64,000 nt of DNA from an uncultured Gammaproteobacteria bacterium. Its GTDB lineage: Bacteria; Patescibacteriota; Microgenomatia; UBA12405. The notes beneath the pieces are model-generated. The model made no database searches. It saw only the letters and a list, made by a program, of their open reading frames with translations, and was not told where the DNA came from. Within the stretch, counting starts at the first letter, position 1; the number at the start of each line of letters is the position of its first letter. Positions 1 through 64,000 of the stretch are shown here, piece by piece. The position numbers were made by a program, and so were the translations under genes. The stretch is from contig CAYXDV010000001.1 in assembly GCA_964463925.1 (NCBI GenBank), positions 12,276 to 76,275 of the forward strand. Reading direction: 5' to 3'.

Positions 1-285
1 ATCGACTATACCTTTGGCTTCAGCTAAACCTAACTCAGGCTTGAACTCGCGGACTACTTTAATAACTCCGATTTTGTTAGCACCGGCATTAGTAAGCATT
101 ACTTCGAATTCAGATTTTTCTTCAACGGCAGGAGCGGCGCCAGCAGCGGGAGCAGCAGCAGGTGCTGCGGCCATAGCAACAGCTTTGACATCAAATTTTT
201 CTTCGATAGCTTTGACTAATTCGGATAACTCTAAAACGGACAGCTCGGCAATTTGGTCGAGCAGTTTGGTTGTTTTGTCAGACAT
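1..285 (-). CDS. rplL: 50S ribosomal protein L7/L12, C-terminus cut by window edge
   Basis: Minus-strand translation reads [21 protein letters not shown]...AAAPAAGAA...[41 protein letters not shown], with ATG at 285-283. The listed + ORF 14-298 is its antisense shadow. Confidence 0.9.
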
Positions 286-306
286 TTTTGTAAATTAATT
301 ATTAAA

Positions 307-828
307 TTAGGCAGTAGCTGATTTTTTGTCAGCTAGAGCTTTTAAGGTTAGAGCTAATTGAGTTTGCTGATATCTTCCAGCAGCAACTAAACGTTGCAAT
401 GGATTTTGCAAATCGGCAATCAATTGAGCCAAGAGGGCAGTGCGGCTAGGTAGAGAAAGAAGTGTTTGCAATTCGTTTGAACTTAGCAATTTTCCTTCAA
501 AAAAGCCGTATTTGAATTTCAAACCATCTTTTTCTTTGGTGATTTTTTGAAATTCTTTTAGAGAAGCAATCTCATCTTGATTAGAAAAAGCAATAGCAGT
601 TGGTCCAGTGAGTTCTTCGGGTAGGGAAGCACCAGCTTTGGTGAAAACACGAGTAAGAATTGTGTTTTTTACAACTTCCATTACACCACCTGAAGTTCGA
701 ATGGCATCTCGTAGCTTTTCAATCTCTCCAGCATTTAGACCCTGATATTGAACCAGAGCAGCAGATTTGGCTTGAGATAGTTTTTGGGCTAAGTCTTCAA
801 CCTGTTGAATTTTGGCTTGATTTGGCAT
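307..828 (-). CDS. rplJ: 50S ribosomal protein L10
   Basis: 173 aa with L10-like sequence, immediately upstream of rplL in the canonical order. Confidence 0.9.
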   Translation of the reverse strand: MPNQAKIQQVEDLAQKLSQAKSAALVQYQGLNAGEIEKLRDAIRTSGGVMEVVKNTILTRVFTKAGASLPEELTGPTAIAFSNQDEIASLKEFQKITKEKDGLKFKYGFFEGKLLSSNELQTLLSLPSRTALLAQLIADLQNPLQRLVAAGRYQQTQLALTLKALADKKSATA

Positions 829-878
829 TTTTAGTTAAATAAGTAACTTAATAGATTTGTTGTTAAAGTTCTGAGTCA

Positions 879-899
879 AAAAAACCCGCCAAAGCGGGG
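879..899 (-). terminator. rho-independent terminator for the minus strand
   Basis: Hairpin CCCGC-caaa-GCGGG followed on the minus strand by a U-run (plus-strand aaaaaa at 879-884). It lies downstream of the 1047-1613 gene and upstream of rplJ. Confidence 0.5.
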
Positions 900-1046
900 T
901 GAAACAAACACTATGTTGCTTACCTCGGTAGGATAATTAAATCAGTTGCCTGATCCCTACTGTCTTTGGTTAGGATAGAGGATTATAATTGGTTTTTTCA
1001 GAAAAGGCAAGAAGATTCTTCGAGATTTTGCCGCTTTTGTGTTAAT

Positions 1047-1613
1047 TTAAAAACCGTGGGAGATTTTCCACGCTTCGGTTTCTTGCTGCATTTTTAGAAC
1101 AGAATTTTGGTAGTCTTGATTCATTTGGTTGACGGAATTTTGATAATTCTGGTTCATTTGATTAACTCGGTTCTGATAATCCTGCTGGGATTTTTGAACT
1201 TGTTGGTTGTACCAGGTATTGTCGTAAGTAGGCCAGGGGACGGGTGTTGGATATTGGCGCGGTTTGCTAGTAGGATAGATATAATAATACTGATTGCTTT
1301 TGGGTGGGGTGTATTTTTTCTGTGGGTAAGCGGTTGGAATTTTGGTAGGCTGTGTTGTGGGGATAAAAGTGATCGGCGGGCTAGTTGGCAAGGGAGTAGC
1401 TAATTTGTTTAAGAAGGTTTGATAATCGTTTTTTTTGACTTCCAGCCAATAGCGAATAGGGAATAAGATTTTAGAAAATTGGTGTGCCCCTTTCCCGAGC
1501 CCAACTATGAGCGAAAGATCGGCTATTAATAAAAAAAGTAACAGGCTGAATATTTTTGAGGCACTGGAGTTAAGCATCTTTGGTAGAGAAAAGTGCTTCG
1601 GTATTAAAACCAA
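1047..1613 (-). CDS. hypothetical membrane-anchored Pro/Gln/Asn-rich protein with tandem QNYQNSVNQMNQ-type repeats
   Basis: One N-terminal TM segment, a Pro/Thr-rich linker and C-terminal imperfect tandem repeats (DNA repeats about 1100-1260). The start is uncertain because the ORF overlaps the LemA 3' end. Confidence 0.5.
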   Translation of the reverse strand: MVLIPKHFSLPKMLNSSASKIFSLLLFLLIADLSLIVGLGKGAHQFSKILFPIRYWLEVKKNDYQTFLNKLATPLPTSPPITFIPTTQPTKIPTAYPQKKYTPPKSNQYYYIYPTSKPRQYPTPVPWPTYDNTWYNQQVQKSQQDYQNRVNQMNQNYQNSVNQMNQDYQNSVLKMQQETEAWKISHGF

Positions 1614-2112
1614 AAATAGTCGCGGCCATTAGAGCTGGGAAGGTTTGGATGGAGTTGTTGTAATTTTGCACAGTTTGGTTGTAAGTTTCACGATAGTTAG
1701 CTATAGAATCTTCAGTTTCTTCTAATTGTTTTTGTAAGTCGAGATATCCTTGATTGGCTTGTAGTTTGGGATAAGATTCAACGACTACTGCTAAGGAGCG
1801 TAGAGTTTGAGTTAAGAAATTGTCGGCTTTGGCAGCTTCGGTAGCTGTGGTACTGGTATCGACCATGGATCTGGCTTTGGCTACTTGGGTGAAAGTTTTT
1901 TCTTCATGACTTGCATATTCTTTGACAAGTGAAGCCAACCTCTCAATTAGAGAAGTACGCCGTTTTAACTGGATTTCGATATCGGAAAAGTCAGTTTTAA
2001 CTTGGTTTTTTAGGACCACAAAATGATTGTAATGAGACCAAAGGAAAAATAAAATGAATAGGAAAATAACAAAAAGAGTAATGAGGACGTAGAAGAATAT
2101 GGTTAAGATCAT
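1570..2112 (-). CDS. lemA: LemA family protein
   Basis: N-terminal TM helix plus a LemA-like coiled domain (LKNQVKTDFSDIEIQLKRRTSLIERLASLVKEYASHE...). Confidence 0.8.
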   Translation of the reverse strand: MILTIFFYVLITLFVIFLFILFFLWSHYNHFVVLKNQVKTDFSDIEIQLKRRTSLIERLASLVKEYASHEEKTFTQVAKARSMVDTSTTATEAAKADNFLTQTLRSLAVVVESYPKLQANQGYLDLQKQLEETEDSIANYRETYNQTVQNYNNSIQTFPALMAATIFGFNTEALFSTKDA

Positions 2113-2161
2113 AAATTATTATAACCTATTTCAAACATGTTTTATAATGTATTTGCTATAA

Positions 2162-2701
2162 TTGCGGGTGAAAATATACGTAATAGGGATGAGTGCTTCT
2201 GGTAAGAGTACTATCTCATCTTTGATTGCAGTTCGCATGGATTTAAAGAGTGTTGATTTAGATAATATATTTTGGGACTTAAAAAATACGAGACCTGGAG
2301 GACAGGTGTTAAGAGACAAAAATGAAGTAGATGAAAAGTTGACATGTCTACTTAAAAAAGATCATTGGGTGGTAAATGGGATATATCTTGAGGATAGGAT
2401 CCTAAATGATGCAGACAAAATTGTTTTTTTGAAACAGAATGTTGTTAGAGCACTTCTTTGGCAGTGGAAGAGATATTTCCAAGATACCGTTCAAAGAGAA
2501 ATATATGGTTTTCGAAATAACCTTAATTTATCAAAAATTATATTAAGGCAACACCTAAATTCTGCACCCGACTTCGTCTTTGATTCATACAGATATGTGA
2601 CTGTAAAAAAAATGGAAAATTATCTAAAAGAAAATTATGGTTCGAAATTAATAGTGACTGAACCAAAAAATTACAAATATTTAATGAGATTATTGGTATA
2701 A
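2162..2701 (+). CDS. P-loop NTPase, adenylate/shikimate-kinase-like (AAA_18 type)
   Basis: Walker A motif IYVIGMSASGKST at the N-terminus; small 179-aa kinase fold. Confidence 0.6.
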   Translation: MRVKIYVIGMSASGKSTISSLIAVRMDLKSVDLDNIFWDLKNTRPGGQVLRDKNEVDEKLTCLLKKDHWVVNGIYLEDRILNDADKIVFLKQNVVRALLWQWKRYFQDTVQREIYGFRNNLNLSKIILRQHLNSAPDFVFDSYRYVTVKKMENYLKENYGSKLIVTEPKNYKYLMRLLV

Positions 2702-2708
2702 TTTAATT

Positions 2709-3296
2709 ATGAAGGTGTATTTTTCTGCATCTAGATTTTACCGTGACAAATATAGAGAAATTTATTTGACGATTGCTGATCAATTAAGAGAGCAAAAATA
2801 CGAGATATTAGATAGGGCGAATATCGACCCGGCGATCGATCCAAAAAAGGTATCAGAGAAAGAAAAAGTACAGTTGCACAAAGACTTTGTAAAAGCTCTC
2901 GATTCTTGTGACTTTTCTGTATTTGAGGCCAGCTATCCTTCAACCATCCACATAGGTCACGAGATTACATTGGCTATTCAAAAAGGCAAACCTGTGATTG
3001 TGTTGTATGGAGATACTGGAGATAAAGAGCCACTGATGTTTAAGGGTCTTGGTGGTGAAAAAGTCATTTGGGTGGAATATGGTGCATTTAACTTGAAGAC
3101 CAAATTGCAGAGAGCAATTGAAAAGGCAAAAAAAATGCAAGATGTAAGATTTAATTTTTTTATCAGCCCGCGCCAACTAGAATACCTTGATTGGTTATCA
3201 AAGAAAAAAATGATACCAAGAGCTGTCTTTTTGAGGGATTTAATTGAAAAAGAAATGAAAAGAGACAAAGACTACACTGAAAGCAAGGCAGATTGA
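2709..3296 (+). CDS. nucleoside 2-deoxyribosyltransferase-like (NDT/DNPH1-like Rossmannoid) domain fused to a C-terminal ribbon-helix-helix DNA-binding domain
   Basis: N-terminus KVYFSASRFY...SCDFSVFEASYPSTIHIGHEITLAIQKGKPVIVLY resembles the NDT/RCL fold motif. C-terminus RFNFFISPRQLEYLDWLSKKKMIPRAVFLRDLIEKE has a CopG/Arc-like beta-alpha-alpha pattern. Confidence 0.5.
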   Translation: MKVYFSASRFYRDKYREIYLTIADQLREQKYEILDRANIDPAIDPKKVSEKEKVQLHKDFVKALDSCDFSVFEASYPSTIHIGHEITLAIQKGKPVIVLYGDTGDKEPLMFKGLGGEKVIWVEYGAFNLKTKLQRAIEKAKKMQDVRFNFFISPRQLEYLDWLSKKKMIPRAVFLRDLIEKEMKRDKDYTESKAD

Positions 3297-4549
3297 GATT
3301 GTTTGATTTTTTGCCAGTGGCTTGACTGTCGACAAAGTAATTTAGAATCTGGTTTGTTGTGGAATAAACCCTTGGTAACTTCTTCTAAGAAAATAGTATT
3401 TTGAGAACCTTTGACCAGAATCACTGATTGCGCAAGATAGTTTGTGTTTTTCAACAAAAAGTCTAGAGCTTGTAAATTTTTATTAAATTTGTGGATTTTA
3501 GGATGAGCGGGGAAGTATTTCTGAGTCTCTGTACCAACTGTTATGATCAGATCGGCGTATTTTAGGGCAATTTTTGCCAATTGTTTGTGTTCTTCTTCGG
3601 ACTGTTGACCCAACTCGCGCATGTCACCCAGAACTGCAATACGTAAATTATTGGTTGACTGTTGGTGTAACAATGACAAAAACTCCAACGTAGGTTGAGG
3701 AGAGGAATTGTAGCTACTATCAATAATTTTGGAATTATAAAGGCCTTTAAAGTAGCTGGCCCTTCCGGGAGGTAAACTGAAATTTTTGGTTAAATTGGTT
3801 AGGATGATTTTGTCGGAAAGTCCAAAATACTTGGCTACAACGTAAGCAGTTCCAAAAGTGATTTCATAGATAGAAGGGAAGATATATTTTTTTTGTAGGG
3901 ATTTGGGGATAAATTTTGGTTGAATAGGAATTACTTGGCAAATTAACTTTGAAGAATAAGATTTAATAAATGGATCAGTTAAATTTAAAAAGGCAGTTTG
4001 TTTGGAAGATAGGGATTTGGCTAGAACTGAATGTTGTTGGCACATTAGCTTTTTGGCGTAATCAATTCGTTTTTGACCTGTTAGATTTGAAGGAATTAAA
4101 GGATCAAAATTTTGAGTATGAACTGTGCCGACATTTAAATGAATAGCCAGGTCCGGTTTAACAATTTTTAAAAGATAAGAAATATTATTTGGTTCAGTGG
4201 GGCCATCTACATCCATTTCAATTAGATAAATATCGGGAACTTGGTTATAAATAAGCAAACGGATTGGGGCCAGAAGAGACAGTTTTAGCCACTCTATGGG
4301 ATGGTAGGAATTTAATTTAAGCCCCAGCAAACTAGCAGGCAGGCCAAACTGGCTGTTGTAGTTTTGATTAGTTTTTACCTTAAAATTGGGTATTAGGGCA
4401 GCTTCAATGGCCTGAATAGCACTAGTTTTACCAGCTGAACCAGTAAGAGCTAGAACTTTAAAACTTTGCTTTTTCAGCTTGGCTAAAAGTCTTAGTTTAG
4501 CTAGTTGTAGCCGGCCCAGAATGCGCCAATAAAGCAGAAATAAGAGCAT
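3272..4549 (-). CDS. murF: Mur ligase family protein (MurF-like UDP-MurNAc-peptide ligase)
   Basis: Mur ligase P-loop VLALTGSAGKTS; three-domain length of 425 aa. Confidence 0.7.
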   Translation of the reverse strand: MLLFLLYWRILGRLQLAKLRLLAKLKKQSFKVLALTGSAGKTSAIQAIEAALIPNFKVKTNQNYNSQFGLPASLLGLKLNSYHPIEWLKLSLLAPIRLLIYNQVPDIYLIEMDVDGPTEPNNISYLLKIVKPDLAIHLNVGTVHTQNFDPLIPSNLTGQKRIDYAKKLMCQQHSVLAKSLSSKQTAFLNLTDPFIKSYSSKLICQVIPIQPKFIPKSLQKKYIFPSIYEITFGTAYVVAKYFGLSDKIILTNLTKNFSLPPGRASYFKGLYNSKIIDSSYNSSPQPTLEFLSLLHQQSTNNLRIAVLGDMRELGQQSEEEHKQLAKIALKYADLIITVGTETQKYFPAHPKIHKFNKNLQALDFLLKNTNYLAQSVILVKGSQNTIFLEEVTKGLFHNKPDSKLLCRQSSHWQKIKQSQSALLSV

Positions 4550-4552
4550 GAG

Positions 4553-4810
4553 TTATCTTACCAAATATCCTGCTGCCGCAAGAACCCTTTTTTCTGGTGA
4601 TAGTGATTCTGTTCCCCAAAAGATACAGTTGTCGGGATTTGCTTCATATAGAGCTTCAAGAATTTGCAGTTGATTTTTACCTGAGGGCTGGTTGCGCATG
4701 GCAGTTCCAGTGCCTAAACGAGCATTTGCCCAGTTATTAGATAACATTCCCAAATCCCACAAAGCGGCTTTTTCTTCTGGAGACATTGTACGTATATTTG
4801 TTGTTGCCAT
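4553..4810 (-). CDS. hypothetical small protein
   Basis: 85-aa ORF packed tightly between murF and rplA on the same strand; no recognised motif. Confidence 0.4.
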   Translation of the reverse strand: MATTNIRTMSPEEKAALWDLGMLSNNWANARLGTGTAMRNQPSGKNQLQILEALYEANPDNCIFWGTESLSPEKRVLAAAGYLVR

Positions 4811-4811
4811 T

Positions 4812-5555
4812 TTACAACTGCACTTTAATGCCAGGACCCATAGAAGGGGAGAGGACTAATTTTTTGATTTTGGTTAAATTAATTACTTTAATCAGTTCTT
4901 CCAAATTGGCAACTAGTTCGGAATCGTCCTGGTCCAGCTTTCCAACTAAAATATGAATAACTGGGGCCGATTTTTCTGTTTTAACAATTTGTTTAGCCAC
5001 AGAAAGTTTCTTTACGGCTTCTTCCGGCTTGTCAGTTAGAGTGCCATTTTTCGGATTGGGCATAAGGCCTTTGGGACCTAAAACACGGGCCAAGGGTAGA
5101 AGCTTTGGCATAGTAGCCGGAGTGGCAACGAGAATGTCAAAATCTACTTTGCCATCTTTAATAGCAGCGATAACTGATTCGTTGGCAATTACTATTTTTT
5201 TACTAGCAGTTTTTAGGAAAGGAAAAGAAATTTCTCCTATATTTCCAGAATTGTGCAGAGTAACTAAATGGGCTTCTAAGGAGCCAGTAAATTTGGAGGT
5301 ACTAATTTCTTTGGCTAATTTTACAGCATCTTTTAAAGGATAATATTTAGAGACATCTAATTTTTTCTTAGCTGTCAAATATTTTTTGGAGCGACTAGCT
5401 TTTTTGATAACTTTGACAGAAGGTGTGGTCTTGACGGTTTCTTCGGCTGGGCGAGATTCGGTAGTAGAAACTTTGTCTACTTTGGTCTCTTCCACCTCGT
5501 TTAGCTCAACTTTTTTGGCTTTTTCAGCCTTTTTTGCTTGTGTGGTTTTGCTCAT
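4812..5555 (-). CDS. rplA: 50S ribosomal protein L1, with a Lys-rich N-terminal extension
   Basis: Strong L1 similarity (…GPKGLMPNPK…). The start is placed at the internal Met (MSKTTQAKK) just after the rplK stop. The ORF-track start at 5627 would overlap rplK. Confidence 0.9.
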   Translation of the reverse strand: MSKTTQAKKAEKAKKVELNEVEETKVDKVSTTESRPAEETVKTTPSVKVIKKASRSKKYLTAKKKLDVSKYYPLKDAVKLAKEISTSKFTGSLEAHLVTLHNSGNIGEISFPFLKTASKKIVIANESVIAAIKDGKVDFDILVATPATMPKLLPLARVLGPKGLMPNPKNGTLTDKPEEAVKKLSVAKQIVKTEKSAPVIHILVGKLDQDDSELVANLEELIKVINLTKIKKLVLSPSMGPGIKVQL

Positions 5556-5562
5556 AAGAGTT

Positions 5563-5988
5563 TTAATTAATAATTTCCAAACCCATACTTTTGGCAGTGC
5601 CGGCGACCATTTTTTTGGCGGCATCAATAGATTTGGTATTTAAGTCAACTAGTTTTTTGTTGGCAATATCAGTAATTTGGGCATCGGTGATTTTGCCGAT
5701 TTTTTCTCGTCCAGTAAGACCGGTACCTTTGGCAATACCCGTGGTCTTTTTAATCATGTCAGAAACTGGTGGTTGTTTTAAAATGAAGTCAAAACTGCGG
5801 TCTTCGTAAATAGTGATGATGGCAGGAATAATAGAGCCCGCCATAGCCTTGGTTTTATCATTAAACTCCTTACAGAAGTCCATGATTTTAATACCATGAG
5901 GACCAAGAGCAGTACCAACTGGAGGGGCGGGATTAGCTGTGCCAGCACCAATGGCTAGTTTGACAATAGCTTTTATTTTTTTTGGCAT
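5563..5988 (-). CDS. rplK: 50S ribosomal protein L11
   Basis: MPKKIKAIVKLAIGAGTANPAPPVGTALGPHGIKIMDFCKEFN... is the canonical L11 sequence. Confidence 0.95.
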   Translation of the reverse strand: MPKKIKAIVKLAIGAGTANPAPPVGTALGPHGIKIMDFCKEFNDKTKAMAGSIIPAIITIYEDRSFDFILKQPPVSDMIKKTTGIAKGTGLTGREKIGKITDAQITDIANKKLVDLNTKSIDAAKKMVAGTAKSMGLEIIN

Positions 5989-6059
5989 ATAAAAAGTTAA
6001 TTAAATTTGTTTAAAAATACGTGAGAAGCACACGCGTGGGGGTATTATAACAGAAAAGA

Positions 6060-6371
6060 TTACCAATGTATTTTTCTACCAGTTACGGGATTGCGAGAAA
6101 CTAAAGCTGAATGTATTATTTCTCCAGGATTACCGTCTGAGAAGATTACCCTGGCAACAGGATTTGTAATTAGCGGATGATAAATTTGCAGTTGAGGTTG
6201 CCAATTTCTTCTTTCTGGTGGCAGTTGGGCGCCATCTTTGTCTGGAGTCAGGTAGAACACGCTATTGAATGCCGTCCTAGTTCTGGGTTTAGGTAGATGT
6301 CTTTCAATTTTTTCTAAGGCTAAGTCAGATATTTCTACCCTCTCTCCATCTGATGTTTTTATAGTTGGCAT
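6060..6371 (-). CDS. hypothetical protein inserted between rplK and nusG
   Basis: 103-aa ORF on the same strand. Its start abuts the nusG stop (6371). No recognisable motif. Confidence 0.4.
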   Translation of the reverse strand: MPTIKTSDGERVEISDLALEKIERHLPKPRTRTAFNSVFYLTPDKDGAQLPPERRNWQPQLQIYHPLITNPVARVIFSDGNPGEIIHSALVSRNPVTGRKIHW

Positions 6372-6967
6372 TATACTTCTTTGGAAATCTGTAAGAAGTC
6401 GAGTTCAACTGGGGTTTCGCGTTCGAAGAAGGAAACTAGAACGTTGACTTTGCCTTTTTGATTGTCAATATTGTCTATAGTTCCAATAAAATCGGAGAAA
6501 GGACCATCGGTAATTTTAACCACATCGCCAATACTGTAGTTGGTTTGGAATTTTGGTTTGTCTTCGGTGGTGGCTGTAATTATCTGATCGACTTCAGCCT
6601 GGGAAATACGAGTAGGTTGTTTATTAACTCCAATAAAGCCAGTGACCCCAGGAGTTAATCTGACTGCCGACCAGGAATCGTCTTCTAGCAACATGTGGAT
6701 TAGAATATAGCCGGGTAAAACCTTTTCCTGGGCTTCCATTTTTTCGCCACGGCGAATAATCATTTTCTTTTGCAGGGGGATTATAGCTTCATATATTTTA
6801 TCCTCTACACCAAGAGATCGCATACGAGTTTTTAAGGCCTCGATTACTTTGTATTCGTGACCAGAGCTGGTATTAACCACATACCAAGCTGAACCAAAGG
6901 AGGGTAAACTATCGGATAATTGAAAACGAAATTGCTTCATTTTGGTGATAGTAGAGCTATTGGTCAT
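6371..6967 (-). CDS. nusG: transcription termination/antitermination factor NusG
   Basis: NGN and KOW domains (WYVVNTSSGHEYKV..., ...GDVVKITDGPFSDFIGTIDNID). The alternative start at 6940 is equally plausible. Confidence 0.9.
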   Translation of the reverse strand: MTNSSTITKMKQFRFQLSDSLPSFGSAWYVVNTSSGHEYKVIEALKTRMRSLGVEDKIYEAIIPLQKKMIIRRGEKMEAQEKVLPGYILIHMLLEDDSWSAVRLTPGVTGFIGVNKQPTRISQAEVDQIITATTEDKPKFQTNYSIGDVVKITDGPFSDFIGTIDNIDNQKGKVNVLVSFFERETPVELDFLQISKEV

Positions 6968-6969
6968 AT

Positions 6970-7254
6970 TTATTTATTTTTTTTGGTTGTAGCCGGAGTT
7001 GGGCTTTGGATAACGGATAGAGTGGGGGTAGGAACTTCTATTTGAACAGATGGCTGGTTGGTTTGTCCAGTTGATCTGGTACTAAGAAGACCAATTCCGT
7101 TGGTTAATAAGTAATCAAAACCGCCTAAGATTATGGCGATTGTTAACGAAATAGATATTACCACAACTGATAGTTGAATTAAAGTGGTCCGATTTGGCCA
7201 AGTTACAAGCCGTGCTTGGGCAATAGATTCTTGGATATAAGTTAAAGGATTCAT
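6970..7254 (-). CDS. secE: preprotein translocase subunit SecE
   Basis: Single-TM SecE-like core (LVTWPNRTTLIQLSVVVISISLTIAIILGGFD) directly upstream of nusG, plus a Pro/Thr-rich tail. Confidence 0.8.
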   Translation of the reverse strand: MNPLTYIQESIAQARLVTWPNRTTLIQLSVVVISISLTIAIILGGFDYLLTNGIGLLSTRSTGQTNQPSVQIEVPTPTLSVIQSPTPATTKKNK

Positions 7255-7295
7255 GGGGAATTATAGCAAAAGTAGTGAGTTTATTTGAGGGTTGA

Positions 7296-8258
7296 TTATT
7301 TGTCTAAATTTGTTTGAATTATAGCAAAAGCTTCAAATAATAGATTGGAATTAGTTTCTGGTTTACTGGCAAGGCCTGCTAAGCTGCTTCCGGCCACGGC
7401 TCCAAAAGTGTTGGCTCTTTCATCAAATCCTTCATAAGGATCATTGAATCCGCTACTAGTTCCTTGGCCGCTTTGAATTGGACGCAAGCTGCTAAACAGC
7501 TCGTATATTTTGCCAAGGGAGATAGCTATCCGCTCTCCATTGGTTGCTCTGGATGTAAACATGGAAGCTAAATCAACTAAAAGTGGGTAACTGTCTTTTG
7601 GCCACAAATTATGAGTGGTGGAATACTCAATTTGATGGGCAAAAAATAGGGCACTGAAAAAATGCTGAGAACGGTCGGCACCGGAATAGGTGTGGGCCAG
7701 CTCGGTATTGTTTGGTTTTAAGCCCTGTGGCGAAGGAATCGGAAAGATGTGGGGAACTTTTTGCCAGTGCTTGTCTAAAACAAAAAGTCGGTTGGAAAAG
7801 AAAAAAATACCAAGGCTTTGGATGGCTAAATTTAGCACTTCTTCGACTGGGATAACCTTACCTGGAAAGTCATTTTGTAGAACCGATTGGCTGGCTTCGT
7901 AAGCATAAGTTAAATAGTCTCGGACAGTGTAGGGTTTTTGTGGTGCCAGTCGGTCCAAAAAATGGTTTCTAATTAGGTTGGCAGTTTTGTTGCAAGTAGG
8001 CAGGTGATCGTACAAATATTCAGCGTGAGCCTGTGGGTGGAAAACATCAACCAAGGGAGGGGTATCTTTGGTTAAGTTCCAACCTGGTTCGGGAAAAGCA
8101 TGGGGTTGATAATTTTGTTTTTCTGAGAATAGTTTTAATAATTTGGCTGTTTCTCCGCTGGCATAAGAACCAAGGCCCAAAACAGTTAATTTACCTCCAA
8201 GTTGTAGAAATTTGCGTCGAGTAAGAGGGGGAGATTGCTCTCTGTTTTTAGCTAACAT
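7296..8258 (-). CDS. hypothetical exported protein with a twin-arginine (Tat) signal peptide
   Basis: N-terminus ...PPLTRRKFLQLGGKLTVLGLGSYASG matches the S/T-R-R-x-F-L-K Tat consensus. 320 aa with no recognised catalytic motif. Confidence 0.6.
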   Translation of the reverse strand: MLAKNREQSPPLTRRKFLQLGGKLTVLGLGSYASGETAKLLKLFSEKQNYQPHAFPEPGWNLTKDTPPLVDVFHPQAHAEYLYDHLPTCNKTANLIRNHFLDRLAPQKPYTVRDYLTYAYEASQSVLQNDFPGKVIPVEEVLNLAIQSLGIFFFSNRLFVLDKHWQKVPHIFPIPSPQGLKPNNTELAHTYSGADRSQHFFSALFFAHQIEYSTTHNLWPKDSYPLLVDLASMFTSRATNGERIAISLGKIYELFSSLRPIQSGQGTSSGFNDPYEGFDERANTFGAVAGSSLAGLASKPETNSNLLFEAFAIIQTNLDK

Positions 8259-8276
8259 TTGCTATAATTTTACATT

Positions 8277-8726
8277 ATGTTGTGCCCATACTGCGGATTT
8301 GATGAAAGTAACGTTTTGGAAAGTAGGGATGCAGTGGATGGAAAAGCGATTAGACGAAGACGAGAATGTGTAAAATGCCATAAAAGATTCACAACTTATG
8401 AGGAAGTAAAACAAATTGATTTGAGAGTGATAAAACGTGATGGGGAAATTGAGGACTATAGCCGTGGTAAACTGGAAAAATGTTTTGACAAGGCTTGCTG
8501 GAGAAATACTCCAGAAGAAAGGGCAAAATTTGTGGAGGAGGTCGAGATGAAACTTTTAAATTGGCCAAGTGTGGAGATTCCCAGCGCGGAAATTGGTAAG
8601 CTGGTGATGGAGCTACTAAAGCGGGTAGACGATTTGGCTTATATCCGCTTTGCCACAGTATTTTTGCGACTAGATAAAGTAGAGGATTTTGAGAAGTTGG
8701 TAAAAAAGTTTAAAAAGAGAAGCTAG
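8277..8726 (+). CDS. nrdR: transcriptional repressor NrdR
   Basis: N-terminal zinc ribbon (MLCPYCGFDESNVLESR...CVKCHKRFTTYE) followed by an ATP-cone. Confidence 0.9.
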   Translation: MLCPYCGFDESNVLESRDAVDGKAIRRRRECVKCHKRFTTYEEVKQIDLRVIKRDGEIEDYSRGKLEKCFDKACWRNTPEERAKFVEEVEMKLLNWPSVEIPSAEIGKLVMELLKRVDDLAYIRFATVFLRLDKVEDFEKLVKKFKKRS

Positions 8727-9247
8727 TTTAAGTCTCGATAAACATCTTTTCGATACTGAATGCTAAAGATTAAGATGGAACTTTGGTAGGTGATATAAAC
8801 AATTCGATATGGCCAAGCACGCAAGGAAAATTTTCCTTGATGGATTCTTAAAAGCATCTTGCCAAGATAAGGGTTTTTATTTAGTTGCTCTAGTTTTTTA
8901 GGACTTTTTTGGATTCTGCTTTTGGAAGAGATTGAAACTGTTTTTTGCTTTCCTGGGTGAAGTACATCTTCCAAAGTATATAACTTTCCTAGTTTGATTT
9001 CTTGCTCACTCTTGGCAATAGATTGCATTAATTTCTTGTCAGAGACAATTTCTAAAGTTTCAACCAAAGATTCGTACTGTTCGTAGGAAAGTAAGACCGC
9101 CTGGGGCCTGCCGGAAACGTTGATGGTAATAGTATTGCCCAAAGAGTTGACCTGATTAACTAGATTAGGCAGTTGAGAACGGATAGTACTAATGGGCATA
9201 ATTTGATTCATAATCTGTTGTACAAAATTTTGTACACTTTTGCCCAA
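8723..9247 (-). CDS. single ORF encoding a Phd/YefM-type antitoxin domain fused in frame to a RelE/ParE-type toxin domain
   Basis: N-terminal half PISTIRSQLPNLVNQV...ITINVSGRPQAVLLSYEQYESLVETLEI is Phd/YefM-like. C-terminal half ...LGKMLLRIHQGKFSLRAWPYRIVYITYQSSILIFSIQYRKDVYRDL is RelE-like. There is no stop or ATG between them, and an A6 run sits at the junction. Confidence 0.6.
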   Translation of the reverse strand: MGKSVQNFVQQIMNQIMPISTIRSQLPNLVNQVNSLGNTITINVSGRPQAVLLSYEQYESLVETLEIVSDKKLMQSIAKSEQEIKLGKLYTLEDVLHPGKQKTVSISSKSRIQKSPKKLEQLNKNPYLGKMLLRIHQGKFSLRAWPYRIVYITYQSSILIFSIQYRKDVYRDLN

Positions 9248-9248
9248 G

Positions 9249-10001
9249 TTATTTGACTAGTAGTTTTTTGACGGAATCGAGGACATCTGCAGGAAAGAAA
9301 ACGACAGTATTGCTTTGGTTGCCAAGGTTAGATTCAATAGTTTGTAGAGTACGAAGTGGTAGGGCACCAGATTTGGATAAAATAGTGGCGGCTTCTTGTA
9401 GGTTTTTACTGGCAGTAAGTTCACCTTCGGCGCGAATAATTACCGCTCGGCGGTCGCGTTCAGCTTCGGCTTGTTTGGCCATGACACGTTTGATATCAGC
9501 TGGCAGCTCGATATCTTGCATTTTGATGGCAGTAACATCTACACCCCAAGCGGCAGTTTCGTCATCAACTATAGCTTTGATTTCATCACTGATTTTTTGA
9601 CGCTCAGATAGTAGCTCGTCAAGAGTAACTGAGCCAATAATGTCGCGAAGAGCAGTTTGGGCGTATTGAGTGATGGCGTAATCGTAATCTTGAACTTTTA
9701 GAACAGCATCTTCGGGTTTGATTACCTGATAGTAAACAACAGCGTTAATATTGGCAGGAACATTGTCCTTAGTAATTACTTCCTGTTTGGGAATATCAGA
9801 AGTTGTAATACGAACATCAACTTTGATTACATTTTGGACAATGGGAATTACCAGTTTTAGACCAGGGTTTAAAGTGTAGCTATAAGTGCCCAAAGTGAGG
9901 ACGATTCCACGTTCATATTGATTGACGATGACGATAGATTTGAAGATTAGAAAGAGGCCAAATAAAAAGAAAAGGATGGGGAAAGTAAGTAGAAATTCCA
10001 T
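9249..10001 (-). CDS. SPFH/band-7 family protein (HflK/C-stomatin-like)
   Basis: N-terminal TM plus an SPFH domain (IVNQYERGIVLTLGTYSYTLNPGLKLVIPIVQNVIKVDVRITTSDIPKQEVITKDNV...). The start is placed at the internal Met; the longer ORF-track start would overlap the divergent gene. Confidence 0.8.
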   Translation of the reverse strand: MEFLLTFPILFFLFGLFLIFKSIVIVNQYERGIVLTLGTYSYTLNPGLKLVIPIVQNVIKVDVRITTSDIPKQEVITKDNVPANINAVVYYQVIKPEDAVLKVQDYDYAITQYAQTALRDIIGSVTLDELLSERQKISDEIKAIVDDETAAWGVDVTAIKMQDIELPADIKRVMAKQAEAERDRRAVIIRAEGELTASKNLQEAATILSKSGALPLRTLQTIESNLGNQSNTVVFFPADVLDSVKKLLVK

Positions 10002-10056
10002 ATAGACAAAGTATAGTACTATGCCAGCAATTGTGCAAACAGGTGTAGAATGAAGT

Positions 10057-10776
10057 ATGAAAAAAATAATAGTTTTATTGCTAGTTTTAGGGTTATTGGG
10101 TGGGCTGTGGTATCGAGGAGGCGGTAGTTGGGGGAGCATGACCTGGCTTCCTGCCAAAACAGTGACTGTAATGGGTGAAGCAAAAGGACAAACACAAAAC
10201 CAAATAGCCACCTTTTCAGCTGGGGTAAATGTAATAAAAGAAAATAAAGATGAAGCTACTAAAGAACTAAACCAAAGAATGGATCAGTTGGTTGAAATTG
10301 TTAAAAAATTTGGAATAAAAAGTGAGGATATCAAAACTACCAGTATGAGCTTGTATCAAAATCAAGATCCTTACTGGGACAATGGAATTCAAAAATATAG
10401 ACCAGGAAATTGGAATGCTAGTTCAAATATTGAAATAACTTTAAGAGAAATTAATAGAGCAACTGAGCTGATGAGTCAACTTACCAGTACTGGAGCAAAC
10501 AATGTTTATGGTCCTAACTTTCAAGCTGATAACACTTTGGAATTTGAAAAAGGGCTAATGGAAGAAGCGGTGAAGAATGCAACTGATAAGGCAACTAATT
10601 TAGCAAGGGTTAGTGGGCGACAGCTTGGAAAAATTGTGTCTATTAATGAACTTGGTGCTAACAATAGTGGGGTAATGTATGCAGCTGATATGGGTGGAAG
10701 GGGAGGAGGAGGACCAATGGAACCCGGAAGCCAAACTGTTTCCAAATCGCTTACTGTGGTGTTTGAGTTGAAATAA
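10057..10776 (+). CDS. SIMPL-domain (DUF541) periplasmic/immunogenic-protein family
   Basis: Signal/TM N-terminus; SIMPL-like pattern (ATFSAGVNVIKENKDEATKELNQRMDQLVEIVKKFGIK...DIKTTSMSL); Gly-rich tail. Confidence 0.7.
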   Translation: MKKIIVLLLVLGLLGGLWYRGGGSWGSMTWLPAKTVTVMGEAKGQTQNQIATFSAGVNVIKENKDEATKELNQRMDQLVEIVKKFGIKSEDIKTTSMSLYQNQDPYWDNGIQKYRPGNWNASSNIEITLREINRATELMSQLTSTGANNVYGPNFQADNTLEFEKGLMEEAVKNATDKATNLARVSGRQLGKIVSINELGANNSGVMYAADMGGRGGGGPMEPGSQTVSKSLTVVFELK

Positions 10777-11000
10777 GCCGGATATTTGGTAAAATAAGAA
10801 ATGATAAGAGATGCTGGGGGAAACGTGATTTTGCCACCCGATGCAGTAGTAATTTATGAGCAAAACAGAGCTAATTCTGTAATTGAAAAAAAATTGACTG
10901 ATCCGAGCAAAACAGGGAAAGAGCCACATGTTAAACCCGGAGGAGCACAAGAGGCATTAATCAAGACTAGAGCCGCTCTAAAAAGAATTGGAGGTTAGCT

Positions 11001-11330
11001 TTAAATTTTTTGGCGGGGAGTAAATTTAAAAAACGCCTCAAAAGGATCTTCGCTCTGAACCGGTTGATCGTAATAAACTTCCCAGCCTTGTTTCTCGTAG
11101 CTTGGTTCAACATCTAGCCAACTGTTGTCAAAAATTTCGCGTGGTTTAAAGCCTTGGGTTTCTAGAGCTGCAAGGACGTCTTTTTGTAAAACTACTGCTG
11201 AGTGGCCATCAAATCTAGTTTTAATTTGCTGATTGAATACTTCCAATACTGCATTTGGAATCACTTTTTCTACTGCTTTAACTTGGGCAGGGGAAACGGG
11301 CTTAACCTTTCGTTCAACTGTTCTAGTCAT
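11001..11330 (-). CDS. hypothetical protein, divergent from the NrtR-like regulator
   Basis: 109-aa ORF with no recognised motif. It shares an inverted-repeat-bearing intergenic region with the Nudix regulator gene. Confidence 0.45.
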   Translation of the reverse strand: MTRTVERKVKPVSPAQVKAVEKVIPNAVLEVFNQQIKTRFDGHSAVVLQKDVLAALETQGFKPREIFDNSWLDVEPSYEKQGWEVYYDQPVQSEDPFEAFFKFTPRQKI

Positions 11331-11344
11331 AGGCCTCCTTTGTT

Positions 11345-11428
11345 AACGTATAAATAACGTAAACCATATGTATGATACAACTGAGGTATATTTTGTCAAT
11401 AGCGTAGTTTGTACGTTATTAAATTTGA
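11345..11428. promoter_or_regulatory. putative operator: imperfect inverted repeat with ACGTTATT half-sites
   Basis: AACGTATAAATAACGTAAAC ... GTTTGTACGTTATTAAATTTGATATAC lies between the divergent genes. It is a candidate binding site for the adjacent NrtR-like protein. Confidence 0.4.
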
Positions 11429-11440
11429 TATACTGAGAAG

Positions 11441-12064
11441 ATGATAGACAAGAGGAGTAATTATGCAGTAGCTAGGGTGGCAGTAAATGTTGTGATTTTG
11501 ACTTTTTGGCAGAAAAAGCTGTGGGTGTATGTGACCAATCGCGAAAAGAAGCCATATTCGGGCCTTTTGGAATTGCCAGGTGGACTATTGCAAAATAGAG
11601 AAACTGCCGAAGAAACTTTGAAGCGCAAAATGGATAGTTGGCTTAAAGTTAAAAATGTTTTTTGTGAACAGTTTTATACTTTTACAGAACCACGGCGTGA
11701 TCCTAGAACTAGAACCATATCGGTGGCTTTTGTAGCTATGTTGGACGCTGGCAAAATAGATAACTGGGCCGATTTTTACCAAATAGATAAAATAAAAAAA
11801 TTAGCTTTTGATCATAAAAAAATTGTAGATAAGGCACTGGGTTCAATAAAATCTAATTTAGATGGATGGAGCATACAACACTTTTTTCCCAAAGATTTTC
11901 CAATAAACGATTTGCAAGTTTTGTACGAGTTAATTTCAGGAAAGAAAGTCGATAATCGCAATTTTAGAAAAAGAATGATTAACCTGGGTTTGCTTGAAAA
12001 AGTAGAAAAAGTACAAAAAGGTGTGGCTCATCGTCCTGCCAAATTGTATAGATTTGTAATCTAG
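11441..12064 (+). CDS. Nudix hydrolase fused to a C-terminal winged-helix domain (NrtR-like regulator)
   Basis: Nudix box around GLLELPGGLLQNRETAEETLKRKMDSWL. C-terminus DNRNFRKRMINLGLLEKVEKVQKGVAHRPAKLYRF resembles the NrtR wHTH. Confidence 0.65.
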   Translation: MIDKRSNYAVARVAVNVVILTFWQKKLWVYVTNREKKPYSGLLELPGGLLQNRETAEETLKRKMDSWLKVKNVFCEQFYTFTEPRRDPRTRTISVAFVAMLDAGKIDNWADFYQIDKIKKLAFDHKKIVDKALGSIKSNLDGWSIQHFFPKDFPINDLQVLYELISGKKVDNRNFRKRMINLGLLEKVEKVQKGVAHRPAKLYRFVI

Positions 12065-12081
12065 ATATAATAAAATAAATT

Positions 12082-12687
12082 ATGAAACAACAAGGCCTTT
12101 TGATAGATATCGAGGGTTTAGACGGTAGCGGATCATCGACTCAGGTTGCCTTATTTTCTGAATACTTAAAAATTAGAGGTAAAAGAGTTTTGCAGACCAA
12201 AGAACCTACTGATAACGTGATTGGTGGACTGATTAGAGGTGTTTTGACTGGTTCTTTACCCAAAATCCCATCAGATTGTTTACAGTTTTTGTTTGCCGCT
12301 GATCGATCTCATCACATAGACCGTTTGATTGTACCTGCATTACAACAAAACAGAATTGTGGTAATAGATAGATATTTATGGAGTACAGTGGCATTTGGAG
12401 GGGTAGATTTAGATAGAGAATGGCTTTTGCAAATGCAGAAAAATTTTTTGAAACCTGATTTTAGTTTTTTTATAAAGCTTGATCCAGAGAGATGTGTTGA
12501 AAGAATTACAGATAGTAGATTTGACATAGAGCTTTTTGAAAAGGTCAATAAACTAAAGACAGTATGGAAGAATTATTTATGGCTGGCAGAAAAGTTTCCT
12601 GAGAAAATAGCCTTAATTGATGGTAACCAATCTAAGGAAAAAGTTCTAGCTTCGATAGTTAAAATTTTTGAGGAGAAATTTGGATAA
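12082..12687 (+). CDS. tmk: thymidylate kinase
   Basis: GLLIDIEGLDGSGSSTQ P-loop plus a ...DRY... LID-like region typical of dTMP kinase. Confidence 0.85.
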   Translation: MKQQGLLIDIEGLDGSGSSTQVALFSEYLKIRGKRVLQTKEPTDNVIGGLIRGVLTGSLPKIPSDCLQFLFAADRSHHIDRLIVPALQQNRIVVIDRYLWSTVAFGGVDLDREWLLQMQKNFLKPDFSFFIKLDPERCVERITDSRFDIELFEKVNKLKTVWKNYLWLAEKFPEKIALIDGNQSKEKVLASIVKIFEEKFG

Positions 12688-13894
12688 GAATCTTTTTTCG
12701 GACTTACTTCTTCAAGAAAAAAACAGGCAGGCTACAACTATTCCTCTAATTGCCAGTGAGAATTTTGCCTATCCCGAGGTACAAAAAATAGTAGGTAGTT
12801 GTTTGATGAACAAGTACGCCGAGGGCTATCCGGGCAAGCGTTATTATCAAGGCAATAAAGTTATTGATCAAATCGAGACCCAAACAGTGCAATTGGCAAA
12901 GGATATTTTTGGTTTTGAAGCAGCAAATGTACAGGCTTATTCCGGTAGTCCAGCCAATAGCGCGGTACTAATGGCCTTGGCCGGAGAAGGAGAAAAAATA
13001 GCTGGACTTAAGTTGTCGGCTGGTGGCCATTTGACTCATGGACATCCGAAGGTAACTTTTTCAGGTTCGTTTTATGATAGTGTGCAAATGGAAGTGGACT
13101 CTTGTGGAAGAATTGATAAGAAATTCGCAGAGGAGCTAATTTTGAGGGAAAAACCAAGGGTAATTTTTTTGGGAACAACTAGTTATCCTTACTTTTTGGA
13201 CTTTGAATGGATGGCTGGACTAGCTGAAAAAGTAGGAGCTTATCTGGTTGCTGATATTGCTCATATTTCAGCATTAGTAATTGCTGGTTTACATCCAAAT
13301 CCTATGGCTTGGGCTGATGTGGTGACCATGACTACCCACAAACAACTACGCGGACCAAGGGGAGCAATTATTGGGGTGAGCAAAAAGGGGTTGGCTAAGG
13401 ACCCAGATTTGGCCAAGAAGATTGATCGGGCGGTTTTCCCTGGGTTGCAAGGTGGACCACATATGGAGACTGTTGCCGGAATTGGAGTTTGTTTGCAAAG
13501 GGCAAAAACAGAGGAGTTTAGAGCCTATGCTCAGCAAATAATTGGAAACGCCAAAGCTTTGGAAACTACCTTGAGAAAAAGTGGTTTAGCTGTATTTGGT
13601 ACAGAAAATCATTTGATGGTAGTTGGGGTAGGTGAAGGTAGAGGCAGAATAGCCGCAGAAAAGTTGGAAGAAGCGGGGCTTGTGGTAAATGCCAATAGTA
13701 TTCCTTGGGATAGAGCCAAGCCATTTTCGCCCAGCGGAATAAGACTAGGTACACCAGCAGTGTCTAGTTTAGGAATGAAAGAGCAAGAAATGGAGCTAGT
13801 TGGCCAGTGGGTAGCCGATTTGATTTTAGAAAAAAGAGAACCAAAAGAGATATTGCCTTTGGTGTTGGAGTTGAGGAAAAAGTTTGAAATATAA
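12668..13894 (+). CDS. glyA: serine hydroxymethyltransferase
   Basis: IPLIASENFAYPEV...YAEGYPGKRYYQGNKVID...SAGGHLTHG... and a PLP-lysine region; 408 aa. Confidence 0.95.
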   Translation: MRRNLDKNLFSDLLLQEKNRQATTIPLIASENFAYPEVQKIVGSCLMNKYAEGYPGKRYYQGNKVIDQIETQTVQLAKDIFGFEAANVQAYSGSPANSAVLMALAGEGEKIAGLKLSAGGHLTHGHPKVTFSGSFYDSVQMEVDSCGRIDKKFAEELILREKPRVIFLGTTSYPYFLDFEWMAGLAEKVGAYLVADIAHISALVIAGLHPNPMAWADVVTMTTHKQLRGPRGAIIGVSKKGLAKDPDLAKKIDRAVFPGLQGGPHMETVAGIGVCLQRAKTEEFRAYAQQIIGNAKALETTLRKSGLAVFGTENHLMVVGVGEGRGRIAAEKLEEAGLVVNANSIPWDRAKPFSPSGIRLGTPAVSSLGMKEQEMELVGQWVADLILEKREPKEILPLVLELRKKFEI

Positions 13895-14208
13895 CTTGGC
13901 ATGCAACTAGTTACGCAGCCATTAGAATTTAAGCAAATGATGGATTTGATGGATAGGTAGACTGGATCCAAAAAACAAACAGCACTATATGTTGGCAAAT
14001 ATTTGGAGGGCGCGAATAATTTTGCCCAGAATAAACTTGTTTTGGGAGAATATTTTTTTGTCTTTGGCTCGTGGTTATTGGGGTGGGGAATTAAAGATTT
14101 TTGAAACAAAAGACTATAAACTGAGGGCAGAGCCTATGTTAGATCAGTATTTCAAGCTTTATCATAAATATATCAATACGTATCTTTAAATAGATCAAAG
14201 TAATTAAT

Positions 14209-15186
14209 TTAGTCGGCCAGGGTGTTTTGGATTAGACGGGAGAGGAGTTCCTCAAATTCTATGCCATAGAGGGCCAGGACATTGCCAATGCTACATTCAC
14301 CCTTGGGTCCAAGGCTAGGATTGCTATTGACGTCGATAACATAATGCCGGTTAGAAGCATCGACCCGTAGGTCAAACTTGCCATAGTCATCTAGTTTGAG
14401 TATTTCAAAGCTTTTTTTTAGTTGACTCTTCACGCTTTCGGGTAGTTCGTATTTGGCATAGGTATAAATATCTTCGGTTCCCCAAACGGCGTCGAAAGTA
14501 GCAATTTTATAAGGGCCAGACAACTGTTCATTAAAGACTTTTTCACCAGCATAAACTTTGGTATTCAAACCCTCAACAACATGAACGGCTACTTCGCGGC
14601 CAACAATAAACTCTTCCACTAAAACTGGCATTTTGTAGGTGGTAATTAGATATTTGAGACGTTTTCTTAAGTCCGCTTCGTTGTGAGCGATAGCAGTATC
14701 ATCCATTTCAATAGAGCCATGAACTTCGTTTAATTTGCTAATTAAAGGATAGTCTAAAACTGGGTCGATTTCTTCAGAGGGTTCGGTGACTAGTTGGTAT
14801 TTGGGGGTAGTGATACCGTATTGCCAAAGTAAATTTTTGGTTAAGAATTTGTTGGTATTTAAGGATAAACCGAGCATGCCGGCACCAGTGTAGGGGATTT
14901 GAAGTAGTTCTAAGGTAGCGGGAATGCTGGCACAGAGGGTTTCCTGGCCGTAAACTGAGTCAACCAAATTCAGGACAAAATCTGGTTTGTATTGGTTTAA
15001 ATTTTCAATAATATGACGGTCGCCGGGAAAACATTGGGTGTGAATGCCCATGTTTTGAAGATAGGTAGCGATTTTGGCGGCTCGATCCTTGACCTCGGCT
15101 TCGGATATGAACAATTGTTCGGTAGCAAAATATTCTCGTTTGGCATCGGAGTAAAGAATGGCGATGCGTTTTGGTAGCGGGTTCAT
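14209..15186 (-). CDS. ddl: ATP-grasp D-alanine--D-alanine ligase family
   Basis: Ddl-like length and motifs (…EEFIVGREVAVHVVEG…, …DLRVDASNRHYVIDVNSNPSLG…). Confidence 0.75.
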   Translation of the reverse strand: MNPLPKRIAILYSDAKREYFATEQLFISEAEVKDRAAKIATYLQNMGIHTQCFPGDRHIIENLNQYKPDFVLNLVDSVYGQETLCASIPATLELLQIPYTGAGMLGLSLNTNKFLTKNLLWQYGITTPKYQLVTEPSEEIDPVLDYPLISKLNEVHGSIEMDDTAIAHNEADLRKRLKYLITTYKMPVLVEEFIVGREVAVHVVEGLNTKVYAGEKVFNEQLSGPYKIATFDAVWGTEDIYTYAKYELPESVKSQLKKSFEILKLDDYGKFDLRVDASNRHYVIDVNSNPSLGPKGECSIGNVLALYGIEFEELLSRLIQNTLAD

Positions 15187-15272
15187 GCTAGATTAAGTTT
15201 AAGAAGTAGGGGAGAAAAAGCAAGAGGCAAGACTGACTTGAAAAGTCCCTATTTTGGTACTATCATTTACAC

Positions 15273-15533
15273 ATGCTAAGAAAACAAGTACAGATAAAGA
15301 TTAACATGCCCTTAAAACTCAAAAAGGCAATTGAAAAAAGGGCAAGCAAATATGATTTGACTTTGGCGGCATATGTTAAGTATGCATTAGTTGGTCGTTT
15401 GGAAGAAGAGCTGTCCTTCAAAGCTTCTAAGGCAGTAGAAAAAGCCTATAAAAATATGCTCAACGGTAAGGCTGATACTGTGTCTCTTGACTCTTTAGAA
15501 AAAATGCGGGCATATGTTGATAAAATGAAGTAA
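15273..15533 (+). CDS. ribbon-helix-helix (CopG-like) antitoxin
   Basis: MPLKLKKAIEKRASKYDLTLAAYVKYALVGRLEEEL is an RHH pattern. Its stop overlaps the ATG of a downstream RelE-like reading frame (TAATG). Confidence 0.6.
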   Translation: MLRKQVQIKINMPLKLKKAIEKRASKYDLTLAAYVKYALVGRLEEELSFKASKAVEKAYKNMLNGKADTVSLDSLEKMRAYVDKMK

Positions 15534-15804
15534 TGGAGTTAGTTTTTGACAAAAAGGTTTTGTCGAAGTTGAAGAAGATACAAAGAAAAGACAGAGCACT
15601 ATATGATTAGTAAACAAGCACCTAGAATTATTCTTGATTGACGAGAATCATCCATCATTAAGAAAACATAAATTAAGAGGTGATTTACAAGACTGCTGGA
15701 GTATTTCTGTGAATATGGGAATTAGAATGGTTTATTACAAATTTGACAATAAAGTTTTCTTTATAAAAATTGGTACACACGATAAAGTTTATGAAGCGAA
15801 TTAA
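15533..15804 (+). pseudogene. RelE/ParE-family toxin gene disrupted by a frameshift
   Basis: Frame 2 from 15533 gives MELVFDKKVLSKLKKIQRKDRALYD, then a stop at 15608. Frame 1 from about 15607 gives LVNKHLELFLIDENHPSLRKHKLRGDLQDCWSISVNMGIRMVYYKFDNKVFFIKIGTHDKVYEAN*. Together they reconstruct a RelE-like toxin with one indel near 15605-15610. Confidence 0.6.
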
Positions 15805-15814
15805 AAGTGGGTCT

Positions 15815-18433
15815 CTAAGATTTTTGACGAAGAAAAATGGGGATACTAATAAAAGTTAATGGAATGAAGGCAAGACCAATAAATTCCAGAATTTGTGGCC
15901 AGAAGAAGAAATAAATGGTTGGGCAATTCTGTTGACAATTTTGTAATTCTGAAGGCAACAGCCAGCCATTGGCCCAGTTGTTCACCAATAGGTGATTAGA
16001 TAAGAAAATGGGTTTTTTACCATCAAAATAAAAAGCTAGCCAGGAGGGGGAAAAGGACTGAGGAAGGACTAAAGTATTGTTGCTAGCTGAGTTTTTACTA
16101 AATTTGTAAAAGAAAGTACCTAACTTGTTTGAAGCGTAGTAGGTTCGTTGGGTCTTGGCTAAATTTGGTGGAATGTAAGTTTGGTTGGGGTTTGTGAAAA
16201 GTTTTATATTTTTGATTTGATTGGTGGTAGTTTTGCCATCGAAACTGGGACTATTAAAAAGAATAGTAAGTCCTGTATAGAAATCTTCGCTTTCTATAGC
16301 TGGAATATTTATTGAATATGGTGTCCATTGTTTTAGATTTGGTAGCTTTATATTGAAGAATTTGTACTTTTTATTATTATCAAAGGCTGAGATGGTCAGA
16401 GGGTGTCCTGATAAGTTAGACGCATAAAAATTTAGAGTTAGTTCTTGGGTAAAGTTAGCAGAAGGGTAGTAGAAGCCTTTTAGATTGTTAGTGGCAATTG
16501 ATTTTAGTTCAAAAAAATCAGGTTTTTCTGTTGGGAACAATTCTTCTAGCTGATAATTGGGGGATTGTATAAAAGCTTCCCTATCAGAAAATTGATTAAT
16601 ATTTGGAGAATTTGTATTTGGATAAACCGAGTAATCACCCGAATTTTCAAAGGTAAAATCCCTGTTATTAAATAATTGCTGGGCGGATATTTGGGTATTG
16701 GTAGAAAAAATCTGGTTGTTGCTATTTGTTTTGTACAAGAAAATTTGGTTATTGAAGTTTTTTTCTAGAGTCAGAAAAGGGCTGTTTTCTAGTAATTGGT
16801 TAATGTAATATTTTTGTTTACTATAGATTGGCTCATCTGGATAAAAAACATTTTTATCATATAGAATATAGTCTATGTTATATTTTTGGACTATGTTTTG
16901 TAGCAAAACTGGACTATTTGTCTCAATGGCATATTTTAATTGCCAATAGTATGATTCGTTGTAAAGATTCCAAACGTCGAAAGCTCTATCTAAAATAGAT
17001 TGGCTCAGCCCGTACCAAAGGAAACCAGAGCCGCGCATTCCAAAGTCATATCTTGTCCAGCCGTAAAAAGATCCCTGTGGAAGGTTGGCTATTCTCAGAT
17101 CTGGTTTTTGGTTAAGATAGGTAATAACTTTGAAGTAGGTGTCGGGGATTTTTATTTTTAGATTGGGATAAAAAAAATTTCCTTTAAAAATTGGCTGGTT
17201 TAATAAAAGATTAAGTGTTAAAAAAAGAAAAGAAATAGTAGCAAGAACGGAGCCTGAAATTTTTTTCCAGTTGTAGAAACTTAACAAGAAATGTCCAATT
17301 AAGAGGGAGTAGATTAGGCTAAGCAAGGGGGCAAATTTGGTGAAAGGCGAACGAAAGACCTGATCAATTAGGCCTGATTGCCTCAGAAATTGGTTTATTT
17401 GAGAGAAAACTGGTATTTGGCTGCCGAGGGCTATGCAAAGTAAAAGGCTAGATAAAATTGTGAAAGTTTGTAAACTATTTTTAATTTTAGGCAGTGTCAC
17501 TAAGACTAGGCCCAAGAATGCACAGAAACTAAAAAAATATTGCAGGAGATTCATGCTGGGTGAGTTCAGAAAAGAGATCCAAGGTGACATAATGTTTCCT
17601 TCTACGTCCGTCAAATTAAAGTAATATCCCTTAAGCGACAATAAATCCCAAAAATGCCCAAAATAGTCATTACGCATGGCGGTTTCTTGATTAGCCATAA
17701 GATTGCCCATAGCAAACCTGGGGTTGTAAGATTGGGTCGAAAAGAAATATAAAAAAGGTAATAACCAAAATAGATTAAGAAAGAGAATTATCCCTAATTG
17801 TTTAAGGGTAGTTGAGGCTTTTTTATAAGTTGACAAAATAAGGCAACCCAAAATAGATAAATAAACCAGGAAAACTGTGGGGACATAGAAGCTAGGAATG
17901 GCCAAAAGATTGACAATAGTTAGTTTAAAAAAGTTTTTAAGAGTAGGCTGATTAGCGCTTTGAAGGAAGTATAGTACCAACCACGGCAGAGTGCCCCAAA
18001 AAATTGAAAAAGGTTCAAAAGGGGCCCAAAAATTTTGGACGGTGGCAAAATTTAGGAGATAAAAGCTGGCAACTAAGACTGATGGTAGATTTTTGTGCGA
18101 ATACTGTTTGAATAAAAAATATATACCATAGGTTCCTAGAAAAAGACTAAAAAAATGCCAAAAATAACGTATCTGGTTAGCGGGCAATATTAGATTTAAC
18201 AGTAAAGTTAAGAGCTGTCTTATCAGATCAGTTGCATGACCCATCCCGCCGACTAATCCTAGTCCTTGGTATTCCTGCCACACAGCCGAAAGACTCCTGG
18301 CTAAATTTAATTTTAGGTTTAGTTCTGGCATTAAATTGTCCCAGCCAGATAGCCAAGTTCCGTTTGTAAAATTAGCCAAAAATACTGCCAATAATAATAG
18401 AAACAGAAAGATAGGTGCAAACCATTTAGACAT
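15815..18433 (-). CDS. large polytopic membrane protein, possible GT-C-type (YfhO/ArnT-like) glycosyltransferase
   Basis: 872 aa with about 15 predicted TM helices in the N-terminal two thirds and a C-terminal extracytoplasmic domain. It overlaps the upstream GT2 gene by 8 nt, which suggests an operon. Confidence 0.45.
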   Translation of the reverse strand: MSKWFAPIFLFLLLLAVFLANFTNGTWLSGWDNLMPELNLKLNLARSLSAVWQEYQGLGLVGGMGHATDLIRQLLTLLLNLILPANQIRYFWHFFSLFLGTYGIYFLFKQYSHKNLPSVLVASFYLLNFATVQNFWAPFEPFSIFWGTLPWLVLYFLQSANQPTLKNFFKLTIVNLLAIPSFYVPTVFLVYLSILGCLILSTYKKASTTLKQLGIILFLNLFWLLPFLYFFSTQSYNPRFAMGNLMANQETAMRNDYFGHFWDLLSLKGYYFNLTDVEGNIMSPWISFLNSPSMNLLQYFFSFCAFLGLVLVTLPKIKNSLQTFTILSSLLLCIALGSQIPVFSQINQFLRQSGLIDQVFRSPFTKFAPLLSLIYSLLIGHFLLSFYNWKKISGSVLATISFLFLTLNLLLNQPIFKGNFFYPNLKIKIPDTYFKVITYLNQKPDLRIANLPQGSFYGWTRYDFGMRGSGFLWYGLSQSILDRAFDVWNLYNESYYWQLKYAIETNSPVLLQNIVQKYNIDYILYDKNVFYPDEPIYSKQKYYINQLLENSPFLTLEKNFNNQIFLYKTNSNNQIFSTNTQISAQQLFNNRDFTFENSGDYSVYPNTNSPNINQFSDREAFIQSPNYQLEELFPTEKPDFFELKSIATNNLKGFYYPSANFTQELTLNFYASNLSGHPLTISAFDNNKKYKFFNIKLPNLKQWTPYSINIPAIESEDFYTGLTILFNSPSFDGKTTTNQIKNIKLFTNPNQTYIPPNLAKTQRTYYASNKLGTFFYKFSKNSASNNTLVLPQSFSPSWLAFYFDGKKPIFLSNHLLVNNWANGWLLPSELQNCQQNCPTIYFFFWPQILEFIGLAFIPLTFISIPIFLRQKS

Positions 18434-19292
18434 TGATTGATTCTAGCGCAAAAGAGCTTGTTTTTTTCAAATTTCTTATACTGTACCAAAGGTTACTAAT
18501 CATAGCTTCTGGAAGAAAAGTAACTACTATAATTTGCAAAAGGTTTAGAAAGATCGCAGTTGGCGAAGGTTTTGAACCCAATTGCAGTGCATTTAGTCTG
18601 CTTTGAAAGGTTAGCCAAAAGGTTTTTTTGGGATGGGAATGGGAAAGGCTGGTGGGTAAAATTCGATAAAATAGAAGTGTTTGATTGAGATTAGAAAGAT
18701 TTCCTAAGCGCGATAAACGGAAAAGAAGATCAACTTCTTCAGCTGAGGATCTATTGGGTTGGTACCAAAGAAATTTTTTTGGCAAAAGGAGTGTGTTTAT
18801 CATCATACTGGGTTGCTGAATTGGGATGGCCCAAAAAAGCATCTTGGCCAGTTTTACAGGATTACTCGGAAAGTTTTTTTGGCCAATTAGCTTATTATTT
18901 TGGTCGATTAACTGGCATTGGCCACCAAGGGCAATTGTCTGGGGATTTGTTTTAAAGTATGCCAGTTGAAGTTGAAGACGTGTAGGGATAGAAATATCGT
19001 CGGCGTCCATACGCGCAATGAATTTGCCACGGCATTTGGATAAGGCGATATTGGAAGTTAGGCTTACGCCAAGATTTATTGGATTACGAAAAGCCTTGAT
19101 ACGTTTGTCTTTCTTAGCATACTTTTGAATTATGGTCCAAGAATGATCAGTGGAATGATCATCTACGATGATGAATTCAAAATTACTATAAGTTTGGAAT
19201 AAAATAGATTCAATTGACTGAGTTAGAAACTCGGCGGCGTTGAAGACTGGCATATAGACTGAAAGAATTGGTTTTTTGTCCGAATATTTCAT
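18426..19292 (-). CDS. family 2 glycosyltransferase
   Basis: LSVYMPVFNAAEFLTQSIESILFQTYSNFEFIIVDDHSTD...ARMDADDIS is a GT2 DxD architecture. Confidence 0.8.
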   Translation of the reverse strand: MKYSDKKPILSVYMPVFNAAEFLTQSIESILFQTYSNFEFIIVDDHSTDHSWTIIQKYAKKDKRIKAFRNPINLGVSLTSNIALSKCRGKFIARMDADDISIPTRLQLQLAYFKTNPQTIALGGQCQLIDQNNKLIGQKNFPSNPVKLAKMLFWAIPIQQPSMMINTLLLPKKFLWYQPNRSSAEEVDLLFRLSRLGNLSNLNQTLLFYRILPTSLSHSHPKKTFWLTFQSRLNALQLGSKPSPTAIFLNLLQIIVVTFLPEAMISNLWYSIRNLKKTSSFALESINV

Positions 19293-19395
19293 ATCTTGAT
19301 TTATCGTTTTCGGCTTCTTTTTGCCTCATCAGTACGAGAATTGGTTTACTCGTAAAACGATATTCCACACACAACAAAGAAAGGAAATCACCAGA

Positions 19396-19445
19396 AGACA
19401 CGCAGAGAGGCAAGCCAGGAAGGCTTGGGGGTCCTCTCTGCGTGT
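19396..19445. repeat. long perfect hairpin (14-bp stem, nested inner stem) just downstream of the lipoprotein gene
   Basis: GACACGCAGAGAGG-CAAGCC-AGGAA-GGCTTG-GGGGT-CCTCTCTGCGTGTC. It lies in a local GC-rich segment. Confidence 0.5.
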
Positions 19446-19465
19446 CAAGCGGTGGTCATGTGACA

Positions 19466-20251
19466 CTACTTGCAGGACTTGGCCGCCCGTTGCTCTTCGA
19501 GCCAAGGCGCAACGACGCCGGTTGTGACTTTGCCATCAGAAGGTGCGTTCTTTAGCATGCAGCTGGAAAATTTAGTGCCATCCGACAAAACAATGCCGAC
19601 GCCGATGACAGTGTCACCTTTCTTGAAGTTCAAAGTCTTGCCGTCGCCTGTAGCTTGGCGTTCTGAATTGACTTGCGCGGCAGGCTTGGCAGGTGATGTG
19701 GCTGTAGGCTGTTCGGCTTGCTGGGTTGAACCGGTTGGTGGATACAAGTGAGCATGTGCCCAACTGTATTTAACAGCTTCACCAACCCTAAAGTCGTATT
19801 CGTCCTTCAGCCATTCGCTCTTAACCACACTAACGAAACCGTCCTTCACTGTGACACTGAAGTCGCTTGTGTATGTCTTATAGACACCGCCTGCAACGTT
19901 ATCCACTGTGAAGCCGCCAACAACCGCAGCGGTTCCGGGGATCAACTTGATCCTCCAGGTCTTCTGTGGTGCGTCGGTTCCACTTTCCGGATCCCATTTA
20001 CCCGTTTCCAGGTACATGGAAGGATGTGCCACGTATGGTTGCGGCTGCAGGTCATACAGTTGCCCGTTTTCGGCACGGGTGGCGGCGGGGATAGGCGCTG
20101 GTGCGGCGGTTGTCGTAGTCGTGATGACGCTGGTCGCTGAGGCGGCCGGCGTGTCGCTACGAGTTGCGGTGGCGCCAGAAGCGCCGCCGCAACCGGCTAG
20201 GAGCAGTATTGCTCCGGCCGCCATCACAGATAGAAATATTTTGTTTTTCAT
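19466..20251 (-). CDS. lipoprotein of unknown function, compositionally foreign (high GC)
   Basis: Signal peptide with lipobox (...ILLLAGCGG); Thr/Ala-rich linker; GC about 55-60% against a 38-40% background. RBS aaggag sits 8 nt upstream of the ATG. Confidence 0.7.
   Translation of the reverse strand: MKNKIFLSVMAAGAILLLAGCGGASGATATRSDTPAASATSVITTTTTAAPAPIPAATRAENGQLYDLQPQPYVAHPSMYLETGKWDPESGTDAPQKTWRIKLIPGTAAVVGGFTVDNVAGGVYKTYTSDFSVTVKDGFVSVVKSEWLKDEYDFRVGEAVKYSWAHAHLYPPTGSTQQAEQPTATSPAKPAAQVNSERQATGDGKTLNFKKGDTVIGVGIVLSDGTKFSSCMLKNAPSDGKVTTGVVAPWLEEQRAAKSCK
20221..20251. repeat. left copy of a 31-bp imperfect inverted repeat (covers the first 10 codons of the lipoprotein gene)
   Basis: The reverse complement ATGAAAAACAAAATATTTCTATCTGTGATGG matches AAGAAAAACAAAATATTTCTGTCAGTGATGG at 21011-21041 at 27 of 31 positions, in the same codon phase. 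Confidence 0.55.
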
Positions 20252-20285
20252 TTTTTCTCCTTTTTTTGTTTTTTGTTTTGATTTT

Positions 20286-20339
20286 GGTATTAGAACCCAG
20301 CTATCCCCATACTAATGGGAAGAATTGGGTTCTAATACC
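20286..20339. promoter_or_regulatory. 14-bp perfect inverted repeat (GGTATTAGAACCCA/TGGGTTCTAATACC) upstream of the lipoprotein gene
   Basis: Spacer of 26 nt. Further palindromes lie nearby: TAACACgcaatGTGTTA about 20406-20422, GTGGCAAtTTGCCAC 20443-20457 and ATCTGTaaaaACAGAT about 20518-20533. Confidence 0.4.
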
Positions 20340-20659
20340 TCAAAAACTTAGAAAAGAAGAATTATTGTTGTGTGTGGAATGTAAAGGAACTTCTGGGTCA
20401 CTTGGTTAACACGCAATGTGTTAGAAAGTAAAAACCAGAGGAGTGGCAATTTGCCACCCAAAAACTAACTTAAATTAGCTTTTGGCTGACAAAATGTTTT
20501 TTACTTAAAGGTGCGAATCTGTAAAAACAGATTATGGGTAAGTATAGCAATTAAAGCCTAAATTGTCAAGTTATAGGACTTAAGAAATTTATATGTAGGT
20601 AGCTTGGGTAAAATTTAATGTCGTGAAAAACATGATTCGTTTGGTTCAATTAGAAACTC

Positions 20660-21091
20660 TTGTTGATATACTCAATTATGGCTAAGGACTTTAAGGTTAA
20701 AAGGCGAGTATGGTTGACATATGATTTATGGAGGAAAGATGGGATTTATTGCCCTGCATTGAAATCTAGAGTAAGAGTATCGTTACTTGGCTGGAGACAT
20801 ATTACTGGAGCTACTGGCCACAAAAAACGTTCTTTTGGAGATGTATACAGACGTTTAAAACTATTGCCCTATGCAAAAGAGATTTTAGAAGAGTCGACCA
20901 ACATACAAGATATAAGTATCAGAAATAGTCGTACTTTTTATGCATTTGAGGCTATGAAATTAATTGGTAGTGTATGGATTAAAGTACGAGTTGTATTGAT
21001 CGAAGATGCTAAGAAAAACAAAATATTTCTGTCAGTGATGGATCGGAAAAAGAAAAACGGAGCACCTCACGCTTCGGTTGTTAAACGTTAG
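20660..21091 (+). CDS. hypothetical protein; its C-terminal 10 codons (KNKIFLSVMD) duplicate the lipoprotein signal-peptide start
   Basis: 143-aa ORF with a basic N-terminal half and no recognised family. The 3' end contains the right copy of the inverted repeat (21011-21041). Confidence 0.45.
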   Translation: MLIYSIMAKDFKVKRRVWLTYDLWRKDGIYCPALKSRVRVSLLGWRHITGATGHKKRSFGDVYRRLKLLPYAKEILEESTNIQDISIRNSRTFYAFEAMKLIGSVWIKVRVVLIEDAKKNKIFLSVMDRKKKNGAPHASVVKR

Positions 21092-21496
21092 CGTCATGGA
21101 GTGTAAAAACACTCTTGCTCCGATGCGTTATCCTAGCAAATAAAGTAGATATGGTCAAGTAAAATATCTTATTTGACAAATAACGGAAAATAGGGTTTGA
21201 TTAAGTGATGTTGGGAATTACGTCAAATTCTCAGCTAAGATTCCGGTAGGGACCGGGATGACATACAAACTGACCTGCGCGAGAAAGTAGTGATCCGATG
21301 CGCAAGGATCAATCTGAAGGCAACGAAAGTATATGACGCGACCTTCAGCTCCTTACAGGTTGGCCCACATATAAGTTGTAATTTAAGATTACTTGTAGTA
21401 ATTTTTTAAATTACAATAGTTCTTTTTGAAAATAAAATAGACTACGAACCTCGGGGTGCGATCCACTTTCGGGGTAGGAAAAACTCTATTTTGTTT

Positions 21497-21520
21497 TGCC
21501 CCCGCCACGGCGGGGGATTT
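21497..21520 (+). terminator. GC hairpin plus T-run, plus-strand orientation
   Basis: CCCCCGCC-acg-GCGGGGG followed by ATTTTATTT. Confidence 0.4.
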
Positions 21521-21975
21521 TATTTAGATAGAAAATTTACTACTTCTGAGGGACTAAGAACTTTGATTTGTCTTAACCTTAGGCTAAAGAATGGATCCAT
21601 ATCTAGTGATTTATCTGGGGGAAAACGGGCAAAAATTGGCTTAGATTGAGCCAGGGCAAACCCAATTTCCAAACAAGTAGATGGACCAATATAGCCAGAG
21701 GGATTTTCCAAATATAGAAAGTTGCTTTGTCGCAGAGCACTTAAAAATCGATCTTCTATTTGTTTTGGATTTAGACCAATCTCATTAGGAAGTGGTCGAA
21801 AAACATCAGGGTTATAGTCTGGACTAAGCCTTAGCACTCGTGGCTTTGCCAGCCAGCCAAGTGCAGGTTCTAGAACTGTTACTCCAAGATGTTTATATTC
21901 TATAATTGTTTGGTCAATCTCTGGTTTGTATTTGGAAAAACTGCCAGAGATACAGCAGAATAACTGTTCAAACAT
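21520..21975 (-). CDS. nucleoside 2-deoxyribosyltransferase-like family protein (second copy in the window)
   Basis: ...NPSGYIGPSTCLEIGFALAQSKPIFARF resembles the NDT/DNPH1 motif (x-G-x-x-E-x-G-x-A-x-x-x-x-K-P). Confidence 0.5.
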   Translation of the reverse strand: MFEQLFCCISGSFSKYKPEIDQTIIEYKHLGVTVLEPALGWLAKPRVLRLSPDYNPDVFRPLPNEIGLNPKQIEDRFLSALRQSNFLYLENPSGYIGPSTCLEIGFALAQSKPIFARFPPDKSLDMDPFFSLRLRQIKVLSPSEVVNFLSK

Positions 21976-22447
21976 GTTTTTGGGAGAAGAATTTTGACTT
22001 TAGGATAAAGTAAACTAGATAGAAAATTAGGCAGCCAAAGGAGTTGGCAAGCAAATCCCAGGAAGTGTCGGTAATGTTTAATTTTTTTACCAAATGAAAT
22101 TGGACTAAGAATAGCTCAAAAAGCTCGTTTAAAGTCCCAAGAGAGCTAGTAAAAGCAAAGAAGGTTAAAAATTCCTGGAAAAGATTTAGTTTATGGTTTT
22201 GTGATTTTATAAATGACAAAGTCAGTAGACAGGAGAAAAAACCACCGCCAACTACATGAGTGGTAAAGGAGGTATTTTGACCGTTTATCAAAGGAGAGGG
22301 TAAATACCAGGAGAGGAAATAGCTAAAAGCTGCCAGATAAAGATAAATATTTTTACGGTACTTTTGACTAGCTATTAAATTGGCCAAAACTGGAAAGAGC
22401 AAAATCGTTAGGATGGGAATTAGAAAGGGAAAAAGTAGATAAAACAT
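21968..22447 (-). CDS. hypothetical integral membrane protein (VanZ-like size)
   Basis: 159 aa with 4-5 hydrophobic segments. It overlaps the downstream gene by 8 nt. Confidence 0.5.
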   Translation of the reverse strand: MFYLLFPFLIPILTILLFPVLANLIASQKYRKNIYLYLAAFSYFLSWYLPSPLINGQNTSFTTHVVGGGFFSCLLTLSFIKSQNHKLNLFQEFLTFFAFTSSLGTLNELFELFLVQFHLVKKLNITDTSWDLLANSFGCLIFYLVYFILKSKFFSQKHV

Positions 22448-22448
22448 G

Positions 22449-22519
22449 CAGGCCTGCTAGGATTCGAACCTAGAAGAGCGGTTTTGGAGACCGCCATGAT
22501 ACCATTTCATCACAGACCT
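22449..22519 (-). tRNA. tRNA-Trp (anticodon CCA)
   Basis: Minus strand AGGTCTG...GGCGGT-CT-CCA-AA-ACCGCT...GGTTCGAATCC...CAGGCCT-G folds as a cloverleaf with anticodon CCA and a TpsiC loop. Confidence 0.85.
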
Positions 22520-22529
22520 AGGAGAGATG

Positions 22530-22602
22530 TGGACCTGAGGGGACTTGAACCCCTGACCTTCCCCATGCCATGGGGACGCGCTACCAACTACGCTACAGGC
22601 CC
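22530..22602 (-). tRNA. tRNA-Ala (anticodon GGC)
   Basis: GGGCCTGTAGCGTAGTTGGTAGCGCG-TCCCC-ATGGCAT-GGGGA...GGTTCAAGTCC...CAGGTCC-A, with the G3:U70 Ala identity pair present. Confidence 0.85.
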
Positions 22603-22656
22603 AGATGGGCTAGTATAGCAAATATGGGTATATAGACAAATGATTTAGAATTAGAA

Positions 22657-23145
22657 ATGCTAAAAATAAAAAGACCAAACTGGGACGAATACTTCTTACA
22701 ACTTACAGGTTCTGTTGCTGCTAGAAGTACATGTGACAGAGGGAGATCGGGGGCTGTGGCAGTCAAGGACAAACAGATTTTGACGACCGGGTACGTTGGA
22801 GCGCCTGTGAGTATGCCTCATTGTGATGATGTGGGACATCAAATTAAAAAGATGGTTCATGAAGACGGTAGGGTTAGCGAGCATTGTGTTAGAACTGTAC
22901 ATGCAGAGCAAAATCTGATTTGTCAGGCAGCAAAAAATGGAGTTAGTTTAAACGGAGCAACGGTGTATTGCAGGATGACACCGTGTAGGGTTTGTGCAAT
23001 GCTTTTGATTAATTCTGGTATCAAAAGAGTAGTATGTCAGTACAAGTACCACGAGGGTATGGAAAGCGAAGACATATTTAAACAGGCAGGAATTGATCTT
23101 ATTTTTCAAAATAACGAAATTTTGGACTACAAAAAGCAAAAATAA
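22657..23145 (+). CDS. dCMP/CMP deaminase (ComEB-like)
   Basis: Zinc-binding motifs HAEQNLI...PCRVCAML. Confidence 0.85.
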   Translation: MLKIKRPNWDEYFLQLTGSVAARSTCDRGRSGAVAVKDKQILTTGYVGAPVSMPHCDDVGHQIKKMVHEDGRVSEHCVRTVHAEQNLICQAAKNGVSLNGATVYCRMTPCRVCAMLLINSGIKRVVCQYKYHEGMESEDIFKQAGIDLIFQNNEILDYKKQK

Positions 23146-23290
23146 AACTATCTAACTCCACGCGGAAGGGTGGGTAGGGGAAATTTTTGCTTTTTGCCAA
23201 AGCTGCCAAAACTAGGCTTTTGAAAAGCGGGTGGACGCACTGGCTTGGGTCCGGAAGAAGTGGTGGACTTTGGTTTGACTACTGGTTCAG

Positions 23291-23701
23291 TCATATTAAT
23301 TCAATATTACCAAAATTTTGGGCTTTGCGAAAATACTTCTTGTCGCAGGTTAGCAGTGTGGCTGAGAGTACTTTGGCCAAGTAGTGATAACTGGTGTCAT
23401 AAATACTGGTTTTTTGATGATGGGCGAGCTCTAGGATTTTTTGGTAGTCGCGAGGTTGAAGGCTATGTATTTCAAGTGGCAGGTTCAGACATTGACTTAA
23501 TAGCTCCTGAGCGCGAGATAGAGAGAAGTAGGAAAAATTTAGGCCATTAGTTAACTGAGTATAAAATAGAGGAAGGGTATATAACTTGATAACTTGTTTT
23601 TGATTATTTTCAACTAATTCAATTAATTTGTGAGTAAGATCAGCCTTTTGTTTACTTAGGGCCTGAAGGACGAAAGTAGCTGGTAAAACATAGGCAAACA
23701 T
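23291..23701 (-). CDS. vapC: PIN-domain toxin (VapC)
   Basis: PIN acidic residues in ...IYDTSYHYLAKVLSATLLTCDKKYF; 136 aa. It is 3 nt downstream of a small RHH gene. Confidence 0.7.
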   Translation of the reverse strand: MFAYVLPATFVLQALSKQKADLTHKLIELVENNQKQVIKLYTLPLFYTQLTNGLNFSYFSLSRAQELLSQCLNLPLEIHSLQPRDYQKILELAHHQKTSIYDTSYHYLAKVLSATLLTCDKKYFRKAQNFGNIELI

Positions 23702-23704
23702 AAT

Positions 23705-23950
23705 TTAGTGTTCTTTATTTAAAGCTTTTAACATATTTTTGTAGCCGGATTTAGGAGTTGAGTTAGATTTTAGATAATCAAGAAGAGTGCTGGTGGGGTC
23801 TAGATTGGGGATAGTCAGAAGATCGTTTTGGGCCAAAGAAGCGAAATATTGACTAATCATACCTTTGTGGATTTTTAGATTGACTTTCTGCCACAGAGAA
23901 TATGGCAGACTAATGGTGAGTCGTTTAGTTTTTTGACTTAACATAATCAT
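23705..23950 (-). CDS. vapB: RHH-type antitoxin (VapB-like)
   Basis: RLTISLPYSLWQKVNLKI has a beta-strand-helix RHH pattern, immediately upstream of vapC. Confidence 0.55.
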   Translation of the reverse strand: MIMLSQKTKRLTISLPYSLWQKVNLKIHKGMISQYFASLAQNDLLTIPNLDPTSTLLDYLKSNSTPKSGYKNMLKALNKEH

Positions 23951-24010
23951 ACATAAATCATACCATAGTATGAACTAGCAACAGAGTTAGAAAATAAAAA
24001 ACACAAAGTG

Positions 24011-25078
24011 TTAAATCATTTCGGAAGTTGGAAAGAAGATGACATCGTTAATGTCCTTAGTATGGGCAAAAAACATAGCTAATCGTTCTAAGCCAATGGC
24101 AATACCAGAACAGGATGGCAAGCTAGATAGAGAATCTATAAAGTCAGAGTCTTGGGGGTGGATAGGCTGGTTTAAACTGAGGCGATCGTTGGTTTCTCGG
24201 GTGAAATTCTGTGTTTGTTGGTCGGGGTTGCAAAGTTCAGTATAACAATTGGCAAATTCCAAACCATTGATGTAAAGCTCCCAGCGTTGTCCGTAGAGAG
24301 GGTTTGGACTGGGCTGGCAAAGGGTAGAAATACGTTCGGGGAAGTCGAAAACCAGGACTGGTTGGTTTTGGGGCAGATTAGGTTCAATCTCGTTAATCCA
24401 AATTTGATTATAGAGAGGTTCCCAAGTGGTTATACCCTGAGTATTGTAGCCCTTGGCTTTGGCAGTTTTTTCAATAGAGGCAAAGTCGGAATTTTCATCA
24501 AGATCTATATGGGCGTGAGTTTGAAAAAGTTCCTTAACTGAAGTTTGGTGCCAGTTAGTAAAATTTACTGGGCTTTGAAAGTCTAATTTTTCGATTAGAT
24601 AGGAGAAAAGCTGTTTGGTGGTTTGGGCAACCTGCTTGTAGTTTTTGCCTATTTCGTACCACTCCAACATGTTAAATTCCAAATTGTGAGTGGGTCCTAA
24701 ATCTTCTAGGTCTCGTACACATTTGCTGATGGTAAAACAATTATCCAGACCAGCTGCTATCAGTTTTTTAATAGAGGATTCAGGAGAAGGGGGTAAGTAA
24801 AAAGTTTTGTTTTTGTGCTGCCAAGTAACCGGAGAAAGAAAGATATTGGGTTCAATAGGGTAGCCTGGATTTAAAATAGGCAGATCGACCTCCATAAAGT
24901 TTTGAGACCAAAAAAAATCACGGATTAATCTGAATAAATGCTGTTTGACAAAAAAACTCTCCCAGGATTTTTGTTTATTTTTTAGCTGTTGCCAATTTTT
25001 GGTCATAAATAAGCTTAGGCGAATAAGGGGGCAACCGTCAAACAAGAAGTTTGTCCAAGTTCTTGTTTGTAGCCACAA
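24011..25078 (-). CDS. class II aminoacyl-tRNA-synthetase catalytic-domain paralog (EpmA/PoxA/GenX-like; lacks an anticodon-binding domain)
   Basis: Motif 1 (FMEVDLPILNP), motif 2 (CVRDLEDLGPTHNLEFNMLEWYEI) and motif 3 (GIAIGLERLAMFFA). The likely true start is the internal Met at about 25006 (MTKNWQQL). Confidence 0.65.
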   Translation of the reverse strand: MWLQTRTWTNFLFDGCPLIRLSLFMTKNWQQLKNKQKSWESFFVKQHLFRLIRDFFWSQNFMEVDLPILNPGYPIEPNIFLSPVTWQHKNKTFYLPPSPESSIKKLIAAGLDNCFTISKCVRDLEDLGPTHNLEFNMLEWYEIGKNYKQVAQTTKQLFSYLIEKLDFQSPVNFTNWHQTSVKELFQTHAHIDLDENSDFASIEKTAKAKGYNTQGITTWEPLYNQIWINEIEPNLPQNQPVLVFDFPERISTLCQPSPNPLYGQRWELYINGLEFANCYTELCNPDQQTQNFTRETNDRLSLNQPIHPQDSDFIDSLSSLPSCSGIAIGLERLAMFFAHTKDINDVIFFPTSEMI

Positions 25079-25923
25079 AGAAAATTGCGATCAGAGCAAC
25101 CATGACAAGAAGTTGAAGGACAGCTTTGGCAGCTAGTTAATCTGGAGGTAAAAGACGCAATAAGTTTGGGAACTGGCGTGGATATTTTACCCAAAGGATT
25201 GGGTGATTCGCAGCAGCCGTATACAAGACCGTTACTTTGTAGAGATAGCTGAGAGCAACCAAAATTTTTAGAGGGTATGCTTGGATAATTTTTCTTAATA
25301 TTGATTATTTGATCTACAGATAAGCCTGGGGAATCGACATTTTGGCATAATGAGTGGCAGGCTGTAAATAATTTAGTTTTGAGGGTTAGATAGTTAAAAG
25401 CAATTGGTTGGCCAAACAGATTAGCCAATTCTACGGGTAGGATATCGATAAAAGCATAGGAAGCTGGGGTCACTAAATACATAATTTCTAGATGAAAACC
25501 CAAACTAAGAGCAGATTGGATAAAAGACAGGGTTTTTTGATAATTGCCCAGGCCTCTATTTTGGTTGTGAACTTTTTCTGGCCCATCTAGCGATACCAGA
25601 AGTTGGACATGATTTGGCTGTTTTATTGACGAAAGACGATTGATAGTGCCATTGGTAATTAGGCTGACAAAAATGTTTTTGCGGGTGTAGTAGTTAACCA
25701 GATTGGGAAATTTTGGCAGAAGGAAAAGTTCACCACCGCAAAAAAGAATAGACTTTAGATTGACATATTTTTGGTAACGTCGGGTAAAGTTTTGAATTTG
25801 TGGATTGGTTAAGATGGCTTTGGTTTTGTGGGTGTAACAAAGACGGCAATTTAGGTTGCAGATTTCCAGGGGAGAGATATAAATATTTTCCAAGGCAGAG
25901 GTTGGGCCAGTTGGCAGGAGCAT
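25015..25923 (-). CDS. radical SAM enzyme with a C-terminal Cys-rich (SPASM- or KamA-type) region
   Basis: CNLNCRLCY is a CxxxCxxC motif. The C-terminus has clustered cysteines (CQSCPSTSCHGCSDRNFLCGY). Its start ATG overlaps the rpmG stop (TAATG). Confidence 0.7.
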   Translation of the reverse strand: MLLPTGPTSALENIYISPLEICNLNCRLCYTHKTKAILTNPQIQNFTRRYQKYVNLKSILFCGGELFLLPKFPNLVNYYTRKNIFVSLITNGTINRLSSIKQPNHVQLLVSLDGPEKVHNQNRGLGNYQKTLSFIQSALSLGFHLEIMYLVTPASYAFIDILPVELANLFGQPIAFNYLTLKTKLFTACHSLCQNVDSPGLSVDQIINIKKNYPSIPSKNFGCSQLSLQSNGLVYGCCESPNPLGKISTPVPKLIASFTSRLTSCQSCPSTSCHGCSDRNFLCGYKQELGQTSCLTVAPLFA

Positions 25924-26102
25924 TATTTGAGCTTGCTTGATTCTTTGTGTTCAGTAGTTTTTTTGCACCAATTACAGTATTTGTTTAGTTTGAGTTTATC
26001 TGGGGTATTGGTTTTGTTGCGCGAAGTGAGGTAATTTTGAGCTCCACAAACACTACAAAGCAGAGCGAGAAGCAGACGTGGTGTTTTTTTCTTATTAGAC
26101 AT
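25923..26102 (-). CDS. rpmG: 50S ribosomal protein L33 (absent from the ORF track; below its size cutoff)
   Basis: Manual translation gives MSNKKKTPRLLLALLCSVCGAQNYLTSRNKTNTPDKLKLNKYCNWCKKTTEHKESSKLK, which has the L33 CxxC...CxxC pattern and NY.T.KNK.N.P.+LEL.KYC motif. Confidence 0.8.
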   Translation of the reverse strand: MSNKKKTPRLLLALLCSVCGAQNYLTSRNKTNTPDKLKLNKYCNWCKKTTEHKESSKLK

Positions 26103-26128
26103 TGTGTGGGATTATAGACTAATTTAGA

Positions 26129-26992
26129 TTAATTGTCGATTAGGTGGTTGTCGTAAATGGTTTTTGCAAGGATGTTGCCGATTAATTCTTTTCCTTGGGA
26201 ACTTGGATGAATATTATCAACAGTATCGATGTACAAGGGATCACCAATGTCGCCAACCAGGCTAGCTTGATATGCATTTGCTATGGGTAGATTCTCTGTT
26301 TGGGCATAAGTAATGGTTCTTTGTAAATATTTTGAAATGGTTTGAGTTTTTTCAAGTCTAGTTGGAGCATCAAAATTGAAAACACCTTTGGCAAAAAGAT
26401 TTGGATTTGGGGCAATAGTTGCCAAAATGACTATTTTGGAAGCCGGTAATTTGGCGTGTATTGTGGCAATAATTTGACTCAACGCTTGTTGGTGTTGATT
26501 AAAACCAGATGCGGTATTACCAAAATTGTTATAAGCAAAGGATTCCACGACTACTATATCGGGTTTTTTGACTATCAAGTTGTTAAGACGATTTAGACCG
26601 CCTTCAATAGTGTCACTGCCTTTGCCAAAATTAAGACTCCGAAAAAGGTGGTTGTGAGGATAATAACGATACAAGCTTTGAGTCAGATTAAAAAAAGTTT
26701 GACCTAAGGTGTCGACCATAGAGTCTCCCAAAAGGGCAATAGTAGTGGTTTTGGCTGGAAGCGAGGTGTCAGGTTCGCTTATAGCGATTCCTAAAATTTG
26801 CGGTTCGGGTTGTAGCGTTGTTCCAATATCATTTGATTTGGTGCTAGTAACTATAATGGGATCTGGAGATACAAATTCCTGATATGTTTGAGAATGATAT
26901 GTATTGTTTAACTGAAAAAGTAGGGGTAGGTTGGCCGCATGGATAATATTCTTTGAAAATAGAGACCAAAAGACAATTAGCAGGATACCCAT
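26129..26992 (-). CDS. secreted SGNH/GDSL hydrolase
   Basis: Signal peptide; GDS block (IALLGDSMVD) and DxxH block (DNIHPSSQG). Confidence 0.7.
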   Translation of the reverse strand: MGILLIVFWSLFSKNIIHAANLPLLFQLNNTYHSQTYQEFVSPDPIIVTSTKSNDIGTTLQPEPQILGIAISEPDTSLPAKTTTIALLGDSMVDTLGQTFFNLTQSLYRYYPHNHLFRSLNFGKGSDTIEGGLNRLNNLIVKKPDIVVVESFAYNNFGNTASGFNQHQQALSQIIATIHAKLPASKIVILATIAPNPNLFAKGVFNFDAPTRLEKTQTISKYLQRTITYAQTENLPIANAYQASLVGDIGDPLYIDTVDNIHPSSQGKELIGNILAKTIYDNHLIDN

Positions 26993-27013
26993 AACAAACA
27001 GTTTAGGCTAATT

Positions 27014-27313
27014 TTAGTGTTCTTTAAAGCGGCTGATTTGTTTTTCGAGTTGATTTAAAACCTTTTTTAGGGCGACAACTAAGTCTGGTGAGTCGGCCTG
27101 ACCGGAAATTTGGCCACCTGGTCCCGGTAAGTCTAAATTAGAAACGACAGTATGAGTACCATCTTTGTCTTTGGAGATGTGTAAATTTATGACCAGGTCA
27201 GTATGATTAAAGCTGCCTAAATGTTTTTGGAGTTGTGGCTCAAATTTAGTAGCAACTAATTCTTTTAAATGCGGTCCGATTTCAAAGTTAGTAGCAGCAA
27301 GCTGGATGTGCAT
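27014..27313 (-). CDS. hpf: ribosome hibernation promoting factor (RaiA/HPF short form)
   Basis: MHIQLAATNFEIGPHLKELVATKFEPQLQKHL...LPGPG... shows HPF-like topology; 99 aa. Confidence 0.85.
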   Translation of the reverse strand: MHIQLAATNFEIGPHLKELVATKFEPQLQKHLGSFNHTDLVINLHISKDKDGTHTVVSNLDLPGPGGQISGQADSPDLVVALKKVLNQLEKQISRFKEH

Positions 27314-27366
27314 AGAATGTAAATAGCTAACTTACTAATTATACGAAGAAAAGAGAAAAAATATTG

Positions 27367-27816
27367 CTATTTCAAATATTCCTCGATAATTATTTTCTTT
27401 TGGTTCATTAGAACATTTTGAGCGTTTGGTTTGCTCATCAATTCACCCAGATTCTGGGGAATTACTTGCCAACGTAGTCCATACTTATCATTACACCAAC
27501 CACACTGCACTTCTTTGCCTTCCTGGATAAAATAATTCCAATATTTATCAATTTCTGTCTGGTTTTCACATTCGATGGTTAGAGCAAATGAATCGTTGAA
27601 ATGATCATGATCACCCTCAGTACTCATTAATGTATATCTTTGGCCAAGTATTTTTACTTCACAAATTTCTGTTCTTCCGCTGGGAGTTTGGCCTAGATTC
27701 ATAATATTTCCTGCTTCAAACAAATCTTGAAAAACTTTTTTGTAATATTCTAAAATTTTGGATAGGTCGCCGTTTGTAGCGCTAAACCAGAGACTGGGGA
27801 TTAGGGGGTTTTGCAT
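27367..27816 (-). CDS. VOC/glyoxalase-fold protein (PhnB-like)
   Basis: PhnB/3-demethylubiquinone-9 methyltransferase-like signature ...CGWCNDKYGLRWQVIP. Confidence 0.55.
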   Translation of the reverse strand: MQNPLIPSLWFSATNGDLSKILEYYKKVFQDLFEAGNIMNLGQTPSGRTEICEVKILGQRYTLMSTEGDHDHFNDSFALTIECENQTEIDKYWNYFIQEGKEVQCGWCNDKYGLRWQVIPQNLGELMSKPNAQNVLMNQKKIIIEEYLK

Positions 27817-27867
27817 AGATTAAAAATATTAAATATTAACCAAAGCCAACAATTTTATTTTAGCAGG

Positions 27868-27952
27868 CGGAAGGTGCAGGATTCGAACCTGCGAAGGGAT
27901 TTCTCCCACTAGTTTTCAAGACTAGCGCCGTAAACCACTGGGCCAACCTTCC
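27868..27952 (-). tRNA. tRNA-Ser (anticodon TGA)
   Basis: GGAAGGT...CTAGT-CTTGAAA-ACTAG with a long variable arm (TGGGAGAAATCCC) and TpsiC GCAGGTTCGAATCCTGC; 85 nt. Confidence 0.85.
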
Positions 27953-28231
27953 GATTGGTTCAATTATACCTTGTTTGATTGGATATAATCGCAGAGATAT
28001 GAGGCTTACTGTTGATAATGAACTATTTTGGCTAGTGCAAGCAGCAGGTAAGGGGATGGAAGCTGGTAGCAAATGGGATAATATGCAAGCTTGGCAAAAA
28101 GATGCATTTTTAAAAGGTAGTATTGGTTTTTTGTGTGGAGACTTGAATATTGAAGAAGCTAAAGTTAGAAGGGTGTTGGGAAGTAGTATAGGGATAGGTA
28201 GAAGGCTTTGGGTTTGTTATAATCGCAAAGT

Positions 28232-28304
28232 GCCCAGATAGCTCAGTTGGTAGAGCATTCCCATGGTAAGGGAAAGGTCGCGAGTTCAAATCTCGCTCTG
28301 GGCT
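28232..28304 (+). tRNA. tRNA-Thr (anticodon GGT)
   Basis: GCCCAGATAGCTCAGTTGGTAGAGCA-TTCCC-ATGGTAA-GGGAA-AGGTC-GCGAGTTCAAATCTCGC-TCTGGGC-T. Confidence 0.9.
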
Positions 28305-28362
28305 CAAAAGTTTTAGAAAATAGACAGATTTGCTGTATGAAGTAGTTGTTATAATTAATACT

Positions 28363-29091
28363 ATGCTAGAGATAAAAAATTTAACTGTAAAAGTTGGCGA
28401 CAAACTGGTTTTAAATGGAATAAGTTTTGCGATTGAAGATGGACAGACTGTGGCTTTTATGGGCCCAAATGGAAGTGGAAAATCTAGTTTGGCTTTGACT
28501 TTGGCTGGGCATCCGGCATACGAGATTAGTGATGGAAAAATCAGCTGGTTGGGTGAAAATATAAATGGTTTAAGTGTAGATCAGAGGGCAAAAGAGGGGA
28601 TTATGTTGTCGATGCAATATCCGGTGGCTATATCTGGCTTGTCAGCTCACACATTTTTGTGGCGAATTTATAAGCTCAGGACCAACTTAAGCAAACAAAA
28701 AGCCATGAGTTTGGGTGACTTTAGAATATGGCTGTCACAACAAGCTGATTTGTTGAAATTGAATCATGAGTTGTTAAGACGAAATTTGAATGAAGGTTTT
28801 TCTGGTGGTGAAAAGAAAAAAATGGAGGTATTGCAAATATTATGTGCCAGACCCAAGCTTTTGATTTTAGACGAAATTGATTCAGGACTTGACGTAGATG
28901 CTTTAAAAATTATTGGCAAAACATTAGCCAAATACAAGCAAGAGAGTGGGGCTTCTTTATTGTTAATTACACATTATTCTCGGGTACTGAAATATATAAA
29001 GCCAGATGTAATTAAAGTCTTAGTTGAAGGTAAAATTGTAAAAAGCGGAGGTGAGGAAATTGCTGGAGAAATTGAGGAAAAAGGGTACTAA
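28363..29091 (+). CDS. sufC: Fe-S cluster assembly ATPase SufC
   Basis: [43 protein letters not shown]...LSGGEKKK...[12 protein letters not shown]. The start is placed at the internal Met downstream of the tRNA. Confidence 0.9.
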
Positions 29092-29096
29092 AAATT

Positions 29097-30524
29097 ATGA
29101 CCAGATTTGCAAAAATAAAAATTAAAAAAAATAAAAAGGAAAATTTTTCTTCTGATTATTCTGCTGGTTTTGCAATGCCAGAGCGAGCTATTTTTAAAAC
29201 TAAAAAAGGCTTAAATGAGGAAGTGGTGCGACAGATTTCTGCGATTAAAAAGGAGCCTGAATGGATGTTGGAAAAACGTCTTAAAGCTTTGCAGATTTTT
29301 GAAAAAATGCCCTTGCCAGTTTGGGGTGGGGATTTAGAAAAAATTGATTTTAAAAATATATATTATTATTTGAAACCGCAGGAAAAAATAGAAAAAAATT
29401 GGGAAGAAGTGGAGCCAGAGATTAGACAAACTTACAAACGATTGGGAATACCAGAGGCAGAAAAAAAATATTTAGCGGGCGTAAAAGCGCAATATGACAG
29501 CGAAGTAATTTATGGTTCCTTAAAAACTGAGATTGCTCAAAAAGGCGTAATCTTTATGGGGATGGATGAAGCACTTGCTAAATATCCAGAAATAGTTTTT
29601 AAATATTTTGGGAAACTAGTACCTTCATCAGATAATAAATTTGCTGCACTAAATACTAGCGTGTGGAGTGGTGGGAGCTTTGTTTATGTACCGGCTGGGG
29701 TAAAGTTAGTTCAACCTTTGCAGGCTTACTTTAGAATAAATGCAGCAAAAATTGGTCAATTTGAGAGGACTTTAATCATTCTAGAAGAAGGAGCAGAAGT
29801 TTCTTACGTAGAGGGGTGCACGGCGCCTATTTATTCTGATGACTCTTTGCATTCGGCAGTAGTAGAGATTTTTGTGGGGGACAGGGCTAGATGTCGCTAT
29901 ACAACCATTCAGAATTGGTCAAAAAATGTTTTTAATTTGGTTACTAAAAGGTCATTAGTAGAAAAAGGGGGAATAATGGAGTGGATTGATGGGAATTTGG
30001 GAAGTCAGTTAACAATGAAATATCCAAGTGTTTATTTAAAAGGAGAAGGGGCACACGGGGAAATATTATCTATTGCGGTGGCAGGTCCTGGACAACATCA
30101 AGATGCGGGAGGTAAATGTATTCATTTGGCTGCCAGAACTACTTCTAGAATTATCTCCAAATCAATTAGTTTAGATGGAGGCAGGGCTAGCTATCGGGGA
30201 TTAATCCAAATTAACAAAGGGGCTAGGGGCTCTAAATCAAAGGTGGTTTGTGATGCACTGATTTTGGATAAAAACAGTCGAAGTGATACTTACCCTGTGA
30301 ATAAAATAATGGAAGACCAAGTGACTTTTGAACACGAAGCTACAGTTTCAAAAATTGCAGAAGAGCAACTTTTTTATTTGATGAGCCGAGGTTTTGAAGA
30401 ACACGAGGCAGAAGCCATGATAGTAAATGGATTTGTTGAACCAGTAGTTAAGGAATTGCCTATGGAATATGCCCTTGAGTTAAATCGATTGATTGATCTA
30501 CAAATGGAGGGGAGTGTAGGTTAA
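29097..30524 (+). CDS. sufB: Fe-S cluster assembly protein SufB
   Basis: 475 aa with the SufB/SufD beta-helix family C-terminus; directly follows sufC. Confidence 0.9.
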
Positions 30525-30532
30525 AATTAAAG

Positions 30533-31024
30533 ATGAAAAAACTTTGTGTGTTGATATTGATTTGTAATCTGGTTTTGGTTTTTTTTGTAAAATTTGTTGT
30601 TGTTAAACGATTTGAACCAAAGGTATGCACTGCTGAGGCGAAGCTATGTCCCAATGGCAGTTATGTTGGCAGAGTTTCGGAATTAAATTGTAAATTTGCT
30701 GTTTGTAATAACCAATTACCTGCTTTGAATGCCAAAGCCGTTACACAAATTACCTTGCCTGGTCAATTGTGGACAAATAGTGACCCAGAGACAGATAAAA
30801 TGTTTAGATATTGGTTGGTTTTCACAGAACCTTTAAAAGATACTACTTCGGCTATTGGCGAGGATAATGCAATGGCCTGGTTACAAAGAATACCCCTAGT
30901 TACTGAACAGAATTGGGATTCATATCTAAATAAAAAAGTTATGGTTTCTGGAAATTTAGAATGGGGTATAGCTGAGAGCAAGATAATTAGAGCTACTAGT
31001 GTATTTTCCTATGAAAATCCTTAA
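30533..31024 (+). CDS. hypothetical secreted/membrane-anchored protein inserted in the suf cluster
   Basis: N-terminal hydrophobic segment, then four conserved Cys in the first 60 residues; no recognised family. Confidence 0.5.
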   Translation: MKKLCVLILICNLVLVFFVKFVVVKRFEPKVCTAEAKLCPNGSYVGRVSELNCKFAVCNNQLPALNAKAVTQITLPGQLWTNSDPETDKMFRYWLVFTEPLKDTTSAIGEDNAMAWLQRIPLVTEQNWDSYLNKKVMVSGNLEWGIAESKIIRATSVFSYENP

Positions 31025-31460
31025 CCAAGCTGGAAAAACTGTTTTGATTTTTGATAAAAATGGACAGGAAGAAGAATTAATGGGTCGGTTTTTAGTTAAA
31101 TCTGGCCAAATAGTAGAAGTACAAACAGATTTAATCTTTAAGGCCAAAAAATGCAATGGCAAAGTCTGGGTAAAAGGGGTGGTGGAAAAAGGTGGCAGAT
31201 TGGAATTTAGAGGAAAGATCAAGATTGAAAAGGGAGCTGAACTAAGTGATGGTTATTTGAAACAGGAGATTTTGTTAGTAGAGCCTGGAGGAGTTGGGAT
31301 TGCAGTTCCAGAGTTAGAGATTGAAGCAAATGAGGTTAGAGCATCACACGCTGCTTCTGTCTCTTGTATAAACGAAGAACAAAAATTTTATTTGCAAAGC
31401 AGAGGTTGGAGTGAAAAAAAAGCCAAAAATGAATTAATAGAGGCGTTTTTAGCGAATTAG
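30999..31460 (+). CDS. sufD: minimal SufD-like protein (C-terminal SufBD domain only)
   Basis: ...NEVRASHAASVSCINEEQKFYLQSRGWSEKKAKNELIEAFL matches the SufB/D C-terminal signature. It is only 153 aa, where SufD is usually about 430. Confidence 0.6.
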   Translation: MYFPMKILNQAGKTVLIFDKNGQEEELMGRFLVKSGQIVEVQTDLIFKAKKCNGKVWVKGVVEKGGRLEFRGKIKIEKGAELSDGYLKQEILLVEPGGVGIAVPELEIEANEVRASHAASVSCINEEQKFYLQSRGWSEKKAKNELIEAFLAN

Positions 31461-31506
31461 CTTATGTGGTGTTTTGAAAATATATGATTAGAGCTAAAAT
31501 TGAAAT

Positions 31507-32715
31507 ATGGATATAAATGAGGTGAAAAAATTTTTTCCAATCTTTACTAATAATCCTGGTTTGGTATATCTGGATAGTGCAGCTACTGGCCTAAAACCTG
31601 CCAGTGTAATTGCTAGGGAGGTAGAATATTTGGAAAAATATAGCGCTAATATTCATCGGGGTAATTATGAAATTTCACTAAAAGCTTCAGAGGAATATGA
31701 ACAAGTAAGACAAAAAGTGGCTAGTTTTTTGGGAGCAAACGACACCAAAGAAGTGGTATTTGTTGCTGGGACTACGATGGCAATAAATACCGTTGCTTAT
31801 AGTTTAAAACAAAAAGTAAATCCAAATGATGAAATTGTGGTTAGTGTTTTGGAACATCATTCTAACTTTTTGCCATGGCAAAGACTGGCTAAGCAGGTTG
31901 GAGCAAAGTTTATAATTTGGGGTTTGGAAAAAGATGGCAGTTTGGATACAAAAAAAATAGATTGGAAAAAAGTAAAAATTTTGGCTCTGACCCAGGTTTC
32001 TAATGTCACTGGGCAAGTAGTTCCCATAAGCGAAATAGTTAAGAATGTACGTAAAATTAACCCAAATATTATTGTGGTTGTGGATGGGGCCCAGGCAGTG
32101 GCTCACATGTCTGTTGATGTGAAAAAAATGGACTGTGATTATTATGTTTTTTCTGGACATAAAATTTATGGACCGACTGGAGTTGGAGTATTGTGGGGCA
32201 AGTTGAGATTGATGGAGGAGGGTGAGCCTTTTATGCTTGGCGGCGGGATGGTGGAAGAAGCCGGGGGGGAAGTAAGTAAATGGAGGTCTAGTCCAGATAA
32301 ATACGAGGCGGGAACACCTCCTGTTGGGCAAGTCCTAGCTTTGGGAGCAGCTATAGATTTTTTGCAAGAGTGGGGTTGGGATCAAATACAGCAAAAAGAG
32401 AAGGAAATTCTTTGTTATGGATTTGATAAATTAAAAAAGATTGAAGGTTTAACTATTTGGGGGAATTGGAGTATGGGCAATAGGGTTGGAGTTATACCGT
32501 TTAGTTTGAAGGGAGTACATCCACACGATGTGTCGGAAATACTTAGCAGGATGGGAGTGGCGGTTAGATCGGGTCATCATTGTGCCCAACCATTACACAG
32601 ATATTTGGGAATAAACGCCACAACTAGGGCAAGTTTTGGAATTTATACTCAAATTGAAGATATTGACAAATTAGCTGAGAGTATTTTAGAAGTAAAAAAA
32701 GTTTTTGGGCTATGA
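31507..32715 (+). CDS. sufS: cysteine desulfurase SufS
   Basis: Class V aminotransferase/SufS motifs (…FSGHKIYGPTGVGVLWG…, C-terminal RSGHHCAQP catalytic Cys loop). Confidence 0.9.
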   Translation: MDINEVKKFFPIFTNNPGLVYLDSAATGLKPASVIAREVEYLEKYSANIHRGNYEISLKASEEYEQVRQKVASFLGANDTKEVVFVAGTTMAINTVAYSLKQKVNPNDEIVVSVLEHHSNFLPWQRLAKQVGAKFIIWGLEKDGSLDTKKIDWKKVKILALTQVSNVTGQVVPISEIVKNVRKINPNIIVVVDGAQAVAHMSVDVKKMDCDYYVFSGHKIYGPTGVGVLWGKLRLMEEGEPFMLGGGMVEEAGGEVSKWRSSPDKYEAGTPPVGQVLALGAAIDFLQEWGWDQIQQKEKEILCYGFDKLKKIEGLTIWGNWSMGNRVGVIPFSLKGVHPHDVSEILSRMGVAVRSGHHCAQPLHRYLGINATTRASFGIYTQIEDIDKLAESILEVKKVFGL

Positions 32716-33575
32716 AACAAAGAAAAATTTCTGGAATGTCGCCAACAGCAGTTGGTATTTTAATAAAAGAAATGATGAAACGCGGGATGTGGGAAATAAC
32801 CAAGCAAATGGCAGAACATGAAGTGAAAATTAAAGAAAATAAATATAAAGAAGGTATAGATTTTTTGACCTCTGCGGATTTGGCGGCACAAAAGGCGATT
32901 ATCAAAGTAGTTGAAGAGTGTTTTTCGACAGCAGGGGTGATTGCTGAAGAAAGTGGCTTACGGAAAAAGCCTAAAGATAGAGAAAAGTTGTGGTTTACTA
33001 TTGATCCATTGGATGGGACTAAGGCTTTTGTTCGAGAACAATCTAACGGGATTGGCAGTATGTTGGCTTTGGTAAAAGACAAAGAAATTATATCGGCTTG
33101 TATTGGGGATGTAATGACTGGTGAGATTTACTATTTTCGTCCAGATAGTAATAGAGTACATAGATTGAGTGAATTTCGTCATCGATTATTAGAATATAAA
33201 AAACCAACAGAATTGAGATTGTTACTCAGAGATCATCCGTTGGTTTACTCCAAATTGGTAAATCAATGGTGTCAACCAAAAGGTGGAGTGTTTACATCGA
33301 TTGAAATTGCTAATGGTAGTATTGGTTTGTCATTTGCCAAGCTTTGGAAAAGGGAAGTCCAAGCTTTGGTGTTGCATGCGGGGGTAAATATGCCTTGGGA
33401 TTGGATACCAGTAGTTGGTTTGAGTCAAAAACTGGGATATCTTTTTTTTGTAGTGAAAGATCAGGAGTTAAAATTGGTTCCAGACTCTAAATTATGGGGA
33501 TTGGGAAATATACAATTTGATTCAGAGGTTTTAGTAATTCATAAGAAAGATCTAAAAGCTTTAAAACATGGATAG
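32712..33575 (+). CDS. inositol monophosphatase / CysQ-family phosphatase
   Basis: Motifs WFTIDPLDGT and ...AEESG...; it overlaps the sufS stop and the sufU start. Confidence 0.75.
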   Translation: MKQRKISGMSPTAVGILIKEMMKRGMWEITKQMAEHEVKIKENKYKEGIDFLTSADLAAQKAIIKVVEECFSTAGVIAEESGLRKKPKDREKLWFTIDPLDGTKAFVREQSNGIGSMLALVKDKEIISACIGDVMTGEIYYFRPDSNRVHRLSEFRHRLLEYKKPTELRLLLRDHPLVYSKLVNQWCQPKGGVFTSIEIANGSIGLSFAKLWKREVQALVLHAGVNMPWDWIPVVGLSQKLGYLFFVVKDQELKLVPDSKLWGLGNIQFDSEVLVIHKKDLKALKHG

Positions 33576-33951
33576 TTTATATCAAGAAAACATATTAGAT
33601 CACTATAAAAATCCGCGTAATTATGGTGAAAGGGAGAACTGGGTAGCCAAAGATGGGGAAACTATTTTTATTAGCGGACAAAATAATCCTAGCTGTGGAG
33701 ACTCTTTGGAAGTAGCGGTTTGGGTGGTGGACAATAAAATAACTAAATTTAGATTTGTTGGTCAGGGTTGTGCGATTTCTATGGCTTCGGCCTCTATGCT
33801 AGGCGAGAAGATAGTGGGGGTCAATTTGGAAGAAGCTAGGAAAATTGACTTTGAGGAAGTGGAAATTATGTTGGGAGTGCTTTTATCTTCCGAAAGGAAA
33901 AAATGTGCCTATTTAAGCCTGATGATACTAAAAAAAATTCTGTTTAGCTAA
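33568..33951 (+). CDS. sufU: SufU/NifU-like Fe-S scaffold or sulfur-transfer protein
   Basis: ILDHYKNPRNYG...NPSCGDSLEVAVWV...GQGCAISMASASM matches the SufU conserved Cys pattern. Confidence 0.85.
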   Translation: MDSLYQENILDHYKNPRNYGERENWVAKDGETIFISGQNNPSCGDSLEVAVWVVDNKITKFRFVGQGCAISMASASMLGEKIVGVNLEEARKIDFEEVEIMLGVLLSSERKKCAYLSLMILKKILFS

Positions 33952-33955
33952 TTTG

Positions 33956-34027
33956 AGCCCGGGGTGAGATTTGAACTCACGACCTACTGTTTACAAAACA
34001 GTTGCTCTACCACTGAGCTACTCGGGC
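33956..34027 (-). tRNA. tRNA-Thr (anticodon TGT)
   Basis: GCCCGAGTAGCTCAGTGGTAGAGCA-ACTGT-TTTGTAA-ACAGT-AGGTC-GTGAGTTCAAATCTCAC-CCCGGGC-T, with one A6:C67 mismatch in the acceptor stem. Confidence 0.8.
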
Positions 34028-34078
34028 GTATACTTTGGATTATAGCAACTTTGGCTAAGTAAACCAGATTAGATATAA

Positions 34079-35245
34079 TTGGATATGCGAATTTTAATAT
34101 TGACCGATCATATGCCTTGGGGTCACAGGTCAATTGCAAAGGCTTTGTATGGCCACCTAAGCAATGTTTCTGAAAAAAATGGATGGACAGTGGATTATGT
34201 TGAGGTGGAGGCCAAAACCGGCTTGAGTGGTGATTTGTATAGTTGGAGCTATCGAAACTTCCCGCTTGGAAACAAGGTAGCTGTAAAGCTTTTGACCATG
34301 AAAAACCTGCGAAAGATGGCAATTGAATATTGTGATAAAAATATTTCTGCTCTTAAAGAAGCTTTGGACAAATACGAACCAGATTTGGTAATCTGTTCTT
34401 ATTTTTTACATAGCCAGGCCATGGCTAAAATGAAGAAAATAGGTGGTTGGAAGTTTAAATTGTGGACGGTAGTGGCTGATCCGTGGTCGATAAATACACT
34501 ATCCTTTGTAGAAGGTGCTGACATGCATTTGGTTTATGATTCGGTAATGGTAGATGCTGGTAAAAAATATGGAATTTTGAAAAATAAAATGTTTGCTAGT
34601 GGTTGGTGGGTTAGAGAGGAGATGTATAAGAAAATTAGTAATACTGAGAAAAAAGAAGTCAGACGGAAAATTGGACTTAATGACTCGATACCTGCAATTT
34701 TTGTAGGGGGAGGAAGCTTGGGAAATGCGGCTATAAAAATGTTATTACCAATATTATTGACAATTAGGAAGCCTGTACAAATAGTTTTTAATACGGGTAA
34801 AGATGAGAAGTTGCATAAAATGATAGATAGATTCGAAAAAATAATTAAAAAAATGCCGTATATAAGAGATAATTTGAAAATAATTAATTTGGCTTGGATT
34901 GAGAACATGGCAGAGATTTTGTCTGTGTGTGATTTGATTTTGGGAAAAGCAGGCCCAAATTTTCTATTTGATGTAGTGGCTTGCAATAAACCATTTGTGG
35001 CAATTACCCACATTGGCGGTCAAGAAGATGGAAATATTGAAATAATAAAAAAGAAAAGGCTTGGTTTGATTGCTGAAGACCCGATTGCCATGGCAAGAGT
35101 GATTAGAAAGTTTCTGAATTCACCGGAAAAGTTTTTAGAGCAAATAGGTAGAGGAGTTGATAAAGAAGCGAAAAATAATTTGGAAACAATGAGTAGAATA
35201 GAGAAACTAATCAAAAGTGCTCTCTTAAAGCCTAAAACTGCGTGA
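34079..35245 (+). CDS. GT28-family glycosyltransferase (MGDG-synthase/UgtP-like)
   Basis: N-terminus ILILTDHMPWGHRSIAKAL plus a C-terminal GT-B domain (…FVGGGSLG…). This matches the monoglycosyldiacylglycerol synthase architecture. Confidence 0.55.
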   Translation: MDMRILILTDHMPWGHRSIAKALYGHLSNVSEKNGWTVDYVEVEAKTGLSGDLYSWSYRNFPLGNKVAVKLLTMKNLRKMAIEYCDKNISALKEALDKYEPDLVICSYFLHSQAMAKMKKIGGWKFKLWTVVADPWSINTLSFVEGADMHLVYDSVMVDAGKKYGILKNKMFASGWWVREEMYKKISNTEKKEVRRKIGLNDSIPAIFVGGGSLGNAAIKMLLPILLTIRKPVQIVFNTGKDEKLHKMIDRFEKIIKKMPYIRDNLKIINLAWIENMAEILSVCDLILGKAGPNFLFDVVACNKPFVAITHIGGQEDGNIEIIKKKRLGLIAEDPIAMARVIRKFLNSPEKFLEQIGRGVDKEAKNNLETMSRIEKLIKSALLKPKTA

Positions 35246-35410
35246 CTTTTCCTGCATAAAGCAAGAGCGGAAAACTGTTCAATTGACCAAGGCCAACCGA
35301 AACTCCGTAATCCAAGCCAAATAAGGTAGCTAGAAAAAACACCTACGCAGAATGTATTTTAAGAGAGCATATTTATTATAGCTCTTTTTGTGAATTGGGT
35401 ATAATTAAGA

Positions 35411-35668
35411 ATGAAATTAAAGATAAAAGTAAAAGGGAAGCAAACTGCTGCTGACTATGGAAAAACAAAGATTGGTAAAAATACCTTGATTGCCAATATT
35501 GTAGCTACTAGACCAGATTTAGCTGAAATATTGACTGAAGATTATGGTTTTCATTGCGTTGGTTGTTTTGCATCGAGCATGGAGACTATTGAGCAAGGGG
35601 CATTGGTGCATGGCATGAATGAAGTAGAAATAAAGGAAATGCTAGATAAACTTAATCAATTAATTTGA
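35411..35668 (+). CDS. DUF1858 / hybrid-cluster-protein-associated redox disulfide domain protein
   Basis: IANIVATRPDLAEILTEDYGFHCVGCFASSMETIEQGALVHGMNEVE matches the TIGR03980-like CxxC pattern. Confidence 0.6.
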   Translation: MKLKIKVKGKQTAADYGKTKIGKNTLIANIVATRPDLAEILTEDYGFHCVGCFASSMETIEQGALVHGMNEVEIKEMLDKLNQLI

Positions 35669-35670
35669 CT

Positions 35671-36621
35671 TTAGAAGGCGGTATTCTTTGAGCAGATTTG
35701 CTGAGAACACAGAGACATAACTGATTTGTAGATGACTTCTTGTGGTTGACACTCGGTGCTATTGTAACTTGCTTCATAGCCATTACTACAAGTGTATTTG
35801 GCACCACGAGCCATAACTTCTTCCGAAGAGATGGTAGGGCAGAGATCAGTTAGATAATATTTTGTCAAACGGCAACTAGCTGATGTTATTGAAGTTGGAC
35901 TTGGAAGAGGGGCTTTGGTTGGCAATAGAGTAGGGCTAATTCCTGCTAAACAATGATTAGCGCAGATTTTAATGGCATAGTTTTTTAACTCTTCGTAAGA
36001 AGTACAAAATTGACTTTGGTAGTTATATTGATAACCATCATAGCAATTACCACTGACTTGGCTATAACCTTTTTGGTCAGCACATTCGCTTACATAAAAA
36101 GAGTTTATACCGCATTTAGTTATTGGGGAAAGAGTTGGAGTAGGAGGCAAAATCAAAGTAGGTTTGGCTAACTGGCAACTTTTGGTCAAAAAAGTTTGAT
36201 ACTGATCGCAATTTATATAGTTTGAAGCAGTAATCTGGTTATTGTCAGCAGGATACATACGGTTGCAATAGCGATCATATAGATCTTGGGCAGCTGAACA
36301 TGGGATATTTGGATTTAATTGGATGACAGTTGGCATGGGTAAAAAATTTGATTTTGTAGGTAGCGGTGCTTGAATAGGTGTACTCGCAGAATAGGGAAGA
36401 CAGCGTTTTAAAATTGGATGACAGTAGGCACTGGCACAATCACTATTTGTGGAACAAACATTAAAATTGGCTTTGCCGCCAACTTGGGCAAAATAACTAG
36501 TTTGGTCGCCTAAAACTGAACTTTGATTGTAATTTAGGTATTGAGTAGCTGCCTGGAGGCCACCTAAAGAGATAAAAGCTAGAGAAAACAAACCAAGAAC
36601 TAACTTATTTTGCATGTTCAT
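35671..36621 (-). CDS. secreted cysteine-rich protein of unknown function
   Basis: Signal peptide (MNMQNKLVLGLFSLAFISLGGLQA); about 30 Cys in a 290-aa mature region; Pro/Thr linkers. Confidence 0.6.
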   Translation of the reverse strand: MNMQNKLVLGLFSLAFISLGGLQAATQYLNYNQSSVLGDQTSYFAQVGGKANFNVCSTNSDCASAYCHPILKRCLPYSASTPIQAPLPTKSNFLPMPTVIQLNPNIPCSAAQDLYDRYCNRMYPADNNQITASNYINCDQYQTFLTKSCQLAKPTLILPPTPTLSPITKCGINSFYVSECADQKGYSQVSGNCYDGYQYNYQSQFCTSYEELKNYAIKICANHCLAGISPTLLPTKAPLPSPTSITSASCRLTKYYLTDLCPTISSEEVMARGAKYTCSNGYEASYNSTECQPQEVIYKSVMSLCSQQICSKNTAF

Positions 36622-36659
36622 AGATTAATGATGGTACAAAAAGACAAAAAAAACAAGAA

Positions 36660-37247
36660 CTAAAAGAGCAGGATCTTGGCAATAGAGCTAATAATTGGAC
36701 TGATTATGATATTTACTAAGCTGGTAGATCCAAAAATTGGTAAAAGAAATAAGAGTAAAAGTGGTGTGCTATAGGTTTGAAGAAGTTGCTTTAGGGTATA
36801 GGTTGTTTCTTCTGGAAGAAGATTTGTAACAATTTTTGAACCATCTAGGGGCCACAGGGGCAATAAATTAAAAACTGCCAATAACAAATTTATATACAGA
36901 AAGTTGATGATAAGATTTGGAAATATTGAAGGGAAGAAATGATAAAACAGGCTAGAAGTAATGGCTAAAAGTAAATTACTTGTCGGACCGGCAGCAGCAA
37001 CTAAGAGTTCATCGCGTTTGGGATTAGAAAAATTATAAGGATCAATTTGAACTGGCTTGCCCCAACCGAAGTGGAAAAAAAATAAAAGTATTGTGCCTAA
37101 TGGGTCTAGATGAGCCAGGGGGTTTAGAGTTAGGCGTCCTTGCAGGCTGGGAGTAGGATCGCCTAGGTGGTCGGCTGTCTTAGCATGGGCATACTCGTGA
37201 ATAGTTAGCGAGATTACAAGTAAAATAAAAGATATGGGATTTAACAT
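36660..37247 (-). CDS. M50-family site-2 zinc metalloprotease (SpoIVFB-like, no PDZ)
   Basis: HEYAHA is an HExxH motif and NLLPLWPLDG is the LDG motif, set in a polytopic membrane protein. Confidence 0.7.
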   Translation of the reverse strand: MLNPISFILLVISLTIHEYAHAKTADHLGDPTPSLQGRLTLNPLAHLDPLGTILLFFFHFGWGKPVQIDPYNFSNPKRDELLVAAAGPTSNLLLAITSSLFYHFFPSIFPNLIINFLYINLLLAVFNLLPLWPLDGSKIVTNLLPEETTYTLKQLLQTYSTPLLLLFLLPIFGSTSLVNIIISPIISSIAKILLF

Positions 37248-37480
37248 TTGGCAAAGTGATAAATGTTTGTTATAGTATAGCGTATGATTTTCATTCCATT
37301 TGTAGGTAAAAAAGCTGGAACTGGCCGAAACAGGTCACATGCACAGAATAGGACACCTAGAAAATTCAAAAAAAACTTGCAGAAGTCTACTTTTTTTGTC
37401 GATGGGGAAAAGGTGACTGGATTGTTTTTGGCTAAGTCCCTGAAACGAATTAAAAAAGAATCTGGCGGTAAACTCCAAAG

Positions 37481-37508
37481 ACAAAAAACCCCGTAAACTT
37501 GTACGGGG
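37481..37508 (-). terminator. rho-independent terminator for the minus strand
   Basis: 7-bp stem CCCCGTA/TACGGGG with a 6-nt loop, followed on the minus strand by UUUUUUG. Confidence 0.5.
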
Positions 37509-37528
37509 TTTGAAAAAGTTTAATAAAA

Positions 37529-37615
37529 CTATTTCTTCTTTTTCTTAGCAGCAGTCTTTTTAGCTACTTTCTTGACTACTTTTTTAGCAGCTTTTTTGGT
37601 TTTTTTGACGGGCAT
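37529..37615 (-). CDS. small 28-aa Lys/Ala-rich basic protein (missed by the ORF track)
   Basis: Perfect SD AAAGGAGG sits 7 nt upstream of the ATG. The product is MPVKKTKKAAKKVVKKVAKKTAAKKKKK, followed by a terminator. Confidence 0.5.
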   Translation of the reverse strand: MPVKKTKKAAKKVVKKVAKKTAAKKKKK

Positions 37616-37850
37616 GTGTATTCCTCCTTTAGATTAATTAAGACAAGAAATGTAGATAATGTCAAAAATAATTTAGCCATAAGATAGGAAGTAGACTGCT
37701 ATTTTAAGTACAAAAAATTAGATAATAAAATAAAAATATTTTTTCAAAAATACCTAATTTTGGGGATAAAAGTTGATAGGTTAATTTAATTTGGACAAAA
37801 ATTTTTGTGTAAAAAGTTAGTTAAATTACCTATTTTAGGTAATAATCTAT

Positions 37851-39557
37851 TTAGTGATCACGTGCATTTTCTTCGTACTCAGATAGACGTTGGGTAGGTA
37901 ATTTGCTGATATATTCGTTATATTTTTGTAAATTTTGATCGATTAATCTTCGTGTTTGAGTTAGCTCTGGAAGGAAACTATAAGCAGTTGATTGAAAAAG
38001 ATTCTTGTAAATAAAAGACTGAGGCGGTAGATTGAATTCTGCTGCTATATCTGGGGTAATAGTTTTTGTAGATAGCAGTTTGTCGATCAGATCTCTTTTT
38101 TGAGAACTATTAGGATCACCAATACTCCAATAATCATTTAATAAATTGGCAATTTGTTCGGAGGTTCCATATGACGTAGTTGACATTTTTATGCTGTGTT
38201 GAATGTTGGATAAAACATTTGCATCCCAATAGATTTTATAAAATTGATCTTTCGTCAAATCTTTTACATCGACATTGTTGATAATTGAGTTGATTTCTTT
38301 ACTTGAGTTTTCTATTAAACCTGGCCAGAGAGGATATGAATTGAAATCAAGTTTACTAATGTAGTTTGTGTCTACATGGCCATTAATAGTTGGTTTGAAT
38401 AGATAGATGAGGATGTTATCTGTAGGCAATAAATTTAGGAGAACTAAAATGGTAAAAGTGACAGGTAAAAACAATTTGGCAAACAAGTGGTGCCGAAAGA
38501 ATTGAATAAGCAACAAGATAAAAAGCCATAATAAAAACCAACCTCCCAGGATTCTGATTCTGGTTAATCCATTAAACTGGATGTATAAAAAAAGTTTGTA
38601 AGTGTTTAGAAGAAGTAAGCCTAGAGTAGAAAGTGTTAGTAGACGAGAAAGTTTGGTTTTTTGTACCTGGGCCACAGCTAGAGTTAAAACTGAGGCTAAA
38701 ATAAGTTCAATAAAACCAGATTTAACATAAGTTGAATAAGTAAAACCAGGGATGCTGGGATTGTGTTGAAAAAGCAGATAATTTAATTGAAGAGCCAGAA
38801 AGATTAGATAGACAATGGAAGCAAAGAGACTGGCCCATTGAGCCGAGAGCTGCAATAAATTCTGAAGCTGGTAAGTTGGGGTGGTTGAAGGTTTTGGCGG
38901 TTTGAGGAAATAAAGGAAAATTAAGGGACTAAGATAGAGAGCAGTAAAAATGGATCTGGCTAGCCTGGTGGCCAAATCATTTTTTAGGAATTCAAATAAA
39001 AAGTTGCTGGATTGTTGAAAAATCGGATCGGCAAACCGCAGAATACCTACGAGTATAAAAGTAAAGACTAGAGCAAGTAGAGAAGGTAGTAGATGTTGCC
39101 AAAGAGGTTTTAAGCTGCCAGAGGGGGTTGGTATTTCCAGTTTTAGACGCGGGATTTTTTCCAGAATAGTGATGGGGTTTAAAGGGAAAGTTGAGACAAA
39201 ATCGTGATAGGTTAACCAAGAGAGAATGGTGGCAACAATGGATAAAGGATAATTTAGAAAGTTGTTGATTCTGTGGTCAAAAACAGCTGTAAAAGTAGCT
39301 AAAGTCACAGAAATTATACTTAGGAAGTAACTATAGGGATGTGGCTTGGGGGCGCGAGTTAGAAAAAAGACTAGATTAAGAAAAAGAAGAAACAGGGGAT
39401 AGGCAAAGCCAGTTAGCTGGTGATAAAAGAAAAAATTGTAACCCAGAAGGAAAAGAAGAAAAGAAAAAACTACTTTAATGAAACTAGGGGTGAAGGATCT
39501 GGTAGTGTTTTTGGATGGCAGACCATTGAGTTGGTGATTTACCTTCGACTTTAACAT
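37851..39557 (-). CDS. hypothetical polytopic membrane protein with a C-terminal soluble domain
   Basis: About 12 TM helices plus about a 170-aa C-terminal hydrophilic domain. The annotated start overlaps the fmt 3' end, so the true start is probably internal. Confidence 0.45.
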   Translation of the reverse strand: MLKSKVNHQLNGLPSKNTTRSFTPSFIKVVFSFLLFLLGYNFFFYHQLTGFAYPLFLLFLNLVFFLTRAPKPHPYSYFLSIISVTLATFTAVFDHRINNFLNYPLSIVATILSWLTYHDFVSTFPLNPITILEKIPRLKLEIPTPSGSLKPLWQHLLPSLLALVFTFILVGILRFADPIFQQSSNFLFEFLKNDLATRLARSIFTALYLSPLIFLYFLKPPKPSTTPTYQLQNLLQLSAQWASLFASIVYLIFLALQLNYLLFQHNPSIPGFTYSTYVKSGFIELILASVLTLAVAQVQKTKLSRLLTLSTLGLLLLNTYKLFLYIQFNGLTRIRILGGWFLLWLFILLLIQFFRHHLFAKLFLPVTFTILVLLNLLPTDNILIYLFKPTINGHVDTNYISKLDFNSYPLWPGLIENSSKEINSIINNVDVKDLTKDQFYKIYWDANVLSNIQHSIKMSTTSYGTSEQIANLLNDYWSIGDPNSSQKRDLIDKLLSTKTITPDIAAEFNLPPQSFIYKNLFQSTAYSFLPELTQTRRLIDQNLQKYNEYISKLPTQRLSEYEENARDH

Positions 39558-40350
39558 CTAGTGGCTCTATTTTAGCATTATGTAGCTTGGAAGTAAAAAT
39601 TTGCAAACGGAGGGTTTGGCCGGCTGGGTTTTTTACCCAGGTCCAGGCAATTGGCCAGGGCTGCATGGCCCGGATGAATCTTTGGTTGTATTCTGCCGGT
39701 TTTGACCAATCGATTTTGCCTGAATCTTTGGTTAATTTTGGAAAATAAGTTTTTTGGGAATGATCTTGGATTTGTAAACTTACGGGATTGGTAAGATATT
39801 TTTTTAAAACTGATTCTAAATTATCTGCAGCCAAGGAGAATGCTCTGTCGTAAAAAGTGCTACTAGTGTCTGTTGGCAAAATCGGGAAGGGAAGTGTGGC
39901 AATAATTGGTCCATGATCTGGTAGTTCGTCGATTAGAAAAAAGGATATAGCTGAGCTAGTTTCGCCGTTGGCAATTTGCCAAGGGCCGGGAGCAGCGCCG
40001 CGGTATTTGGGCAGAGGACTTGGATGCAAATTTATGATGCCGTATTTTGGTATTTGGCACATTTTTGCAGTAAAAAATGGAGGACCATAAGCAACACAAA
40101 TAGCGATATCAGGGCAAAGATTAGTAAATACATCGATAAATTTTTGATCAAAATCAAGCGGTTGAAGTAAGGGCAGGTGGTGTGTGATAGCAAAATTAGC
40201 AACTGGATTTGGAGTTAGTATTTGTTTGCGTCCAACCGGGGCGTCGGGCTTGGTAACTACTGTTTGCAGCTTAAATCCAGGTATGGCCAAAAGTCCTTGC
40301 AGAATCTGGACTGAATAATTATTGGAGCCAAAAAAAACCAAATTGGTCAT
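39484..40350 (-). CDS. fmt: methionyl-tRNA formyltransferase
   Basis: Formyltransferase N-domain (…VFFGSNNYSV…NLHPSPLPKYRGAAPGPWQI…) and a C-terminal domain. Confidence 0.9.
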   Translation of the reverse strand: MTNLVFFGSNNYSVQILQGLLAIPGFKLQTVVTKPDAPVGRKQILTPNPVANFAITHHLPLLQPLDFDQKFIDVFTNLCPDIAICVAYGPPFFTAKMCQIPKYGIINLHPSPLPKYRGAAPGPWQIANGETSSAISFFLIDELPDHGPIIATLPFPILPTDTSSTFYDRAFSLAADNLESVLKKYLTNPVSLQIQDHSQKTYFPKLTKDSGKIDWSKPAEYNQRFIRAMQPWPIAWTWVKNPAGQTLRLQIFTSKLHNAKIEPLDVKVEGKSPTQWSAIQKHYQILHP

Positions 40351-40376
40351 TTGGATATTGTACGATATAATTTGGA

Positions 40377-40928
40377 ATGTATAAAATAGTGGTACATCCC
40401 GCGGAAGTGTTGCGAGCCGTAGCCTTACCTGTAGATTTTACCAATCAAGAACTTAAGAGCTTAATTTCTGGTCTGGTTGAAGTATTGCAAAAAACTAGTA
40501 ATGGAGCAGGGTTGGCAGCACCACAAATTGGAATTTCTAAACGTTTTTTTGCCTTAAAAGACAGTAAAACTAAACAAATTAGTGTGCATATAAACCCAGA
40601 GATTACAAACACTTTTAGTGCAGAAAAAAGGTTGTTTTCATTTGCAAATAGCAAAACTGGAATAAAAGAGCCATTTTTGGAGGGATGTTTGTCGATTCCT
40701 GATATTTATGGCCAAGTTGCCAGATGGCCAGAGATAGAAGTTAGATATCAACTTTTTAACGGAGAATACAGACAAGAGGTTTTAAAGGATTATAAAGCCA
40801 TAGTTTATCAACACGAACTTGACCATTTAAACGGCGTTCTATTTATTGACCATGTGGCAAAAAGCGGAGGAAAATTATTTAGAGATGTGGAGGGAAAGAT
40901 GGTAGAGATTGAGAATTCTTTGGGTTGA
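40377..40928 (+). CDS. def: peptide deformylase
   Basis: GLAAPQIG, EGCLSIP and HELDHLNG motifs. Confidence 0.9.
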   Translation: MYKIVVHPAEVLRAVALPVDFTNQELKSLISGLVEVLQKTSNGAGLAAPQIGISKRFFALKDSKTKQISVHINPEITNTFSAEKRLFSFANSKTGIKEPFLEGCLSIPDIYGQVARWPEIEVRYQLFNGEYRQEVLKDYKAIVYQHELDHLNGVLFIDHVAKSGGKLFRDVEGKMVEIENSLG

Positions 40929-41547
40929 TTTTGATGGCGGAATCAAACAGTTCTTTGGCTTTTGAGTAATTTTTTTGTTCAAAATATAATTGGCCTAGTT
41001 GTAGCATTGCATGGTCATAATTTGGTTTTAAACTTAGGGCTTGTAGATAATATTCTTGTGCTTTGTCTGAGTCGTTGATGGCTTTATATAGGTTGCCTAA
41101 CTGATAGGGGATAACAGCGTCGGTTGGAGCAAAAATTTGAGCAGCTTGGAGTTTTTCAATTGCTTGGCTCAAAAAGGATATGTTGTGTAGGGCAAGATTA
41201 GTGTAGGCAATAGAGGCTTGTTTGTAAAAGTTGATCTCAAAGGAGGAAACATTTTGGGCTTTATTTATGTAGTAGATTGCTAGATTAGATTGATTTTTGG
41301 TCGCATAAAAACTGCCTAATTGAATTGAAAAGTTTGGATTTATGGGGTCAAACTGAAAGGCGAGCAGACTAGAATTTAGACTGTTATCTTTTTGGCCAAG
41401 TGAGTAAAAAAAATCGGCCAAGTACCATTTGGTAACTGTCATGAGCCAAAGAAAAGTAACAATTAGGGTGATGAAGCTAAGAATTTTTTTCAGAGATAGT
41501 TGAGAGCAGAAAAAAATAAAGAGCAATAATGGATGTAGAAAAACCAA
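40879..41547 (-). CDS. TPR-repeat protein, possibly the C-terminal module of the upstream O-antigen-ligase-like gene
   Basis: Several TPR-like repeats (…AIEKLQAAQIF…YQLGNLYKAINDSDKAQEYYLQALSLKPNYDHAMLQLGQLYFEQKNYSKAKELFDSAIKINP). It overlaps the upstream gene's 3' end by 71 nt in another frame. Confidence 0.55.
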   Translation of the reverse strand: MVFLHPLLLFIFFCSQLSLKKILSFITLIVTFLWLMTVTKWYLADFFYSLGQKDNSLNSSLLAFQFDPINPNFSIQLGSFYATKNQSNLAIYYINKAQNVSSFEINFYKQASIAYTNLALHNISFLSQAIEKLQAAQIFAPTDAVIPYQLGNLYKAINDSDKAQEYYLQALSLKPNYDHAMLQLGQLYFEQKNYSKAKELFDSAIKINPKNSQSLPSFPPHL

Positions 41548-42706
41548 AAAAATTGGTAATTAAAATGCTTAGAAAAGAGGCCAATAGGGCAAAAGATTTA
41601 GTTTTAAAAAATAAGAGCAGAATCGACAAACAAAGAAAGCAATATGAAATAAACCCAAAAAGACCAGTATTGGCCAATATATTTAAAAATTCATTGTGGG
41701 CTTTGTTGTATAGAAAATTCCATTCTGAAGTTAGATTGTGGGAGGTAGGCCTAACCCAGTAATAAGTGTAGGCAAAAGTTTCGGGACCAAATCCCCAAAG
41801 AGGCGATTTTGAAAAAATAGCAAAAGTAGCTGGCCACAAATAATTGAAGCGAATGTCTTTACTGTCGGTAATATTTAGAATTTCTCCTGATTGATTGACA
41901 ATTGCAGCTGGTGATTTGGTTGGGAATAAACGATTTTTTAGAGGATTGGGAAAAGTGAAGAGAATGAGAAGAAGGAGAAGAAAGGGCAGATAAAAAGTAA
42001 AATTAAAAGATGTTTTTTTTTGGAAGACGACGGAAAGTAAAATGTAGAAAACAGAAGAAAAGCCAAGGGCTAAAAGTCCAGATTGAGACTTGGTTAGAAA
42101 AATGGAAACTAATAACATAGTGGAGAAAAAAAGACGAAAATAAATATTTTTGGTATTAGCAATAGTAATGAAAAAAATCACAATTAGATAAGCGCTTAAC
42201 CAATTGGGTTGACCAAGAGTAGAAAAAACACGTGATTGAACATCTTGTACCCAAAGGGTTTTATCGATCCCCATAGCTTGAAAGAGAGCATAAACAGATA
42301 TGAGTAGGCCAGTAAAAATAGAAGATTGAATTATTTTTTTTCTTAGATTTGGAGTTTGATGGACCACAAGAATAAAAAATAGAGTTGTAAAACAAAAGGT
42401 TGATAGAAGTCCACCGTTGAAACGGCCATAATAGCCGAAGAAGCTGGTGTATTTGTCGATAGAAAATATGAAAGAAATAACTTGAGAAAATAAAAACAGC
42501 AGGATAGGTAAGTTTAGTTTGTGAATTTTGAAAATAGGAGTTTGATAATTTATGGCTGATAGTAGATGCAGACATAAAATAATCCCTGTAAGTGCATATA
42601 TAAAATACATTTTTGGAAGTTCAAATAGCTCCGAAGAAAAGGGAGAAACTAGTAGGGGAGTTAGTCCAAAAAGTAGAATGTAGAGCCAAGAAATCATTCG
42701 TGACAT
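41477..42706 (-). CDS. O-antigen ligase/polymerase-like (Wzy_C) membrane protein
   Basis: About 10 TM helices with a large loop containing ...FSTLGQPNWLSAYL..., as in Wzy/WaaL. Confidence 0.55.
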   Translation of the reverse strand: MSRMISWLYILLFGLTPLLVSPFSSELFELPKMYFIYALTGIILCLHLLSAINYQTPIFKIHKLNLPILLFLFSQVISFIFSIDKYTSFFGYYGRFNGGLLSTFCFTTLFFILVVHQTPNLRKKIIQSSIFTGLLISVYALFQAMGIDKTLWVQDVQSRVFSTLGQPNWLSAYLIVIFFITIANTKNIYFRLFFSTMLLVSIFLTKSQSGLLALGFSSVFYILLSVVFQKKTSFNFTFYLPFLLLLLILFTFPNPLKNRLFPTKSPAAIVNQSGEILNITDSKDIRFNYLWPATFAIFSKSPLWGFGPETFAYTYYWVRPTSHNLTSEWNFLYNKAHNEFLNILANTGLFGFISYCFLCLSILLLFFKTKSFALLASFLSILITNFFGFSTSIIALYFFLLSTISEKNS

Positions 42707-42726
42707 GTGTATAATGATTGTAGCTT

Positions 42727-43353
42727 ATGGGAAAGGACAGAGGATGTGTGAAAGAAATGGGTAATTTGACAAGTTGGCAATTGGTTTTGGAACATTTGAA
42801 CAAACGAGATGCTCAGTTTTTAGCTCTTGCAGAGCAAATTGCAATAAAAAAATGTCCTTATTGGGGGTGGGTTAAATATTGGGAAACTGTTGGCGGATCT
42901 CATGCAAAGAGACCTTCTAATCTACATGAACAAGGATCAATTTTTTCTGGCAGTAATTGGTGCACCGTATCTTGTATTTTAATTAAGCGTGCTTTAGAAG
43001 AAATAGCTCCAAGTGTGGACGTCAAAATATTATCTTTTTTTGTTGACGTAAATGCAGAATTATGGAGACGCCATGGTTATGGTCCAGCTAACGTCGGTCA
43101 TAACATATTGTGGATAGGTGAAAATAATAATGGTGTCTATGTTGATCCAACCTACGGACAAATATATGAAGCGTATATTGGAAAGTTTGCTATTATCAAG
43201 CCTGAACTATTTCTTAAGTTTTATGGTAATGTACCAAGAATTAGAGATGTAACTTGGGAAAGTGATGTGCTTGTTGCGAACGCATTACGTAACGGCAGAG
43301 CTGGAGTTATGTATAAAGATTTACTACCTTTGGTAGAGTTGTTAAAAAGATAG
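42727..43353 (+). CDS. transglutaminase-like (papain-fold) superfamily protein
   Basis: Cys motif GSNWCTVSC...; His/Asp motif VGHNILWIGENNNGVYVDPTYGQ resembles the TGase-core H...W...DPT.G. Confidence 0.5.
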   Translation: MGKDRGCVKEMGNLTSWQLVLEHLNKRDAQFLALAEQIAIKKCPYWGWVKYWETVGGSHAKRPSNLHEQGSIFSGSNWCTVSCILIKRALEEIAPSVDVKILSFFVDVNAELWRRHGYGPANVGHNILWIGENNNGVYVDPTYGQIYEAYIGKFAIIKPELFLKFYGNVPRIRDVTWESDVLVANALRNGRAGVMYKDLLPLVELLKR

Positions 43354-43368
43354 TTTTCATGACTTCAA

Positions 43369-44406
43369 TTGTTATACTTCTTAGTGCAAATTGGCGAACT
43401 GATAAATAATCTTCCAAAACTTCGGCAGCGGCTAGCCGTGGATATGGGAAGTTTGCGTACTAGAATTTTATTGCGAGATAAGGGTGTGGTGGTAGATGAG
43501 GCTAGCTTGGTTGCTCGCTTTAAAAAGAAGCGCTGGATTGGAGTTAGCGCCCCGAATAGAAACAAAAATGGATTGATCGCCTTTGGTGATAGGGCAGCAG
43601 AAATGCTTTATGCACAACCCCCACACTTGGAAGTGGTTTCTCCTATGATTAGAGGAATTGTGACAGACGTAGAAGCTGGGATTTTGCTTGCTAACAAGAC
43701 CTTGTCGATGGCCATGCAAGTACCAACTACCAGCTCTTTTATTTTAAAACCACAGATATTGCTGGCTCATAGCTTGGGTTTGGCTGATGTGGAATTGAGG
43801 GCAGCAGAACATATTTGGAAAATGGCTGGAGTTGATCGAGTAGTTGGGGTGGTTGGGCTGGAAGCTGTGGCTGGTTTTTTGGAAAGAAGCCAGGGAGTTG
43901 GTCCAAAATTTTTACTGGATATTGGAGGGGAAAAAACAGAATGTGGAATAGTAACTCCAGATGGAGTAATTGTTGGGAATTGGTTAAAACACGGAGGCAA
44001 GGATATTGATACGGCTCTGGCCTATTATTGTAAAATGCGTTATAACCTGGCAGTTGGTGCCAGAGGAGCAATGCGAATAAAACACGCACTAAGTGAAGAG
44101 TCAGTGTTAATTAGAGGAAAAGACCTGGCAAACGGCTTGCCAAAAAGTATTTTGGTTAAGTCAATTGAGTTGGAAGAAGCCATTCTTTTGGAGAAAGCCA
44201 AAGTTGTTAAACTAGTTTTAGCAGTTTTAGAGAAAGCACCGTCTAATTTAAGTGAAACAGTGGTCAACAATGGATTGTATTTGTGTGGAGGAGGAAGTAA
44301 ATTGCACGAATTGGCAAGCTATTTGTCTACTGAATTGAAATTAATGGTAAATGTGATGGAGGAGCCAGAATACGCTTTGGTTAGGGGACTGTCAGGCTGG
44401 CTATAG
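43369..44406 (+). CDS. mreB: actin-like rod-shape protein MreB
   Basis: Motifs LAVDMGSLRTRIL, ...PMIRGIVTDVEA..., ...LLDIGGEKTECGIV..., ...LCGGGSKL.... Confidence 0.8.
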   Translation: MLYFLVQIGELINNLPKLRQRLAVDMGSLRTRILLRDKGVVVDEASLVARFKKKRWIGVSAPNRNKNGLIAFGDRAAEMLYAQPPHLEVVSPMIRGIVTDVEAGILLANKTLSMAMQVPTTSSFILKPQILLAHSLGLADVELRAAEHIWKMAGVDRVVGVVGLEAVAGFLERSQGVGPKFLLDIGGEKTECGIVTPDGVIVGNWLKHGGKDIDTALAYYCKMRYNLAVGARGAMRIKHALSEESVLIRGKDLANGLPKSILVKSIELEEAILLEKAKVVKLVLAVLEKAPSNLSETVVNNGLYLCGGGSKLHELASYLSTELKLMVNVMEEPEYALVRGLSGWL

Positions 44407-44423
44407 GATTGATAAACTAAGAA

Positions 44424-46049
44424 ATGGGAAGTTTGATAATGAATTTGCTAGTAATTTTTTCCTTGGGTGCTTTGTTTTTAAAAACAATGGAGCTAGATGT
44501 GATCAAACACACATATTTCAAAAATCTGGCAAACAACAATCAGGTATATGAAAGTCCTATACTAGGAGCCAGAGGAACCATTTTTGACCGTAAAGATCGA
44601 GTTTTGGCCCAAAGTTTGTATCACTATTTTAAAAAACAGGACAATACGGTGGTATATGAGGGTAGTGATACTTATCAGGGACTACGATTTGAAGAAGCTG
44701 GGGTTTCCTATGAACTTAGGAGGAAATATCCTTATGGCGAGAGTATGTCGTTTTTGACCGGGTATGTAGCTAGACCACAAGAGCAAGAAGTAAATAACGT
44801 TGCATGTCCAAAACATTTAAATCCAAGATCTCTGGTTGGAAAGACCGGCTTGGAAGCTTGGTTTGATTGTCAGTTGCGCGGAGAAGATGGGAGCAGACTG
44901 GTTGAAGTTAATGCTAAAGGGAAGTTTGTTCGAGATTTGGGAAGACAAGCACCTATTCCCGGGGAAGATTTGAAACTAAGTATAGATGCTTATTATCAGC
45001 AAAAAGCTTTTGAAATGCTTTCTGGATTGAGGGCAGCGATGGTAGTTAGTGAGGTGAAGACAGGAAAGATTTTAGTGATGGCTTCCAATCCTGCTTATGA
45101 TCCAAATGACTTTTCTTATGTAACTGACAATCAAAAAATTACTAATTATTTAAAGGATGAGTTTAATAAGCCACTGCTAAATCGGGCAATTGCTGCTAGA
45201 TATCATCCTGGATCAGTATTTAAGATTGCGGTGGCCTCGGCTGGTTTGGCCGAAAAAATAGTTAGTGCGAATACTACTTTTTTGGATACCGGAAGTTTGA
45301 AAGTTGGTGAGTACGAATATCGAAATTGGTTATGGACCAAGCGTGGTGGGACCGATGGAATGGTTGATATGTATAAAGGTTTGCAGCGAAGCAATGATAT
45401 TTATTTTTACAAGCTGGGTGAGCTTTTGGGGCCCGATAGGATAAAAAAATGGGCTTTGTTGTATGGTGTTGGGGCAAAAACGGGGATTGAGCTGCCAGGG
45501 GAGATTGAAGGAATAATGCCCGATCCTACCTGGAAAAAAGAAAAGAAAGGAGAGAATTGGTATTTGGGAAATACGTATCATATGGCAATTGGGCAGGGAG
45601 ATGTAGATGTGACACCCCTGCAAATTAATGGAATGACTCAGGCCGTGGCAAATGATGGGCTGAGATGTAGGCCAAGTTTGTTACTAAATAAGTCTAGTGA
45701 CTGTAGCCAGCTACCGATTAGCCACGAGCAAATTAAAGTAATCCAAGAAGGTATGAACAGAGCATGTGCTCCTGGGGGGACTGCCTGGCCACTGTTTAAT
45801 TTTAAAAACAAAATTGCTTGCAAGACTGGAACTGCGCAAGTTGGAGATGGAAGTCTGGATACTCATGCTTGGCTGACGGCTTTTGCCCCAGCAGACGATC
45901 CGCAAATTGCCATAACGGTAATGGTAGAAAGGGGAGGAGAGGGCAGTGATGTGGCAGCACCAATTGTGGGAGATTTTTTGAAGTTGTGGTTGGGTGAACC
46001 GGAAACCAAAGTACCAAGAAAAGTTGATGGCAAGGTGATATCAGAGTAA
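44424..46049 (+). CDS. mrdA: penicillin-binding protein 2 (class B transpeptidase)
   Basis: N-terminal TM plus dimerisation domain; transpeptidase motifs (…PGSVFKI…, KTGTAQV). Confidence 0.85.
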   Translation: MGSLIMNLLVIFSLGALFLKTMELDVIKHTYFKNLANNNQVYESPILGARGTIFDRKDRVLAQSLYHYFKKQDNTVVYEGSDTYQGLRFEEAGVSYELRRKYPYGESMSFLTGYVARPQEQEVNNVACPKHLNPRSLVGKTGLEAWFDCQLRGEDGSRLVEVNAKGKFVRDLGRQAPIPGEDLKLSIDAYYQQKAFEMLSGLRAAMVVSEVKTGKILVMASNPAYDPNDFSYVTDNQKITNYLKDEFNKPLLNRAIAARYHPGSVFKIAVASAGLAEKIVSANTTFLDTGSLKVGEYEYRNWLWTKRGGTDGMVDMYKGLQRSNDIYFYKLGELLGPDRIKKWALLYGVGAKTGIELPGEIEGIMPDPTWKKEKKGENWYLGNTYHMAIGQGDVDVTPLQINGMTQAVANDGLRCRPSLLLNKSSDCSQLPISHEQIKVIQEGMNRACAPGGTAWPLFNFKNKIACKTGTAQVGDGSLDTHAWLTAFAPADDPQIAITVMVERGGEGSDVAAPIVGDFLKLWLGEPETKVPRKVDGKVISE

Positions 46050-46053
46050 ATAA

Positions 46054-48129
46054 TTGACAACTAGTGATAGTATAGAGACAATGGCAAATATGGCATACAA
46101 ACTTCTAGTGGTGGAGTCGCCGACTAAAGCGAAAACAATTGGTAAATATTTAGGTGGCGAATATAAAGTTTTGGCTACAGTTGGCCATTTAAGAGATTTA
46201 CCTAGTAGTAAAATGGGGGTGGATACAGAAAATGATTTTGAGCCTACATATGTGGTTGATAAGGAAAAACAAAGCGTAGTAAATGATTTACGAGCGCAAG
46301 CAGAAGGAGCTAGTTGTGTATTGTTAGCCACGGACCCTGACCGAGAGGGGGAAGCAATTGCTTGGCATGTGAAAGAGCTAATGATAAAAAAGGATAGTGA
46401 TTCTGAAGTGGCAGCTGGTGCCAAGAAAAAAAAGAAAAAGGCAGAAAATTTTGAGCCAATTGATATAGATTTGATTAAAAGAGTAACTTTTCATGAAATT
46501 ACTAAAAGTGCAATTGAAGAAGCTTTGAAAAAACCGCGTCAAATTGATTTGGATTTAGTAGATGCCCAGCAAGCAAGAAGAATACTAGATAGGCTGGTTG
46601 GCTATCAGTTGTCTCCCATCTTATGGCGAAAAGTTAGACGTGGATTGTCGGCCGGGAGGGTGCAATCGGTTGCGGTTCGTTTGATTTGTGAGCGAGAGGT
46701 GGAGATTGCCAAATTTGTTAAAAGAAAATTTTTTAGAGTGCTTTTGAAGATTGGTAAGGGCAATTTGGATTTTGAAGCTGAACTAGTGGAGTTTTCCAAT
46801 AAAAAGGTAGAAATAAAAAACAAAATTGAATTGTTTGATGGTGAGTATACTTATGGCAGTACTATTTTTGAGGAAAAAGAGAGAGTAGAAGAAGCTATAA
46901 ATTCTTTTGGAACTGAATATAAAGTTGAAAAAGTAGCCGAAAAAGAGATTGGCAGGCACCCATTGCCACCATTCACGACTTCCAAATTGCAGCAGGCAGC
47001 TGCATCGAAATTTGGTTGGTCTGGTAAATTAACCATGAGCGCTGCTCAAAAGTTATATGAAAAGGGATGGATTACTTATCACAGAACTGATGCTACCTAC
47101 ATGTCGCCGCAGGCTGTGGATTCTTTTCGCCAATATATAGGTGAGAATTTTGGTAAAAATTATGTTCCAGATAAGCCAAGATTTTACGCAACAAAATCAA
47201 AAAATGCCCAAGAAGCTCACGAGGCAATTAGACCAACTAAAGTTGAAAGATTGGGAGATGCTTTAAAAGAACCCAGAGAGAAAAAACTTTACGAGCTAAT
47301 TTGGAAGCGGGCAGTAAGTTCACAGGCTGCTTCGGCAAGAGTAGCTAAAACAAATATACATTTGAGTAACCAAAAAGGATTGTTTAGAGCTGAAGGCCTT
47401 AGGGTGGTATTTGATGGTTATTTAAAGATTTATGGAACTCAAATAGAAGAGCAAGTATTACCACAGCTGGCAGCGGGTGATTTGCTGGAAAAGGGCGAGC
47501 TTGTGGTAAATGAACATGAAACTAGTTGTCCGCCCAGGTATTCGGATGCTTCCCTAGTGGCCAGCTTGGAGAGGCAAGGGATAGGTAGACCAAGTACTTA
47601 CGCTCCGATAATTTCCACTATTCTGACAAGGCAATATATAGAAAAAAATGAGGGTAGATTTTATCCTACGGCTTTGGGAGTAGCTGTAAATGGCTTTGTG
47701 GTTAAATATTTTCCCAAGATAGTAGATTTGCCGTTTACGGCAGGGATGGAGAATGAGCTAGATAGGGTGGCTAACGGAAAACGTTCCTGGAGAAAAATGA
47801 TGGCTGATTTTTGGCTGGATTTTAAGCCAACTGTAGACAAGGTAGGTAAAGAATCTGAGCGAGTAGCCGTGGCGGTGGAGCAAACTGGACGCAAATGTCC
47901 TGATTGTGGAGAAGGGGATTTGGTAATCAGAATGGGTAGATTTGGGAAGTTTATTGCCTGTTCCAGATTTCCAGAATGCAAACATACGGAACAAATTAAG
48001 GAAGTGGTGGATTGGAAGTGCCCCGAATGTGGCAGTGAAGTGGTAATTAGGAGAAGCAAAAAGGGACGCAAATTCTTTGGTTGTTCCAAATATCCTACCT
48101 GCAAATGGGCAGGCTGGAAGAAACCATAA
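46054..48129 (+). CDS. topA: DNA topoisomerase I with C-terminal zinc ribbons
   Basis: TOPRIM (LVVVESPTKAKTIGKYLG…DPDREGEAIAWH) plus two CxxC...CxxC ribbons at the C-terminus. Confidence 0.95.
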   Translation: MTTSDSIETMANMAYKLLVVESPTKAKTIGKYLGGEYKVLATVGHLRDLPSSKMGVDTENDFEPTYVVDKEKQSVVNDLRAQAEGASCVLLATDPDREGEAIAWHVKELMIKKDSDSEVAAGAKKKKKKAENFEPIDIDLIKRVTFHEITKSAIEEALKKPRQIDLDLVDAQQARRILDRLVGYQLSPILWRKVRRGLSAGRVQSVAVRLICEREVEIAKFVKRKFFRVLLKIGKGNLDFEAELVEFSNKKVEIKNKIELFDGEYTYGSTIFEEKERVEEAINSFGTEYKVEKVAEKEIGRHPLPPFTTSKLQQAAASKFGWSGKLTMSAAQKLYEKGWITYHRTDATYMSPQAVDSFRQYIGENFGKNYVPDKPRFYATKSKNAQEAHEAIRPTKVERLGDALKEPREKKLYELIWKRAVSSQAASARVAKTNIHLSNQKGLFRAEGLRVVFDGYLKIYGTQIEEQVLPQLAAGDLLEKGELVVNEHETSCPPRYSDASLVASLERQGIGRPSTYAPIISTILTRQYIEKNEGRFYPTALGVAVNGFVVKYFPKIVDLPFTAGMENELDRVANGKRSWRKMMADFWLDFKPTVDKVGKESERVAVAVEQTGRKCPDCGEGDLVIRMGRFGKFIACSRFPECKHTEQIKEVVDWKCPECGSEVVIRRSKKGRKFFGCSKYPTCKWAGWKKP

Positions 48130-48151
48130 AAGTGTGATATAATGTGAATCT

Positions 48152-48604
48152 ATGAGTACAAAATATTTAAAAGAATTGATTGGACAATTGGAAGATGCTG
48201 CTGGTGTGGAAAATAAAGCGGCGGAGTTATTTAAAGGCATGGGTGGTAGGCATGATCCTGACAAACTAGATGTAGCTCTTGCCAAGGCTGCATCTCAACA
48301 GCAAGAATTTCGTTCTGTTTTGAGCGATAAACTGCTCGTACAGGCTGCAGAATTGCGCGATTGGGAAAGTGTTAGGGGTCAACCGAAGAAGGGCAATACG
48401 GTATCTGAGGGTGATGTTGTTGCTACAGTAGAAGAAGGAAAATTATTTATGATAAGGCATGGAGCTGGTAGACAGTTAGAAGATGGGGTTACTGCAGTTA
48501 GTCCAGATTCTCCAGTTGGAAAGGCGGTTATGGGAATGAAAAGTGGCCAGATTGGAACCGTCTATTTGCCAGGCGGCATAACTGGCAAAATAACACTAAA
48601 ATAA
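48152..48604 (+). CDS. GreA/GreB-family transcript cleavage factor-like protein
   Basis: C-terminal FKBP-like domain (…DVVATVEEGKLFMIRHGAGRQLEDG…SPDSPVGKAVMGMKSGQ) and an N-terminal coiled-coil-like region. Confidence 0.6.
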   Translation: MSTKYLKELIGQLEDAAGVENKAAELFKGMGGRHDPDKLDVALAKAASQQQEFRSVLSDKLLVQAAELRDWESVRGQPKKGNTVSEGDVVATVEEGKLFMIRHGAGRQLEDGVTAVSPDSPVGKAVMGMKSGQIGTVYLPGGITGKITLK

Positions 48605-48837
48605 TTTTGGTACTTGACTGGCCTATAGTTTTAGTGTAGATTAGATTAGTTATTTATTAATAATCCCACTATGACAGTTCATAGTCATGAAGTGATTAGT
48701 AGTAAGGTAAAAGCTAAAACTGGTTCTGAACAACCAAAGAAGGTTGAATCGGCTAATCCAGGTTTTGTTTATTGTGATGTCTGCAAAAGCTGGCACACTC
48801 TTCCTTTGTGTGGCTAACTTGTGGTTTTTTTTAATTT

Positions 48838-48875
48838 AAAGAAGGGAGGAGAGTGATCTCCCCCCTTCTTTTGTT
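48838..48875 (+). terminator. hairpin plus T-run (plus orientation) at the convergent gene junction
   Basis: GAAGGGAGGAgagtgatcTCCCCCCTTC followed by TTTTGTT. Confidence 0.4.
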
Positions 48876-51042
48876 AATTGGATTTGGGTTTGCCCCAGCG
48901 TTCTTGGGATACACGAACTAAGCGTTCCCGACCTTGATTTTTGCATTCTAGAGGTGGAAGGGTAGTAGCGTAGAAGGGTTCTTGAGTTTGAGAATCAATG
49001 GAAAGCTTGGCTAGAATTTGATATTTACCAATTTTAACTAGGTCTTCGGCTGGGAAGTTGGGACCAAATTCGCGGGTAAGAATGGCGGCATCCTGGGAGC
49101 CTACAACGTAGGAAAGCAGTGTACCAACATTTCCTAAAATGGCATCTTGAATGGTTCGATCCAGCTGGGACATGTACTGGTTAGCAACAATTAGATTTAG
49201 CCTAAATTTACGGGCTTCGGAAAGAATTTTGATAAAGGCTTCGGTAGCAAAGTTTTGAAACTCATCGACATACAAATAAAAATCTTTACGTTCATCTGTA
49301 GCTAAATGAACCCGATTCATGGCAGAAAGTTGGATTTGGGTGATGAGCATGGCACCCAAAAGGGCACTATTGTCTTCGCCTAGCCGCCCTGTAGATAAAT
49401 CGGCAATCAGGATTTTGCCTTCATTCATTATCTGTTCAACGTTGACCTTGCTTTTGGCCTGAGAAACGGTGTTGCGAATATTACTACTAGATAGGAATTG
49501 ACCGACTTTGTTGAGAATTGGAGAAATGGCCTCAATTTGCAATTTTTGGTCCATTTTTTCAAATTCATACTGCCAAAAGTTTAAAAGAGTTGGCGGAATA
49601 CCTGGGGTGGCAAGTAACTTTTTGCGATAGGCAGAATTGGTAAGCAAATCAATAATATTTCCAAGGTGAGTATTGGGTGCATAAACCAGAGTCAAAATAG
49701 TATTGCGTAGAATATGTTCAAGCCTGGGTCCCCAGGAGGTATTTCCGTATAATTTTTTAAAAATTGAAACTACCCCCGAGGCTACTAATTCCCGTTGAGA
49801 ATCTGAATAGATTTCTAGGACATTTAGGGGATATATATAATCTGGGTCGGCTGGATTAAAATAGCAGGTATCGTTGACCCGGGAGCTGGGGATGTAATCT
49901 AGGATAGTTTGGGATAAATCGCCGTGGGGGTCGATAATGGCTACGCCTTTGCCCTTGCGGATATCGTCTACCGCCATGTTGGCAATGAGGGTGGTTTTTC
50001 CGGTTCCCGATTTACCAATGATATAAGTGTGTCGGCGCCGGTCTTCGCCATCTCGAATGCCAAAAATGGTTTCTTTGTTCCTGAATTCAGTTTTGGCAAA
50101 ATAGGTGGTTTGGTTTTTTTCTTCGGTGGTGGCGTTGGTGGCTACTGGTAAATTCTCGGGAGGATCGGCATAAAGAGTTTTTCCCCAAGCGATATTAGGT
50201 AGTTTTGTTAGCTTGGTTGGCGGATGCCACAAGAGGGCTAACTCTTCGCTATTAAGGATTTGTTTTTTTAAACGGCGACGAAGCTGGCGATTTTTTAAAC
50301 TGGAAATTAGGGTGGGTTTGACTAGGGGATTTGGGAGGCTTGACAAGAGCAGGTTGCCCCTAGGGTTGCTATAAATTCCAAAGGAAGAAGTAACGGCGGT
50401 TAGCAAAACGGGATTGGTAGAGGCCAAATTAATCTGGCAAACCAGACCTGGAAACTGGATTTTTTGTTCAAAAATCTGCCGATCAGGATGCGGTTGCCGT
50501 AGATTTTTGGTAGCATCTATTACAATTCCGTTTTGGATTAAAGAAAAAGTGTGATTTTGCCAGGAAGAAGAAGCTGGAGAAAGTAATATTTGGTAAAGGA
50601 AAAAATCCTGATTTTGACTGCTGCGCGAGAGGGGGGCCAAAACAGAAGTAAGCGGATCGACTTCCCGAAATTCTTTGGCGGATTTGAGCGGATAGGAGGC
50701 ATTTTTACTAAAAGCCATTTGGGCAAGGGACAATTTGGAAAAGTCCAAAGAATTCAAATAATCTTCTTTTGGTTCTAAAAAAAGGGCAGTGGGAAACTGG
50801 CCTAAAAACTGAGATTTTATATATTCAGATAGGTTAGGAGGAGCTAAAATATAAAAATGGATTTGCCCCTGGGATAGGACAATTTCTAAGGAAGTGAGTA
50901 AATGGTGGTGCTTAAAAATTTTTTCAGAAAAAGTTTTTTTGAGGCTGTGGGTTAGGGTAGCAAAAAAGGAGTTGGCCGATTCTATAGTATATTCATTATT
51001 TTGGGGCAAACGGACTTCGTAGCAAATTAGGGCAGAAGACAT
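48874..51042 (-). CDS. FtsK/HerA/TraD-superfamily P-loop ATPase (VirB4/T4CP-like; AAA-like DUF87 type)
   Basis: Walker A IIGKSGTGKTTL near the middle; Walker B-like FYLYVDEFQNFATE; then ...RKFRLNLIVANQYMSQL. No TM segments. About a 320-aa N-terminal domain of unknown function. Confidence 0.6.
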   Translation of the reverse strand: MSSALICYEVRLPQNNEYTIESANSFFATLTHSLKKTFSEKIFKHHHLLTSLEIVLSQGQIHFYILAPPNLSEYIKSQFLGQFPTALFLEPKEDYLNSLDFSKLSLAQMAFSKNASYPLKSAKEFREVDPLTSVLAPLSRSSQNQDFFLYQILLSPASSSWQNHTFSLIQNGIVIDATKNLRQPHPDRQIFEQKIQFPGLVCQINLASTNPVLLTAVTSSFGIYSNPRGNLLLSSLPNPLVKPTLISSLKNRQLRRRLKKQILNSEELALLWHPPTKLTKLPNIAWGKTLYADPPENLPVATNATTEEKNQTTYFAKTEFRNKETIFGIRDGEDRRRHTYIIGKSGTGKTTLIANMAVDDIRKGKGVAIIDPHGDLSQTILDYIPSSRVNDTCYFNPADPDYIYPLNVLEIYSDSQRELVASGVVSIFKKLYGNTSWGPRLEHILRNTILTLVYAPNTHLGNIIDLLTNSAYRKKLLATPGIPPTLLNFWQYEFEKMDQKLQIEAISPILNKVGQFLSSSNIRNTVSQAKSKVNVEQIMNEGKILIADLSTGRLGEDNSALLGAMLITQIQLSAMNRVHLATDERKDFYLYVDEFQNFATEAFIKILSEARKFRLNLIVANQYMSQLDRTIQDAILGNVGTLLSYVVGSQDAAILTREFGPNFPAEDLVKIGKYQILAKLSIDSQTQEPFYATTLPPLECKNQGRERLVRVSQERWGKPKSN

Positions 51043-51892
51043 AGTTGATTATAGGGGAGGTGTGGGCCTGTGTCGAGGTTGCATATGTGCTGTGTTAGAA
51101 GCGATAGTATTTATCTACTAGATTGGTGGGGGATGGGAGTTTAAGATGGAGTATGGCTGGTGGTAAAGATAAGGAAAAGAAAGGACTGGGGATTGGGGAA
51201 ATGCAAGGGCGAGGGTGGCTTCCCGGGTGGGGTGTAAGAGATAAAAGTGCTATGGGTGGTTTGTTGGTTGCAGCTTTTGGACAAGGTGGCGGAGTGGAAA
51301 AATCAGAGCCCGTCAAAAGATATAGTTTTCCGGAACCTGCTATTGAGACTCCAAATGAGAAAGAAGGGGACAAGCCAGTACAACTAGGCTTGGGCCTGTG
51401 GCTGGAACACTAAACTAATTATAGGCTTGATTTTTCAAATAAATGGGTTATAATAAGTCATTTTAGGTATAAAAATAGCCCTAGAAAAACCAAAGTCATA
51501 GCGATTTTGGAATTGTCTTTGGCTGTTCTTTAACATTCTGGACTCAATTAACCTTGGGTGGGGTTGTGGGAGAAGTAAATTACTTTTGCCATAACTCCAT
51601 CCAAGGAGGTGGAAAATACGTAATTAAATAAAAAATCATCTAAACTCCTACTCGGAAAACCAAAAAACAAGTAAAAAACAAGCCAAGTAAGAACAAAATG
51701 AAATATTTTAGTAAATTTGCCACCGGCAAAAGAGGAATGCGCTCTATCAGACGTGCAGTCAAAGATCGCTGCCGTCGTTTTAGGGGATCTGCGGTTAGCC
51801 TTGTAATCCAATCCCCAACACTCGATGCGGCGCAATTGCCGAGTCCCAAGGTTCCGTTGGGAAAGTTACCTAGGAAACCTTAGGGCGTTTTT

Positions 51893-51922
51893 ATCGTGTG
51901 CGGGCTTTCGCCCGCACACGAT
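51893..51922. repeat. perfect 13-bp-stem hairpin flanked by a GGCGTTTTTA direct repeat
   Basis: ATCGTGTGCGGGC-TTTC-GCCCGCACACGAT. GGCGTTTTTATCGTGTG lies immediately 5' and AAGGCGTTTTTAGTGTG lies 3'. Confidence 0.45.
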
Positions 51923-52235
51923 AAGTCAGAATTTAATAAAAGGCGTTTTTAGTGTGCCAGTTGGCAAAAATTGAAAAAGAAAAAATTGAGTCCAGAATGT
52001 GTTTATATCTATACATAATTGGATGAATATATTTCAATATAAAAGCAAGAATTTTTAAGAGCTGTGTACTATACGGTGGAAGGAGGTGGTAGATTTAGAT
52101 TGAAAGTCGGACCGTTTTCCAAATCTGTGGAATTGCAGGCAATCGATGCGGTGAAAGGGGATAGACAAGCTACAGATAGAATGGAATGGTTTTTTGGTAG
52201 CAGATAAAAAACACTCGGTGTTTTGGTAGCTATAC

Positions 52236-52263
52236 TTGACAAACCTAACTTTTTGGATATAAT
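52236..52263 (+). promoter_or_regulatory. consensus sigma70 promoter (TTGACA-N16-TATAAT)
   Basis: TTGACA at 52236-52241 and TATAAT at 52258-52263. The downstream ATG at 52273 is about 3 nt from the predicted TSS, so the mRNA is leaderless or nearly so. Confidence 0.55.
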
Positions 52264-52272
52264 ATATGTTAT

Positions 52273-52731
52273 ATGAGTCTAAAAGAAACAATAATGGGTT
52301 GGGTTTGCGAAAGAAGAGGTTTTCCAGTTCTGGATAAAACTGTTTTTTTATCTAATAATACTGATGAGGCGATTGCCGGAGCCTTAGGTCAAGCTTATCA
52401 GGCTGTTGTTGGTTCTGGGTTAAGAGTAGACGAAACAAGCCTATATAACGCACTTGCAGGCGCTCGGCATGCTCTTGTGCGTCTACGAGGGGATACTCTT
52501 TTATCTGACGGTACTGGTTCGGTTAATGTTATGATGTCTCATAAGGGTTCTGTTACTGCGAGAGTAGCTGGTTTTAATATCTGGTCTATGTCTGGCATAC
52601 AGATTAATGGATGTGAGAGATATGCCCGATCTGAAAGGCCTGAATCTCTTACTCCAGATGAGTCTGAGGCAGTTGCCAATTTCAAAAATCTGGCAAATTG
52701 TGGACAGACTATTAGTAATGATCCGTGGTAA
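52273..52731 (+). CDS. hypothetical protein (first of three co-directional small genes)
   Basis: 152 aa, soluble, no recognised motif. Intergenic gaps to the next genes are 39 and 5 nt. Confidence 0.5.
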   Translation: MSLKETIMGWVCERRGFPVLDKTVFLSNNTDEAIAGALGQAYQAVVGSGLRVDETSLYNALAGARHALVRLRGDTLLSDGTGSVNVMMSHKGSVTARVAGFNIWSMSGIQINGCERYARSERPESLTPDESEAVANFKNLANCGQTISNDPW

Positions 52732-52770
52732 AAATTATAAGTTGATTTTTTGAAAAAAATAAAATAAATT

Positions 52771-53232
52771 ATGCCAGGAACAGCATTAGAGAAATTAGCT
52801 CAAGTTTTTGGTTTAGCAAAGAAAGAAAAGCCAAAAGTGGATCCTAGAATTGTCAGAGCCAAACAATTGGCGAGTAGGGGTCCTTATGGGGCTAACGTGG
52901 GATTTGCAGATGAGGATATTGCTGCAAATGCACAAAGTCAATTGGACTTTAATCCTACCACTGGTGTCTTTGAATCTAGTGACATTTTAACTTCTGGTTT
53001 TAATGCTATTGCTCCTCCAATTGAGGGTGTTGATGACGGTTTTGATCTTTCTGTTCGTATGCAAGCAAAGGCATTTTCCCAGACAGATCCTAGAGATGGT
53101 AGATTATCACATAGAAAAATTGCAGTCGTAATTGAAGGAGGACATGGCTTAAAAGGGTTTGCTGATGCTTATGTTGGTAATAAAATTGTTCCACCTGATC
53201 CTAAACAACCTCCTAAAAAGGGTAAACATTAA
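52771..53232 (+). CDS. hypothetical protein
   Basis: 153 aa, Gly/Asp-rich, Lys-rich C-terminal tail (KQPPKKGKH). Confidence 0.5.
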   Translation: MPGTALEKLAQVFGLAKKEKPKVDPRIVRAKQLASRGPYGANVGFADEDIAANAQSQLDFNPTTGVFESSDILTSGFNAIAPPIEGVDDGFDLSVRMQAKAFSQTDPRDGRLSHRKIAVVIEGGHGLKGFADAYVGNKIVPPDPKQPPKKGKH

Positions 53233-53237
53233 AACTC

Positions 53238-53558
53238 ATGACTAATGTAGATAAGTCTAATAGTGGTTTTAGGGCTTGGTTAGCTGGTTTATTGTCTAAG
53301 GGTGGTTCTAAAGTATTTTTTTCTGATGGACAATTAGCAGCAGGAAGTAGCGTAGAAAAAGGAGGGGAAGAAATTAGGTTTGGATCTGAAGCCCAAGGGA
53401 TTAGAACCACAGTTGAAGTTAATCAAATAATTGCTGCTCAGCTGGGTAAACAGGGAATTCGATTTAGTATCACATCACGGGCAGTTCGGCCCACTGGAGG
53501 TGTAGTTGAGGCTGGAATAAGTAATCAAAGCAGGGGAGTACAACCTAAGAAAAAGTAG
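53238..53558 (+). CDS. hypothetical protein
   Basis: 106 aa, Gly/Ser-rich, basic tail (RGVQPKKK). Confidence 0.5.
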   Translation: MTNVDKSNSGFRAWLAGLLSKGGSKVFFSDGQLAAGSSVEKGGEEIRFGSEAQGIRTTVEVNQIIAAQLGKQGIRFSITSRAVRPTGGVVEAGISNQSRGVQPKKK

Positions 53559-53609
53559 AGCAGATTCAAATACACTCAATTCTGATTTTTTGGAAAAAGT
53601 TTTAAAGAT

Positions 53610-53647
53610 GCAGAGTAGTAGAGGGGGTTTAACCCATTCTACTCTGC
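53610..53647. terminator. hairpin between convergent operons
   Basis: GCAGAGTAG-(20 nt with nested GGGGG/CCC)-CTACTCTGC, with T-runs on the minus-strand side. Confidence 0.4.
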
Positions 53648-53673
53648 ACCTTCTATTCAGTTGTAGACACAGA

Positions 53674-53904
53674 TTATTGGTCGTCCCGTTTCCGGAACGG
53701 CCACATTCCGTCTGGCCAGGTCCTTCTAAAGGATCCTACTAGACCTACGAGGAAAAAAATGACAAGTAGAATGCCAAGGGCCTTATTTACAAAGACCCAT
53801 GGGTCTATGGAATCAAAGATCATCTGGGATGTCAGACATCCTAACCCCTCGAGAAGGATTAGGATATACAGACACCCTTTGTCGCTTTGCTTTCCCCCCT
53901 TCAT
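53674..53904 (-). CDS. small membrane protein (2 TM)
   Basis: 76 aa. Its start overlaps the upstream gene's stop by 4 nt. GC-rich codon usage. Confidence 0.5.
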   Translation of the reverse strand: MKGGKQSDKGCLYILILLEGLGCLTSQMIFDSIDPWVFVNKALGILLVIFFLVGLVGSFRRTWPDGMWPFRKRDDQ

Positions 53905-54218
53905 TTCTTGCCCCCGGCATCAAGCCTCTGGGTTTCCGCCTCAGCGACGGCATTTATGCCGTCGGTGTCCAGACTTTTGACCATTAGTGCTCCAACCCCG
54001 CTGCCTCGGCTCTCCGCCGAGCTTTTCCCCACCTTGGCTTTGAAGGCCGTATGGGAATTGACGAGCACAAATGCGGCGCCGATTAGCCCGAAAATTATCG
54101 TGGCTATCACTAGACTCCCAATTACTGCTTGGGCGATGGGGTCTAGCTGAGGAAATACCAGACCTAATGTAATGACGATTACCATTATGGCAATCGTTTT
54201 AGCAGTGTTGCTGTTCAT
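53901..54218 (-). CDS. small membrane protein (2-3 TM)
   Basis: Begins MNSNTAKTIAIMVIVITLGLVF.... The ATG overlaps the upstream TGA (ATGA). The ORF-track N-terminal extension to 54542 is the Arg-rich antisense of the neighbouring gene and is rejected. Confidence 0.55.
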   Translation of the reverse strand: MNSNTAKTIAIMVIVITLGLVFPQLDPIAQAVIGSLVIATIIFGLIGAAFVLVNSHTAFKAKVGKSSAESRGSGVGALMVKSLDTDGINAVAEAETQRLDAGGKK

Positions 54219-54742
54219 TGTTTTGCTCCTTTTTTCAATTCTTTTTTGGTGTCCGGCCTTGGCCGGACACCTTTGCCCTTGGTTTCCACGCTGGTCTCGC
54301 CAATCTGCACTCGCGAGTATGAGCTGCTCTTGGAGAGCACCCATACCATTAGAGTCAGGACAAATAAGAACCCCTCGCCGGCGAAGATCGCCAGGCAGAG
54401 AGGCTCTTTGGTCAGTAGGTAGGCGACGAGCAGTAGTGCGTTGAAACCGAAGAATCCCATTCCCAGGATTCCGACCCAGGAATGGGAGGTGGCGTGCTGG
54501 ACTGTGCTTCCAGCACCCACCTGTCCGGTGCAGGTGGGGCAAATTCTTTTTCGCGGGAAGAACCTTTCATCGTCTACCCACGGATCGGGTACACTATATG
54601 TATGGCGACATTTTTCACATGTCGCCATTACAGTTTTGTTTTGGTATTTGCGCCTCAATGCCGACTTTCGATTCCCGTCTATCACCCAGACGAAGAATGC
54701 TACGGCAAGGAAAGTGCCCACAGACCCGACAATGTCATTCAT
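54215..54742 (-). CDS. membrane protein with a cytoplasmic zinc-ribbon (CxxC-x23-CxxC)
   Basis: N-terminal TM, then ATCEKCRHTYSVPDPW...RICPTCTG, then 2-3 more TM helices and a Lys-rich tail. Confidence 0.6.
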   Translation of the reverse strand: MNDIVGSVGTFLAVAFFVWVIDGNRKSALRRKYQNKTVMATCEKCRHTYSVPDPWVDDERFFPRKRICPTCTGQVGAGSTVQHATSHSWVGILGMGFFGFNALLLVAYLLTKEPLCLAIFAGEGFLFVLTLMVWVLSKSSSYSRVQIGETSVETKGKGVRPRPDTKKELKKGAKQ

Positions 54743-55080
54743 TGGGTGCCTCCTGTGAAGAAAGTTTGGAAAAACGGTAGCCAGAACAGACTTATGTCTG
54801 CCATGGTGCTTAGGGATGTTTTTCCACTTCTAAATAGTGTGGATAGTATGGTGTCAGCTATTGTTAGTGCAATAGTTGCTATCCAGAAAAAGAAAACATA
54901 GTTACCATATCCACTTATTTGGATTGTTGGCATAAACGGTATGATGTTTCCCTTGTTTTCCATTCTCCACCAAAGCGATAGAAGAATCCAAACAATCATA
55001 CCTATCCTATAAGCCCAGACTGACCTCCAATCTTTAGGATTGTTTTTTGGGGTTATGTCTCTATCCATGTTTCCTCTCAC
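54739..55080 (-). CDS. small membrane protein (3 TM)
   Basis: 113 aa. It overlaps the upstream SPFH gene's 3' end by 20 nt and the downstream gene by 4 nt. Confidence 0.5.
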   Translation of the reverse strand: MRGNMDRDITPKNNPKDWRSVWAYRIGMIVWILLSLWWRMENKGNIIPFMPTIQISGYGNYVFFFWIATIALTIADTILSTLFRSGKTSLSTMADISLFWLPFFQTFFTGGTQ

Positions 55081-55864
55081 TTATTAGTTCATCAATTACG
55101 TGCTGTTCTAATGCCCTTCTTGTGATTTGTTGTCCACCTTCACCGATAAAGGTTACAATTGGTTGTCTTTTGCCTCTGCGTTGTGCCATTTGCGATCTGA
55201 CCGCCAAATCCACCCACCTTATGACGTGGTCTGAATTTCCACCCATCTTACTAAAAGTATCGCCAAGAGCTTTAGCCCTGAAAGCTTCTTGCCCTGCTAG
55301 TGTTCTGGCTGCAAGTTCATCTTTTAGTTCATCTTCGGGCTCTATGTCCGTTAGTTGAATTGCTTCCATTTGCACACCTATAGAGGACGTCTTGTTCGCG
55401 AATGGTTTTAGGTCTGTGGGCGTGATATTTACTCCTTGACCTTCAAGGAAGTCTTTTTCTGCTATTAGAGATCTGACTACATCTCTAGGAGCTTTAGTTA
55501 TTCCAGAGAATAGAGTTTCGTCTTCGACAAGGGCGTATCTCCACTCGTACCTTGGATCGTCTGGAACTGTATAAAATGCAATTCCTGCTACTTTAACGGT
55601 GAAGCCATCTTTGGTTACAGCATTTCCCTTGAATTCTGCATCGAATGCGACTACTGGCACTTGACGTTTTCCTCCAGGTTTTTCAAGAAGAGGAATAAAG
55701 AAATGCACTCCCCCAGGGCCAACCATACGATTTGGGGTCCCTAGTCTTAGGATTGCTATTCTAGTGTCTGGAGGTGCCATTATCCAGACTAACCCATTTC
55801 CCAAAAATAGCACCAGCAGTCCAAATACCACTAGCACTATTGGAAAAAGAATTTCACTGTTCAT
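55061..55864 (-). CDS. SPFH/band-7 (stomatin/prohibitin-like) membrane protein, second copy in the window
   Basis: N-terminal TM then ...VPVVAFDAEFKGNAVTKDGFTVKVAGIAFYTVPDDP... SPFH core and a coiled C-terminus. GC about 52%. Confidence 0.75.
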   Translation of the reverse strand: MNSEILFPIVLVVFGLLVLFLGNGLVWIMAPPDTRIAILRLGTPNRMVGPGGVHFFIPLLEKPGGKRQVPVVAFDAEFKGNAVTKDGFTVKVAGIAFYTVPDDPRYEWRYALVEDETLFSGITKAPRDVVRSLIAEKDFLEGQGVNITPTDLKPFANKTSSIGVQMEAIQLTDIEPEDELKDELAARTLAGQEAFRAKALGDTFSKMGGNSDHVIRWVDLAVRSQMAQRRGKRQPIVTFIGEGGQQITRRALEQHVIDELISERKHG

Positions 55865-55879
55865 GTTGTTTCTCCTGTT

Positions 55880-56548
55880 TTAGAAATGTCGTGGTGGGAG
55901 TTTCCCGTCACTCTTCTTTTGTGGATTTTTGATTGTGGCAACAGGTTTGTTGTTAACCAAAGGCAGGTGTTGGGCCATTTTTGCCTTTAATAAACTTGTC
56001 GCCAGTTCCCTGGTATCACTGTCCACACCCTCTTCAGCCAGCTCGGTAAGTGCCTCAATTAGCTCGGGTGTTAGCCTGAGCTCTTGATCGTCGCCACCAA
56101 CCCCTTCGAGCTCTGTGACGACCCTTACCGCCGGATTTTTTGCTGCCCTTTTTTGTTGGGGCTGGACTGGTTCATCAGTAGCGGGAGCATCCTCTTCTTT
56201 CGACCCTTCTGGCTTCCTGAAAAAGCTCAGAATCACCAAACCCACAATTAGCACTCCGGCCACGCCTGCCCCAACAATTGGGTTTTCGGTGGCAGAGTAT
56301 GCGGCCAACCCGGCCGCCAAGGCGAGCACCATCTTGTTAAGGATGGTGTTTTTAAAAAGCAAGTAGATGGCCTGAAAGAGACCACCACTTACTAACGAGA
56401 AGCTCATTTGTGCTTCTGGAAAAATCCTAAAAGTTTCATTTAGCGTTGGAAACGCTACGAATCCAATTAGGCTTCCCACGAGCCATGGACCAATGATTTT
56501 GAATAGCCATTTTGGGACTCCGTCCCTGATGGCCTGACGGGTATTCAT
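55880..56548 (-). CDS. membrane protein (4 TM) with an acidic C-terminal domain
   Basis: First gene of the minus-strand operon; 222 aa; no OB/NfeD-like signature seen. Confidence 0.5.
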   Translation of the reverse strand: MNTRQAIRDGVPKWLFKIIGPWLVGSLIGFVAFPTLNETFRIFPEAQMSFSLVSGGLFQAIYLLFKNTILNKMVLALAAGLAAYSATENPIVGAGVAGVLIVGLVILSFFRKPEGSKEEDAPATDEPVQPQQKRAAKNPAVRVVTELEGVGGDDQELRLTPELIEALTELAEEGVDSDTRELATSLLKAKMAQHLPLVNNKPVATIKNPQKKSDGKLPPRHF

Positions 56549-56623
56549 TTTTTCTCCTTTTGGCCATTGGGGCAGGGCCCCTTTGGTACTATTTTGGTAC
56601 TATTATGATGATTGGTTGTTTTT

Positions 56624-56836
56624 GGTTTACACCAAGCAGGGGATAAGAGGGGAGGTTATCCGCTAGTTGGTGTAAACCAAATAGGAGTTTTCGTTTGTCT
56701 ACAACTGAATGTTAAAGAACATAGTGGCTTTGTTTAGGCGCTATGCCTAATTAAAGTCACTTACGTTTCCGTTTGCGTAGATACGCAAACAGGCCCAAAG
56801 TCTAGTTGCAGATGCAGTAGAACTTGAGCCTGTTTG
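56624..56836. promoter_or_regulatory. inverted-repeat-rich non-coding region upstream of the membrane operon
   Basis: GGTTTACACCAA...TTGGTGTAAACC (12-bp IR, 56624-56678); GTTTGCGTA-gat-ACGCAAAC (56771-56790); CAAACAGGC...GCCTGTTTG (56786-56836); direct repeat GGTACTATT x2 (about 56586-56603). Confidence 0.45.
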
Positions 56837-56933
56837 CATGGATGATTATACCCTATAATAACCAAAATTGCAAGTTGTGGTCAACAGACTTGAGAAGCTT
56901 GACACAGAAAACCCGAGGATTATAATATAGGTT

Positions 56934-57188
56934 ATGGGTAAAGATAAAATTGGTGGTGCTGTTGCTGCCTGTTTGGTATTTGGATTATTGGAGTTAGGAT
57001 CGCCTGGAGGACCATTGTTGCCAACTATTAGGAAGGTATTATGTGGTCCTATTCCTACTCAAAATTGTGGTAACTTGTCCAGAACTGTGGCAGAGGGACT
57101 AGATGCCGTGATTGCCTATTTTACTGGTGGAGTTATAGTAAGAAGGGCAATAGGACAGTCGAGTGGTGAGGGAGAAAAAAAGCACTAA
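56934..57188 (+). CDS. hypothetical small membrane protein
   Basis: 84-aa ORF with one hydrophobic segment; weak. Confidence 0.3.
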   Translation: MGKDKIGGAVAACLVFGLLELGSPGGPLLPTIRKVLCGPIPTQNCGNLSRTVAEGLDAVIAYFTGGVIVRRAIGQSSGEGEKKH

Positions 57189-57256
57189 TTGGCTCGTCGT
57201 GTTATAATCCCTAGTTAATTTTATTTATTTAACTTTAGCCGGGAGTTTCCTGGACT

Positions 57257-58171
57257 TTGTCCAAACCGGTGATAAAAAAGGAAAATATGAAAAAAGTGAG
57301 TAATAAAGTAATTGATTTGAGGGAAGATAAGGATAAATCGAAATTAGTGATGAAGGACAAGAAGGAAGCAGTAGCCGAGAAGAACGAAGAGATTTTACAA
57401 AAAAAGAGTAAAAAAGTATTGGCAGGGGCAGTAACTAAAAAAGAAGTAGCAAAAACAAAAGTAGAAGATGTGGCGGAAACCAAAGAAGATGCTTATGAAC
57501 TGGGAATTGGACTTGAAGAAATGCTAAAAGCCGGTTGCCATTTGGGCCACAAAATTTCTAAAACCAACCCTAAAGTAACTGACTATTTGTATGGTAAAAA
57601 AGATGGAATTGCGGTAGTGGATTTGCCTAAAAGCTATGCTGATTTGCAAAAAGCCTGCGCTTTTGTGCACCAATTAGCCAAAGAAGGTAAAACTATTTTA
57701 TTTTTGGGTACAAAAAGATCGGCTAGAGAAGTAGTTCGACGAGTGGCAGGAGAATGTGGAATGCCTTTTGTGAGTAATCGCTGGCCAGGTGGAGCTATTT
57801 CTAACTGGGAGCAAATAAGAAAATCCATAAAATCAATGAATGAGACGGCTAGTAGATTAGAAAAAGGAGTAGAGGGGGCAACTAAAAAAGAGATTTCTGT
57901 AATGAGAAAAAATTTAGTTAGAACTCAGACTATGTTTGGGGGAATGTCTAAAGTAGAAAAAATGTTTGATGCAATGTTTGTAGTAGATATTACCCATGAA
58001 AAAACTGCCTTAAAAGAGGCAAAACTACACAAAATACCCATAGTGGCTTTGGTAGATACCGATAGTAATCCAGGTTTAGTTGACTATCCAATTGTGGTTA
58101 ACGATGACTCGGTTAAATCAGTAACCCTGATTGTAGAAGAAGTTGGCAGAGCAATTGCTAACAAAAAATAA
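57257..58171 (+). CDS. rpsB: 30S ribosomal protein S2 with a Lys/Glu-rich N-terminal extension
   Basis: ...MLKAGCHLGHKISKTNPKVTDYLYGKKDGIAVVDLPKSYADLQKA... is the S2 core, preceded by about an 80-aa charged extension. Confidence 0.9.
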   Translation: MSKPVIKKENMKKVSNKVIDLREDKDKSKLVMKDKKEAVAEKNEEILQKKSKKVLAGAVTKKEVAKTKVEDVAETKEDAYELGIGLEEMLKAGCHLGHKISKTNPKVTDYLYGKKDGIAVVDLPKSYADLQKACAFVHQLAKEGKTILFLGTKRSAREVVRRVAGECGMPFVSNRWPGGAISNWEQIRKSIKSMNETASRLEKGVEGATKKEISVMRKNLVRTQTMFGGMSKVEKMFDAMFVVDITHEKTALKEAKLHKIPIVALVDTDSNPGLVDYPIVVNDDSVKSVTLIVEEVGRAIANKK

Positions 58172-58196
58172 GTTTTTATAATTTAGATTAAAAAAT

Positions 58197-58655
58197 ATGG
58201 ACGTAAAAAAACTATTAGAACTAACAAAAAAAATTAGGGAAGAGACTGGCTATGGAATAATGGATATCAAAAAGGCATTAGAAGAAACTGAAGGCGATGA
58301 AACAAAGACTTTGGAAATTTTGAAAGCTAAGGGTGTACTAGCTGCTGCTAAGCGCGCCGAGCGAGAAACTAAACAAGGATTGGTGGTATCTTATAACCAT
58401 TTTACTGGAAAGATGGGCGCAATGGTAGAGCTTTTGTGTGAAACTGATTTTGTGGCCCAAAATCCAGAGTTTATGGCGCTTGCCAAAGAGCTGGTGTCAC
58501 ACGTAGCAGCAGTTGCTCCTGAATCTCCAGAAGTTATGTTGGAGCAAGAATTTGTAAAGGATCCAACTAAAAAGATCAAAGACATGATAACTGAATTAAC
58601 TGGAAAATTGGGTGAAAATATACGCCTTGGAAGAATTGCCAGATTAGAGATTTGA
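58197..58655 (+). CDS. tsf: elongation factor Ts (short form)
   Basis: N-terminal UBA-like region (…IREETGYGIMDIKKALEETEGDETKTLEILKAKG…) and the dimerisation core; 152 aa. Confidence 0.85.
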   Translation: MDVKKLLELTKKIREETGYGIMDIKKALEETEGDETKTLEILKAKGVLAAAKRAERETKQGLVVSYNHFTGKMGAMVELLCETDFVAQNPEFMALAKELVSHVAAVAPESPEVMLEQEFVKDPTKKIKDMITELTGKLGENIRLGRIARLEI

Positions 58656-58663
58656 TCTTGGTA

Positions 58664-58699
58664 AAGTAACATGTTAGTATGAAGTAACATGTTACTAAG
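58664..58699. promoter_or_regulatory. tandem palindromic operator-like sites (GTAACATGTTAG / GTAACATGTTAC) upstream of vapB
   Basis: GTAACATGTTAC is a perfect 12-bp palindrome. An almost identical copy lies 8 nt upstream. Both overlap the start of the RHH antitoxin gene. Confidence 0.5.
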
Positions 58700-58952
58700 T
58701 CACCGCACCAATGTATTGCTAGATACGGAGTTGTACGGTATTTTGCGCGAGCAAAGTAAAAAGACAGGTAAAAGTGTGGGGCAGATTTTGAGAGAAGCTG
58801 CTTTGAAGCAATATGTTAAGAAAAAGAATAAAATTGCAGATAACCCCAAGTTGTTGACATCATTTAGAAAAATTAGAAGGCAAATAAAAGAGTTAGGTGG
58901 CGGCATGACACTTGAAGAAATTTTAAAATATCGAGATGATGGTAGGCGCTAA
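58689..58952 (+). CDS. vapB: antitoxin (RHH/VapB-like)
   Basis: VLLDTELYGILREQSKKTGKSVGQILREAALKQYV is an RHH fold. Its 3' end overlaps the PIN gene by 17 nt. Confidence 0.6.
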   Translation: MLLSHRTNVLLDTELYGILREQSKKTGKSVGQILREAALKQYVKKKNKIADNPKLLTSFRKIRRQIKELGGGMTLEEILKYRDDGRR

Positions 58953-59340
58953 AGTAGTAGTGGATGTTTCGTTTGTGGCGGCGATGATTTTTGAGGTAGA
59001 AAAGCCGGGCTCTGATTTTGAGTCCTTGATTCTGGCTAAAACATTGATGCTAACACCGAGTTTATTTTGGTATGAATTCGGAAATGTATCCTTAAATAAA
59101 TTGAAAAAGGACCCGAATTTTGAGTCTAGATTAAAAATCGGACTAGAGTTTTTAATGAAAATGGATATTAGAACTACAGATTTTGACCAGATTCAAAGGA
59201 ATGAAGTACTAAAGTTGGCGATAAAATATAACCTAACTTATTACGATGCCTCTTATTTATATATGGCTCTAGCCAATCAGTGTAAGCTTTTGACCTTGGA
59301 CTCAAGATTGATTAACGCTTATAATCAGTCTATATGCTAA
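58936..59340 (+). CDS. vapC: PIN-domain toxin (VapC)
   Basis: VVDVSFVAAMIF...; ...YYDASYLYMALANQCKLLTLDSRL is the PIN Asp pattern. Confidence 0.75.
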   Translation: MMVGAKVVVDVSFVAAMIFEVEKPGSDFESLILAKTLMLTPSLFWYEFGNVSLNKLKKDPNFESRLKIGLEFLMKMDIRTTDFDQIQRNEVLKLAIKYNLTYYDASYLYMALANQCKLLTLDSRLINAYNQSIC

Positions 59341-59882
59341 ATCAAAATGAACTGAAATCAAAAATGGACAAAACCGTGGTAATTTTTGGCGAAGATATTG
59401 CCACTATTCGTACTGGTAGAGCTACACCGGCTTTGATTGAAAATTTACAGGTGACAGCCTATGGCCAAAAGATGCGATTGATTGAATTGGGTTCGATTGG
59501 AATTTTAGATGTACGGACTTTGACTTTTAGTCCGTGGGATATGGCCCTAATACGAGAAATAAGTAATGGAATTTTGAGTGCCGCTGTGGGCTTAACCCCA
59601 GTAGTTGATGGAGAAATGATTAGAATGGCCCTACCAATGCTGACTACCGAACAACGGGAAGACTTTGTAAAGCTTTTGGGCAGGAAATTGGAAGGGGCTA
59701 GGGGAATATTGCGAGATATTAGGGCAAATTTTAGAAAAGATTTGATGAATGCCAAGCAAGCAAAAACCATTTCTGAAGATGAGTTTAAAAAAGATGAAGA
59801 TAACCTACAAAAGATTACGGATGAATACATGAAAAAATTAGAAGAAATGGCTGGGAAAAAAGAACTGGAGATTAGAGGCTAA
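59334..59882 (+). CDS. frr: ribosome recycling factor
   Basis: RRF motifs (…IRTGRATPALIENLQV…, …RNIRRDA-like region); 182 aa. Confidence 0.9.
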   Translation: MLNQNELKSKMDKTVVIFGEDIATIRTGRATPALIENLQVTAYGQKMRLIELGSIGILDVRTLTFSPWDMALIREISNGILSAAVGLTPVVDGEMIRMALPMLTTEQREDFVKLLGRKLEGARGILRDIRANFRKDLMNAKQAKTISEDEFKKDEDNLQKITDEYMKKLEEMAGKKELEIRG

Positions 59883-59914
59883 AACTAAAAGATGGGAATG
59901 CTATACTGTTTTCT

Positions 59915-60994
59915 ATGCTAGATGTAATAATATTTTTTGTTTCGCTGTCTATTTTGGTAATTATCCACGAATTTGGGCATTTTTTTGCGGCAAAAAAAGT
60001 GGGAATTAAAGTGGAAGAATTTGGTTTGGGCATTCCTCCTAGAGCTATTGGGAAAAAAATAGGGGAGACTTTGTGGTCATTAAACTGGTTGCCAATTGGT
60101 GGTTTTGTGCGAATGTATGGAGAGGATCCAAATGTAGCTGGGGCAGCAGCCAAGAAAATGGGTGACAGAGCATTTATTAATAAAAAACCCTGGCAGAAAT
60201 TTATTGTAGTGATTGGCGGAGTGGTAATGAATTTGCTTTTGGCAGTATTGATTTTTAGCGTGGTTTATAAAATTACTGGAGTGCCGATGGATACTGGTCG
60301 AGTAGAAATTATTGGAGTGGCTCCAAAATCGCCTGCAGAGGCGGCTGGCTTAAAGGAAGGTTATGTGGTGATGAAGGTAGGTCAGGTTGCTGTGTTCAAA
60401 TCAAGTGAACTAATAGCCGAAGTGGCAAAGTACAAAGGGTTGGTGGTGGATTTGTATATTGAAAAACCAATAACTGGCGAGAAAGAGACAGTAAAAGCTA
60501 CAGTGAGGTCTAACCCGCCTGCCGGGGAAGGGGCTTTGGGAATTGCGGTTAGCAATACCAAAACTGAACAGATTGCTTGGTGGCAGATTTACAAGGGGGT
60601 TGGGGCTGGGTTTGAAGAAGCCTACCATTGGGCTGGGGTAATTTTGTCGGGATTAAAACAAATGGTGGTTGACGTAATGGCTGGGAAAAAACCGACTGAT
60701 GTAGCTGGTCCAATTGGTATGTATCAGGCGACAAGTAGTATTAGACAAAATCAGGGGATGTTGGCATTGTTGCATTTTTTTGGGATAATATCGGTGAATT
60801 TGGCTGTGATGAACATATTGCCGTTTCCAGCACTAGATGGCGGGCGGATGGTATTTGTGATTTGGGAGTGGGTTACCGGACGTAGACCTGATCCAATTTG
60901 GGAAGGAAGACTGCACCAGGCGGGAATGTTTATTTTGCTGGCATTAATTGCTGTGGTGGCAGTAGGAGATGTGCTAAGAATTTTGGGGAAATAG
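59915..60994 (+). CDS. rseP: RseP-like site-2 protease (M50 with a PDZ domain)
   Basis: HEFGHF is an HExxH motif; central PDZ-like region; C-terminal ...ILPFPALDGG... LDG motif. Confidence 0.85.
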   Translation: MLDVIIFFVSLSILVIIHEFGHFFAAKKVGIKVEEFGLGIPPRAIGKKIGETLWSLNWLPIGGFVRMYGEDPNVAGAAAKKMGDRAFINKKPWQKFIVVIGGVVMNLLLAVLIFSVVYKITGVPMDTGRVEIIGVAPKSPAEAAGLKEGYVVMKVGQVAVFKSSELIAEVAKYKGLVVDLYIEKPITGEKETVKATVRSNPPAGEGALGIAVSNTKTEQIAWWQIYKGVGAGFEEAYHWAGVILSGLKQMVVDVMAGKKPTDVAGPIGMYQATSSIRQNQGMLALLHFFGIISVNLAVMNILPFPALDGGRMVFVIWEWVTGRRPDPIWEGRLHQAGMFILLALIAVVAVGDVLRILGK

Positions 60995-61081
60995 AGCGGG
61001 TATTTTGACAAGAAATGAGAAAAAAGCTATAATTTTAGATACCCTCTCAAGGTGGCCACACGAAAGTCTGACCACCTTTTT

Positions 61082-61579
61082 TTATTTTTGTAGTAAGCTC
61101 TTCAATCGAAGTAAGTCAATGAAATCGCTACCAAAGAGTTTTTTTAAATCAAGAGCACAGGTTTGTGGATTTGAAAAAAGCTTTGTATTTTTCTTCTGAT
61201 TTCGAAGAAATTCAAAAAGATGATAATAATCTCCATCTCCAGTAAATAATAAAATTGAGTTGTAGGAATTAAAATTCTTCATAACTTCGAAAGTCATAAA
61301 GGAATCTATGTCAGCCTTTTTCTTTCCATTGGAAAACTGCTTAACGTTTACTAATTTAAGTTCATAACCTAACTTTTCGAGCACTTTGTAAAATGACTCC
61401 TGTTTTTTATTTTCAGTGTCCCGGCCGCCAAAATAAAATATTTTGGATACTTGGTATTTTTCCTTTAGATAGTTTTTTAGTTTTTTAAAATCTAGCTGCC
61501 AAGAGGAAGATTTTAAGCTGTAAATGATATTACTTGCATCGATATAAGCTTGAGTAGTCACATTGATTAATGGTAGCAA
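61082..61579 (-). CDS. NYN/LabA-like (PIN-related) domain protein
   Basis: AYIDASN... N-terminal acidic motif and ...LLFTGDGDY... are characteristic of NYN/LabA. Confidence 0.65.
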   Translation of the reverse strand: MLPLINVTTQAYIDASNIIYSLKSSSWQLDFKKLKNYLKEKYQVSKIFYFGGRDTENKKQESFYKVLEKLGYELKLVNVKQFSNGKKKADIDSFMTFEVMKNFNSYNSILLFTGDGDYYHLFEFLRNQKKNTKLFSNPQTCALDLKKLFGSDFIDLLRLKSLLQK

Positions 61580-61582
61580 AAG

Positions 61583-62971
61583 TTAGGGTTGCTTGGTCAG
61601 TTCTAAAAGAAGGGCGGTATTTGGTTCCATGAGAATTGTTTGTTCTAAATAAGTACCTCTGGAGTTTAAAACTTGAGTCGAGGTTTGGCCAAACAAATGG
61701 CTGGTTTTTAATTCATAGCTTCCTGGGATTAACTGCCTGAAAGTAAGCGGAACGGCTTGGGTGTATTCTCCTCTGGGGTCATAATTAACCAACAAAAGTT
61801 GGATGACTCCGAAGTTTGTTATTGTTGCCTGAGCTGTAACATAATTTCCTTGGCCCGAGATGGCAAGTTTTTGACCTGAAAGTTGGTTGATAAACTGAAT
61901 TGCCTGATAGCGAGGTTTGGGCTTGGAGCCAAATAGGGGATTGGTAAGTAAACCCCAGCCACTGCTGCCGTTACTTCTTTTAGTGGGTCCATCGACTAAT
62001 TCAAAATTAAAAATTCTATGTACTTTTCCAGATAATTGGTTGATTGTTGCCAAAGTGTGAATGGCAGAGGTTTGGTTGTCGTAAGCAAGATCAGGTTCAC
62101 TGTTAATACCAATTTCTGTAATTAAGCGTTCTAAATCCGAGTATTGTGGATAGCTTGCCAGAATAGAATTTAGTTTATCTAAATTTTTTTCAAAGTCTTG
62201 GGGATCTTTGGCATAATGATGCCAAGAAATAAAATCGATTGGTAGGTTATTTTTTTGACAAAAAGATAATAACGAAGTCATCCAAGCTGAATAAAAATTT
62301 GTTGTTGCTGGACCGCCGATAAAATGAGGAACTTTGCCGGCACCTCGAGCTACAGCCTGGCTAGTTATCTGATACATTTTTAGGTAGTTAGGAGATTTTG
62401 CATAGTGCCAATGCCCGAACAAATCTGGTTCGTTGCCAACTTCGTAATAAATGTTGGCAATGCCCAAATCTTGACTGTAGTGTTTGGCCGTGGCTTCTAC
62501 AAGGCTTGACCACTGATCCCAAGAATTTGGCTCACTATTTACTTGCCCGTCTACTGATAAATTGGCTGGAACATAAGATAAGGAAAACATAGGTATGGCA
62601 CCTGCTGCTTGAATGGATTTGATAGAAGAATCCAGCTTTTCAAAGTTAAAATTATTTGGACCCTGATAAACGTTAAAGTAGTCAAACAAGTGATCAAGAC
62701 GAATTATTTGTGGATGCAGAGCTTTAACTTGCGGCAGAACTGGCAAAAGCATGTCGCGTGGTTCTTCGCCACCTTGGGAAAAGTTTTGCCAGAGACTGGT
62801 AGATAGGGGACCTTGAGTAGTTTGGGTATCAACTGATAAATTAGCTGGAATAACTTGGGCAGAAGAACGCAAATCGAAGACTTGTTTAGCAGCAAAAACC
62901 GTAGCTGGGAGAAGGGAGGCGAGCAGTAAAGTTTTGGTAAAACGACTGTGTAAAAAAGTTGATATGGACAT
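61583..62971 (-). CDS. secreted glycoside hydrolase (GH5/GH39-like clan GH-A)
   Basis: Signal peptide from the internal Met (MSISTFLHSRFTKTLLLASLLPATVFA). Catalytic acid/base YYEVGNEPD and nucleophile ITEIG motifs. The ORF-track start at 63082 would abut the divergent gene by 1 nt. Confidence 0.6.
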   Translation of the reverse strand: MSISTFLHSRFTKTLLLASLLPATVFAAKQVFDLRSSAQVIPANLSVDTQTTQGPLSTSLWQNFSQGGEEPRDMLLPVLPQVKALHPQIIRLDHLFDYFNVYQGPNNFNFEKLDSSIKSIQAAGAIPMFSLSYVPANLSVDGQVNSEPNSWDQWSSLVEATAKHYSQDLGIANIYYEVGNEPDLFGHWHYAKSPNYLKMYQITSQAVARGAGKVPHFIGGPATTNFYSAWMTSLLSFCQKNNLPIDFISWHHYAKDPQDFEKNLDKLNSILASYPQYSDLERLITEIGINSEPDLAYDNQTSAIHTLATINQLSGKVHRIFNFELVDGPTKRSNGSSGWGLLTNPLFGSKPKPRYQAIQFINQLSGQKLAISGQGNYVTAQATITNFGVIQLLLVNYDPRGEYTQAVPLTFRQLIPGSYELKTSHLFGQTSTQVLNSRGTYLEQTILMEPNTALLLELTKQP

Positions 62972-63083
62972 GTTACTGATACAGGTTAGCAAAAAAGAAG
63001 ATGAATAGTCTAGAGTTGTACTTGATATATATAGATCTATTGCACGATGACTTTTGATCTGGTTGAATTGATGTATAAACACT

Positions 63084-64000
63084 ATGAATACATTTAAACG
63101 ACTTCAATCAGGTCTCGTTCAGGTTCCGGTGTTATTAGGTTTGGCTTTGATGCTAGTGGCACTTCCGGTAGTGTCAAATATGGTAAAGCAGAATCAGGAG
63201 AATAGAAGCCAGGCGGCAAGCTGTGGTGTTGAAGGCAGTACGACTGGGTGTCCAACTGGTTATACCTGCCATAACTACAGCTGTGTTTGTACAGCGGCCT
63301 CATGCGGAGCTTGTGTTCCTAACTGTAATTGTGCGGCAAATACCTGTAGCGGACAGACTTGTCGAAATAGTTGTGGAAGCGGTGACTGTGCCGGAATAAA
63401 ATCATGTACGATTGTTCCGACTTCTGCTCCTGAATGCCCTACTGTGGGTAGATGGGGAGGCTGTAGCCAAGGTGTCCAAAGATGTGAAGGGTATAGGCCT
63501 AACTGGCCAAATTGTGAAACAAACAATGATTGTTCTATTGGTAATTCTCGGTCTTGTAGTCAGCCTGTAAATACCCCTACTACTGCTCCGACTTCGGCGG
63601 ATTGTAATAATGGTTGTGAAGCAAATACTTGTAAAGGTCAAACTTGTTATGACAAATGTGGGGGGACTAGACAGGGTGCAAAAGACTGTACACCTGCAGA
63701 TGATGCATGTTCAGCTGGCGATAAACCAACATGTAATGGCAACTCTGTAAAAGTTTGCATTAACGGCTTTTGGACTCAAAAAGAATGTTTAAATGGTGAG
63801 GCTTGTAATGTGGCCACTGGCATGTGTGAAGCTTATCATCCAACCGATACGCCTACCCCAGCACCATCAACTGAAGCTGACTGTAAAGCAAAAGGAATGA
63901 CATGGAGTTGTGGTACGTATGATTTTGTGACGAGTTGTGTGTGTGTCGTCAGTCCGACTGCTTCAACTTCTCCCTCTACTTCTCTAAAAGATGGTTCGTT
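63084..64000 (+). CDS. partial gene: signal-peptide protein with Cys-rich repeats, running off the window end (absent from the ORF track)
   Basis: Manual translation gives MNTFKRLQSGLVQVPVLLGLALMLVALPVVSN..., then repeated C-rich modules (CNCAANTCSGQTCRNSCGSGDC...; CNNGCEANTCKGQTCYDKCGG...) separated by Pro/Thr linkers. There is no stop before 64000. Confidence 0.6.
   Translation, partial: MNTFKRLQSGLVQVPVLLGLALMLVALPVVSNMVKQNQENRSQAASCGVEGSTTGCPTGYTCHNYSCVCTAASCGACVPNCNCAANTCSGQTCRNSCGSGDCAGIKSCTIVPTSAPECPTVGRWGGCSQGVQRCEGYRPNWPNCETNNDCSIGNSRSCSQPVNTPTTAPTSADCNNGCEANTCKGQTCYDKCGGTRQGAKDCTPADDACSAGDKPTCNGNSVKVCINGFWTQKECLNGEACNVATGMCEAYHPTDTPTPAPSTEADCKAKGMTWSCGTYDFVTSCVCVVSPTASTSPSTSLKDGS

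Follow-up and report, generated by a model that had tools for sequence, protein, structure and literature searches.

A 31-nt inverted repeat in the window, the 64,000-nt stretch of patescibacterial DNA analysed here, most likely marks a new start for a GC-rich surface-lipoprotein gene, a copy of part of the adjacent gene's tail. Its arms, ATGAAAAACAAAATATTTCTATCTGTGATGG at 20221–20251 on the minus strand and AAGAAAAACAAAATATTTCTGTCAGTGATGG at 21011–21041 on the plus strand, lie at the beginning of the lipoprotein gene (19466–20251, minus strand; 261 aa) and inside the conserved C-terminal motif of an LPD3-like gene (20678–21091, plus strand; 137 aa, or 143 aa from an alternative TTG start at 20660), respectively. 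We regard the repeat as probably the scar of a lineage-specific inverted micro-duplication, not a recombination switch; for an invertible, shufflon-like segment, the headline of a preliminary description of this DNA, no support was found. The alternative offered there, that the repeat is left over from a duplication or an insertion, fits well, with a conserved motif in the right arm and a unique left arm at a mosaic junction.

The existence of the repeat and the shared codon phase of its arms stood up, although the arms have three mismatches and are 28/31 identical rather than 27/31 as first counted. Both arms start at codon position 1, the left-arm ATG being codon 1 of the 261-aa open reading frame (ORF) and the right-arm AAG codon 118 of the 143-aa ORF, or codon 112 when counted in the called 137-aa gene. 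An ATG/AAG difference does fall on the start codon, but it is one of three differences and not the single one; the other two (CTA/CTG and TCT/TCA) are synonymous. The AT-rich left arm comprises lipoprotein codons 1–10 plus 1 nt and encodes MKNKIFLSVM, and the right arm comprises K112–M121 plus 1 nt and encodes KKNKIFLSVM. Residues 2–10 match at 9/9 positions, compared with a best of 6/9 for the remaining 68 of the 69 N-termini in the window. A pattern search gave 0 matches in 100 dinucleotide-preserving shuffles and exactly two copies in the 64 kb with up to three mismatches allowed. In a repeat search, the arm pair scored as 29 nt at 93% and was the top repeat of the window except for a tRNA-Thr gene pair; the longest mismatch-free stretch between the arms is 18 bp. 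Likeness ends at 31 nt on both sides, at both the DNA and the protein level. The bracketed segment, put at 820 bp in the preliminary description, measures 821 bp when the arms are counted in and 759 nt from arm to arm. It contains a palindrome or hairpin with 25-nt arms (20286–20339, minus strand), which lies in the lipoprotein 5′ leader and ends 35 nt upstream of the start codon.

The lipoprotein gene is a compositional mosaic with an AT/GC junction exactly at the end of the repeat. GC content is ~35% up to the end of the left arm and 52–65% after it; the first 31 nt of the gene are AT-rich and the rest is 50–65% GC, against a window average of 39%, with the GC-rich body beginning at 20220, directly past the left arm. 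As read from the sequence, the predicted protein has a positive N-terminus, a hydrophobic core and a lipobox of the bacterial form [LVI][ASTVI][GAS]C; in the signal peptide MKNKIFLSVMAAGAILLLAGCGG, the lipobox reads LLAGC, with LAGC at residues 18–21. It is the single member in the window of a rare patescibacterial family with the core PQPQIGHPSxYLETG...QAVQYxWAH. None of ~20 other family members has a MKNKIFLSVM-type start, and the alignment of the window protein with them starts at A11-A-G-A-I-L-L. Similarity to the family begins exactly where the arm ends, which is the AT-to-GC switch point. In the other GC-rich homologues, high GC content sets in at the gene's own start codon. PHROGs and PADLOC returned nothing for the lipoprotein and the LPD3-like protein, nor for the two ORFs downstream, and a scan of viral contigs found no relatives of the two proteins.

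The LPD3-like family has ~130 aa and is present in Patescibacteria; Microgenomates-type CPR genomes yielded 74 homologues, whose genomic contexts vary, and the window holds one copy. Among 32 aligned members, the C-terminal block of highest conservation is NKIF[LY]SVMDKK, in which S119, M121 and D122 are invariant. A confident AlphaFold model (pLDDT 87) places this motif in the last core β-strand, residues 115–122. The window protein had no match to the LPD3 Pfam model (PF18798) even at E values up to 10; a homologue with 57% identity to it (P0013) scored 32.4 bits against a cut-off of 27, another (P0049) scored 25.7 bits, and a precomputed PF18798 match was present in 4 of the 74 homologues. 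A fold search with the model returned weak matches only; the best of them, the CdiA-CT toxin complex 6cp9 (E ~9e-3, TM 0.4–0.5), hints at an RNase-toxin-like fold but does not assign one. Overlapping the stop codon of the gene is a structured RNA-like motif (21060–21120, plus strand) with an outer stem and two hairpins, which is common to three other LPD3-like loci (L005, L010 and L015) and has no match in Rfam. A further candidate structured RNA at 21195–21400 was dropped, as its folding z-score was only −1.4 and it was not conserved in other loci.

The comparisons indicate that the right arm is the original and the left arm the copy, from LPD3-like tail to lipoprotein start. The right arm is native in that it is a coding motif conserved throughout its family and forming the last β-strand; the left arm is derived in that no other lipoprotein family member starts in this way and homology begins only at A11. 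An inverted copy of these 31 nt would have supplied the lipoprotein gene with its start codon (AAG to ATG) and its first ten codons, and with them the positively charged N-terminus and the leading half of the hydrophobic core (MKNK-IFLSVM-AAGAILLLAGC). Upstream of the borrowed start is a local, AT-rich leader that carries a strong Shine–Dalgarno sequence (AAGGAG precedes the start codon). The gene is mosaic in that its leader and ten codons are local and AT-rich, and its body is GC-rich from codon 11. Judged by sequence, a start lacking the copied piece would fall to M10, which lacks a Shine–Dalgarno sequence and would leave the signal peptide devoid of lysines, its hydrophobic core very short. 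As for mechanism, we infer template switching or illegitimate recombination while the 5′ end of the gene was being replaced, with the copy possibly retained as a restorer of protein export. A clean, in-frame, 31-nt inverted copy at a distance of 760 nt is nevertheless not a textbook event.

The arrangement is confined to this lineage among the loci examined. LPD3-like and lipoprotein-family genes were neighbours in no other locus, an inverted copy of the LPD3-like tail was absent from three other LPD3-like loci that were checked, and no comparable repeat occurred at any other examined locus of either gene family. Two observations sit less easily with a simple scar. The two synonymous differences between the arms fit conservation of the peptide, but equally a DNA sequence that matters as a site. 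Moreover, two contigs from other samples (L003 and L004) both stop at window position 20214, 7 nt beyond the left arm, which hints at something variable at this junction. Other origins were considered and rejected. A decayed second LPD3-like copy upstream of the lipoprotein start has no direct support, since nothing extended past the 31 nt in tblastn searches with 32 family members or in blastn-short, where the only additional matches were low-complexity lysine codons. The GC-rich island was judged not to be an assembly chimera: the arms differ at three positions, which makes an exact k-mer join impossible, CPR sequence lies on both flanks and the order of island then GT2 glycosyltransferase gene was found again in 11 other loci.

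The lipoprotein gene resembles other mosaic or chimeric genes whose 5′ ends gave way to local sequence after horizontal transfer or illegitimate recombination, sharing with them a sharp compositional junction in the signal peptide, a body related to GC-rich homologues, a local AT-rich start and leader, and a lineage-specific arrangement. It differs from them in that its start is traceable to 31 specific nucleotides of the gene next to it, present as an inverted copy. Taken alone, the repeat is a small piece of genome archaeology, and it would be a traceable example of how a gene with a lost or missing usable 5′ end gains a start codon and export signal from 31 bases of its neighbour. Its context outweighs it: a rare secreted or lipoprotein family that forms a GC-rich island before a conserved glycosyltransferase operon in many Patescibacteria.

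In the window, the island is enclosed by a second, perfect inverted repeat of 16 nt (ATTCCACACACAACAA / TTGTTGTGTGTGGAAT), whose arms span the entire lipoprotein cassette of 1019 bp. With respect to the minus-strand transcript, the 5′ arm (20365–20380) lies in the lipoprotein 5′ leader and the 3′ arm (19362–19377) adjoins stem III of a candidate type III hammerhead ribozyme (19302–19362, minus strand) situated between the lipoprotein gene and the GT2 gene (18426–19292, minus strand), which is immediately downstream of it. A promoter-like site, TTGACA-17-TATACT with a TG extension (20541–20569, minus strand; 11/12 match), is upstream of the 5′ arm and points to the lipoprotein gene, and a GC-rich hairpin with a perfect 14-bp stem (19397–19446, minus strand) lies just 3′ of the lipoprotein stop codon. 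The 16-nt arms were also considered as transposon terminal repeats; this was judged unlikely because no transposase and no target-site duplication was visible, and because the window and the group of loci L020, L029, L030 and L031 have different arm sequences in the same place beside the hammerhead. The gene order of lipoprotein, GT2 and large membrane protein is conserved in related loci.

Aligned to RF00008, the candidate ribozyme has every core position (CUGAUGA...GAAA), an allowed cleavage triplet of the NUH type and three helices with stem III open; stem III has 7 bp, stem II only 3 bp in the window, and cleavage is predicted between 19355 and 19354 on the minus strand. Its score of 28.9 bits (E = 1.5e-4 in 200 nt) is below the RF00008 gathering score of 48.5, as are the scores of related-locus hammerheads (26.5–34.9 bits). 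Hammerheads occupy the homologous position at L020, L025, L029 and L030, and an explicit parse of the stems showed that they covary among the window, L020/L025/L030 and L029; this parse took the place of automated alignment with consensus folding, which had put the five hammerheads out of register. The candidates share the CUGAUGA and GAAA cores, the allowed triplet and three covarying stems with type III hammerheads, but differ from RF00008 in being always directly preceded by a long-range inverted-repeat arm whose partner lies 1–3 kb upstream. No description of such an arrangement of hammerhead and long-range inverted repeat was found. The layout of GC-rich cassette, bounding inverted repeat and hammerhead upstream of a glycosyltransferase gene recurs in other Patescibacteria, with inverted repeat and hammerhead bounding the island in a subset of these loci. 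A second moderately GC-rich stretch, at 53.7–56.4 kb, was examined as a similar cassette and rejected, with no hammerhead or other Rfam match.

These features raise the possibility, which we hold only tentatively, that the 31-nt repeat is a side effect of a larger undescribed system in Patescibacteria, a replaceable GC-rich surface-protein cassette involving both a panhandle and exchange. Such cassettes, with 52–67% GC in genomes of 31–46% GC and directly upstream of a protein-glycosylation operon, would be delimited by a long-range inverted repeat with its 3′ arm against a type III hammerhead. The arms could pair in the transcript as a panhandle stacked on hammerhead stem III, so that the forming of a 3′ end on the cassette mRNA might be coupled to the freeing of the glycosyltransferase mRNA downstream. 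Cassette bodies would be exchanged at these same boundaries, and the borrowed start at 20221–20251 would be the 5′ splice point of one exchange. If functional, this architecture would give a bacterial hammerhead ribozyme a concrete, testable role and would point to a mechanism of surface-protein renewal in these episymbiotic bacteria.

It is unlikely that the junction is instead a recurrent exchange point, with the AT-rich start as a fixed 5′ anchor for swapping GC-rich lipoprotein bodies by antigenic or cassette replacement and the resemblance to the LPD3-like tail only a historical by-product. The two contigs from other samples that stop exactly at 20214 would fit, as their adjacent 1.1 kb is ~99.7% identical to the window, and proteins with 90% or more identity to the lipoprotein were confined to one sample. 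The content between island boundaries also varies from 1.0 to 3.2 kb across Patescibacteria between conserved flanking genes. Those contig ends may, however, equally stem from low coverage or poor sequencing of GC-rich DNA, and a different body attached to this start was nowhere seen. The repeat core (GAAAAACAAAATATTTCTNTCNGTGATGG) had 0 matches in scans of metagenome and genome collections that apparently lack samples with this strain.

An active switch, in which a site-specific recombinase encoded elsewhere or rare homologous recombination flips 20252–21010, is distinctly unlikely. Inversion would silence the lipoprotein, with its signal peptide hidden inside an LPD3-like fusion. The repeat is indeed inverted, in frame and placed around a divergent promoter region, and its length and imperfection fall within the range of invertons in published surveys. 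The invertase that the preliminary description proposed to look for nearby was not found: domain searches and precomputed Pfam annotations of the 64-kb window revealed no Phage_integrase, Resolvase or transposase domain in ORFs of at least 100 aa, a few obvious ORFs (Suf proteins, tRNA-synthetase-like, radical SAM) being judged by eye from translation alone. This screen covered only 64 kb of the genome. All four assemblies agree in orientation, the window being matched by contigs L001/L002, L003 and L004, which come from three samples; L003 and L004 run unbroken through both arms. Further arguments against a switch are the 18-bp limit on perfect identity and the restriction of the arrangement to this genome.

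The in-frame fusion predicted to follow inversion (...LIEDA + KNKIFLSVM + AAGAILLLAGC...) is arithmetically correct, but both products look non-functional. The first would join the initial 121 LPD3-like residues to the lipoprotein body with loss of the invariant D122-K-K, and the second would be a separate 26-aa peptide. The inverted junctions are predicted to read ...GCTCCGGCCG + CCATCAC[A/T]GA[T/C]AGAAATATTTTGTTTTTCTT + AGCATCTTCGATCAATACAAC... on the left and ...AAAGGAGAAAAAATGAAAAACAAAATATTTCT[A/G]TC[T/A]GTGATGG + ATCGGAAAAAGAAAAACGG... on the right.

The R64 shufflon has an adjacent tyrosine recombinase (Rci), many sfx repeats and functional alternative C-terminal segments of pilV. The window shares with it inverted repeats in coding sequence at a fixed codon phase, such that inversion gives in-frame fusion, but has only two crossover repeats, no recombinase in 64 kb, adjacent or otherwise, and apparently non-functional fusions instead of plausible full-length proteins in both orientations. 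In the Mycoplasma vsa, vsp and vpma systems, families of silent lipoprotein genes each carry a recombination site in front and are served by a dedicated recombinase. A repeat at the extreme start of a surface-lipoprotein gene, where recombination would change the expressed body, is common to these systems and the window; here, in contrast, there is one lipoprotein gene, and it shares the repeat with an unrelated gene and not with a set of silent genes in the window. Invertons such as fimS, hin and those of the gut microbiome likewise have short imperfect inverted repeats around a promoter-bearing segment of ~0.8 kb, but in the present case no invertase was found, the assemblies agree in orientation and one arm is explained by protein conservation. 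The repeat should not be counted as a CPR phase-variation system unless read-level evidence appears.

A function at the RNA level, with the arms pairing in read-through transcripts and masking either the region around the lipoprotein start or the end of the LPD3-like mRNA, is very improbable. The arms could form a 29-bp helix with 93% complementarity, a weak promoter-like site lies on the minus strand at 21158–21130, and the cassette appears to use long-range pairing of its other inverted repeat beside the hammerhead. Both normal mRNAs, however, carry the repeat in the same sense and so lack complementarity; because the lipoprotein gene's strong promoter-like site (20569–20541) is situated between the arms, its transcript has one arm only, and the arrangement is not conserved in other loci.

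Least probable of all is chance convergence, a typical AT-rich signal-peptide start that merely resembles the LPD3-like motif: signal peptides in AT-rich genomes do often begin with MK(N/K)K and hydrophobic residues, and the L023 homologue, which is low in GC, begins with MKKFLTVM (ATGAAAAAATTTCTAACTGTCATG) and has a similar Shine–Dalgarno sequence upstream, but the shuffles and the comparison of N-termini speak against it, both sequences lie within 800 bp and the composition changes exactly at the arm end.

We confirmed that the 31-nt inverted repeat shared by the two opposed genes is real, and chance does not account for it. The left arm (20221-20251, minus strand, ATGAAAAACAAAATATTTCTATCTGTGATGG) forms codons 1-10 of the 261-aa ORF at 19466-20251 (-), and the right arm (21011-21041, plus strand, AAGAAAAACAAAATATTTCTGTCAGTGATGG) forms codons 118-127 of the ORF at 20660-21091 (+), which are K112-M121 in the 137-aa product that starts at the ATG at 20678. 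The preliminary description was correct about the geometry, with inverted arms that both begin at codon position 1, but it counted four differences where we find mismatches at 3 of 31 positions, with a longest perfect stretch of 18 bp. No match to the repeat arose in 100 dinucleotide-preserving shuffles and, two tRNA-Thr genes aside, this pair is the best repeat in the 64-kb window in either orientation. Residues 2-10 of the arm peptides are identical (9/9), while other N-termini in the window reached at best 6/9 against any other window protein.

The plus-strand gene carrying the right arm (20678-21091) is a real gene belonging to a family of 74 homologues (about 127-154 aa), those with organism names coming only from Roizmanbacteria and Shapirobacteria. 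A few of these match Pfam's LPD3 model (PF18798), which the window protein fails to reach. Across an alignment of 32 members, NKIF[LY]SVMDKK was the C-terminal block with the highest conservation (S119, M121 and D122 invariant; F117, V120, K123 and K124 nearly so), and in a confident AlphaFold model (pLDDT 87) residues 115-122 (KIFLSVMD) form the last strand of the sheet. Fold matches were weak, with a CdiA-CT toxin complex on top (E about 9e-3). The right arm falls within a motif that is shared across the family and constrained by structure, so it is the original copy.

The product of the minus-strand gene is a lipoprotein (lipobox LAGC), and the gene itself forms an island of 50-65% GC, versus a window mean of 39%. 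Its left-arm N-terminus is unique within the lipoprotein family, other members of which start with MRKYLF, MKTLLIAAGAIL, MSKWII or MNRTHL, among others, and the window protein aligns with them only from A11 (AAGAILL) onward. The switch from AT-rich to GC-rich DNA falls at 20220/20221, the exact end of the left arm; other GC-rich homologues are GC-rich already at their own start codons and upstream. Resemblance to the LPD3-like gene stops at both edges of the 31-nt arm, the two families were found adjacent in no other locus, and three other LPD3-like loci lacked an inverted copy of the gene's tail. The most economical explanation of these sequence comparisons is an event confined to this lineage, in which the lipoprotein 5' end would have been rebuilt out of local AT-rich DNA, including an inverted 31-nt copy of the neighboring gene's tail in which AAG became the ATG start codon. 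The copied piece is probably useful: it gives two lysines and six hydrophobic residues ahead of AAGAILLLAGC and is preceded by an AAGGAG Shine-Dalgarno sequence. The internal M10 lacks a ribosome-binding site, and starting there would make the signal peptide very short. The relic of a duplication or insertion, originally offered only as a fallback, is thus supported by the unique left arm, the conserved right arm and the composition switch, and can be made specific as the borrowed start of a mosaic lipoprotein gene.

An exchange of the lipoprotein body between strains at position 20214 appears unlikely. Two contigs that span both arms (L003 and L004, from samples JGI 3300045350 and SRR23702460) share this left end, which falls at the AT/GC junction 7 nt beyond the left arm, with different right ends (21356 and 21233), and near-identical lipoprotein copies were confined to one sample; however, low coverage of GC-rich DNA could produce both the shared end and the missing copies. 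A rare inversion between the arms is likewise unlikely, and the shufflon-like segment first proposed is unsupported: domain searches and precomputed annotations revealed no recombinase or transposase domain among window ORFs of at least 100 aa, contigs from three samples share the window's arrangement, no perfect stretch exceeds 18 bp, and after inversion the LPD3-like protein would lose its invariant end and the signal peptide would be buried.

The repeat itself is a finding of modest interest; the GC-rich cassette, bounded by a candidate hammerhead and by repeats, merits its own study. The lipoprotein family is rare, with 12 clusters in a search of 5.8 billion proteins and further loci added by pattern scans. 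The family core of secreted or lipoproteins reads PQPQIGHPSxYLETG...QAVQYxWAH, and all members lie on Patescibacteria-type contigs, one binned as Gammaproteobacteria. A GC-rich island (19380-20220 in the window; also L016, L020-L022 and L024-L031) was present in 12 of 13 related loci profiled (52-67% GC versus 31-46% in flanks), and no homologues from recognizably high-GC organisms were found. L023 carries low-GC versions of the family gene, with the same glycosyltransferase (GT2) gene and 872/875-aa membrane-protein pair as the window. In every locus with sequence downstream of the family gene, a GT2 gene (18426-19292, minus strand, in the window) directly follows it.

Between island and GT2 lies a candidate type III hammerhead ribozyme (19302-19362, minus strand) with all core nucleotides, a 7-bp stem III and a 6-bp stem I, scoring 28.9 bits, under the Rfam cut-off. 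Candidates occupy the same position, before GT2 or a small ORF plus GT2, in L020 (2408-2462, 34.9 bits), L030 (3460-3514, 31.5 bits), L025 (1869-1919, 26.5 bits) and L029 (~3119-3196); their cores are complete, yet every score is under Rfam's gathering score. All three stems show covariation across the sequence types, and the L031 hammerhead has decayed. A literature search returned no reported link between hammerhead ribozymes and these bacteria. In L020 (2456-2470), L025 and L030, the 3' strand of stem III (GAAAGGAC) holds a Shine-Dalgarno-like AAGGA belonging to the small ORF that begins 3-6 nt downstream, so ribozyme cleavage or unfolding could control its translation in L020-type loci.

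One arm of a perfect 11-16-nt inverted repeat directly precedes each hammerhead, abutting stem III, with its partner 1.0-3.2 kb upstream at the island's other edge. These arms lie at 20365-20380 and 19362-19377 in the window (ATTCCACACACAACAA), and at L020:775-789/2395-2409, L030:952-966/3447-3461, L029:455-465/3109-3119 and L031:2946-2956/6156-6166 as (GAC)AAGGTATACAG(A); the L025 contig includes just the hammerhead-side arm. The window thus differs from other loci in arm sequence while the position is identical, and in the others the 5' arm overlaps a TTGACA hexamer. Islands without a hammerhead had no boundary repeat. A strong promoter-like site (20569-20541, minus strand) lies upstream of the window's 5' arm, and the lipoprotein transcript would therefore contain both arms. 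We infer that the arms may pair in RNA beside stem III and that the ribozyme may separate the cassette mRNA from the GT2 mRNA. Counted from that promoter-like site, the lipoprotein leader is long, at about 280 nt, and may be regulatory; it includes a terminator-like hairpin (20441-20459, minus strand) and, just upstream of the Shine-Dalgarno sequence, a hairpin with 25-nt arms (20286-20339, minus strand).

The LPD3-like gene has one copy in the window, and its contexts in other genomes are unrelated to one another, so it seems to move around. One copy (L015:4001-4405) lies in opposite orientation between rpsJ (S10) and rplC (L3) of a ribosomal-protein operon, and many homologues sit on very short contigs. 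Always 3' of the gene, overlapping or after its stop codon, is a conserved and structured RNA-like motif of about 61 nt (21060-21120, plus strand; counterparts at L015:~4412-4475, L005:~4412-4470 and L010:~4393-4452), with an outer stem, two hairpins and six compensatory or covarying pairs in four sequences; the window motif had no Rfam match. The varied contexts and short contigs suggest that the small gene and its motif are mobile together. In several homologues the ORF continues into the motif, ending in SGTPHA. Elsewhere in the window, a 722-aa gene (48874-51042, minus strand) resembles a type IV secretion coupling protein (DUF87 / TrwB_AAD_bind); several ORFs downstream of it (53700-56400) have moderately raised GC (50-55%) and no family match. 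L031 has a comparable coupling-protein gene near its lipoprotein island.

Follow-up and report, generated by a model that had tools for sequence, protein, structure and literature searches.

Three small open reading frames (ORFs) of 152, 153 and 106 aa stand in close succession behind a TTGACA-N16-TATAAT promoter in a stretch of 64,000 nucleotides (hereafter the window, i.e., the whole stretch of DNA that was analyzed), and raise the question of what kind of unit they form. The initial annotation, which recognized none of the three products, regarded them as imported and highly expressed cargo, perhaps phage-like structural or regulatory proteins. The promoter and the three tightly spaced ORFs are present as described there. 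On balance, we favor the reading that they constitute a genuine three-gene operon restricted to a single narrow lineage of uncultured Candidatus Shapirobacteria (Patescibacteria), in the form of a fast-evolving accessory cassette. The cassette in itself matters little, as orphan accessory operons are common in the Patescibacteria; the boxA/leader-trailer modules that flank it are the more unusual part of the locus. The coordinates of all features are summarized in Table 1.

Table 1. Features of the locus, with positions counted from the first letter of the window
Feature	Coordinates	Strand	Description
Strain-specific islet	51043-57256		6.2 kb, flanked by a conserved ATPase gene and by rpsB; contents: cassette, membrane operon, 84-aa ORF
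Flanking module 1	51427-52000	+	Predicted promoter 51427-51454, hairpin 51490-51510, putative boxA 51525-51535, arms 51533-51549 and 51984-52000
g0 remnant (fourth cassette gene)	52023-52207	+	Intact in contig L001 (97 aa); broken here by 1-nt and 86-nt deletions
Sigma70-type promoter, TTGACA-16-TATAAT	52236-52263	+	12 of 12 consensus matches; both hexamers identical in L001
Gene 1	52273-52731	+	152 aa, acidic (pI 5.7), soluble; variable slot, replaced in L001
Gene 2	52771-53232	+	153 aa, pI 9.2, conserved Lys-rich C-terminal tail; 76-77% identical to its sole homologue
Gene 3	53238-53558	+	106 aa, 15% Gly, pI 10.4, KKK tail; 69% identical to its sole homologue
Hairpin between converging operons	53605-53652		-25.5 kcal/mol (+) and -27.3 kcal/mol (-); z -3.4 and -5.4, respectively
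Flanking module 2	53655-56884	-	Predicted promoter at about 56884-56845, hairpin 56837-56785, putative boxA 56720-56710, leader arm 56710-56696, SD-led membrane operon including an SPFH protein, trailer arm 53669-53655

The three genes and their products

The intergenic gaps measure 39 nt (genes 1 and 2) and 5 nt (genes 2 and 3), and to judge from this spacing the three genes are therefore probably carried on one transcript. As noted initially, they converge on a membrane operon, which occupies the minus strand at 53674-56548. The arms of the hairpin between the two units are identical in the only known relative of the locus (contig L001, see below) save for a single position at each arm's foot, and since a U-rich tract follows it on the minus strand, the hairpin is a probable bidirectional terminator common to both operons. 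The products of genes 1-3 are small and soluble, with no hydrophobic or membrane segment and no signal peptide.

Genes 1-3 are very probably protein-coding. A codon log-odds model, for which 26 long genes of the window served as the training set, yielded values of 0.24, 0.28 and 0.21 for the annotated frames of genes 1, 2 and 3, respectively (training mean 0.18), and negative values in all five other frames, in the window and in L001 alike. The GC content of the three genes is 0.52-0.57 at the first codon position (GC1), 0.43-0.49 at the second (GC2) and 0.19-0.26 at the third (GC3), the last being below the host mean of 0.34; their overall GC content of 40-42% results from the high GC1 and GC2 of Gly/Ala-rich proteins. 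The genes of the membrane operon have a GC3 of 0.5-0.6, and the locally elevated GC content that had been described as shared by both units is thus not a common property. A composition test of the islet found genes 1-3 not atypical and the membrane operon, which is led by Shine-Dalgarno (SD) sites, atypical. Both in codon usage and in their lack of SD sites genes 1-3 are host-like, whereas the membrane operon with its high GC3 and canonical SD sites is not.

The description of the three ORFs as unrecognized was borne out by family, PDB, viral, metagenome and large protein searches, in which they appear as orphans. No significant match to genes 1-3 was obtained in Pfam, PHROGs, NCBIfam or PADLOC (best PHROGs match: phrog_8279 for gene 3, E=0.029, not significant), nor did Pfam, NCBIfam or PADLOC link them to known anti-phage defence or toxin-antitoxin systems. 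Two extra ORFs of L001, g0 and g1', had no match in PHROGs, and a sequence comparison of genes 1-3 with the PDB gave none either. Apart from the source genome itself, a single relative was returned by a word-index search of 5.8 billion proteins, and that relative was also the only hit when a profile of gene 2 was run exhaustively with HMMER against 1.84 billion representatives. Regarding the viral databases, to which the initial annotation had pointed, no homologue was present in IMG/VR (2.9 million contigs), INPHARED (50,697 phage records; tblastn) or among the folds of BFVD; the JGI metagenomes contained no significant homologue, and neither did a set of 2311 ORFs from 34 related loci and the window searched with phmmer. 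Structure prediction with AlphaFold2 yielded a poor model for gene 2 (pLDDT 59.6; two N-terminal helices and a five-stranded beta region) and likewise for gene 3 (pLDDT 37.0). The proposed comparison of such predicted structures with Foldseek produced nothing at E<=0.001 in PDB and BFVD, and no TM score above 0.37. A search of positions 50900-53900 against Rfam gave no match at the gathering threshold, nor at E<=5. Lineage-specific ribosomal proteins, a candidate in view of basic products, presumably strong expression and the proximity of rpsB, were rejected, as none of the relatives has the genes and their dN/dS is near 1.

Promoters and gene starts in the window

The -35 hexamer TTGACA (52236-52241) and the -10 hexamer TATAAT (52258-52263) are separated by a 16-nt spacer, and the ATG of gene 1 at 52273 lies 9 nt 3' of the latter. 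From this spacing, the mRNA of gene 1 would have a leader of 0-3 nt. An alternative overlapping promoter, TTGACA-18-TAATAT, would reduce the gap between -10 hexamer and ATG to 7 nt. The region upstream of gene 1 contains no SD-like 4-mer, and the predicted mRNA lacks structure over its first 67 nt (folding z +1.5). Gene callers disagree about the start: IMG places it at the ATG at 52273 (152 aa), NCBI and Logan at Met8 (145 aa). The ATG at 52273 and the first four codons are conserved in L001, in frame there with an ORF unrelated to gene 1; a rough estimate of the chance probability of this is about 0.05. The unstructured 5' end of the mRNA, the IMG call and the ATG common to two unrelated ORFs favor a leaderless gene 1, and such a start is probable on these predicted features. 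The gap of 9 nt exceeds the genomic mode; a leader of 2-3 nt, or Met8 as the start, is possible.

The initial annotation had considered a consensus promoter unusual in a genome whose other genes seemed to lack -35 and -10 elements. Perfect TTGACA-N16-18-TATAAT sites, of which 0.03 would be expected, occur three times in the window. The second (56899-56926) lies 7 nt upstream of the ATG that opens an 84-aa ORF, and the third (61005-61033) is followed by nothing but a T-run hairpin about 45 nt in length. A set of 75 non-overlapping ORFs (80 aa or longer) was examined for -10 hexamers with no more than one mismatch; 27 have such a hexamer whose last base lies 3-12 nt upstream of the start codon, compared to 5% at random positions, and the earlier premise that other genes are without one is therefore wrong. 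The commonest gap between -10 hexamer and start in this set is 5-6 nt, and even a 4-base SD-like motif precedes just seven of the 75 ORFs. A -10 box a few bases 5' of the start codon thus appears, from the window, to be the usual gene-start design of this genome; the perfect -35 hexamer is the uncommon part, and most leaderless starts in the window are without one. The leaderless layout proposed for gene 1 is accordingly plausible, but it does not mark the gene as foreign, since it follows the standard start design of the genome.

In leaderless bacterial genes the -10 (Pribnow) box is located immediately upstream of the start codon. Mycobacterium tuberculosis has an extensive leaderless transcriptome, and gene finders include a 'bacterial leaderless' genome class. 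Gene 1 resembles such genes in the short distance of 5-11 nt between the end of its -10 hexamer and the ATG, in the lack of an SD site and in its unstructured predicted 5' end, and the same geometry is found at about one third of the gene starts in the window. It differs from most leaderless starts of the window in its perfect -35 hexamer, and its leaderless status is a prediction from sequence. A literature search found no paper that describes leaderless usage in Patescibacteria; the window holds clear sequence evidence that a Shapirobacteria genome would start many genes leaderless and almost without SD sites. Such starts affect gene calling, as illustrated by gene 1, which was shortened by two pipelines.

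The islet, its only relative and the flanking RNA elements

The islet adjoins a gene for a 722-aa ATPase (DUF8128 with HerA/TrwB-like domains), relatives of which were found in 34 GTDB species genomes (62-71% identity), nearly all of them Candidatus Shapirobacteria or other Patescibacteria. The order topA, ATPase, rpsB, tsf is conserved among the relatives. In the 24 that have both genes on one contig, a median of about 0.6 kb separates the start of the ATPase gene from the conserved portion of rpsB, whereas the two genes of the window are about 6.2 kb apart, and the region was therefore delimited as a strain-specific islet in an insertion hot spot. The two genes are adjacent in most of the 34 relatives, and a few hold unrelated inserts of 1-5 kb there. 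No ORF of the islet has a detectable relative in the 34 Shapirobacteria loci. As the DNA of the cassette is absent from this syntenic site in all 34, the term 'cargo' is fair in the sense of a variable islet; the consensus promoter and the host-like codons do not speak for a foreign origin.

Homologues of genes 2 and 3 were found only on two overlapping Logan contigs from another sample (L001, 2462 bp; L002, 915 bp); contig L038 from JGI matches the window at 100% identity. The arrangement in L001 matches that of the window, including the converging membrane gene, so that genes 2 and 3 do accompany the membrane operon in the one relative known, a co-occurrence on which the initial annotation had sought information. 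The promoter of L001 has three substitutions, all in the spacer, and the ATG and first four codons of gene 1 are kept (MSLK in the window, MNLK in L001). DNA similarity is absent between about 52283 and 52761, where L001 has an unrelated ORF of 179 aa that continues in frame from the shared ATG and initial four codons; its direct comparison with gene 1 detected no similarity. The g0 gene of L001 (97 aa), located upstream of the promoter and the gene 1 slot, is coding-like in its codon usage.

All selection estimates are based on this single pair. Genes 2 and 3 have conserved lengths, start codons and stop codons, and their sole coding indel is of 3 nt and in frame; the flanks contain several out-of-frame indels. 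Substitutions at the first, second and third codon positions number 17/21/20 in gene 2, 22/14/16 in gene 3 and 26/18/50 in the adjacent membrane gene, for which dN/dS is 0.70, 0.98 and 0.28, respectively; in this one pair neither gene 2 nor gene 3 thus has a dN/dS clearly below 1. When substitutions were placed at random, 11.8 synonymous changes were expected in gene 2 (12 observed) and 10.6 in gene 3 (8 observed). The dS of genes 2 and 3 (about 0.18) is five times lower than that of the membrane gene (0.92), and divergence amounts to 5-8% in the non-coding flanks and 13-17% in the genes. The low dS of the cassette suggests either its recent exchange between lineages or constraint at the nucleotide level. 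Regarding conservation and coding signal, the lack of which would have spoken against the ORFs in the initial annotation, the outcome is divided: there is one relative and no purifying selection, but the sequences are coding-like.

The cassette is flanked by three chained pairs of perfect inverted repeats of 15-17 nt with a common ATTC core (51524-51549, 51984-52000, 53655-53669 and 56696-56721). Within the shared arm, TGTTCTTTAACATTC, lies a perfect boxA match, and one 'pair' consists of two copies of the perfect boxA GTTCTTTAACA, each downstream of a promoter. These copies (51525-51535 on the plus strand and 56710-56720 on the minus strand) are situated 65-120 nt past a promoter-like site, after a hairpin, and the 5' arm of a perfect long-range helix (17 bp and 15 bp, respectively) follows each of them directly. 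The 3' arm lies beyond a 434-nt segment in module 1 and beyond the entire 3-kb membrane operon in module 2. The three-gene cassette itself lacks a boxA and sits between the trailer arms of both modules. Matches to the boxA motif number two in the window, with 0.93 expected, a count that alone is not above chance; the assignment as boxA is supported by the identity of the two copies over 15 nt and by the recurrence of the design. The combination of promoter, hairpin, boxA and an abutting perfect arm of 14-18 nt is found in five relatives (L008, L019, L023, L027 and L031), in each with another arm sequence, where it brackets small membrane or Cys-rich proteins.

By analogy, the repeats are best regarded as RNA elements comparable to the leader-trailer helices of rRNA operons (PMC10250234) and not as recombination sites. 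The boxA consensus is GYTCTTTAANA, and boxA elements also precede protein-coding genes (Baniulyte et al. 2017, PMC5725501). Like rRNA antitermination leaders, which comprise boxB, boxA and a leader-trailer helix, the flanking modules have a promoter, a hairpin, a perfect GYTCTTTAANA and a helix of 15-17 bp that brackets the unit; unlike in these, the helices enclose a membrane-protein operon and a 434-nt segment instead of rRNA, and the Nus sites are putative. The boxA and helix elements account for at least part of the conservation of the flanks. We know of no description of boxA/leader-trailer modules that bracket protein-coding accessory genes.

Nature of the cassette

The main rival to an accessory operon is decay, i.e., an imported cassette that drifts neutrally to loss while promoter and flanks are kept for the neighbouring RNA elements; we consider it unlikely, though the most serious of the alternatives. 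The dN/dS near 1 and the decayed g0 fit a cassette that is losing its function equally well. The split between synonymous and non-synonymous changes, which is that of random placement, the replacement of gene 1 in L001 and the absence of the genes from the 34 related genomes also speak for decay. But genes 2 and 3 are still open and of the same length after 111 substitutions, the joint probability under neutrality that no stop arises in the two being 0.03, and the only coding indel is in frame next to flanks with several that are not. The strong host-like codon usage, the conserved basic C-terminal tails and the long conserved sequence blocks likewise argue against mere drift. Purely non-coding conservation, as a long structured RNA or regulatory DNA with accidental ORFs, is very improbable: three consecutive ORFs of 106-153 aa on one strand in a genome of 40% GC, with conserved starts and stops, positive codon log-odds only in the annotated frames of both lineages and no Rfam match, outweigh the lack of purifying selection on the amino-acid sequence, the functional RNA elements at either side and the conservation of flanks and synonymous sites, which is unusual relative to the neighbouring membrane gene.

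An origin as a prophage or mobile-element remnant with structural or regulatory phage proteins, as envisaged initially, is improbable. The viral and family searches, including that of PHROGs with g0 and g1', gave no significant match, and the phage idea is therefore without positive support; moreover, no integrase, capsid or terminase was seen among the islet ORFs scanned, and no att-type direct repeats were among those listed for 50900-57400. The position in a strain-specific islet, the moron-like layout of promoter, genes and terminator, the GC3 below the host mean and the basic tails, which would suit nucleic-acid binding, would agree with such an origin. The match of the neighbouring ATPase to phrog_5156 would agree as well, but this gene lies outside the islet and is conserved at the same place in all relatives. 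Inversion of DNA at the repeats (phase variation or a shufflon), which would switch the cassette and the membrane operon, was the first reading of the three chained pairs with their common core. It was rejected once the shared arm turned out to be boxA and the design was seen to recur with other arm sequences in relatives, and it now appears hardly tenable: one pair is merely two boxA copies downstream of promoters, the other two enclose transcription units much as leader-trailer helices do in rRNA operons, no ORF near the locus was seen to encode a recombinase, and three independent assemblies have the same orientation.

As a fast-evolving accessory operon, the cassette would be expressed strongly and constitutively, in the manner of a phage moron, and its proteins may be under relaxed or diversifying selection, with gene 1 as the part that is exchanged and the basic products of genes 2 and 3 as its constant partners. 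Morons are self-contained accessory units of phages and prophages that comprise a promoter, one or more genes and a terminator. The cassette is like them in its own strong promoter and predicted terminator hairpin, its location in strain-variable DNA, its exchangeable content and its fast-evolving orphan genes; unlike them, it is part of no recognizable prophage, has no viral homologues and shows host-like codon usage. Relaxed or diversifying selection is most typical of conflict or host-interaction functions, and the swap of gene 1 behind a kept promoter and start, together with neutral-looking proteins and conserved flanks, is the signature of such a locus. The host interactions of these organisms are poorly understood.

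A more speculative and rather doubtful extension is that the fixed strong promoter and the leaderless four-codon start (M-x-L-K) serve as a docking point for unrelated first genes, which are joined to it in frame, that the cassette has been traded among related Shapirobacteria at a later time than its surrounding DNA, and that it belongs with the boxA modules to a lineage-specific system for acquisition and expression upstream of rpsB. The boxA modules recur across the relatives with compensating arms, which would make a Nus-dependent protection of foreign genes testable.

BoxA modules with long-range helices

At every one of seven sites, two of them in the window and five in related genomes, a perfect boxA (GTTCTTTAACA) occurs together with a promoter and a hairpin. 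Each module also contains a perfect long-range helix of 14-18 bp, and the helix encloses either accessory genes that code for proteins or a segment 434 nt long. The sequence of the helix arms varies from locus to locus, with complementarity kept in all. By analogy, the modules are rRNA-style antitermination leaders combined with a leader-trailer helix and located outside rRNA; the role in antitermination is putative.

Three further relatives carry, in the interval between the ATPase gene and topA, a segment of approximately 400-430 nt bounded by inverted repeats that are perfect over 14-23 nt. These repeats may form one more long-range helix, with a small gene inside it. In the window, this interval is occupied by a GreA-like gene (48152-48604).

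Surroundings of the cassette

The membrane operon looks compositionally foreign from its sequence, with a GC3 of 0.5-0.6 (vs. a mean of 0.34 for the genome's own genes) and canonical AGGAG ribosome-binding sites, from which the rest of the genome is almost free. A fourth cassette gene, encoding 97 aa in L001 (the metagenome contig with the sole known homologues of cassette genes 2 and 3), is disrupted in the window by deletions of 1 nt and 86 nt; in L001, the direct repeat TGGTTTTTGGG borders the stretch corresponding to the 86-nt deletion. The 1.2-kb stretch to the left of the cassette (51043-51523 and 51550-51983) contains few ORFs and yielded no match in an Rfam search. Its perfect hairpin and the adjoining small one jointly reach -36 kcal/mol.

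Coordinates of features in the window and in comparison loci (L numbers, related genomes)
Feature	Position	Strand	Remarks
BoxA + helix module	window 51427-52000	+	promoter, hairpin, perfect boxA, helix
BoxA + helix module	window 56884-53655	-	promoter, hairpin, perfect boxA, helix
BoxA + helix module	L008 9246-9805	-	same design
BoxA + helix module	L019 373-995	-	same design
BoxA + helix module	L023 6165-6895	-	same design
BoxA + helix module	L027 7285-8309	-	same design
BoxA + helix module	L031 174-1060	-	same design
Inverted-repeat-bracketed segment	L012 2705-3166		ATPase gene-topA
Inverted-repeat-bracketed segment	L013 12165-12622		ATPase gene-topA
Inverted-repeat-bracketed segment	L036 12220-12648		ATPase gene-topA
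96-aa G-rich ORF	window 51123-51413		coding-like codon statistics
61-aa ORF, very basic	window 51698-51883		within helix-bracketed segment
Perfect 15-bp hairpin	window 51891-51924		adjoins small hairpin 51869-51884
Fourth cassette gene, remnant	window 52023-52207	+	counterpart L001 120-413
Membrane operon	window 53674-56548	-	includes SPFH/Band-7 protein gene
SPFH/Band-7 protein gene	window 55061-55864	-	member of membrane operon
Second perfect consensus promoter + 84-aa ORF	window 56899-57188	+	right edge of islet (strain-specific insert)
Third perfect consensus promoter + stem-loop	window 61005-61085	+	aggtggcc...gaccacct ttttttt
Example starts with -10 hexamer	window 1570-2112, 2709, 6970-7254, 8277, 35411, 40377, 48152, 48874-51042

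Promoters and gene starts

The 84-aa ORF, a further orphan whose product is Gly-rich with a hydrophobic N-terminus, has the second of the perfect consensus promoters 7 nt upstream of its ATG. The third is followed only by a stem-loop and T-run of approximately 45 nt, which may be either a very small RNA or a terminator that happens to have a promoter-like sequence in front of it by chance. Across the window, gene starts have almost no Shine-Dalgarno motifs, and about one third of these starts have a -10 hexamer 5-6 nt upstream of the ATG. Gene callers relying on ribosome-binding sites are thus likely to misplace starts in the source genome, as two pipelines did for the first cassette gene.

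Follow-up and report, generated by a model that had tools for sequence, protein, structure and literature searches.

Cages formed by SPFH proteins around client proteins have parallels in QmcA-YbbJ, HflK/C-FtsH and SamI-SamGH, and fold-back inhibition is known from hok/Sok. SPFH-NfeD pairs have been described, and the SPFH family is prone to horizontal transfer (Hinderhofer 2009, PMC2636767). In the membrane-stress module pspA-samGHI (ydjGHI) of Bacillus subtilis, which includes a zinc-finger element, the SPFH protein restrains the activity of its non-NfeD membrane partners (bioRxiv 10.64898/2026.02.06.704340). At the RNA level, the mRNA of the Helicobacter pylori toxin AapA1 stays stable and is translated poorly as long as its 3' end is unprocessed, owing to long-distance 5'-3' pairing, and hok likewise requires 3' processing (PMC5416894).

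The locus considered here is a six-gene operon (g1 to g6) in the window, i.e., the whole stretch of 64,000 nucleotides that was analysed, from a Shapirobacteria (Patescibacteria) genome. It resembles the stomatin-type SPFH operons (QmcA-YbbJ) in that its SPFH protein g2 combines a membrane anchor at the N-terminus with an SPFH domain and a helical tail, has QmcA as its closest solved relative, and is encoded together with small membrane proteins; it differs in lacking NfeD and in having five partners instead of one. With pspA-samGHI the operon shares the combination of an SPFH protein and non-NfeD integral membrane partners, whereas it contains no PspA/ESCRT-III gene, g2 has its own TM anchor, and the Zn ribbon is carried by the separate TM protein g4 rather than by the SPFH protein. 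No sequence similarity between the cassette and samGHI was found.

The six-gene operon and its single relative

The ORF listing contains six consecutive minus-strand genes in the interval 53674-56548, which face a convergent operon.

55880..56548, minus strand: g1, a 222-aa membrane protein whose N-terminal TM domain comprises four helices and whose acidic cytoplasmic tail is poorly conserved (ORF and AAGGAG ribosome-binding site)
55061..55864, minus strand: g2, an SPFH/Band-7 protein of 267 aa that comprises an N-terminal TM anchor, the SPFH domain and a helical C-terminal third (Pfam PF01145)
54739..55068, minus strand: g3, a 109-aa membrane protein with a revised start, ATG 55068 (GAGAGG ribosome-binding site, ATGGATAG overlap with the g2 stop)
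54215..54742, minus strand: g4, a 175-aa membrane protein arranged as TM1, cytoplasmic CxxC...CxxC zinc ribbon, TM2, TM3 (ATGA overlap with g3)
53901..54218, minus strand: g5, a 105-aa two-TM protein, accessory (ATGA overlap, AAGGAG ribosome-binding site, hydropathy)
53674..53904, minus strand: g6, a 76-aa two-TM protein with a charged C-terminus (ATGA overlap)
52273..53558, plus strand: convergent operon p152-p153-p106 of soluble orphan proteins (p153 and p106 co-conserved with the cassette)

Hydropathy analysis found between one and four hydrophobic segments in each of the six proteins, in agreement with the original prediction of six membrane-protein genes. AGGAG-type ribosome-binding sites are located 5' of g1, g2, g4, and g5, and the predicted coupling holds for the three 4-nt ATGA overlaps (g3/g4, g4/g5, and g5/g6). 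A fourth overlap, proposed to be 20 nt long, is shorter: the start of g3 is most likely ATG 55068, which reduces the g2/g3 overlap to 8 nt, and an independent gene call also gives 109 aa for this protein. These features show that the six genes are real and translationally coupled, and all are predicted to encode membrane proteins.

The presence of a second SPFH/band-7 protein, beside the canonical SPFH gene elsewhere in the window (9249-10211; Band_7, E 2.8e-43), was confirmed by the Pfam match of g2 to Band_7 (PF01145; E 9.4e-15, 55.5 bits with a cut-off of 23.6, profile positions 3-167 of 176). The protein is very divergent: its top non-self match among 1.84 billion representatives has an E-value of 2e-5 (27% identity), its identity to any SPFH protein does not exceed ~34% in partial alignments with E 2e-5 or weaker, and the closest PDB entry is E. 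coli QmcA (8z5g, E 2e-4). Pfam matches to an NfeD-like partner are absent among the operon genes at E<=1, as had been proposed. The membrane protein with a cytoplasmic CxxC...CxxC was also recovered; it is g4, in which the motif lies between TM1 and TM2 and which has no Pfam match at threshold. No match for g1 was found in Pfam, PHROG, PADLOC, NCBIfam, or PDB; its low-confidence AF2 model (pLDDT 50.5) places helices at residues 13-40, 46-66, 68-87, and 90-110, the single-sequence AF2 models being unusable at pLDDT 38.5 and 50.5.

Among ~15 billion proteins, relatives of the operon were found on one syntenic 3-kb contig (L037), on which the cassette has the same orientation as in the window. 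Gene order, TM topology, the Cys4 ribbon, and the per-gene GC/GC3 profile are conserved, with only 27-54% protein identity. Residues 1-114 of g1 are 54% identical to protein P0036 of L037, and this N-terminal conservation backs the 222-aa start. The positional homolog of g2 is likewise a Band_7 protein (E 1.5e-5), and the sole homolog of g4 (28% identity, E 1.4e-12) retains all four cysteines. Similarity of g3 to its counterpart is weak (27%), with one segment above the hydropathy threshold in g3 and three in L037. The last genes, g6 and a 57-aa gene of L037, share their position and the N-terminal motif GCLxxLIxL[DE], whereas g5 is considered accessory because it has no counterpart in the L037 cassette. 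The convergent arrangement is preserved as well: L037 encodes a homolog of p106 (36-38% identity) together with the C-terminal part of p153. The operon is one of the two known copies of a tiny, fast-evolving family, whose conserved core comprises g1 (4-TM), g2 (stomatin/QmcA-like SPFH), g3, g4 (Zn-ribbon TM protein), and g6, accompanied by the convergent p153-p106 pair.

Genomic location and composition

The operon is located inside a 6.2-kb insertion (the island) between a virD4-like ATPase gene and rpsB.

51043..57256, no strand assigned: strain-specific fill of the virD4-like/rpsB hotspot (synteny and gap sizes, 34 related loci)

The virD4-like/rpsB gap measures 0.3-0.7 kb in ~14 related Shapirobacteria genomes and holds unrelated cargo in others. 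The neighbourhood comparison proposed earlier showed conserved flanks in 34 related Shapirobacteria loci, and none of these loci contains any of the island proteins. This absence, with the site empty in many of the loci, supports the classification of the operon as accessory and acquired. The original argument for horizontal acquisition from GC content fares less well. The claimed 52-55% is overstated: the GC content of 53674-56548 is 47.3% (39-52% per gene, only 300-nt peaks reaching 54-58%), compared with 38% in the remaining window. Composition alone is weak evidence of acquisition, since the per-gene GC/GC3 pattern is a family trait common to the sole relative L037.

The leader, the closing repeat and the unit family

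The window contains 11 perfect inverted repeats of 15 nt or more, versus ~1.6 in shuffled sequences, and 5 of the 11 lie in the island. The elements around the operon, and a neighbouring unit of the same architecture, are as follows.

56845..56884, minus strand: two overlapping sigma-70-like promoter matches, TTGCAA-17-TATAAT and TTGACC-18-TATTAT (consensus scan only)
56771..56837, minus strand: distal leader hairpins, a 9+9 palindrome and a 20-nt-arm hairpin, with the common segment GTTTGC
56734..56750, minus strand: short hairpin TTAGGC-N5-GCCTAA, 13 nt upstream of the motif (most units have a comparable hairpin in this place)
56711..56720, minus strand: conserved motif GTTCTTTAAC in the leader, directly 5' of arm X
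56696..56710, minus strand: X, the 5' arm of a 15-nt perfect inverted repeat, sense ATTCAGTTGTAGACA
56621..56681, minus strand: leader hairpin with 26-nt arms and a TTGGT-N4-ACCAA palindrome in each arm (repeat search, L037 comparison)
56549..56620, minus strand: proximal leader with an 11-nt tandem repeat (56582-56603), a conserved ACCAAAGGGGCCCTGCCCCAATGGC element, and the SD
53655..53669, minus strand: X', the 3' arm of the repeat, sense TGTCTACAACTGAAT, 4 nt past the g6 stop; the terminator hairpin follows 2 nt later
53605..53652, no strand assigned: bidirectional terminator hairpin between g6 and the convergent p106 (in L037 the structure is kept and the sequence differs)
51525..52000, plus strand: neighbouring unit in which the motif and a 17-nt arm are followed, after 434 nt, by the partner arm, without a convincing ORF

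Repeats were indeed found upstream of the operon, namely the 26-nt-arm and 20-nt-arm hairpins, the 9+9 palindrome, and the 11-nt tandem repeat. Their interpretation as an oriT/att-like region is not supported: divergent promoters, hairpins, a conserved motif, and an anti-SD point to a transcribed leader, promoters and terminators being consensus matches only. The leader has a fold z-score of -5.65. The arms of its main hairpin are 88% complementary (15 nt perfect) and nearly identical in L037 despite the divergence of the proteins, and they contain both exact TTGGTN4ACCAA sites of the window. The proximal element is also nearly identical in L037, and a CUCCU anti-SD at 56683-56687 is the predicted pairing partner of the SD.

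In the RNA cofold of X and X', all 15 of 15 pairs form (-21 kcal/mol). X' is conserved at 13 of 15 positions in L037, which begins 11 nt downstream of X, so that the partner of its repeat arm falls outside the contig. In 612 kb of sequence from Shapirobacteria, 11 copies of the exact motif GTTCTTTAAC are present; a repeat arm with a perfect partner (at least 14 nt, 0.4-3 kb downstream) accompanies 8 of these 11 sites and none of 495 control sites. The layout of motif and paired arms was observed in 14 units from 11 genomes, i.e., in the window's own and in 13 further units from 10 genomes. These gene units, starting with the motif and having exactly complementary ends, constitute a previously undescribed family. 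A clear ORF lies on the sense strand of the motif in all seven units that have one, and most of these units encode a small membrane protein. Promoter-like boxes are located 5' of the units; terminators directly follow X' in five of them, and a terminator-like hairpin precedes X' in four (win1, win3, L005, and L013). A second repeat of the window overlaps a lipoprotein gene over its first nine codons.

Cofolds of eight units form X:X' fully, with energies from -20 to -26 kcal/mol. Changes on both sides were observed at 13 of 14 helix positions, a count that is not independent since the units were partly chosen for perfect repeats, and units L020 and L028 differ by a compensatory indel. In two decayed units (L013 and L022) all four internal mismatches are sense-strand G.U; the repeat is therefore read as a helix between the 5' UTR and the 3' end of the mRNA, an argument resting on four mismatches in two units. 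The helices are strictly Watson-Crick with sharp ends in 12 of 14 units, which is unusual for RNA and would fit copying or recombination at the DNA level.

Similar to the AapA1/IsoA1 type I toxin mRNAs (PMC5416894), the units would combine pairing of the 5' UTR with the 3' end, a membrane-active product, a helix beside the ribosome-binding site, and an association with mobile or variable DNA. They differ from AapA1 and hok in that the cargo consists of 57-342-aa proteins or a 3-kb operon instead of a toxin peptide of <60 aa, no antisense antitoxin was identified in the units, the helices are perfect 14-18-mers rather than extended imperfect pairings, and the conserved 10-nt motif has no counterpart there. 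A closing helix spanning 3 kb is far longer-range than known precedents.

Alternative readings and the proposed module

The repeats might instead be inversion sites, at which a trans-acting recombinase flips the X-X' segment of each phase-variable unit relative to a fixed promoter (ON/OFF), diversifying the envelope of an episymbiont. As in invertons, short (14-18 bp), perfect, sharp-edged, and locus-specific inverted repeats flank a promoter-distal segment encoding membrane or surface proteins, with promoter-like boxes outside the repeat; the repeat over the first nine lipoprotein codons resembles the gene-fusion inversions of Mollicutes, for example in Ureaplasma (PMC3047005). However, a single orientation was observed: all seven units with a clear ORF are in sense, L037 is oriented as the window, no inverted cargo was seen between genomes, and two assemblies of the window's strain have neither a break nor a variant at the repeats. 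Moreover, the conserved motif flanks one arm only, so the two sites are not equivalent, the wobble in decayed units is of the RNA type, and no recombinase was found in ~60 window ORFs or in the Pfam listing of the 10 kb beyond, which makes inversion a rather improbable explanation. To a similarly low degree we credit the motif and arms being the DNA footprint of integron-like or HUH/rolling-circle-like capture, in which promoterless cassettes, forming an X'/X palindrome when circular, are inserted one-way next to GTTCTTTAAC and form an array that adjoins the virD4-like ATPase gene. Such capture would account for the strict Watson-Crick complementarity, for the location of all 11 outside-window units in one hotspot, reading away from the ATPase gene, for equally oriented motif-bearing units, at most two to a hotspot, with other genes between them and unrelated, often higher-GC cargo, for the SD and gene directly after X in L005, L001b, and the decayed L013 and L022, as in compact cassettes, and for the semi-conserved outer 6 nt of X (A-N-Y-C-T-G). 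The likeness to integron cassettes and the Acinetobacter pdif modules (PMC13141974) lies in unrelated compact one-way cargo at a fixed chromosomal site beside a conserved gene and in a short conserved sequence marking each unit. The units differ from these systems in that neither IntI nor a nearby Xer gene, attC structure (R''/L''...L'/R'), or 11-6-11 site with an XerC arm was found, and the motif is absent from empty sites and so is not a resident attachment site; the dif-site reading is not supported, as no 11-6-11 site with dyad symmetry was found. The reverse complement of the motif, GTTAAAG, resembles the integron core site, GTTRRRY, as well as part of the XerD arm TTATGTTAAAT. Relative to empty sites, the insertion in L005 ends 4 nt past X', as capture would have it, but its left edge is ~150 nt upstream of the motif, so motif and X are internal; it spans promoter and leader, which means that the inserted DNA does not terminate at the arms. 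Genes for an integrase, a transposase, or a Rep/relaxase were not seen, compact motif-hairpin forms ('empty' or circular-junction) number 0 in 612 kb, and the G.U-only mismatches better fit RNA.

With respect to function, an anti-phage, abortive-infection, or exclusion module, in which an SPFH ring holds pore-forming small TM proteins inactive until a trigger sets them free and the membrane depolarises, is a possible though unlikely reading, and it is compatible with the SPFH cage-client proposal rather than exclusive of it. It would agree with the holin-like size of g5 and g6, the very fast divergence of only two copies with synteny kept, their extreme rarity (2 copies among ~15 billion proteins), the atypical composition in a variable island hotspot, the apparently tight gating of expression, and the precedent of an SPFH protein restraining membrane partners (10.64898/2026.02.06.704340). 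Against it, no nuclease, NTPase, or sensor domain is present, and neither known defence genes nearby nor phage-derived relatives were found; PADLOC returned 0 matches for the nine island proteins and p84, and a known defence system is thus not supported. A holin-type lysis cassette, one of the original candidates, or a prophage or plasmid remnant is suggested by the small two-TM proteins g5 and g6 with charged C-termini and by the region being an insertion, yet is highly improbable: the region has no endolysin, spanin, capsid, terminase, integrase, or replication gene, no PHROG match below E=0.001, and no relatives in IMG/VR, INPHARED phages, or PLSDB plasmids, while the conserved core contains SPFH and 4-TM proteins, which are not known to occur in lysis cassettes. 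The envelope part of a mobile element, also suggested originally, is not supported either: no recombinase or relaxase was found in the ~60 window ORFs scanned. Finally, SPFH proteins are common and the window comes from a metagenome-assembled genome, so an ordinary housekeeping SPFH operon, or an assembly chimera behind the composition shift, could be imagined; the chance of either is close to nil, both being contradicted by the canonical SPFH gene already present at 9249-10211, by the absence of the cassette from 34 syntenic relatives, and by same-architecture units in the same hotspot of ten other genomes. A second assembler (Logan assembly) reproduced the junctions with 0 differences in the island and 99.98% identity over 20.3 kb, and a JGI sample contains an identical 1,087-bp island piece (window 52088-53174).

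The most likely reading is that of an accessory membrane module, made up of an SPFH cage and its clients, with a structured leader that gates its expression. In its full form, which we hold with middling confidence, the operon would be a single horizontally exchanged transcription unit of ~3.07 kb (56720 to 53655, minus strand) under RNA-level control. By analogy with its family, g2 would oligomerise into a membrane-anchored SPFH ring or cage that may enclose or restrain the co-translated small membrane proteins as clients. Expression would be governed through the ~290-nt leader, in the order short hairpin, conserved single-stranded motif GUUCUUUAAC, 15-nt segment X, and then the conserved hairpin and the anti-SD/SD pairing; because X pairs perfectly with X' just past the last stop, the mRNA would be closed by a helix between the 5' UTR and the 3' end. 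The weakest step of the proposal is the output of the module, possibly an envelope stress or conflict function; a cellular role in membrane stress or conflict can only be inferred, and a conflict-type function of the cassette is possible. Since the same architecture surrounds 13 other unrelated units in the hotspot, the motif and the unit-specific closing helix would represent a device used generally in this lineage for packaging and expression, with the SPFH operon as its largest known cargo.

Composition of the SPFH operon and its relatives

The locus is a coupled operon that encodes an anchored SPFH protein together with five small proteins of the membrane, and it combines a conserved gene core with a constrained leader and complementary ends. 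All six predicted minus-strand ORFs (g1–g6, from 56548 down to 53674) are present at their claimed coordinates, and each product has between one and four membrane segments by hydropathy, in agreement with the original description of all six as TM proteins. The expected 4-nt overlaps of the ATGA type occur at g3/g4, g4/g5, and g5/g6, the g1/g2 spacing is 15 nt, and ribosome-binding sites of the AGGAG type are located ahead of g1, g2, g4, and g5. The 20-nt overlap of g2 and g3, implied by a GTG codon at 55080, is reduced to 8 nt (ATGGATAG) with ATG 55068, which lies downstream of a GAGAGG site and is most likely the start of g3; an independent gene call in the Logan assembly also gives 109 aa for this protein. 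The GC content had been overestimated at 52–55%: the operon has 47.3% and its individual genes 39–52%, compared with 38% in the remaining window, and the higher range is reached in local peaks only.

The SPFH domain is the sole family identified in the cassette. As predicted, g2 belongs to the SPFH/Band-7 family (PF01145, E 9.4e-15, 55.5 bits vs. a cut-off of 23.6), with positions 3–167 of the 176-position profile aligned and an N-terminal TM segment at residues 4–22 (hydropathy); helices at 178–266 are seen only in a low-confidence model (AlphaFold2, single sequence, pLDDT 38.5). The description of the partners as not NfeD-like also holds, since g1 and g3–g6 have no NfeD or other Pfam match even at E<=1, and nothing was found for them in PHROGs, PADLOC, or NCBIfam. 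The CxxC...CxxC ribbon of g4 is confirmed; it separates TM1 from TM2 and lies on the membrane side that is positively charged and presumably faces the cytoplasm. PDB sequence searches with g4 and the g1 profile gave nothing meaningful, and the AlphaFold2 model of g1 from a two-sequence alignment has a pLDDT of 50.5.

Relatives of the cassette are exceedingly rare. Word-indexed searches of 5.8 billion clusters returned only the query for g2, and the queries plus one g1 homolog for g1 and g4. The best match of g2 in a full HMMER search against 1.84 billion representatives has E 2e-5 and 27% identity, and among solved structures its best match is E. coli QmcA (8z5g, E 2e-4). The g1 homolog (P0036, 54% identity across the four-helix N-terminal domain) is encoded on a 2,976-bp Logan contig, L037, that carries the sole relative of the cassette in syntenic order: g1-like, SPFH, g3-like, g4-like, and g6-like genes, followed by convergent homologs of the island genes p106 and p153, the latter represented by its end. 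The SPFH protein of L037 (266 aa, Band_7 E 1.5e-5, 25.6 bits) is 27% identical to g2 over a partial alignment, the g4-like protein (E 1e-12) retains 4/4 Cys, and g5 has no counterpart on this contig. IMG/VR, JGI metagenome contigs, INPHARED phages, and PLSDB plasmids yielded no relatives. The conserved module consists of p153 and p106 convergent with g6-g4-g3-g2-g1, and its proteins evolve very fast. The GC content of the window and L037 genes agrees closely (g1 0.49/0.51, g2 0.44/0.44, g3 0.39/0.40, g4 0.52/0.51), as does GC3, which shows that the operon genes are real.

The cassette differs from each of the known SPFH systems considered. An SPFH-NfeD operon has an adjacent NfeD partner (TM plus C-terminal OB-fold), which is missing here, whereas HflK/HflC-FtsH comprises two paralogous SPFH proteins linked to FtsH; the cassette has a single SPFH gene, and no FtsH was found among the ~60 window ORFs scanned. 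In modules of the PspA-SamGHI type, the operon includes PspA/ESCRT-III, and membrane partners recruit an SPFH protein that is itself cytosolic, whereas the cassette has no PspA-family match and g2 has its own TM anchor; the two share only the general logic of an SPFH protein with non-NfeD membrane partners. The protein set is an SPFH operon with non-NfeD partners, i.e., a variant of an existing type. The suggested holin-like lysis cassette finds its sole fit in the size and topology of g5 and g6, as there is no PHROG match below E=0.001, no lysin domain, and no phage or viral relative. The window also contains a housekeeping SPFH region (8723–10211), in which the SPFH gene (9249–10211, Band_7, E 2.8e-43) is followed not by NfeD but by an ORF with matches to the Phd/YefM antitoxin and ParE toxin, and is overlapped by an opposite-strand SIMPL/DUF541 gene (10057–10776).

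Leader and genomic setting

The dense repeats reported upstream of the operon are present, and their oriT/att-like reading gives way to that of a constrained regulatory leader. Promoter-like sites at 56845–56884 on the minus strand would result in a leader of ~290 nt. Its main hairpin (56621–56681) and a 25-nt element directly ahead of the Shine-Dalgarno sequence (SD) are nearly identical on L037 despite strongly diverged coding sequences, the leader folds far more stably than its shuffles (z -5.65), and the SD is the predicted pairing partner of a CUCCU segment. An oriT would call for a relaxase gene and for a nic site beside an inverted repeat; no relaxase was found among the window ORFs scanned, and the virD4-like gene is a conserved chromosomal gene in 34/34 relatives, with or without cargo. 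Rfam gave no island match at gathering or E-value thresholds.

The island has two further features. Palindromes of the form TTGGT-N4/5-ACCAA are located at 56622–56635 and 56667–56680, as well as just upstream of the motif described below in a related locus (L024), and seven TTGGT/ACCAA pentamers fall within ~120 nt of the operon leader; these could be operators for a DNA-binding regulator, instead of or besides RNA structure. Perfect consensus promoters (TTGACA-16-TATAAT) in near-identical context are found at 52236–52263 and 56899–56926. They end 7–9 nt ahead of the ATG of the island gene p152 and of an 84-aa ORF (56934–57188), respectively, which suggests leaderless or near-leaderless mRNAs for both.

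The operon lies in an island (51043–57256) between a virD4/TraG-like ATPase gene (48874–51042) on the left and rpsB-tsf-(vapBC)-frr-rseP on the right. Scanning species-representative genomes with the ATPase yielded 34 related loci, whose informative titles point to Candidatus Shapirobacteria or another Patescibacteria group and whose ATPase identity is mostly 62–71%. The gene order PBP2-topA-ATPase ... rpsB-tsf-frr-rseP is kept in these loci, and the ATPase-rpsB distance varies from 290–700 bp in ~14 genomes to 1–5.3 kb or more in others, being 6.2 kb in the window. The 34 loci contain no homolog of any of the nine island proteins, and the cargo of the other genomes' hotspots is mostly orphan as well. 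Because the gap varies in size and homologs of the island are absent from these loci, the region is a variable hotspot and the operon strain-specific cargo. An assembly chimera, which had been put forward as a possible cause of the GC shift, is very unlikely, since the Logan assembly of SRR12404947 reproduces 20.3 kb around the operon with four mismatches, all outside the island, and a JGI sample contains an identical 1,087-bp island piece.

Several other features were observed in the surroundings. An RHH-PIN (VapBC-like) pair (58689–59340) is inserted between tsf and frr; the tsf-frr gap ranges from ~70 bp to 2.5 kb in relatives (e.g., L004, L013, and L033), and this difference in size marks it as a second small variable site. 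A G-rich stretch (51095–51413, GC skew up to 0.59), which separates the ATPase promoter from the first motif-bearing unit, contains a 96-aa ORF (51123–51413) with no family match. About 4 kb past the left end of the window, there is a 93-aa HTH_17/MerR-type (excisionase-like) gene (L039 9385–9666), with no adjacent integrase within the 10 kb examined.

Motif and arm-pair units

The operon is bracketed by a 15-nt perfect inverted repeat, the 5' arm of which (X) is located 147 nt upstream of g1 and the 3' arm (X') 4 nt past the g6 stop. Two further units with the same layout are found in the window, and in all three (3/3) the upstream arm adjoins the motif GTTCYTTWAC.

Units composed of the motif and an arm pair
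56696–56710 (X) and 53655–53669 (X'), minus strand: operon unit, 15-nt arm pair
51525–52000, plus strand: short unit, 17-nt arm pair with 434 nt between the arms
19362–20390, minus strand: lipoprotein unit, motif variant GTTCCTTTAC and 16-nt perfect arm pair (ATTCCACACACAACAA)
L001, L005, L011, L013, L015, L020, L021, L022, L024, L028: related loci with further units (eleven plus two decayed), hotspot upstream of the virD4-like gene

The lipoprotein unit, 31 kb from the hotspot, contains a gene for a 261-aa lipoprotein-like protein (19466–20251, 55% GC). The short unit has no convincing ORF, as its 61-aa basic ORF lacks a ribosome-binding site; it forms a strong hairpin at 51891–51924, has no Rfam match, and may represent a non-coding RNA.

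Related loci totalling 612 kb contain 11 copies of the exact motif GTTCTTTAAC. At eight of these 11 sites, a 14–18-nt segment at offset -2 to +1 has a perfect reverse complement 0.4–3 kb downstream, compared with 0/495 sites of 300 permuted motifs. Allowing up to two motif mismatches, 14 units were obtained from 11 genomes, the window's own included, and all 11 units outside the window are located in the hotspot between the ATPase gene and rpsB, with a reading direction away from the former. No convincing motif copies were found in the 10 kb to the left of the window. The cargo differs from unit to unit and is unrelated. Among the seven units with a clear ORF, six encode membrane proteins with TM segments and the seventh is the lipoprotein unit; the gene is on the sense strand of the motif in 7/7 cases, and the proteins of the other units are 116–342 aa long.

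Arm sequences are unit-specific yet complementary, with 13/14 positions changed on both sides among units that were selected for pairing. The homologous arms of L020 (6894) and L028 (1059) differ by a compensatory one-base indel (A6/T6 vs. A5/T5), and each arm opens with six semi-conserved bases (A-N-Y-C-T-G). Upstream of the motif, the units carry a short hairpin and promoter-like boxes, a terminator directly follows the distal arm in five of them, and an SD is located 3–6 nt past the arm in L005, L001b, and the decayed units of L013 and L022.

Two readings of these elements were rejected. A sigma-70 -10 box was discarded for the motif, as no matching -35 box is visible. A four-site shufflon or a chain of recombination products was discarded for the interlinked repeats A–D, since A and D have only the motif in common and every unit comes with a separate arm pair. 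Two other inverted repeats were recorded in the window. A perfect 18-nt repeat (20232–20249/21013–21030, 26/28 when extended) spans lipoprotein codons 1–9 (KNKIFLSVM) with one arm and, with the other, a second copy of this peptide close to the 3' end of ORF 20660–21091; it resembles the gene-fusion inversion sites of Mollicutes. A 15-nt perfect repeat with arms inside rpsB (57541–57555) and tsf (58447–58461) is probably due to chance, because ~1.6 such pairs are expected per window.

Proposed closing helix, rival mechanisms, and possible role

The arms could act in RNA or in DNA, and the evidence favors an mRNA helix between the 5' UTR and the 3' end, for which X and X' would lie within one transcript. 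In the decayed units of L013, which is orthologous to L005, and L022, the arms are imperfect, and the internal mismatches are sense-strand G.U pairs in 4/4 cases, with none of the antisense type. The X:X' helix is complete in 5'/3' cofolds of eight units (-20 to -26 kcal/mol), including that of the operon (15/15 pairs, -21 kcal/mol), and the cargo is always in the sense orientation. Against this, base pairing is otherwise exclusively of the Watson-Crick type and the helix ends are sharp, a terminator-like hairpin lies ahead of the distal arm in four units, and the G.U argument concerns four positions only. Because of these points, two DNA-level explanations retain a small probability. One of them, an inversion switch, would account for a perfect 15-nt inverted repeat flanking the operon segment. 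Such a switch also calls for both orientations in the population and a cognate recombinase, yet both strain assemblies and L037 show one orientation and no recombinase was found among the window ORFs scanned; we consider it improbable. The other, a DNA cassette mechanism, is unlikely to the same degree. No recombinase, relaxase, or transposase was detected among the window ORFs scanned or in the precomputed Pfam listing of the 10 kb beyond.

Particular forms of a DNA mechanism fit poorly. Compared with empty-site relatives, the L005 insertion begins ~150 nt ahead of the motif, so that promoter and leader are part of it, and ends 4 nt past the distal arm; the arms are thus not the terminal inverted repeats of a transposon or other inserted DNA. 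The motif is absent from empty sites and is therefore not a resident attachment site. An integron array requires IntI, attI, and an attC site (R''-L''...L'-R', 57–141 bp) at the 3' end of each cassette, whereas here the arms flank the gene and do not build a compact 3' site, no GTTRRRY-like box follows X', and no integrase was found in the window ORFs scanned. No compact motif-plus-hairpin forms were found either, which also led us to reject a loop-insertion model, with genes entering a pre-existing hairpin. Xer dif/pdif modules carry 28-bp sites, composed of an XerC arm, a 6-bp spacer, and the XerD arm TTATGTTAAAT, in inverse orientation at both ends (PMC13141974). GAATGTTAAAG agrees with this XerD arm at 8/11 positions, with the conserved first T changed; the dif/Xer reading was discarded, as there is no XerC-like arm or dyad symmetry and the partner site lacks the arm.

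A parallel to the mRNA helix is the fold-back mRNA of type I toxin-antitoxin systems, in which the 5' UTR is likewise complementary to the 3' end. In the AapA1 toxin mRNA, a 5'-3' long-distance interaction preserves stability and keeps translation low until the 3' end is processed; 3' processing is reported in the same study to be needed by hok as well (PMC5416894). Such systems encode a single toxic peptide (usually <60 aa) along with a cis-encoded antisense RNA antitoxin, whereas here the cargo is a six-gene operon, and no antisense RNA was identified (Rfam blank). By analogy, the closing helix, the leader hairpin, and the anti-SD segment would together stabilize the operon mRNA and hold its translation low until processing or a trigger sets in. 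In L037, the upstream arm X is predicted to carry AGTTGTAAACT-type changes compensating for two substitutions in its X'. We found no description of the motif-plus-closing-helix architecture in the literature, where the motif string appears only in unrelated contexts (e.g., primers), and on comparative sequence evidence it may constitute a new class of element.

At the protein level, SPFH proteins form large membrane rings or cages that enclose their partners, e.g., HflK/C-FtsH and QmcA, the structure of the latter (8z5g) having 26 chains. In B. subtilis, the SPFH protein SamI restrains the non-NfeD membrane partners SamG and SamH (10.64898/2026.02.06.704340). On these precedents, g2 may form a cage around g1 and g3–g6. 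In the cell, the cassette may buffer envelope stress or serve in conflict (for instance, abortive infection or exclusion). Rapid divergence, rarity, and location in the hotspot make us lean towards the latter. No known defence family was matched in PADLOC-DB 2.0 (no matches at E<=0.1 for ten proteins, nine from the island plus p84).

We tentatively suggest, as a possibility well short of even odds, that Shapirobacteria and perhaps other Patescibacteria possess an undescribed class of exchangeable closed-loop expression units, each consisting of a promoter of its own, a short hairpin, the conserved single-stranded signal GUUCUUUAAC, and a unit-specific 14–18-bp helix between the 5' UTR and the 3' end. 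Such units would gather at the virD4-like/DUF8128 ATPase hotspot and carry unrelated cargo, mostly membrane proteins, with the signal and helix serving either as a processing, stability, or translation gate for potentially membrane-toxic cargo or as the structure that a new mechanism of cassette capture recognizes. Among these units, the orphan SPFH six-gene module is the largest.

SPFH proteins are universal membrane organisers, few of whose bacterial clients are known. A self-contained operon with one SPFH protein and five co-translated candidate clients offers a compact system for studying how an SPFH cage selects and controls its clients. The flanking architecture outweighs the protein set in significance. 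It combines a 10-nt motif kept across genera with a cassette-specific, covarying helix that would close the transcript, and it provides a testable lead on how accessory envelope genes are packaged, regulated, and exchanged in ultra-small uncultured Patescibacteria. An RNA-based mechanism would mean that the fold-back principle of type I toxin mRNAs extends to whole operons, and a DNA-based one would represent a new cassette system.
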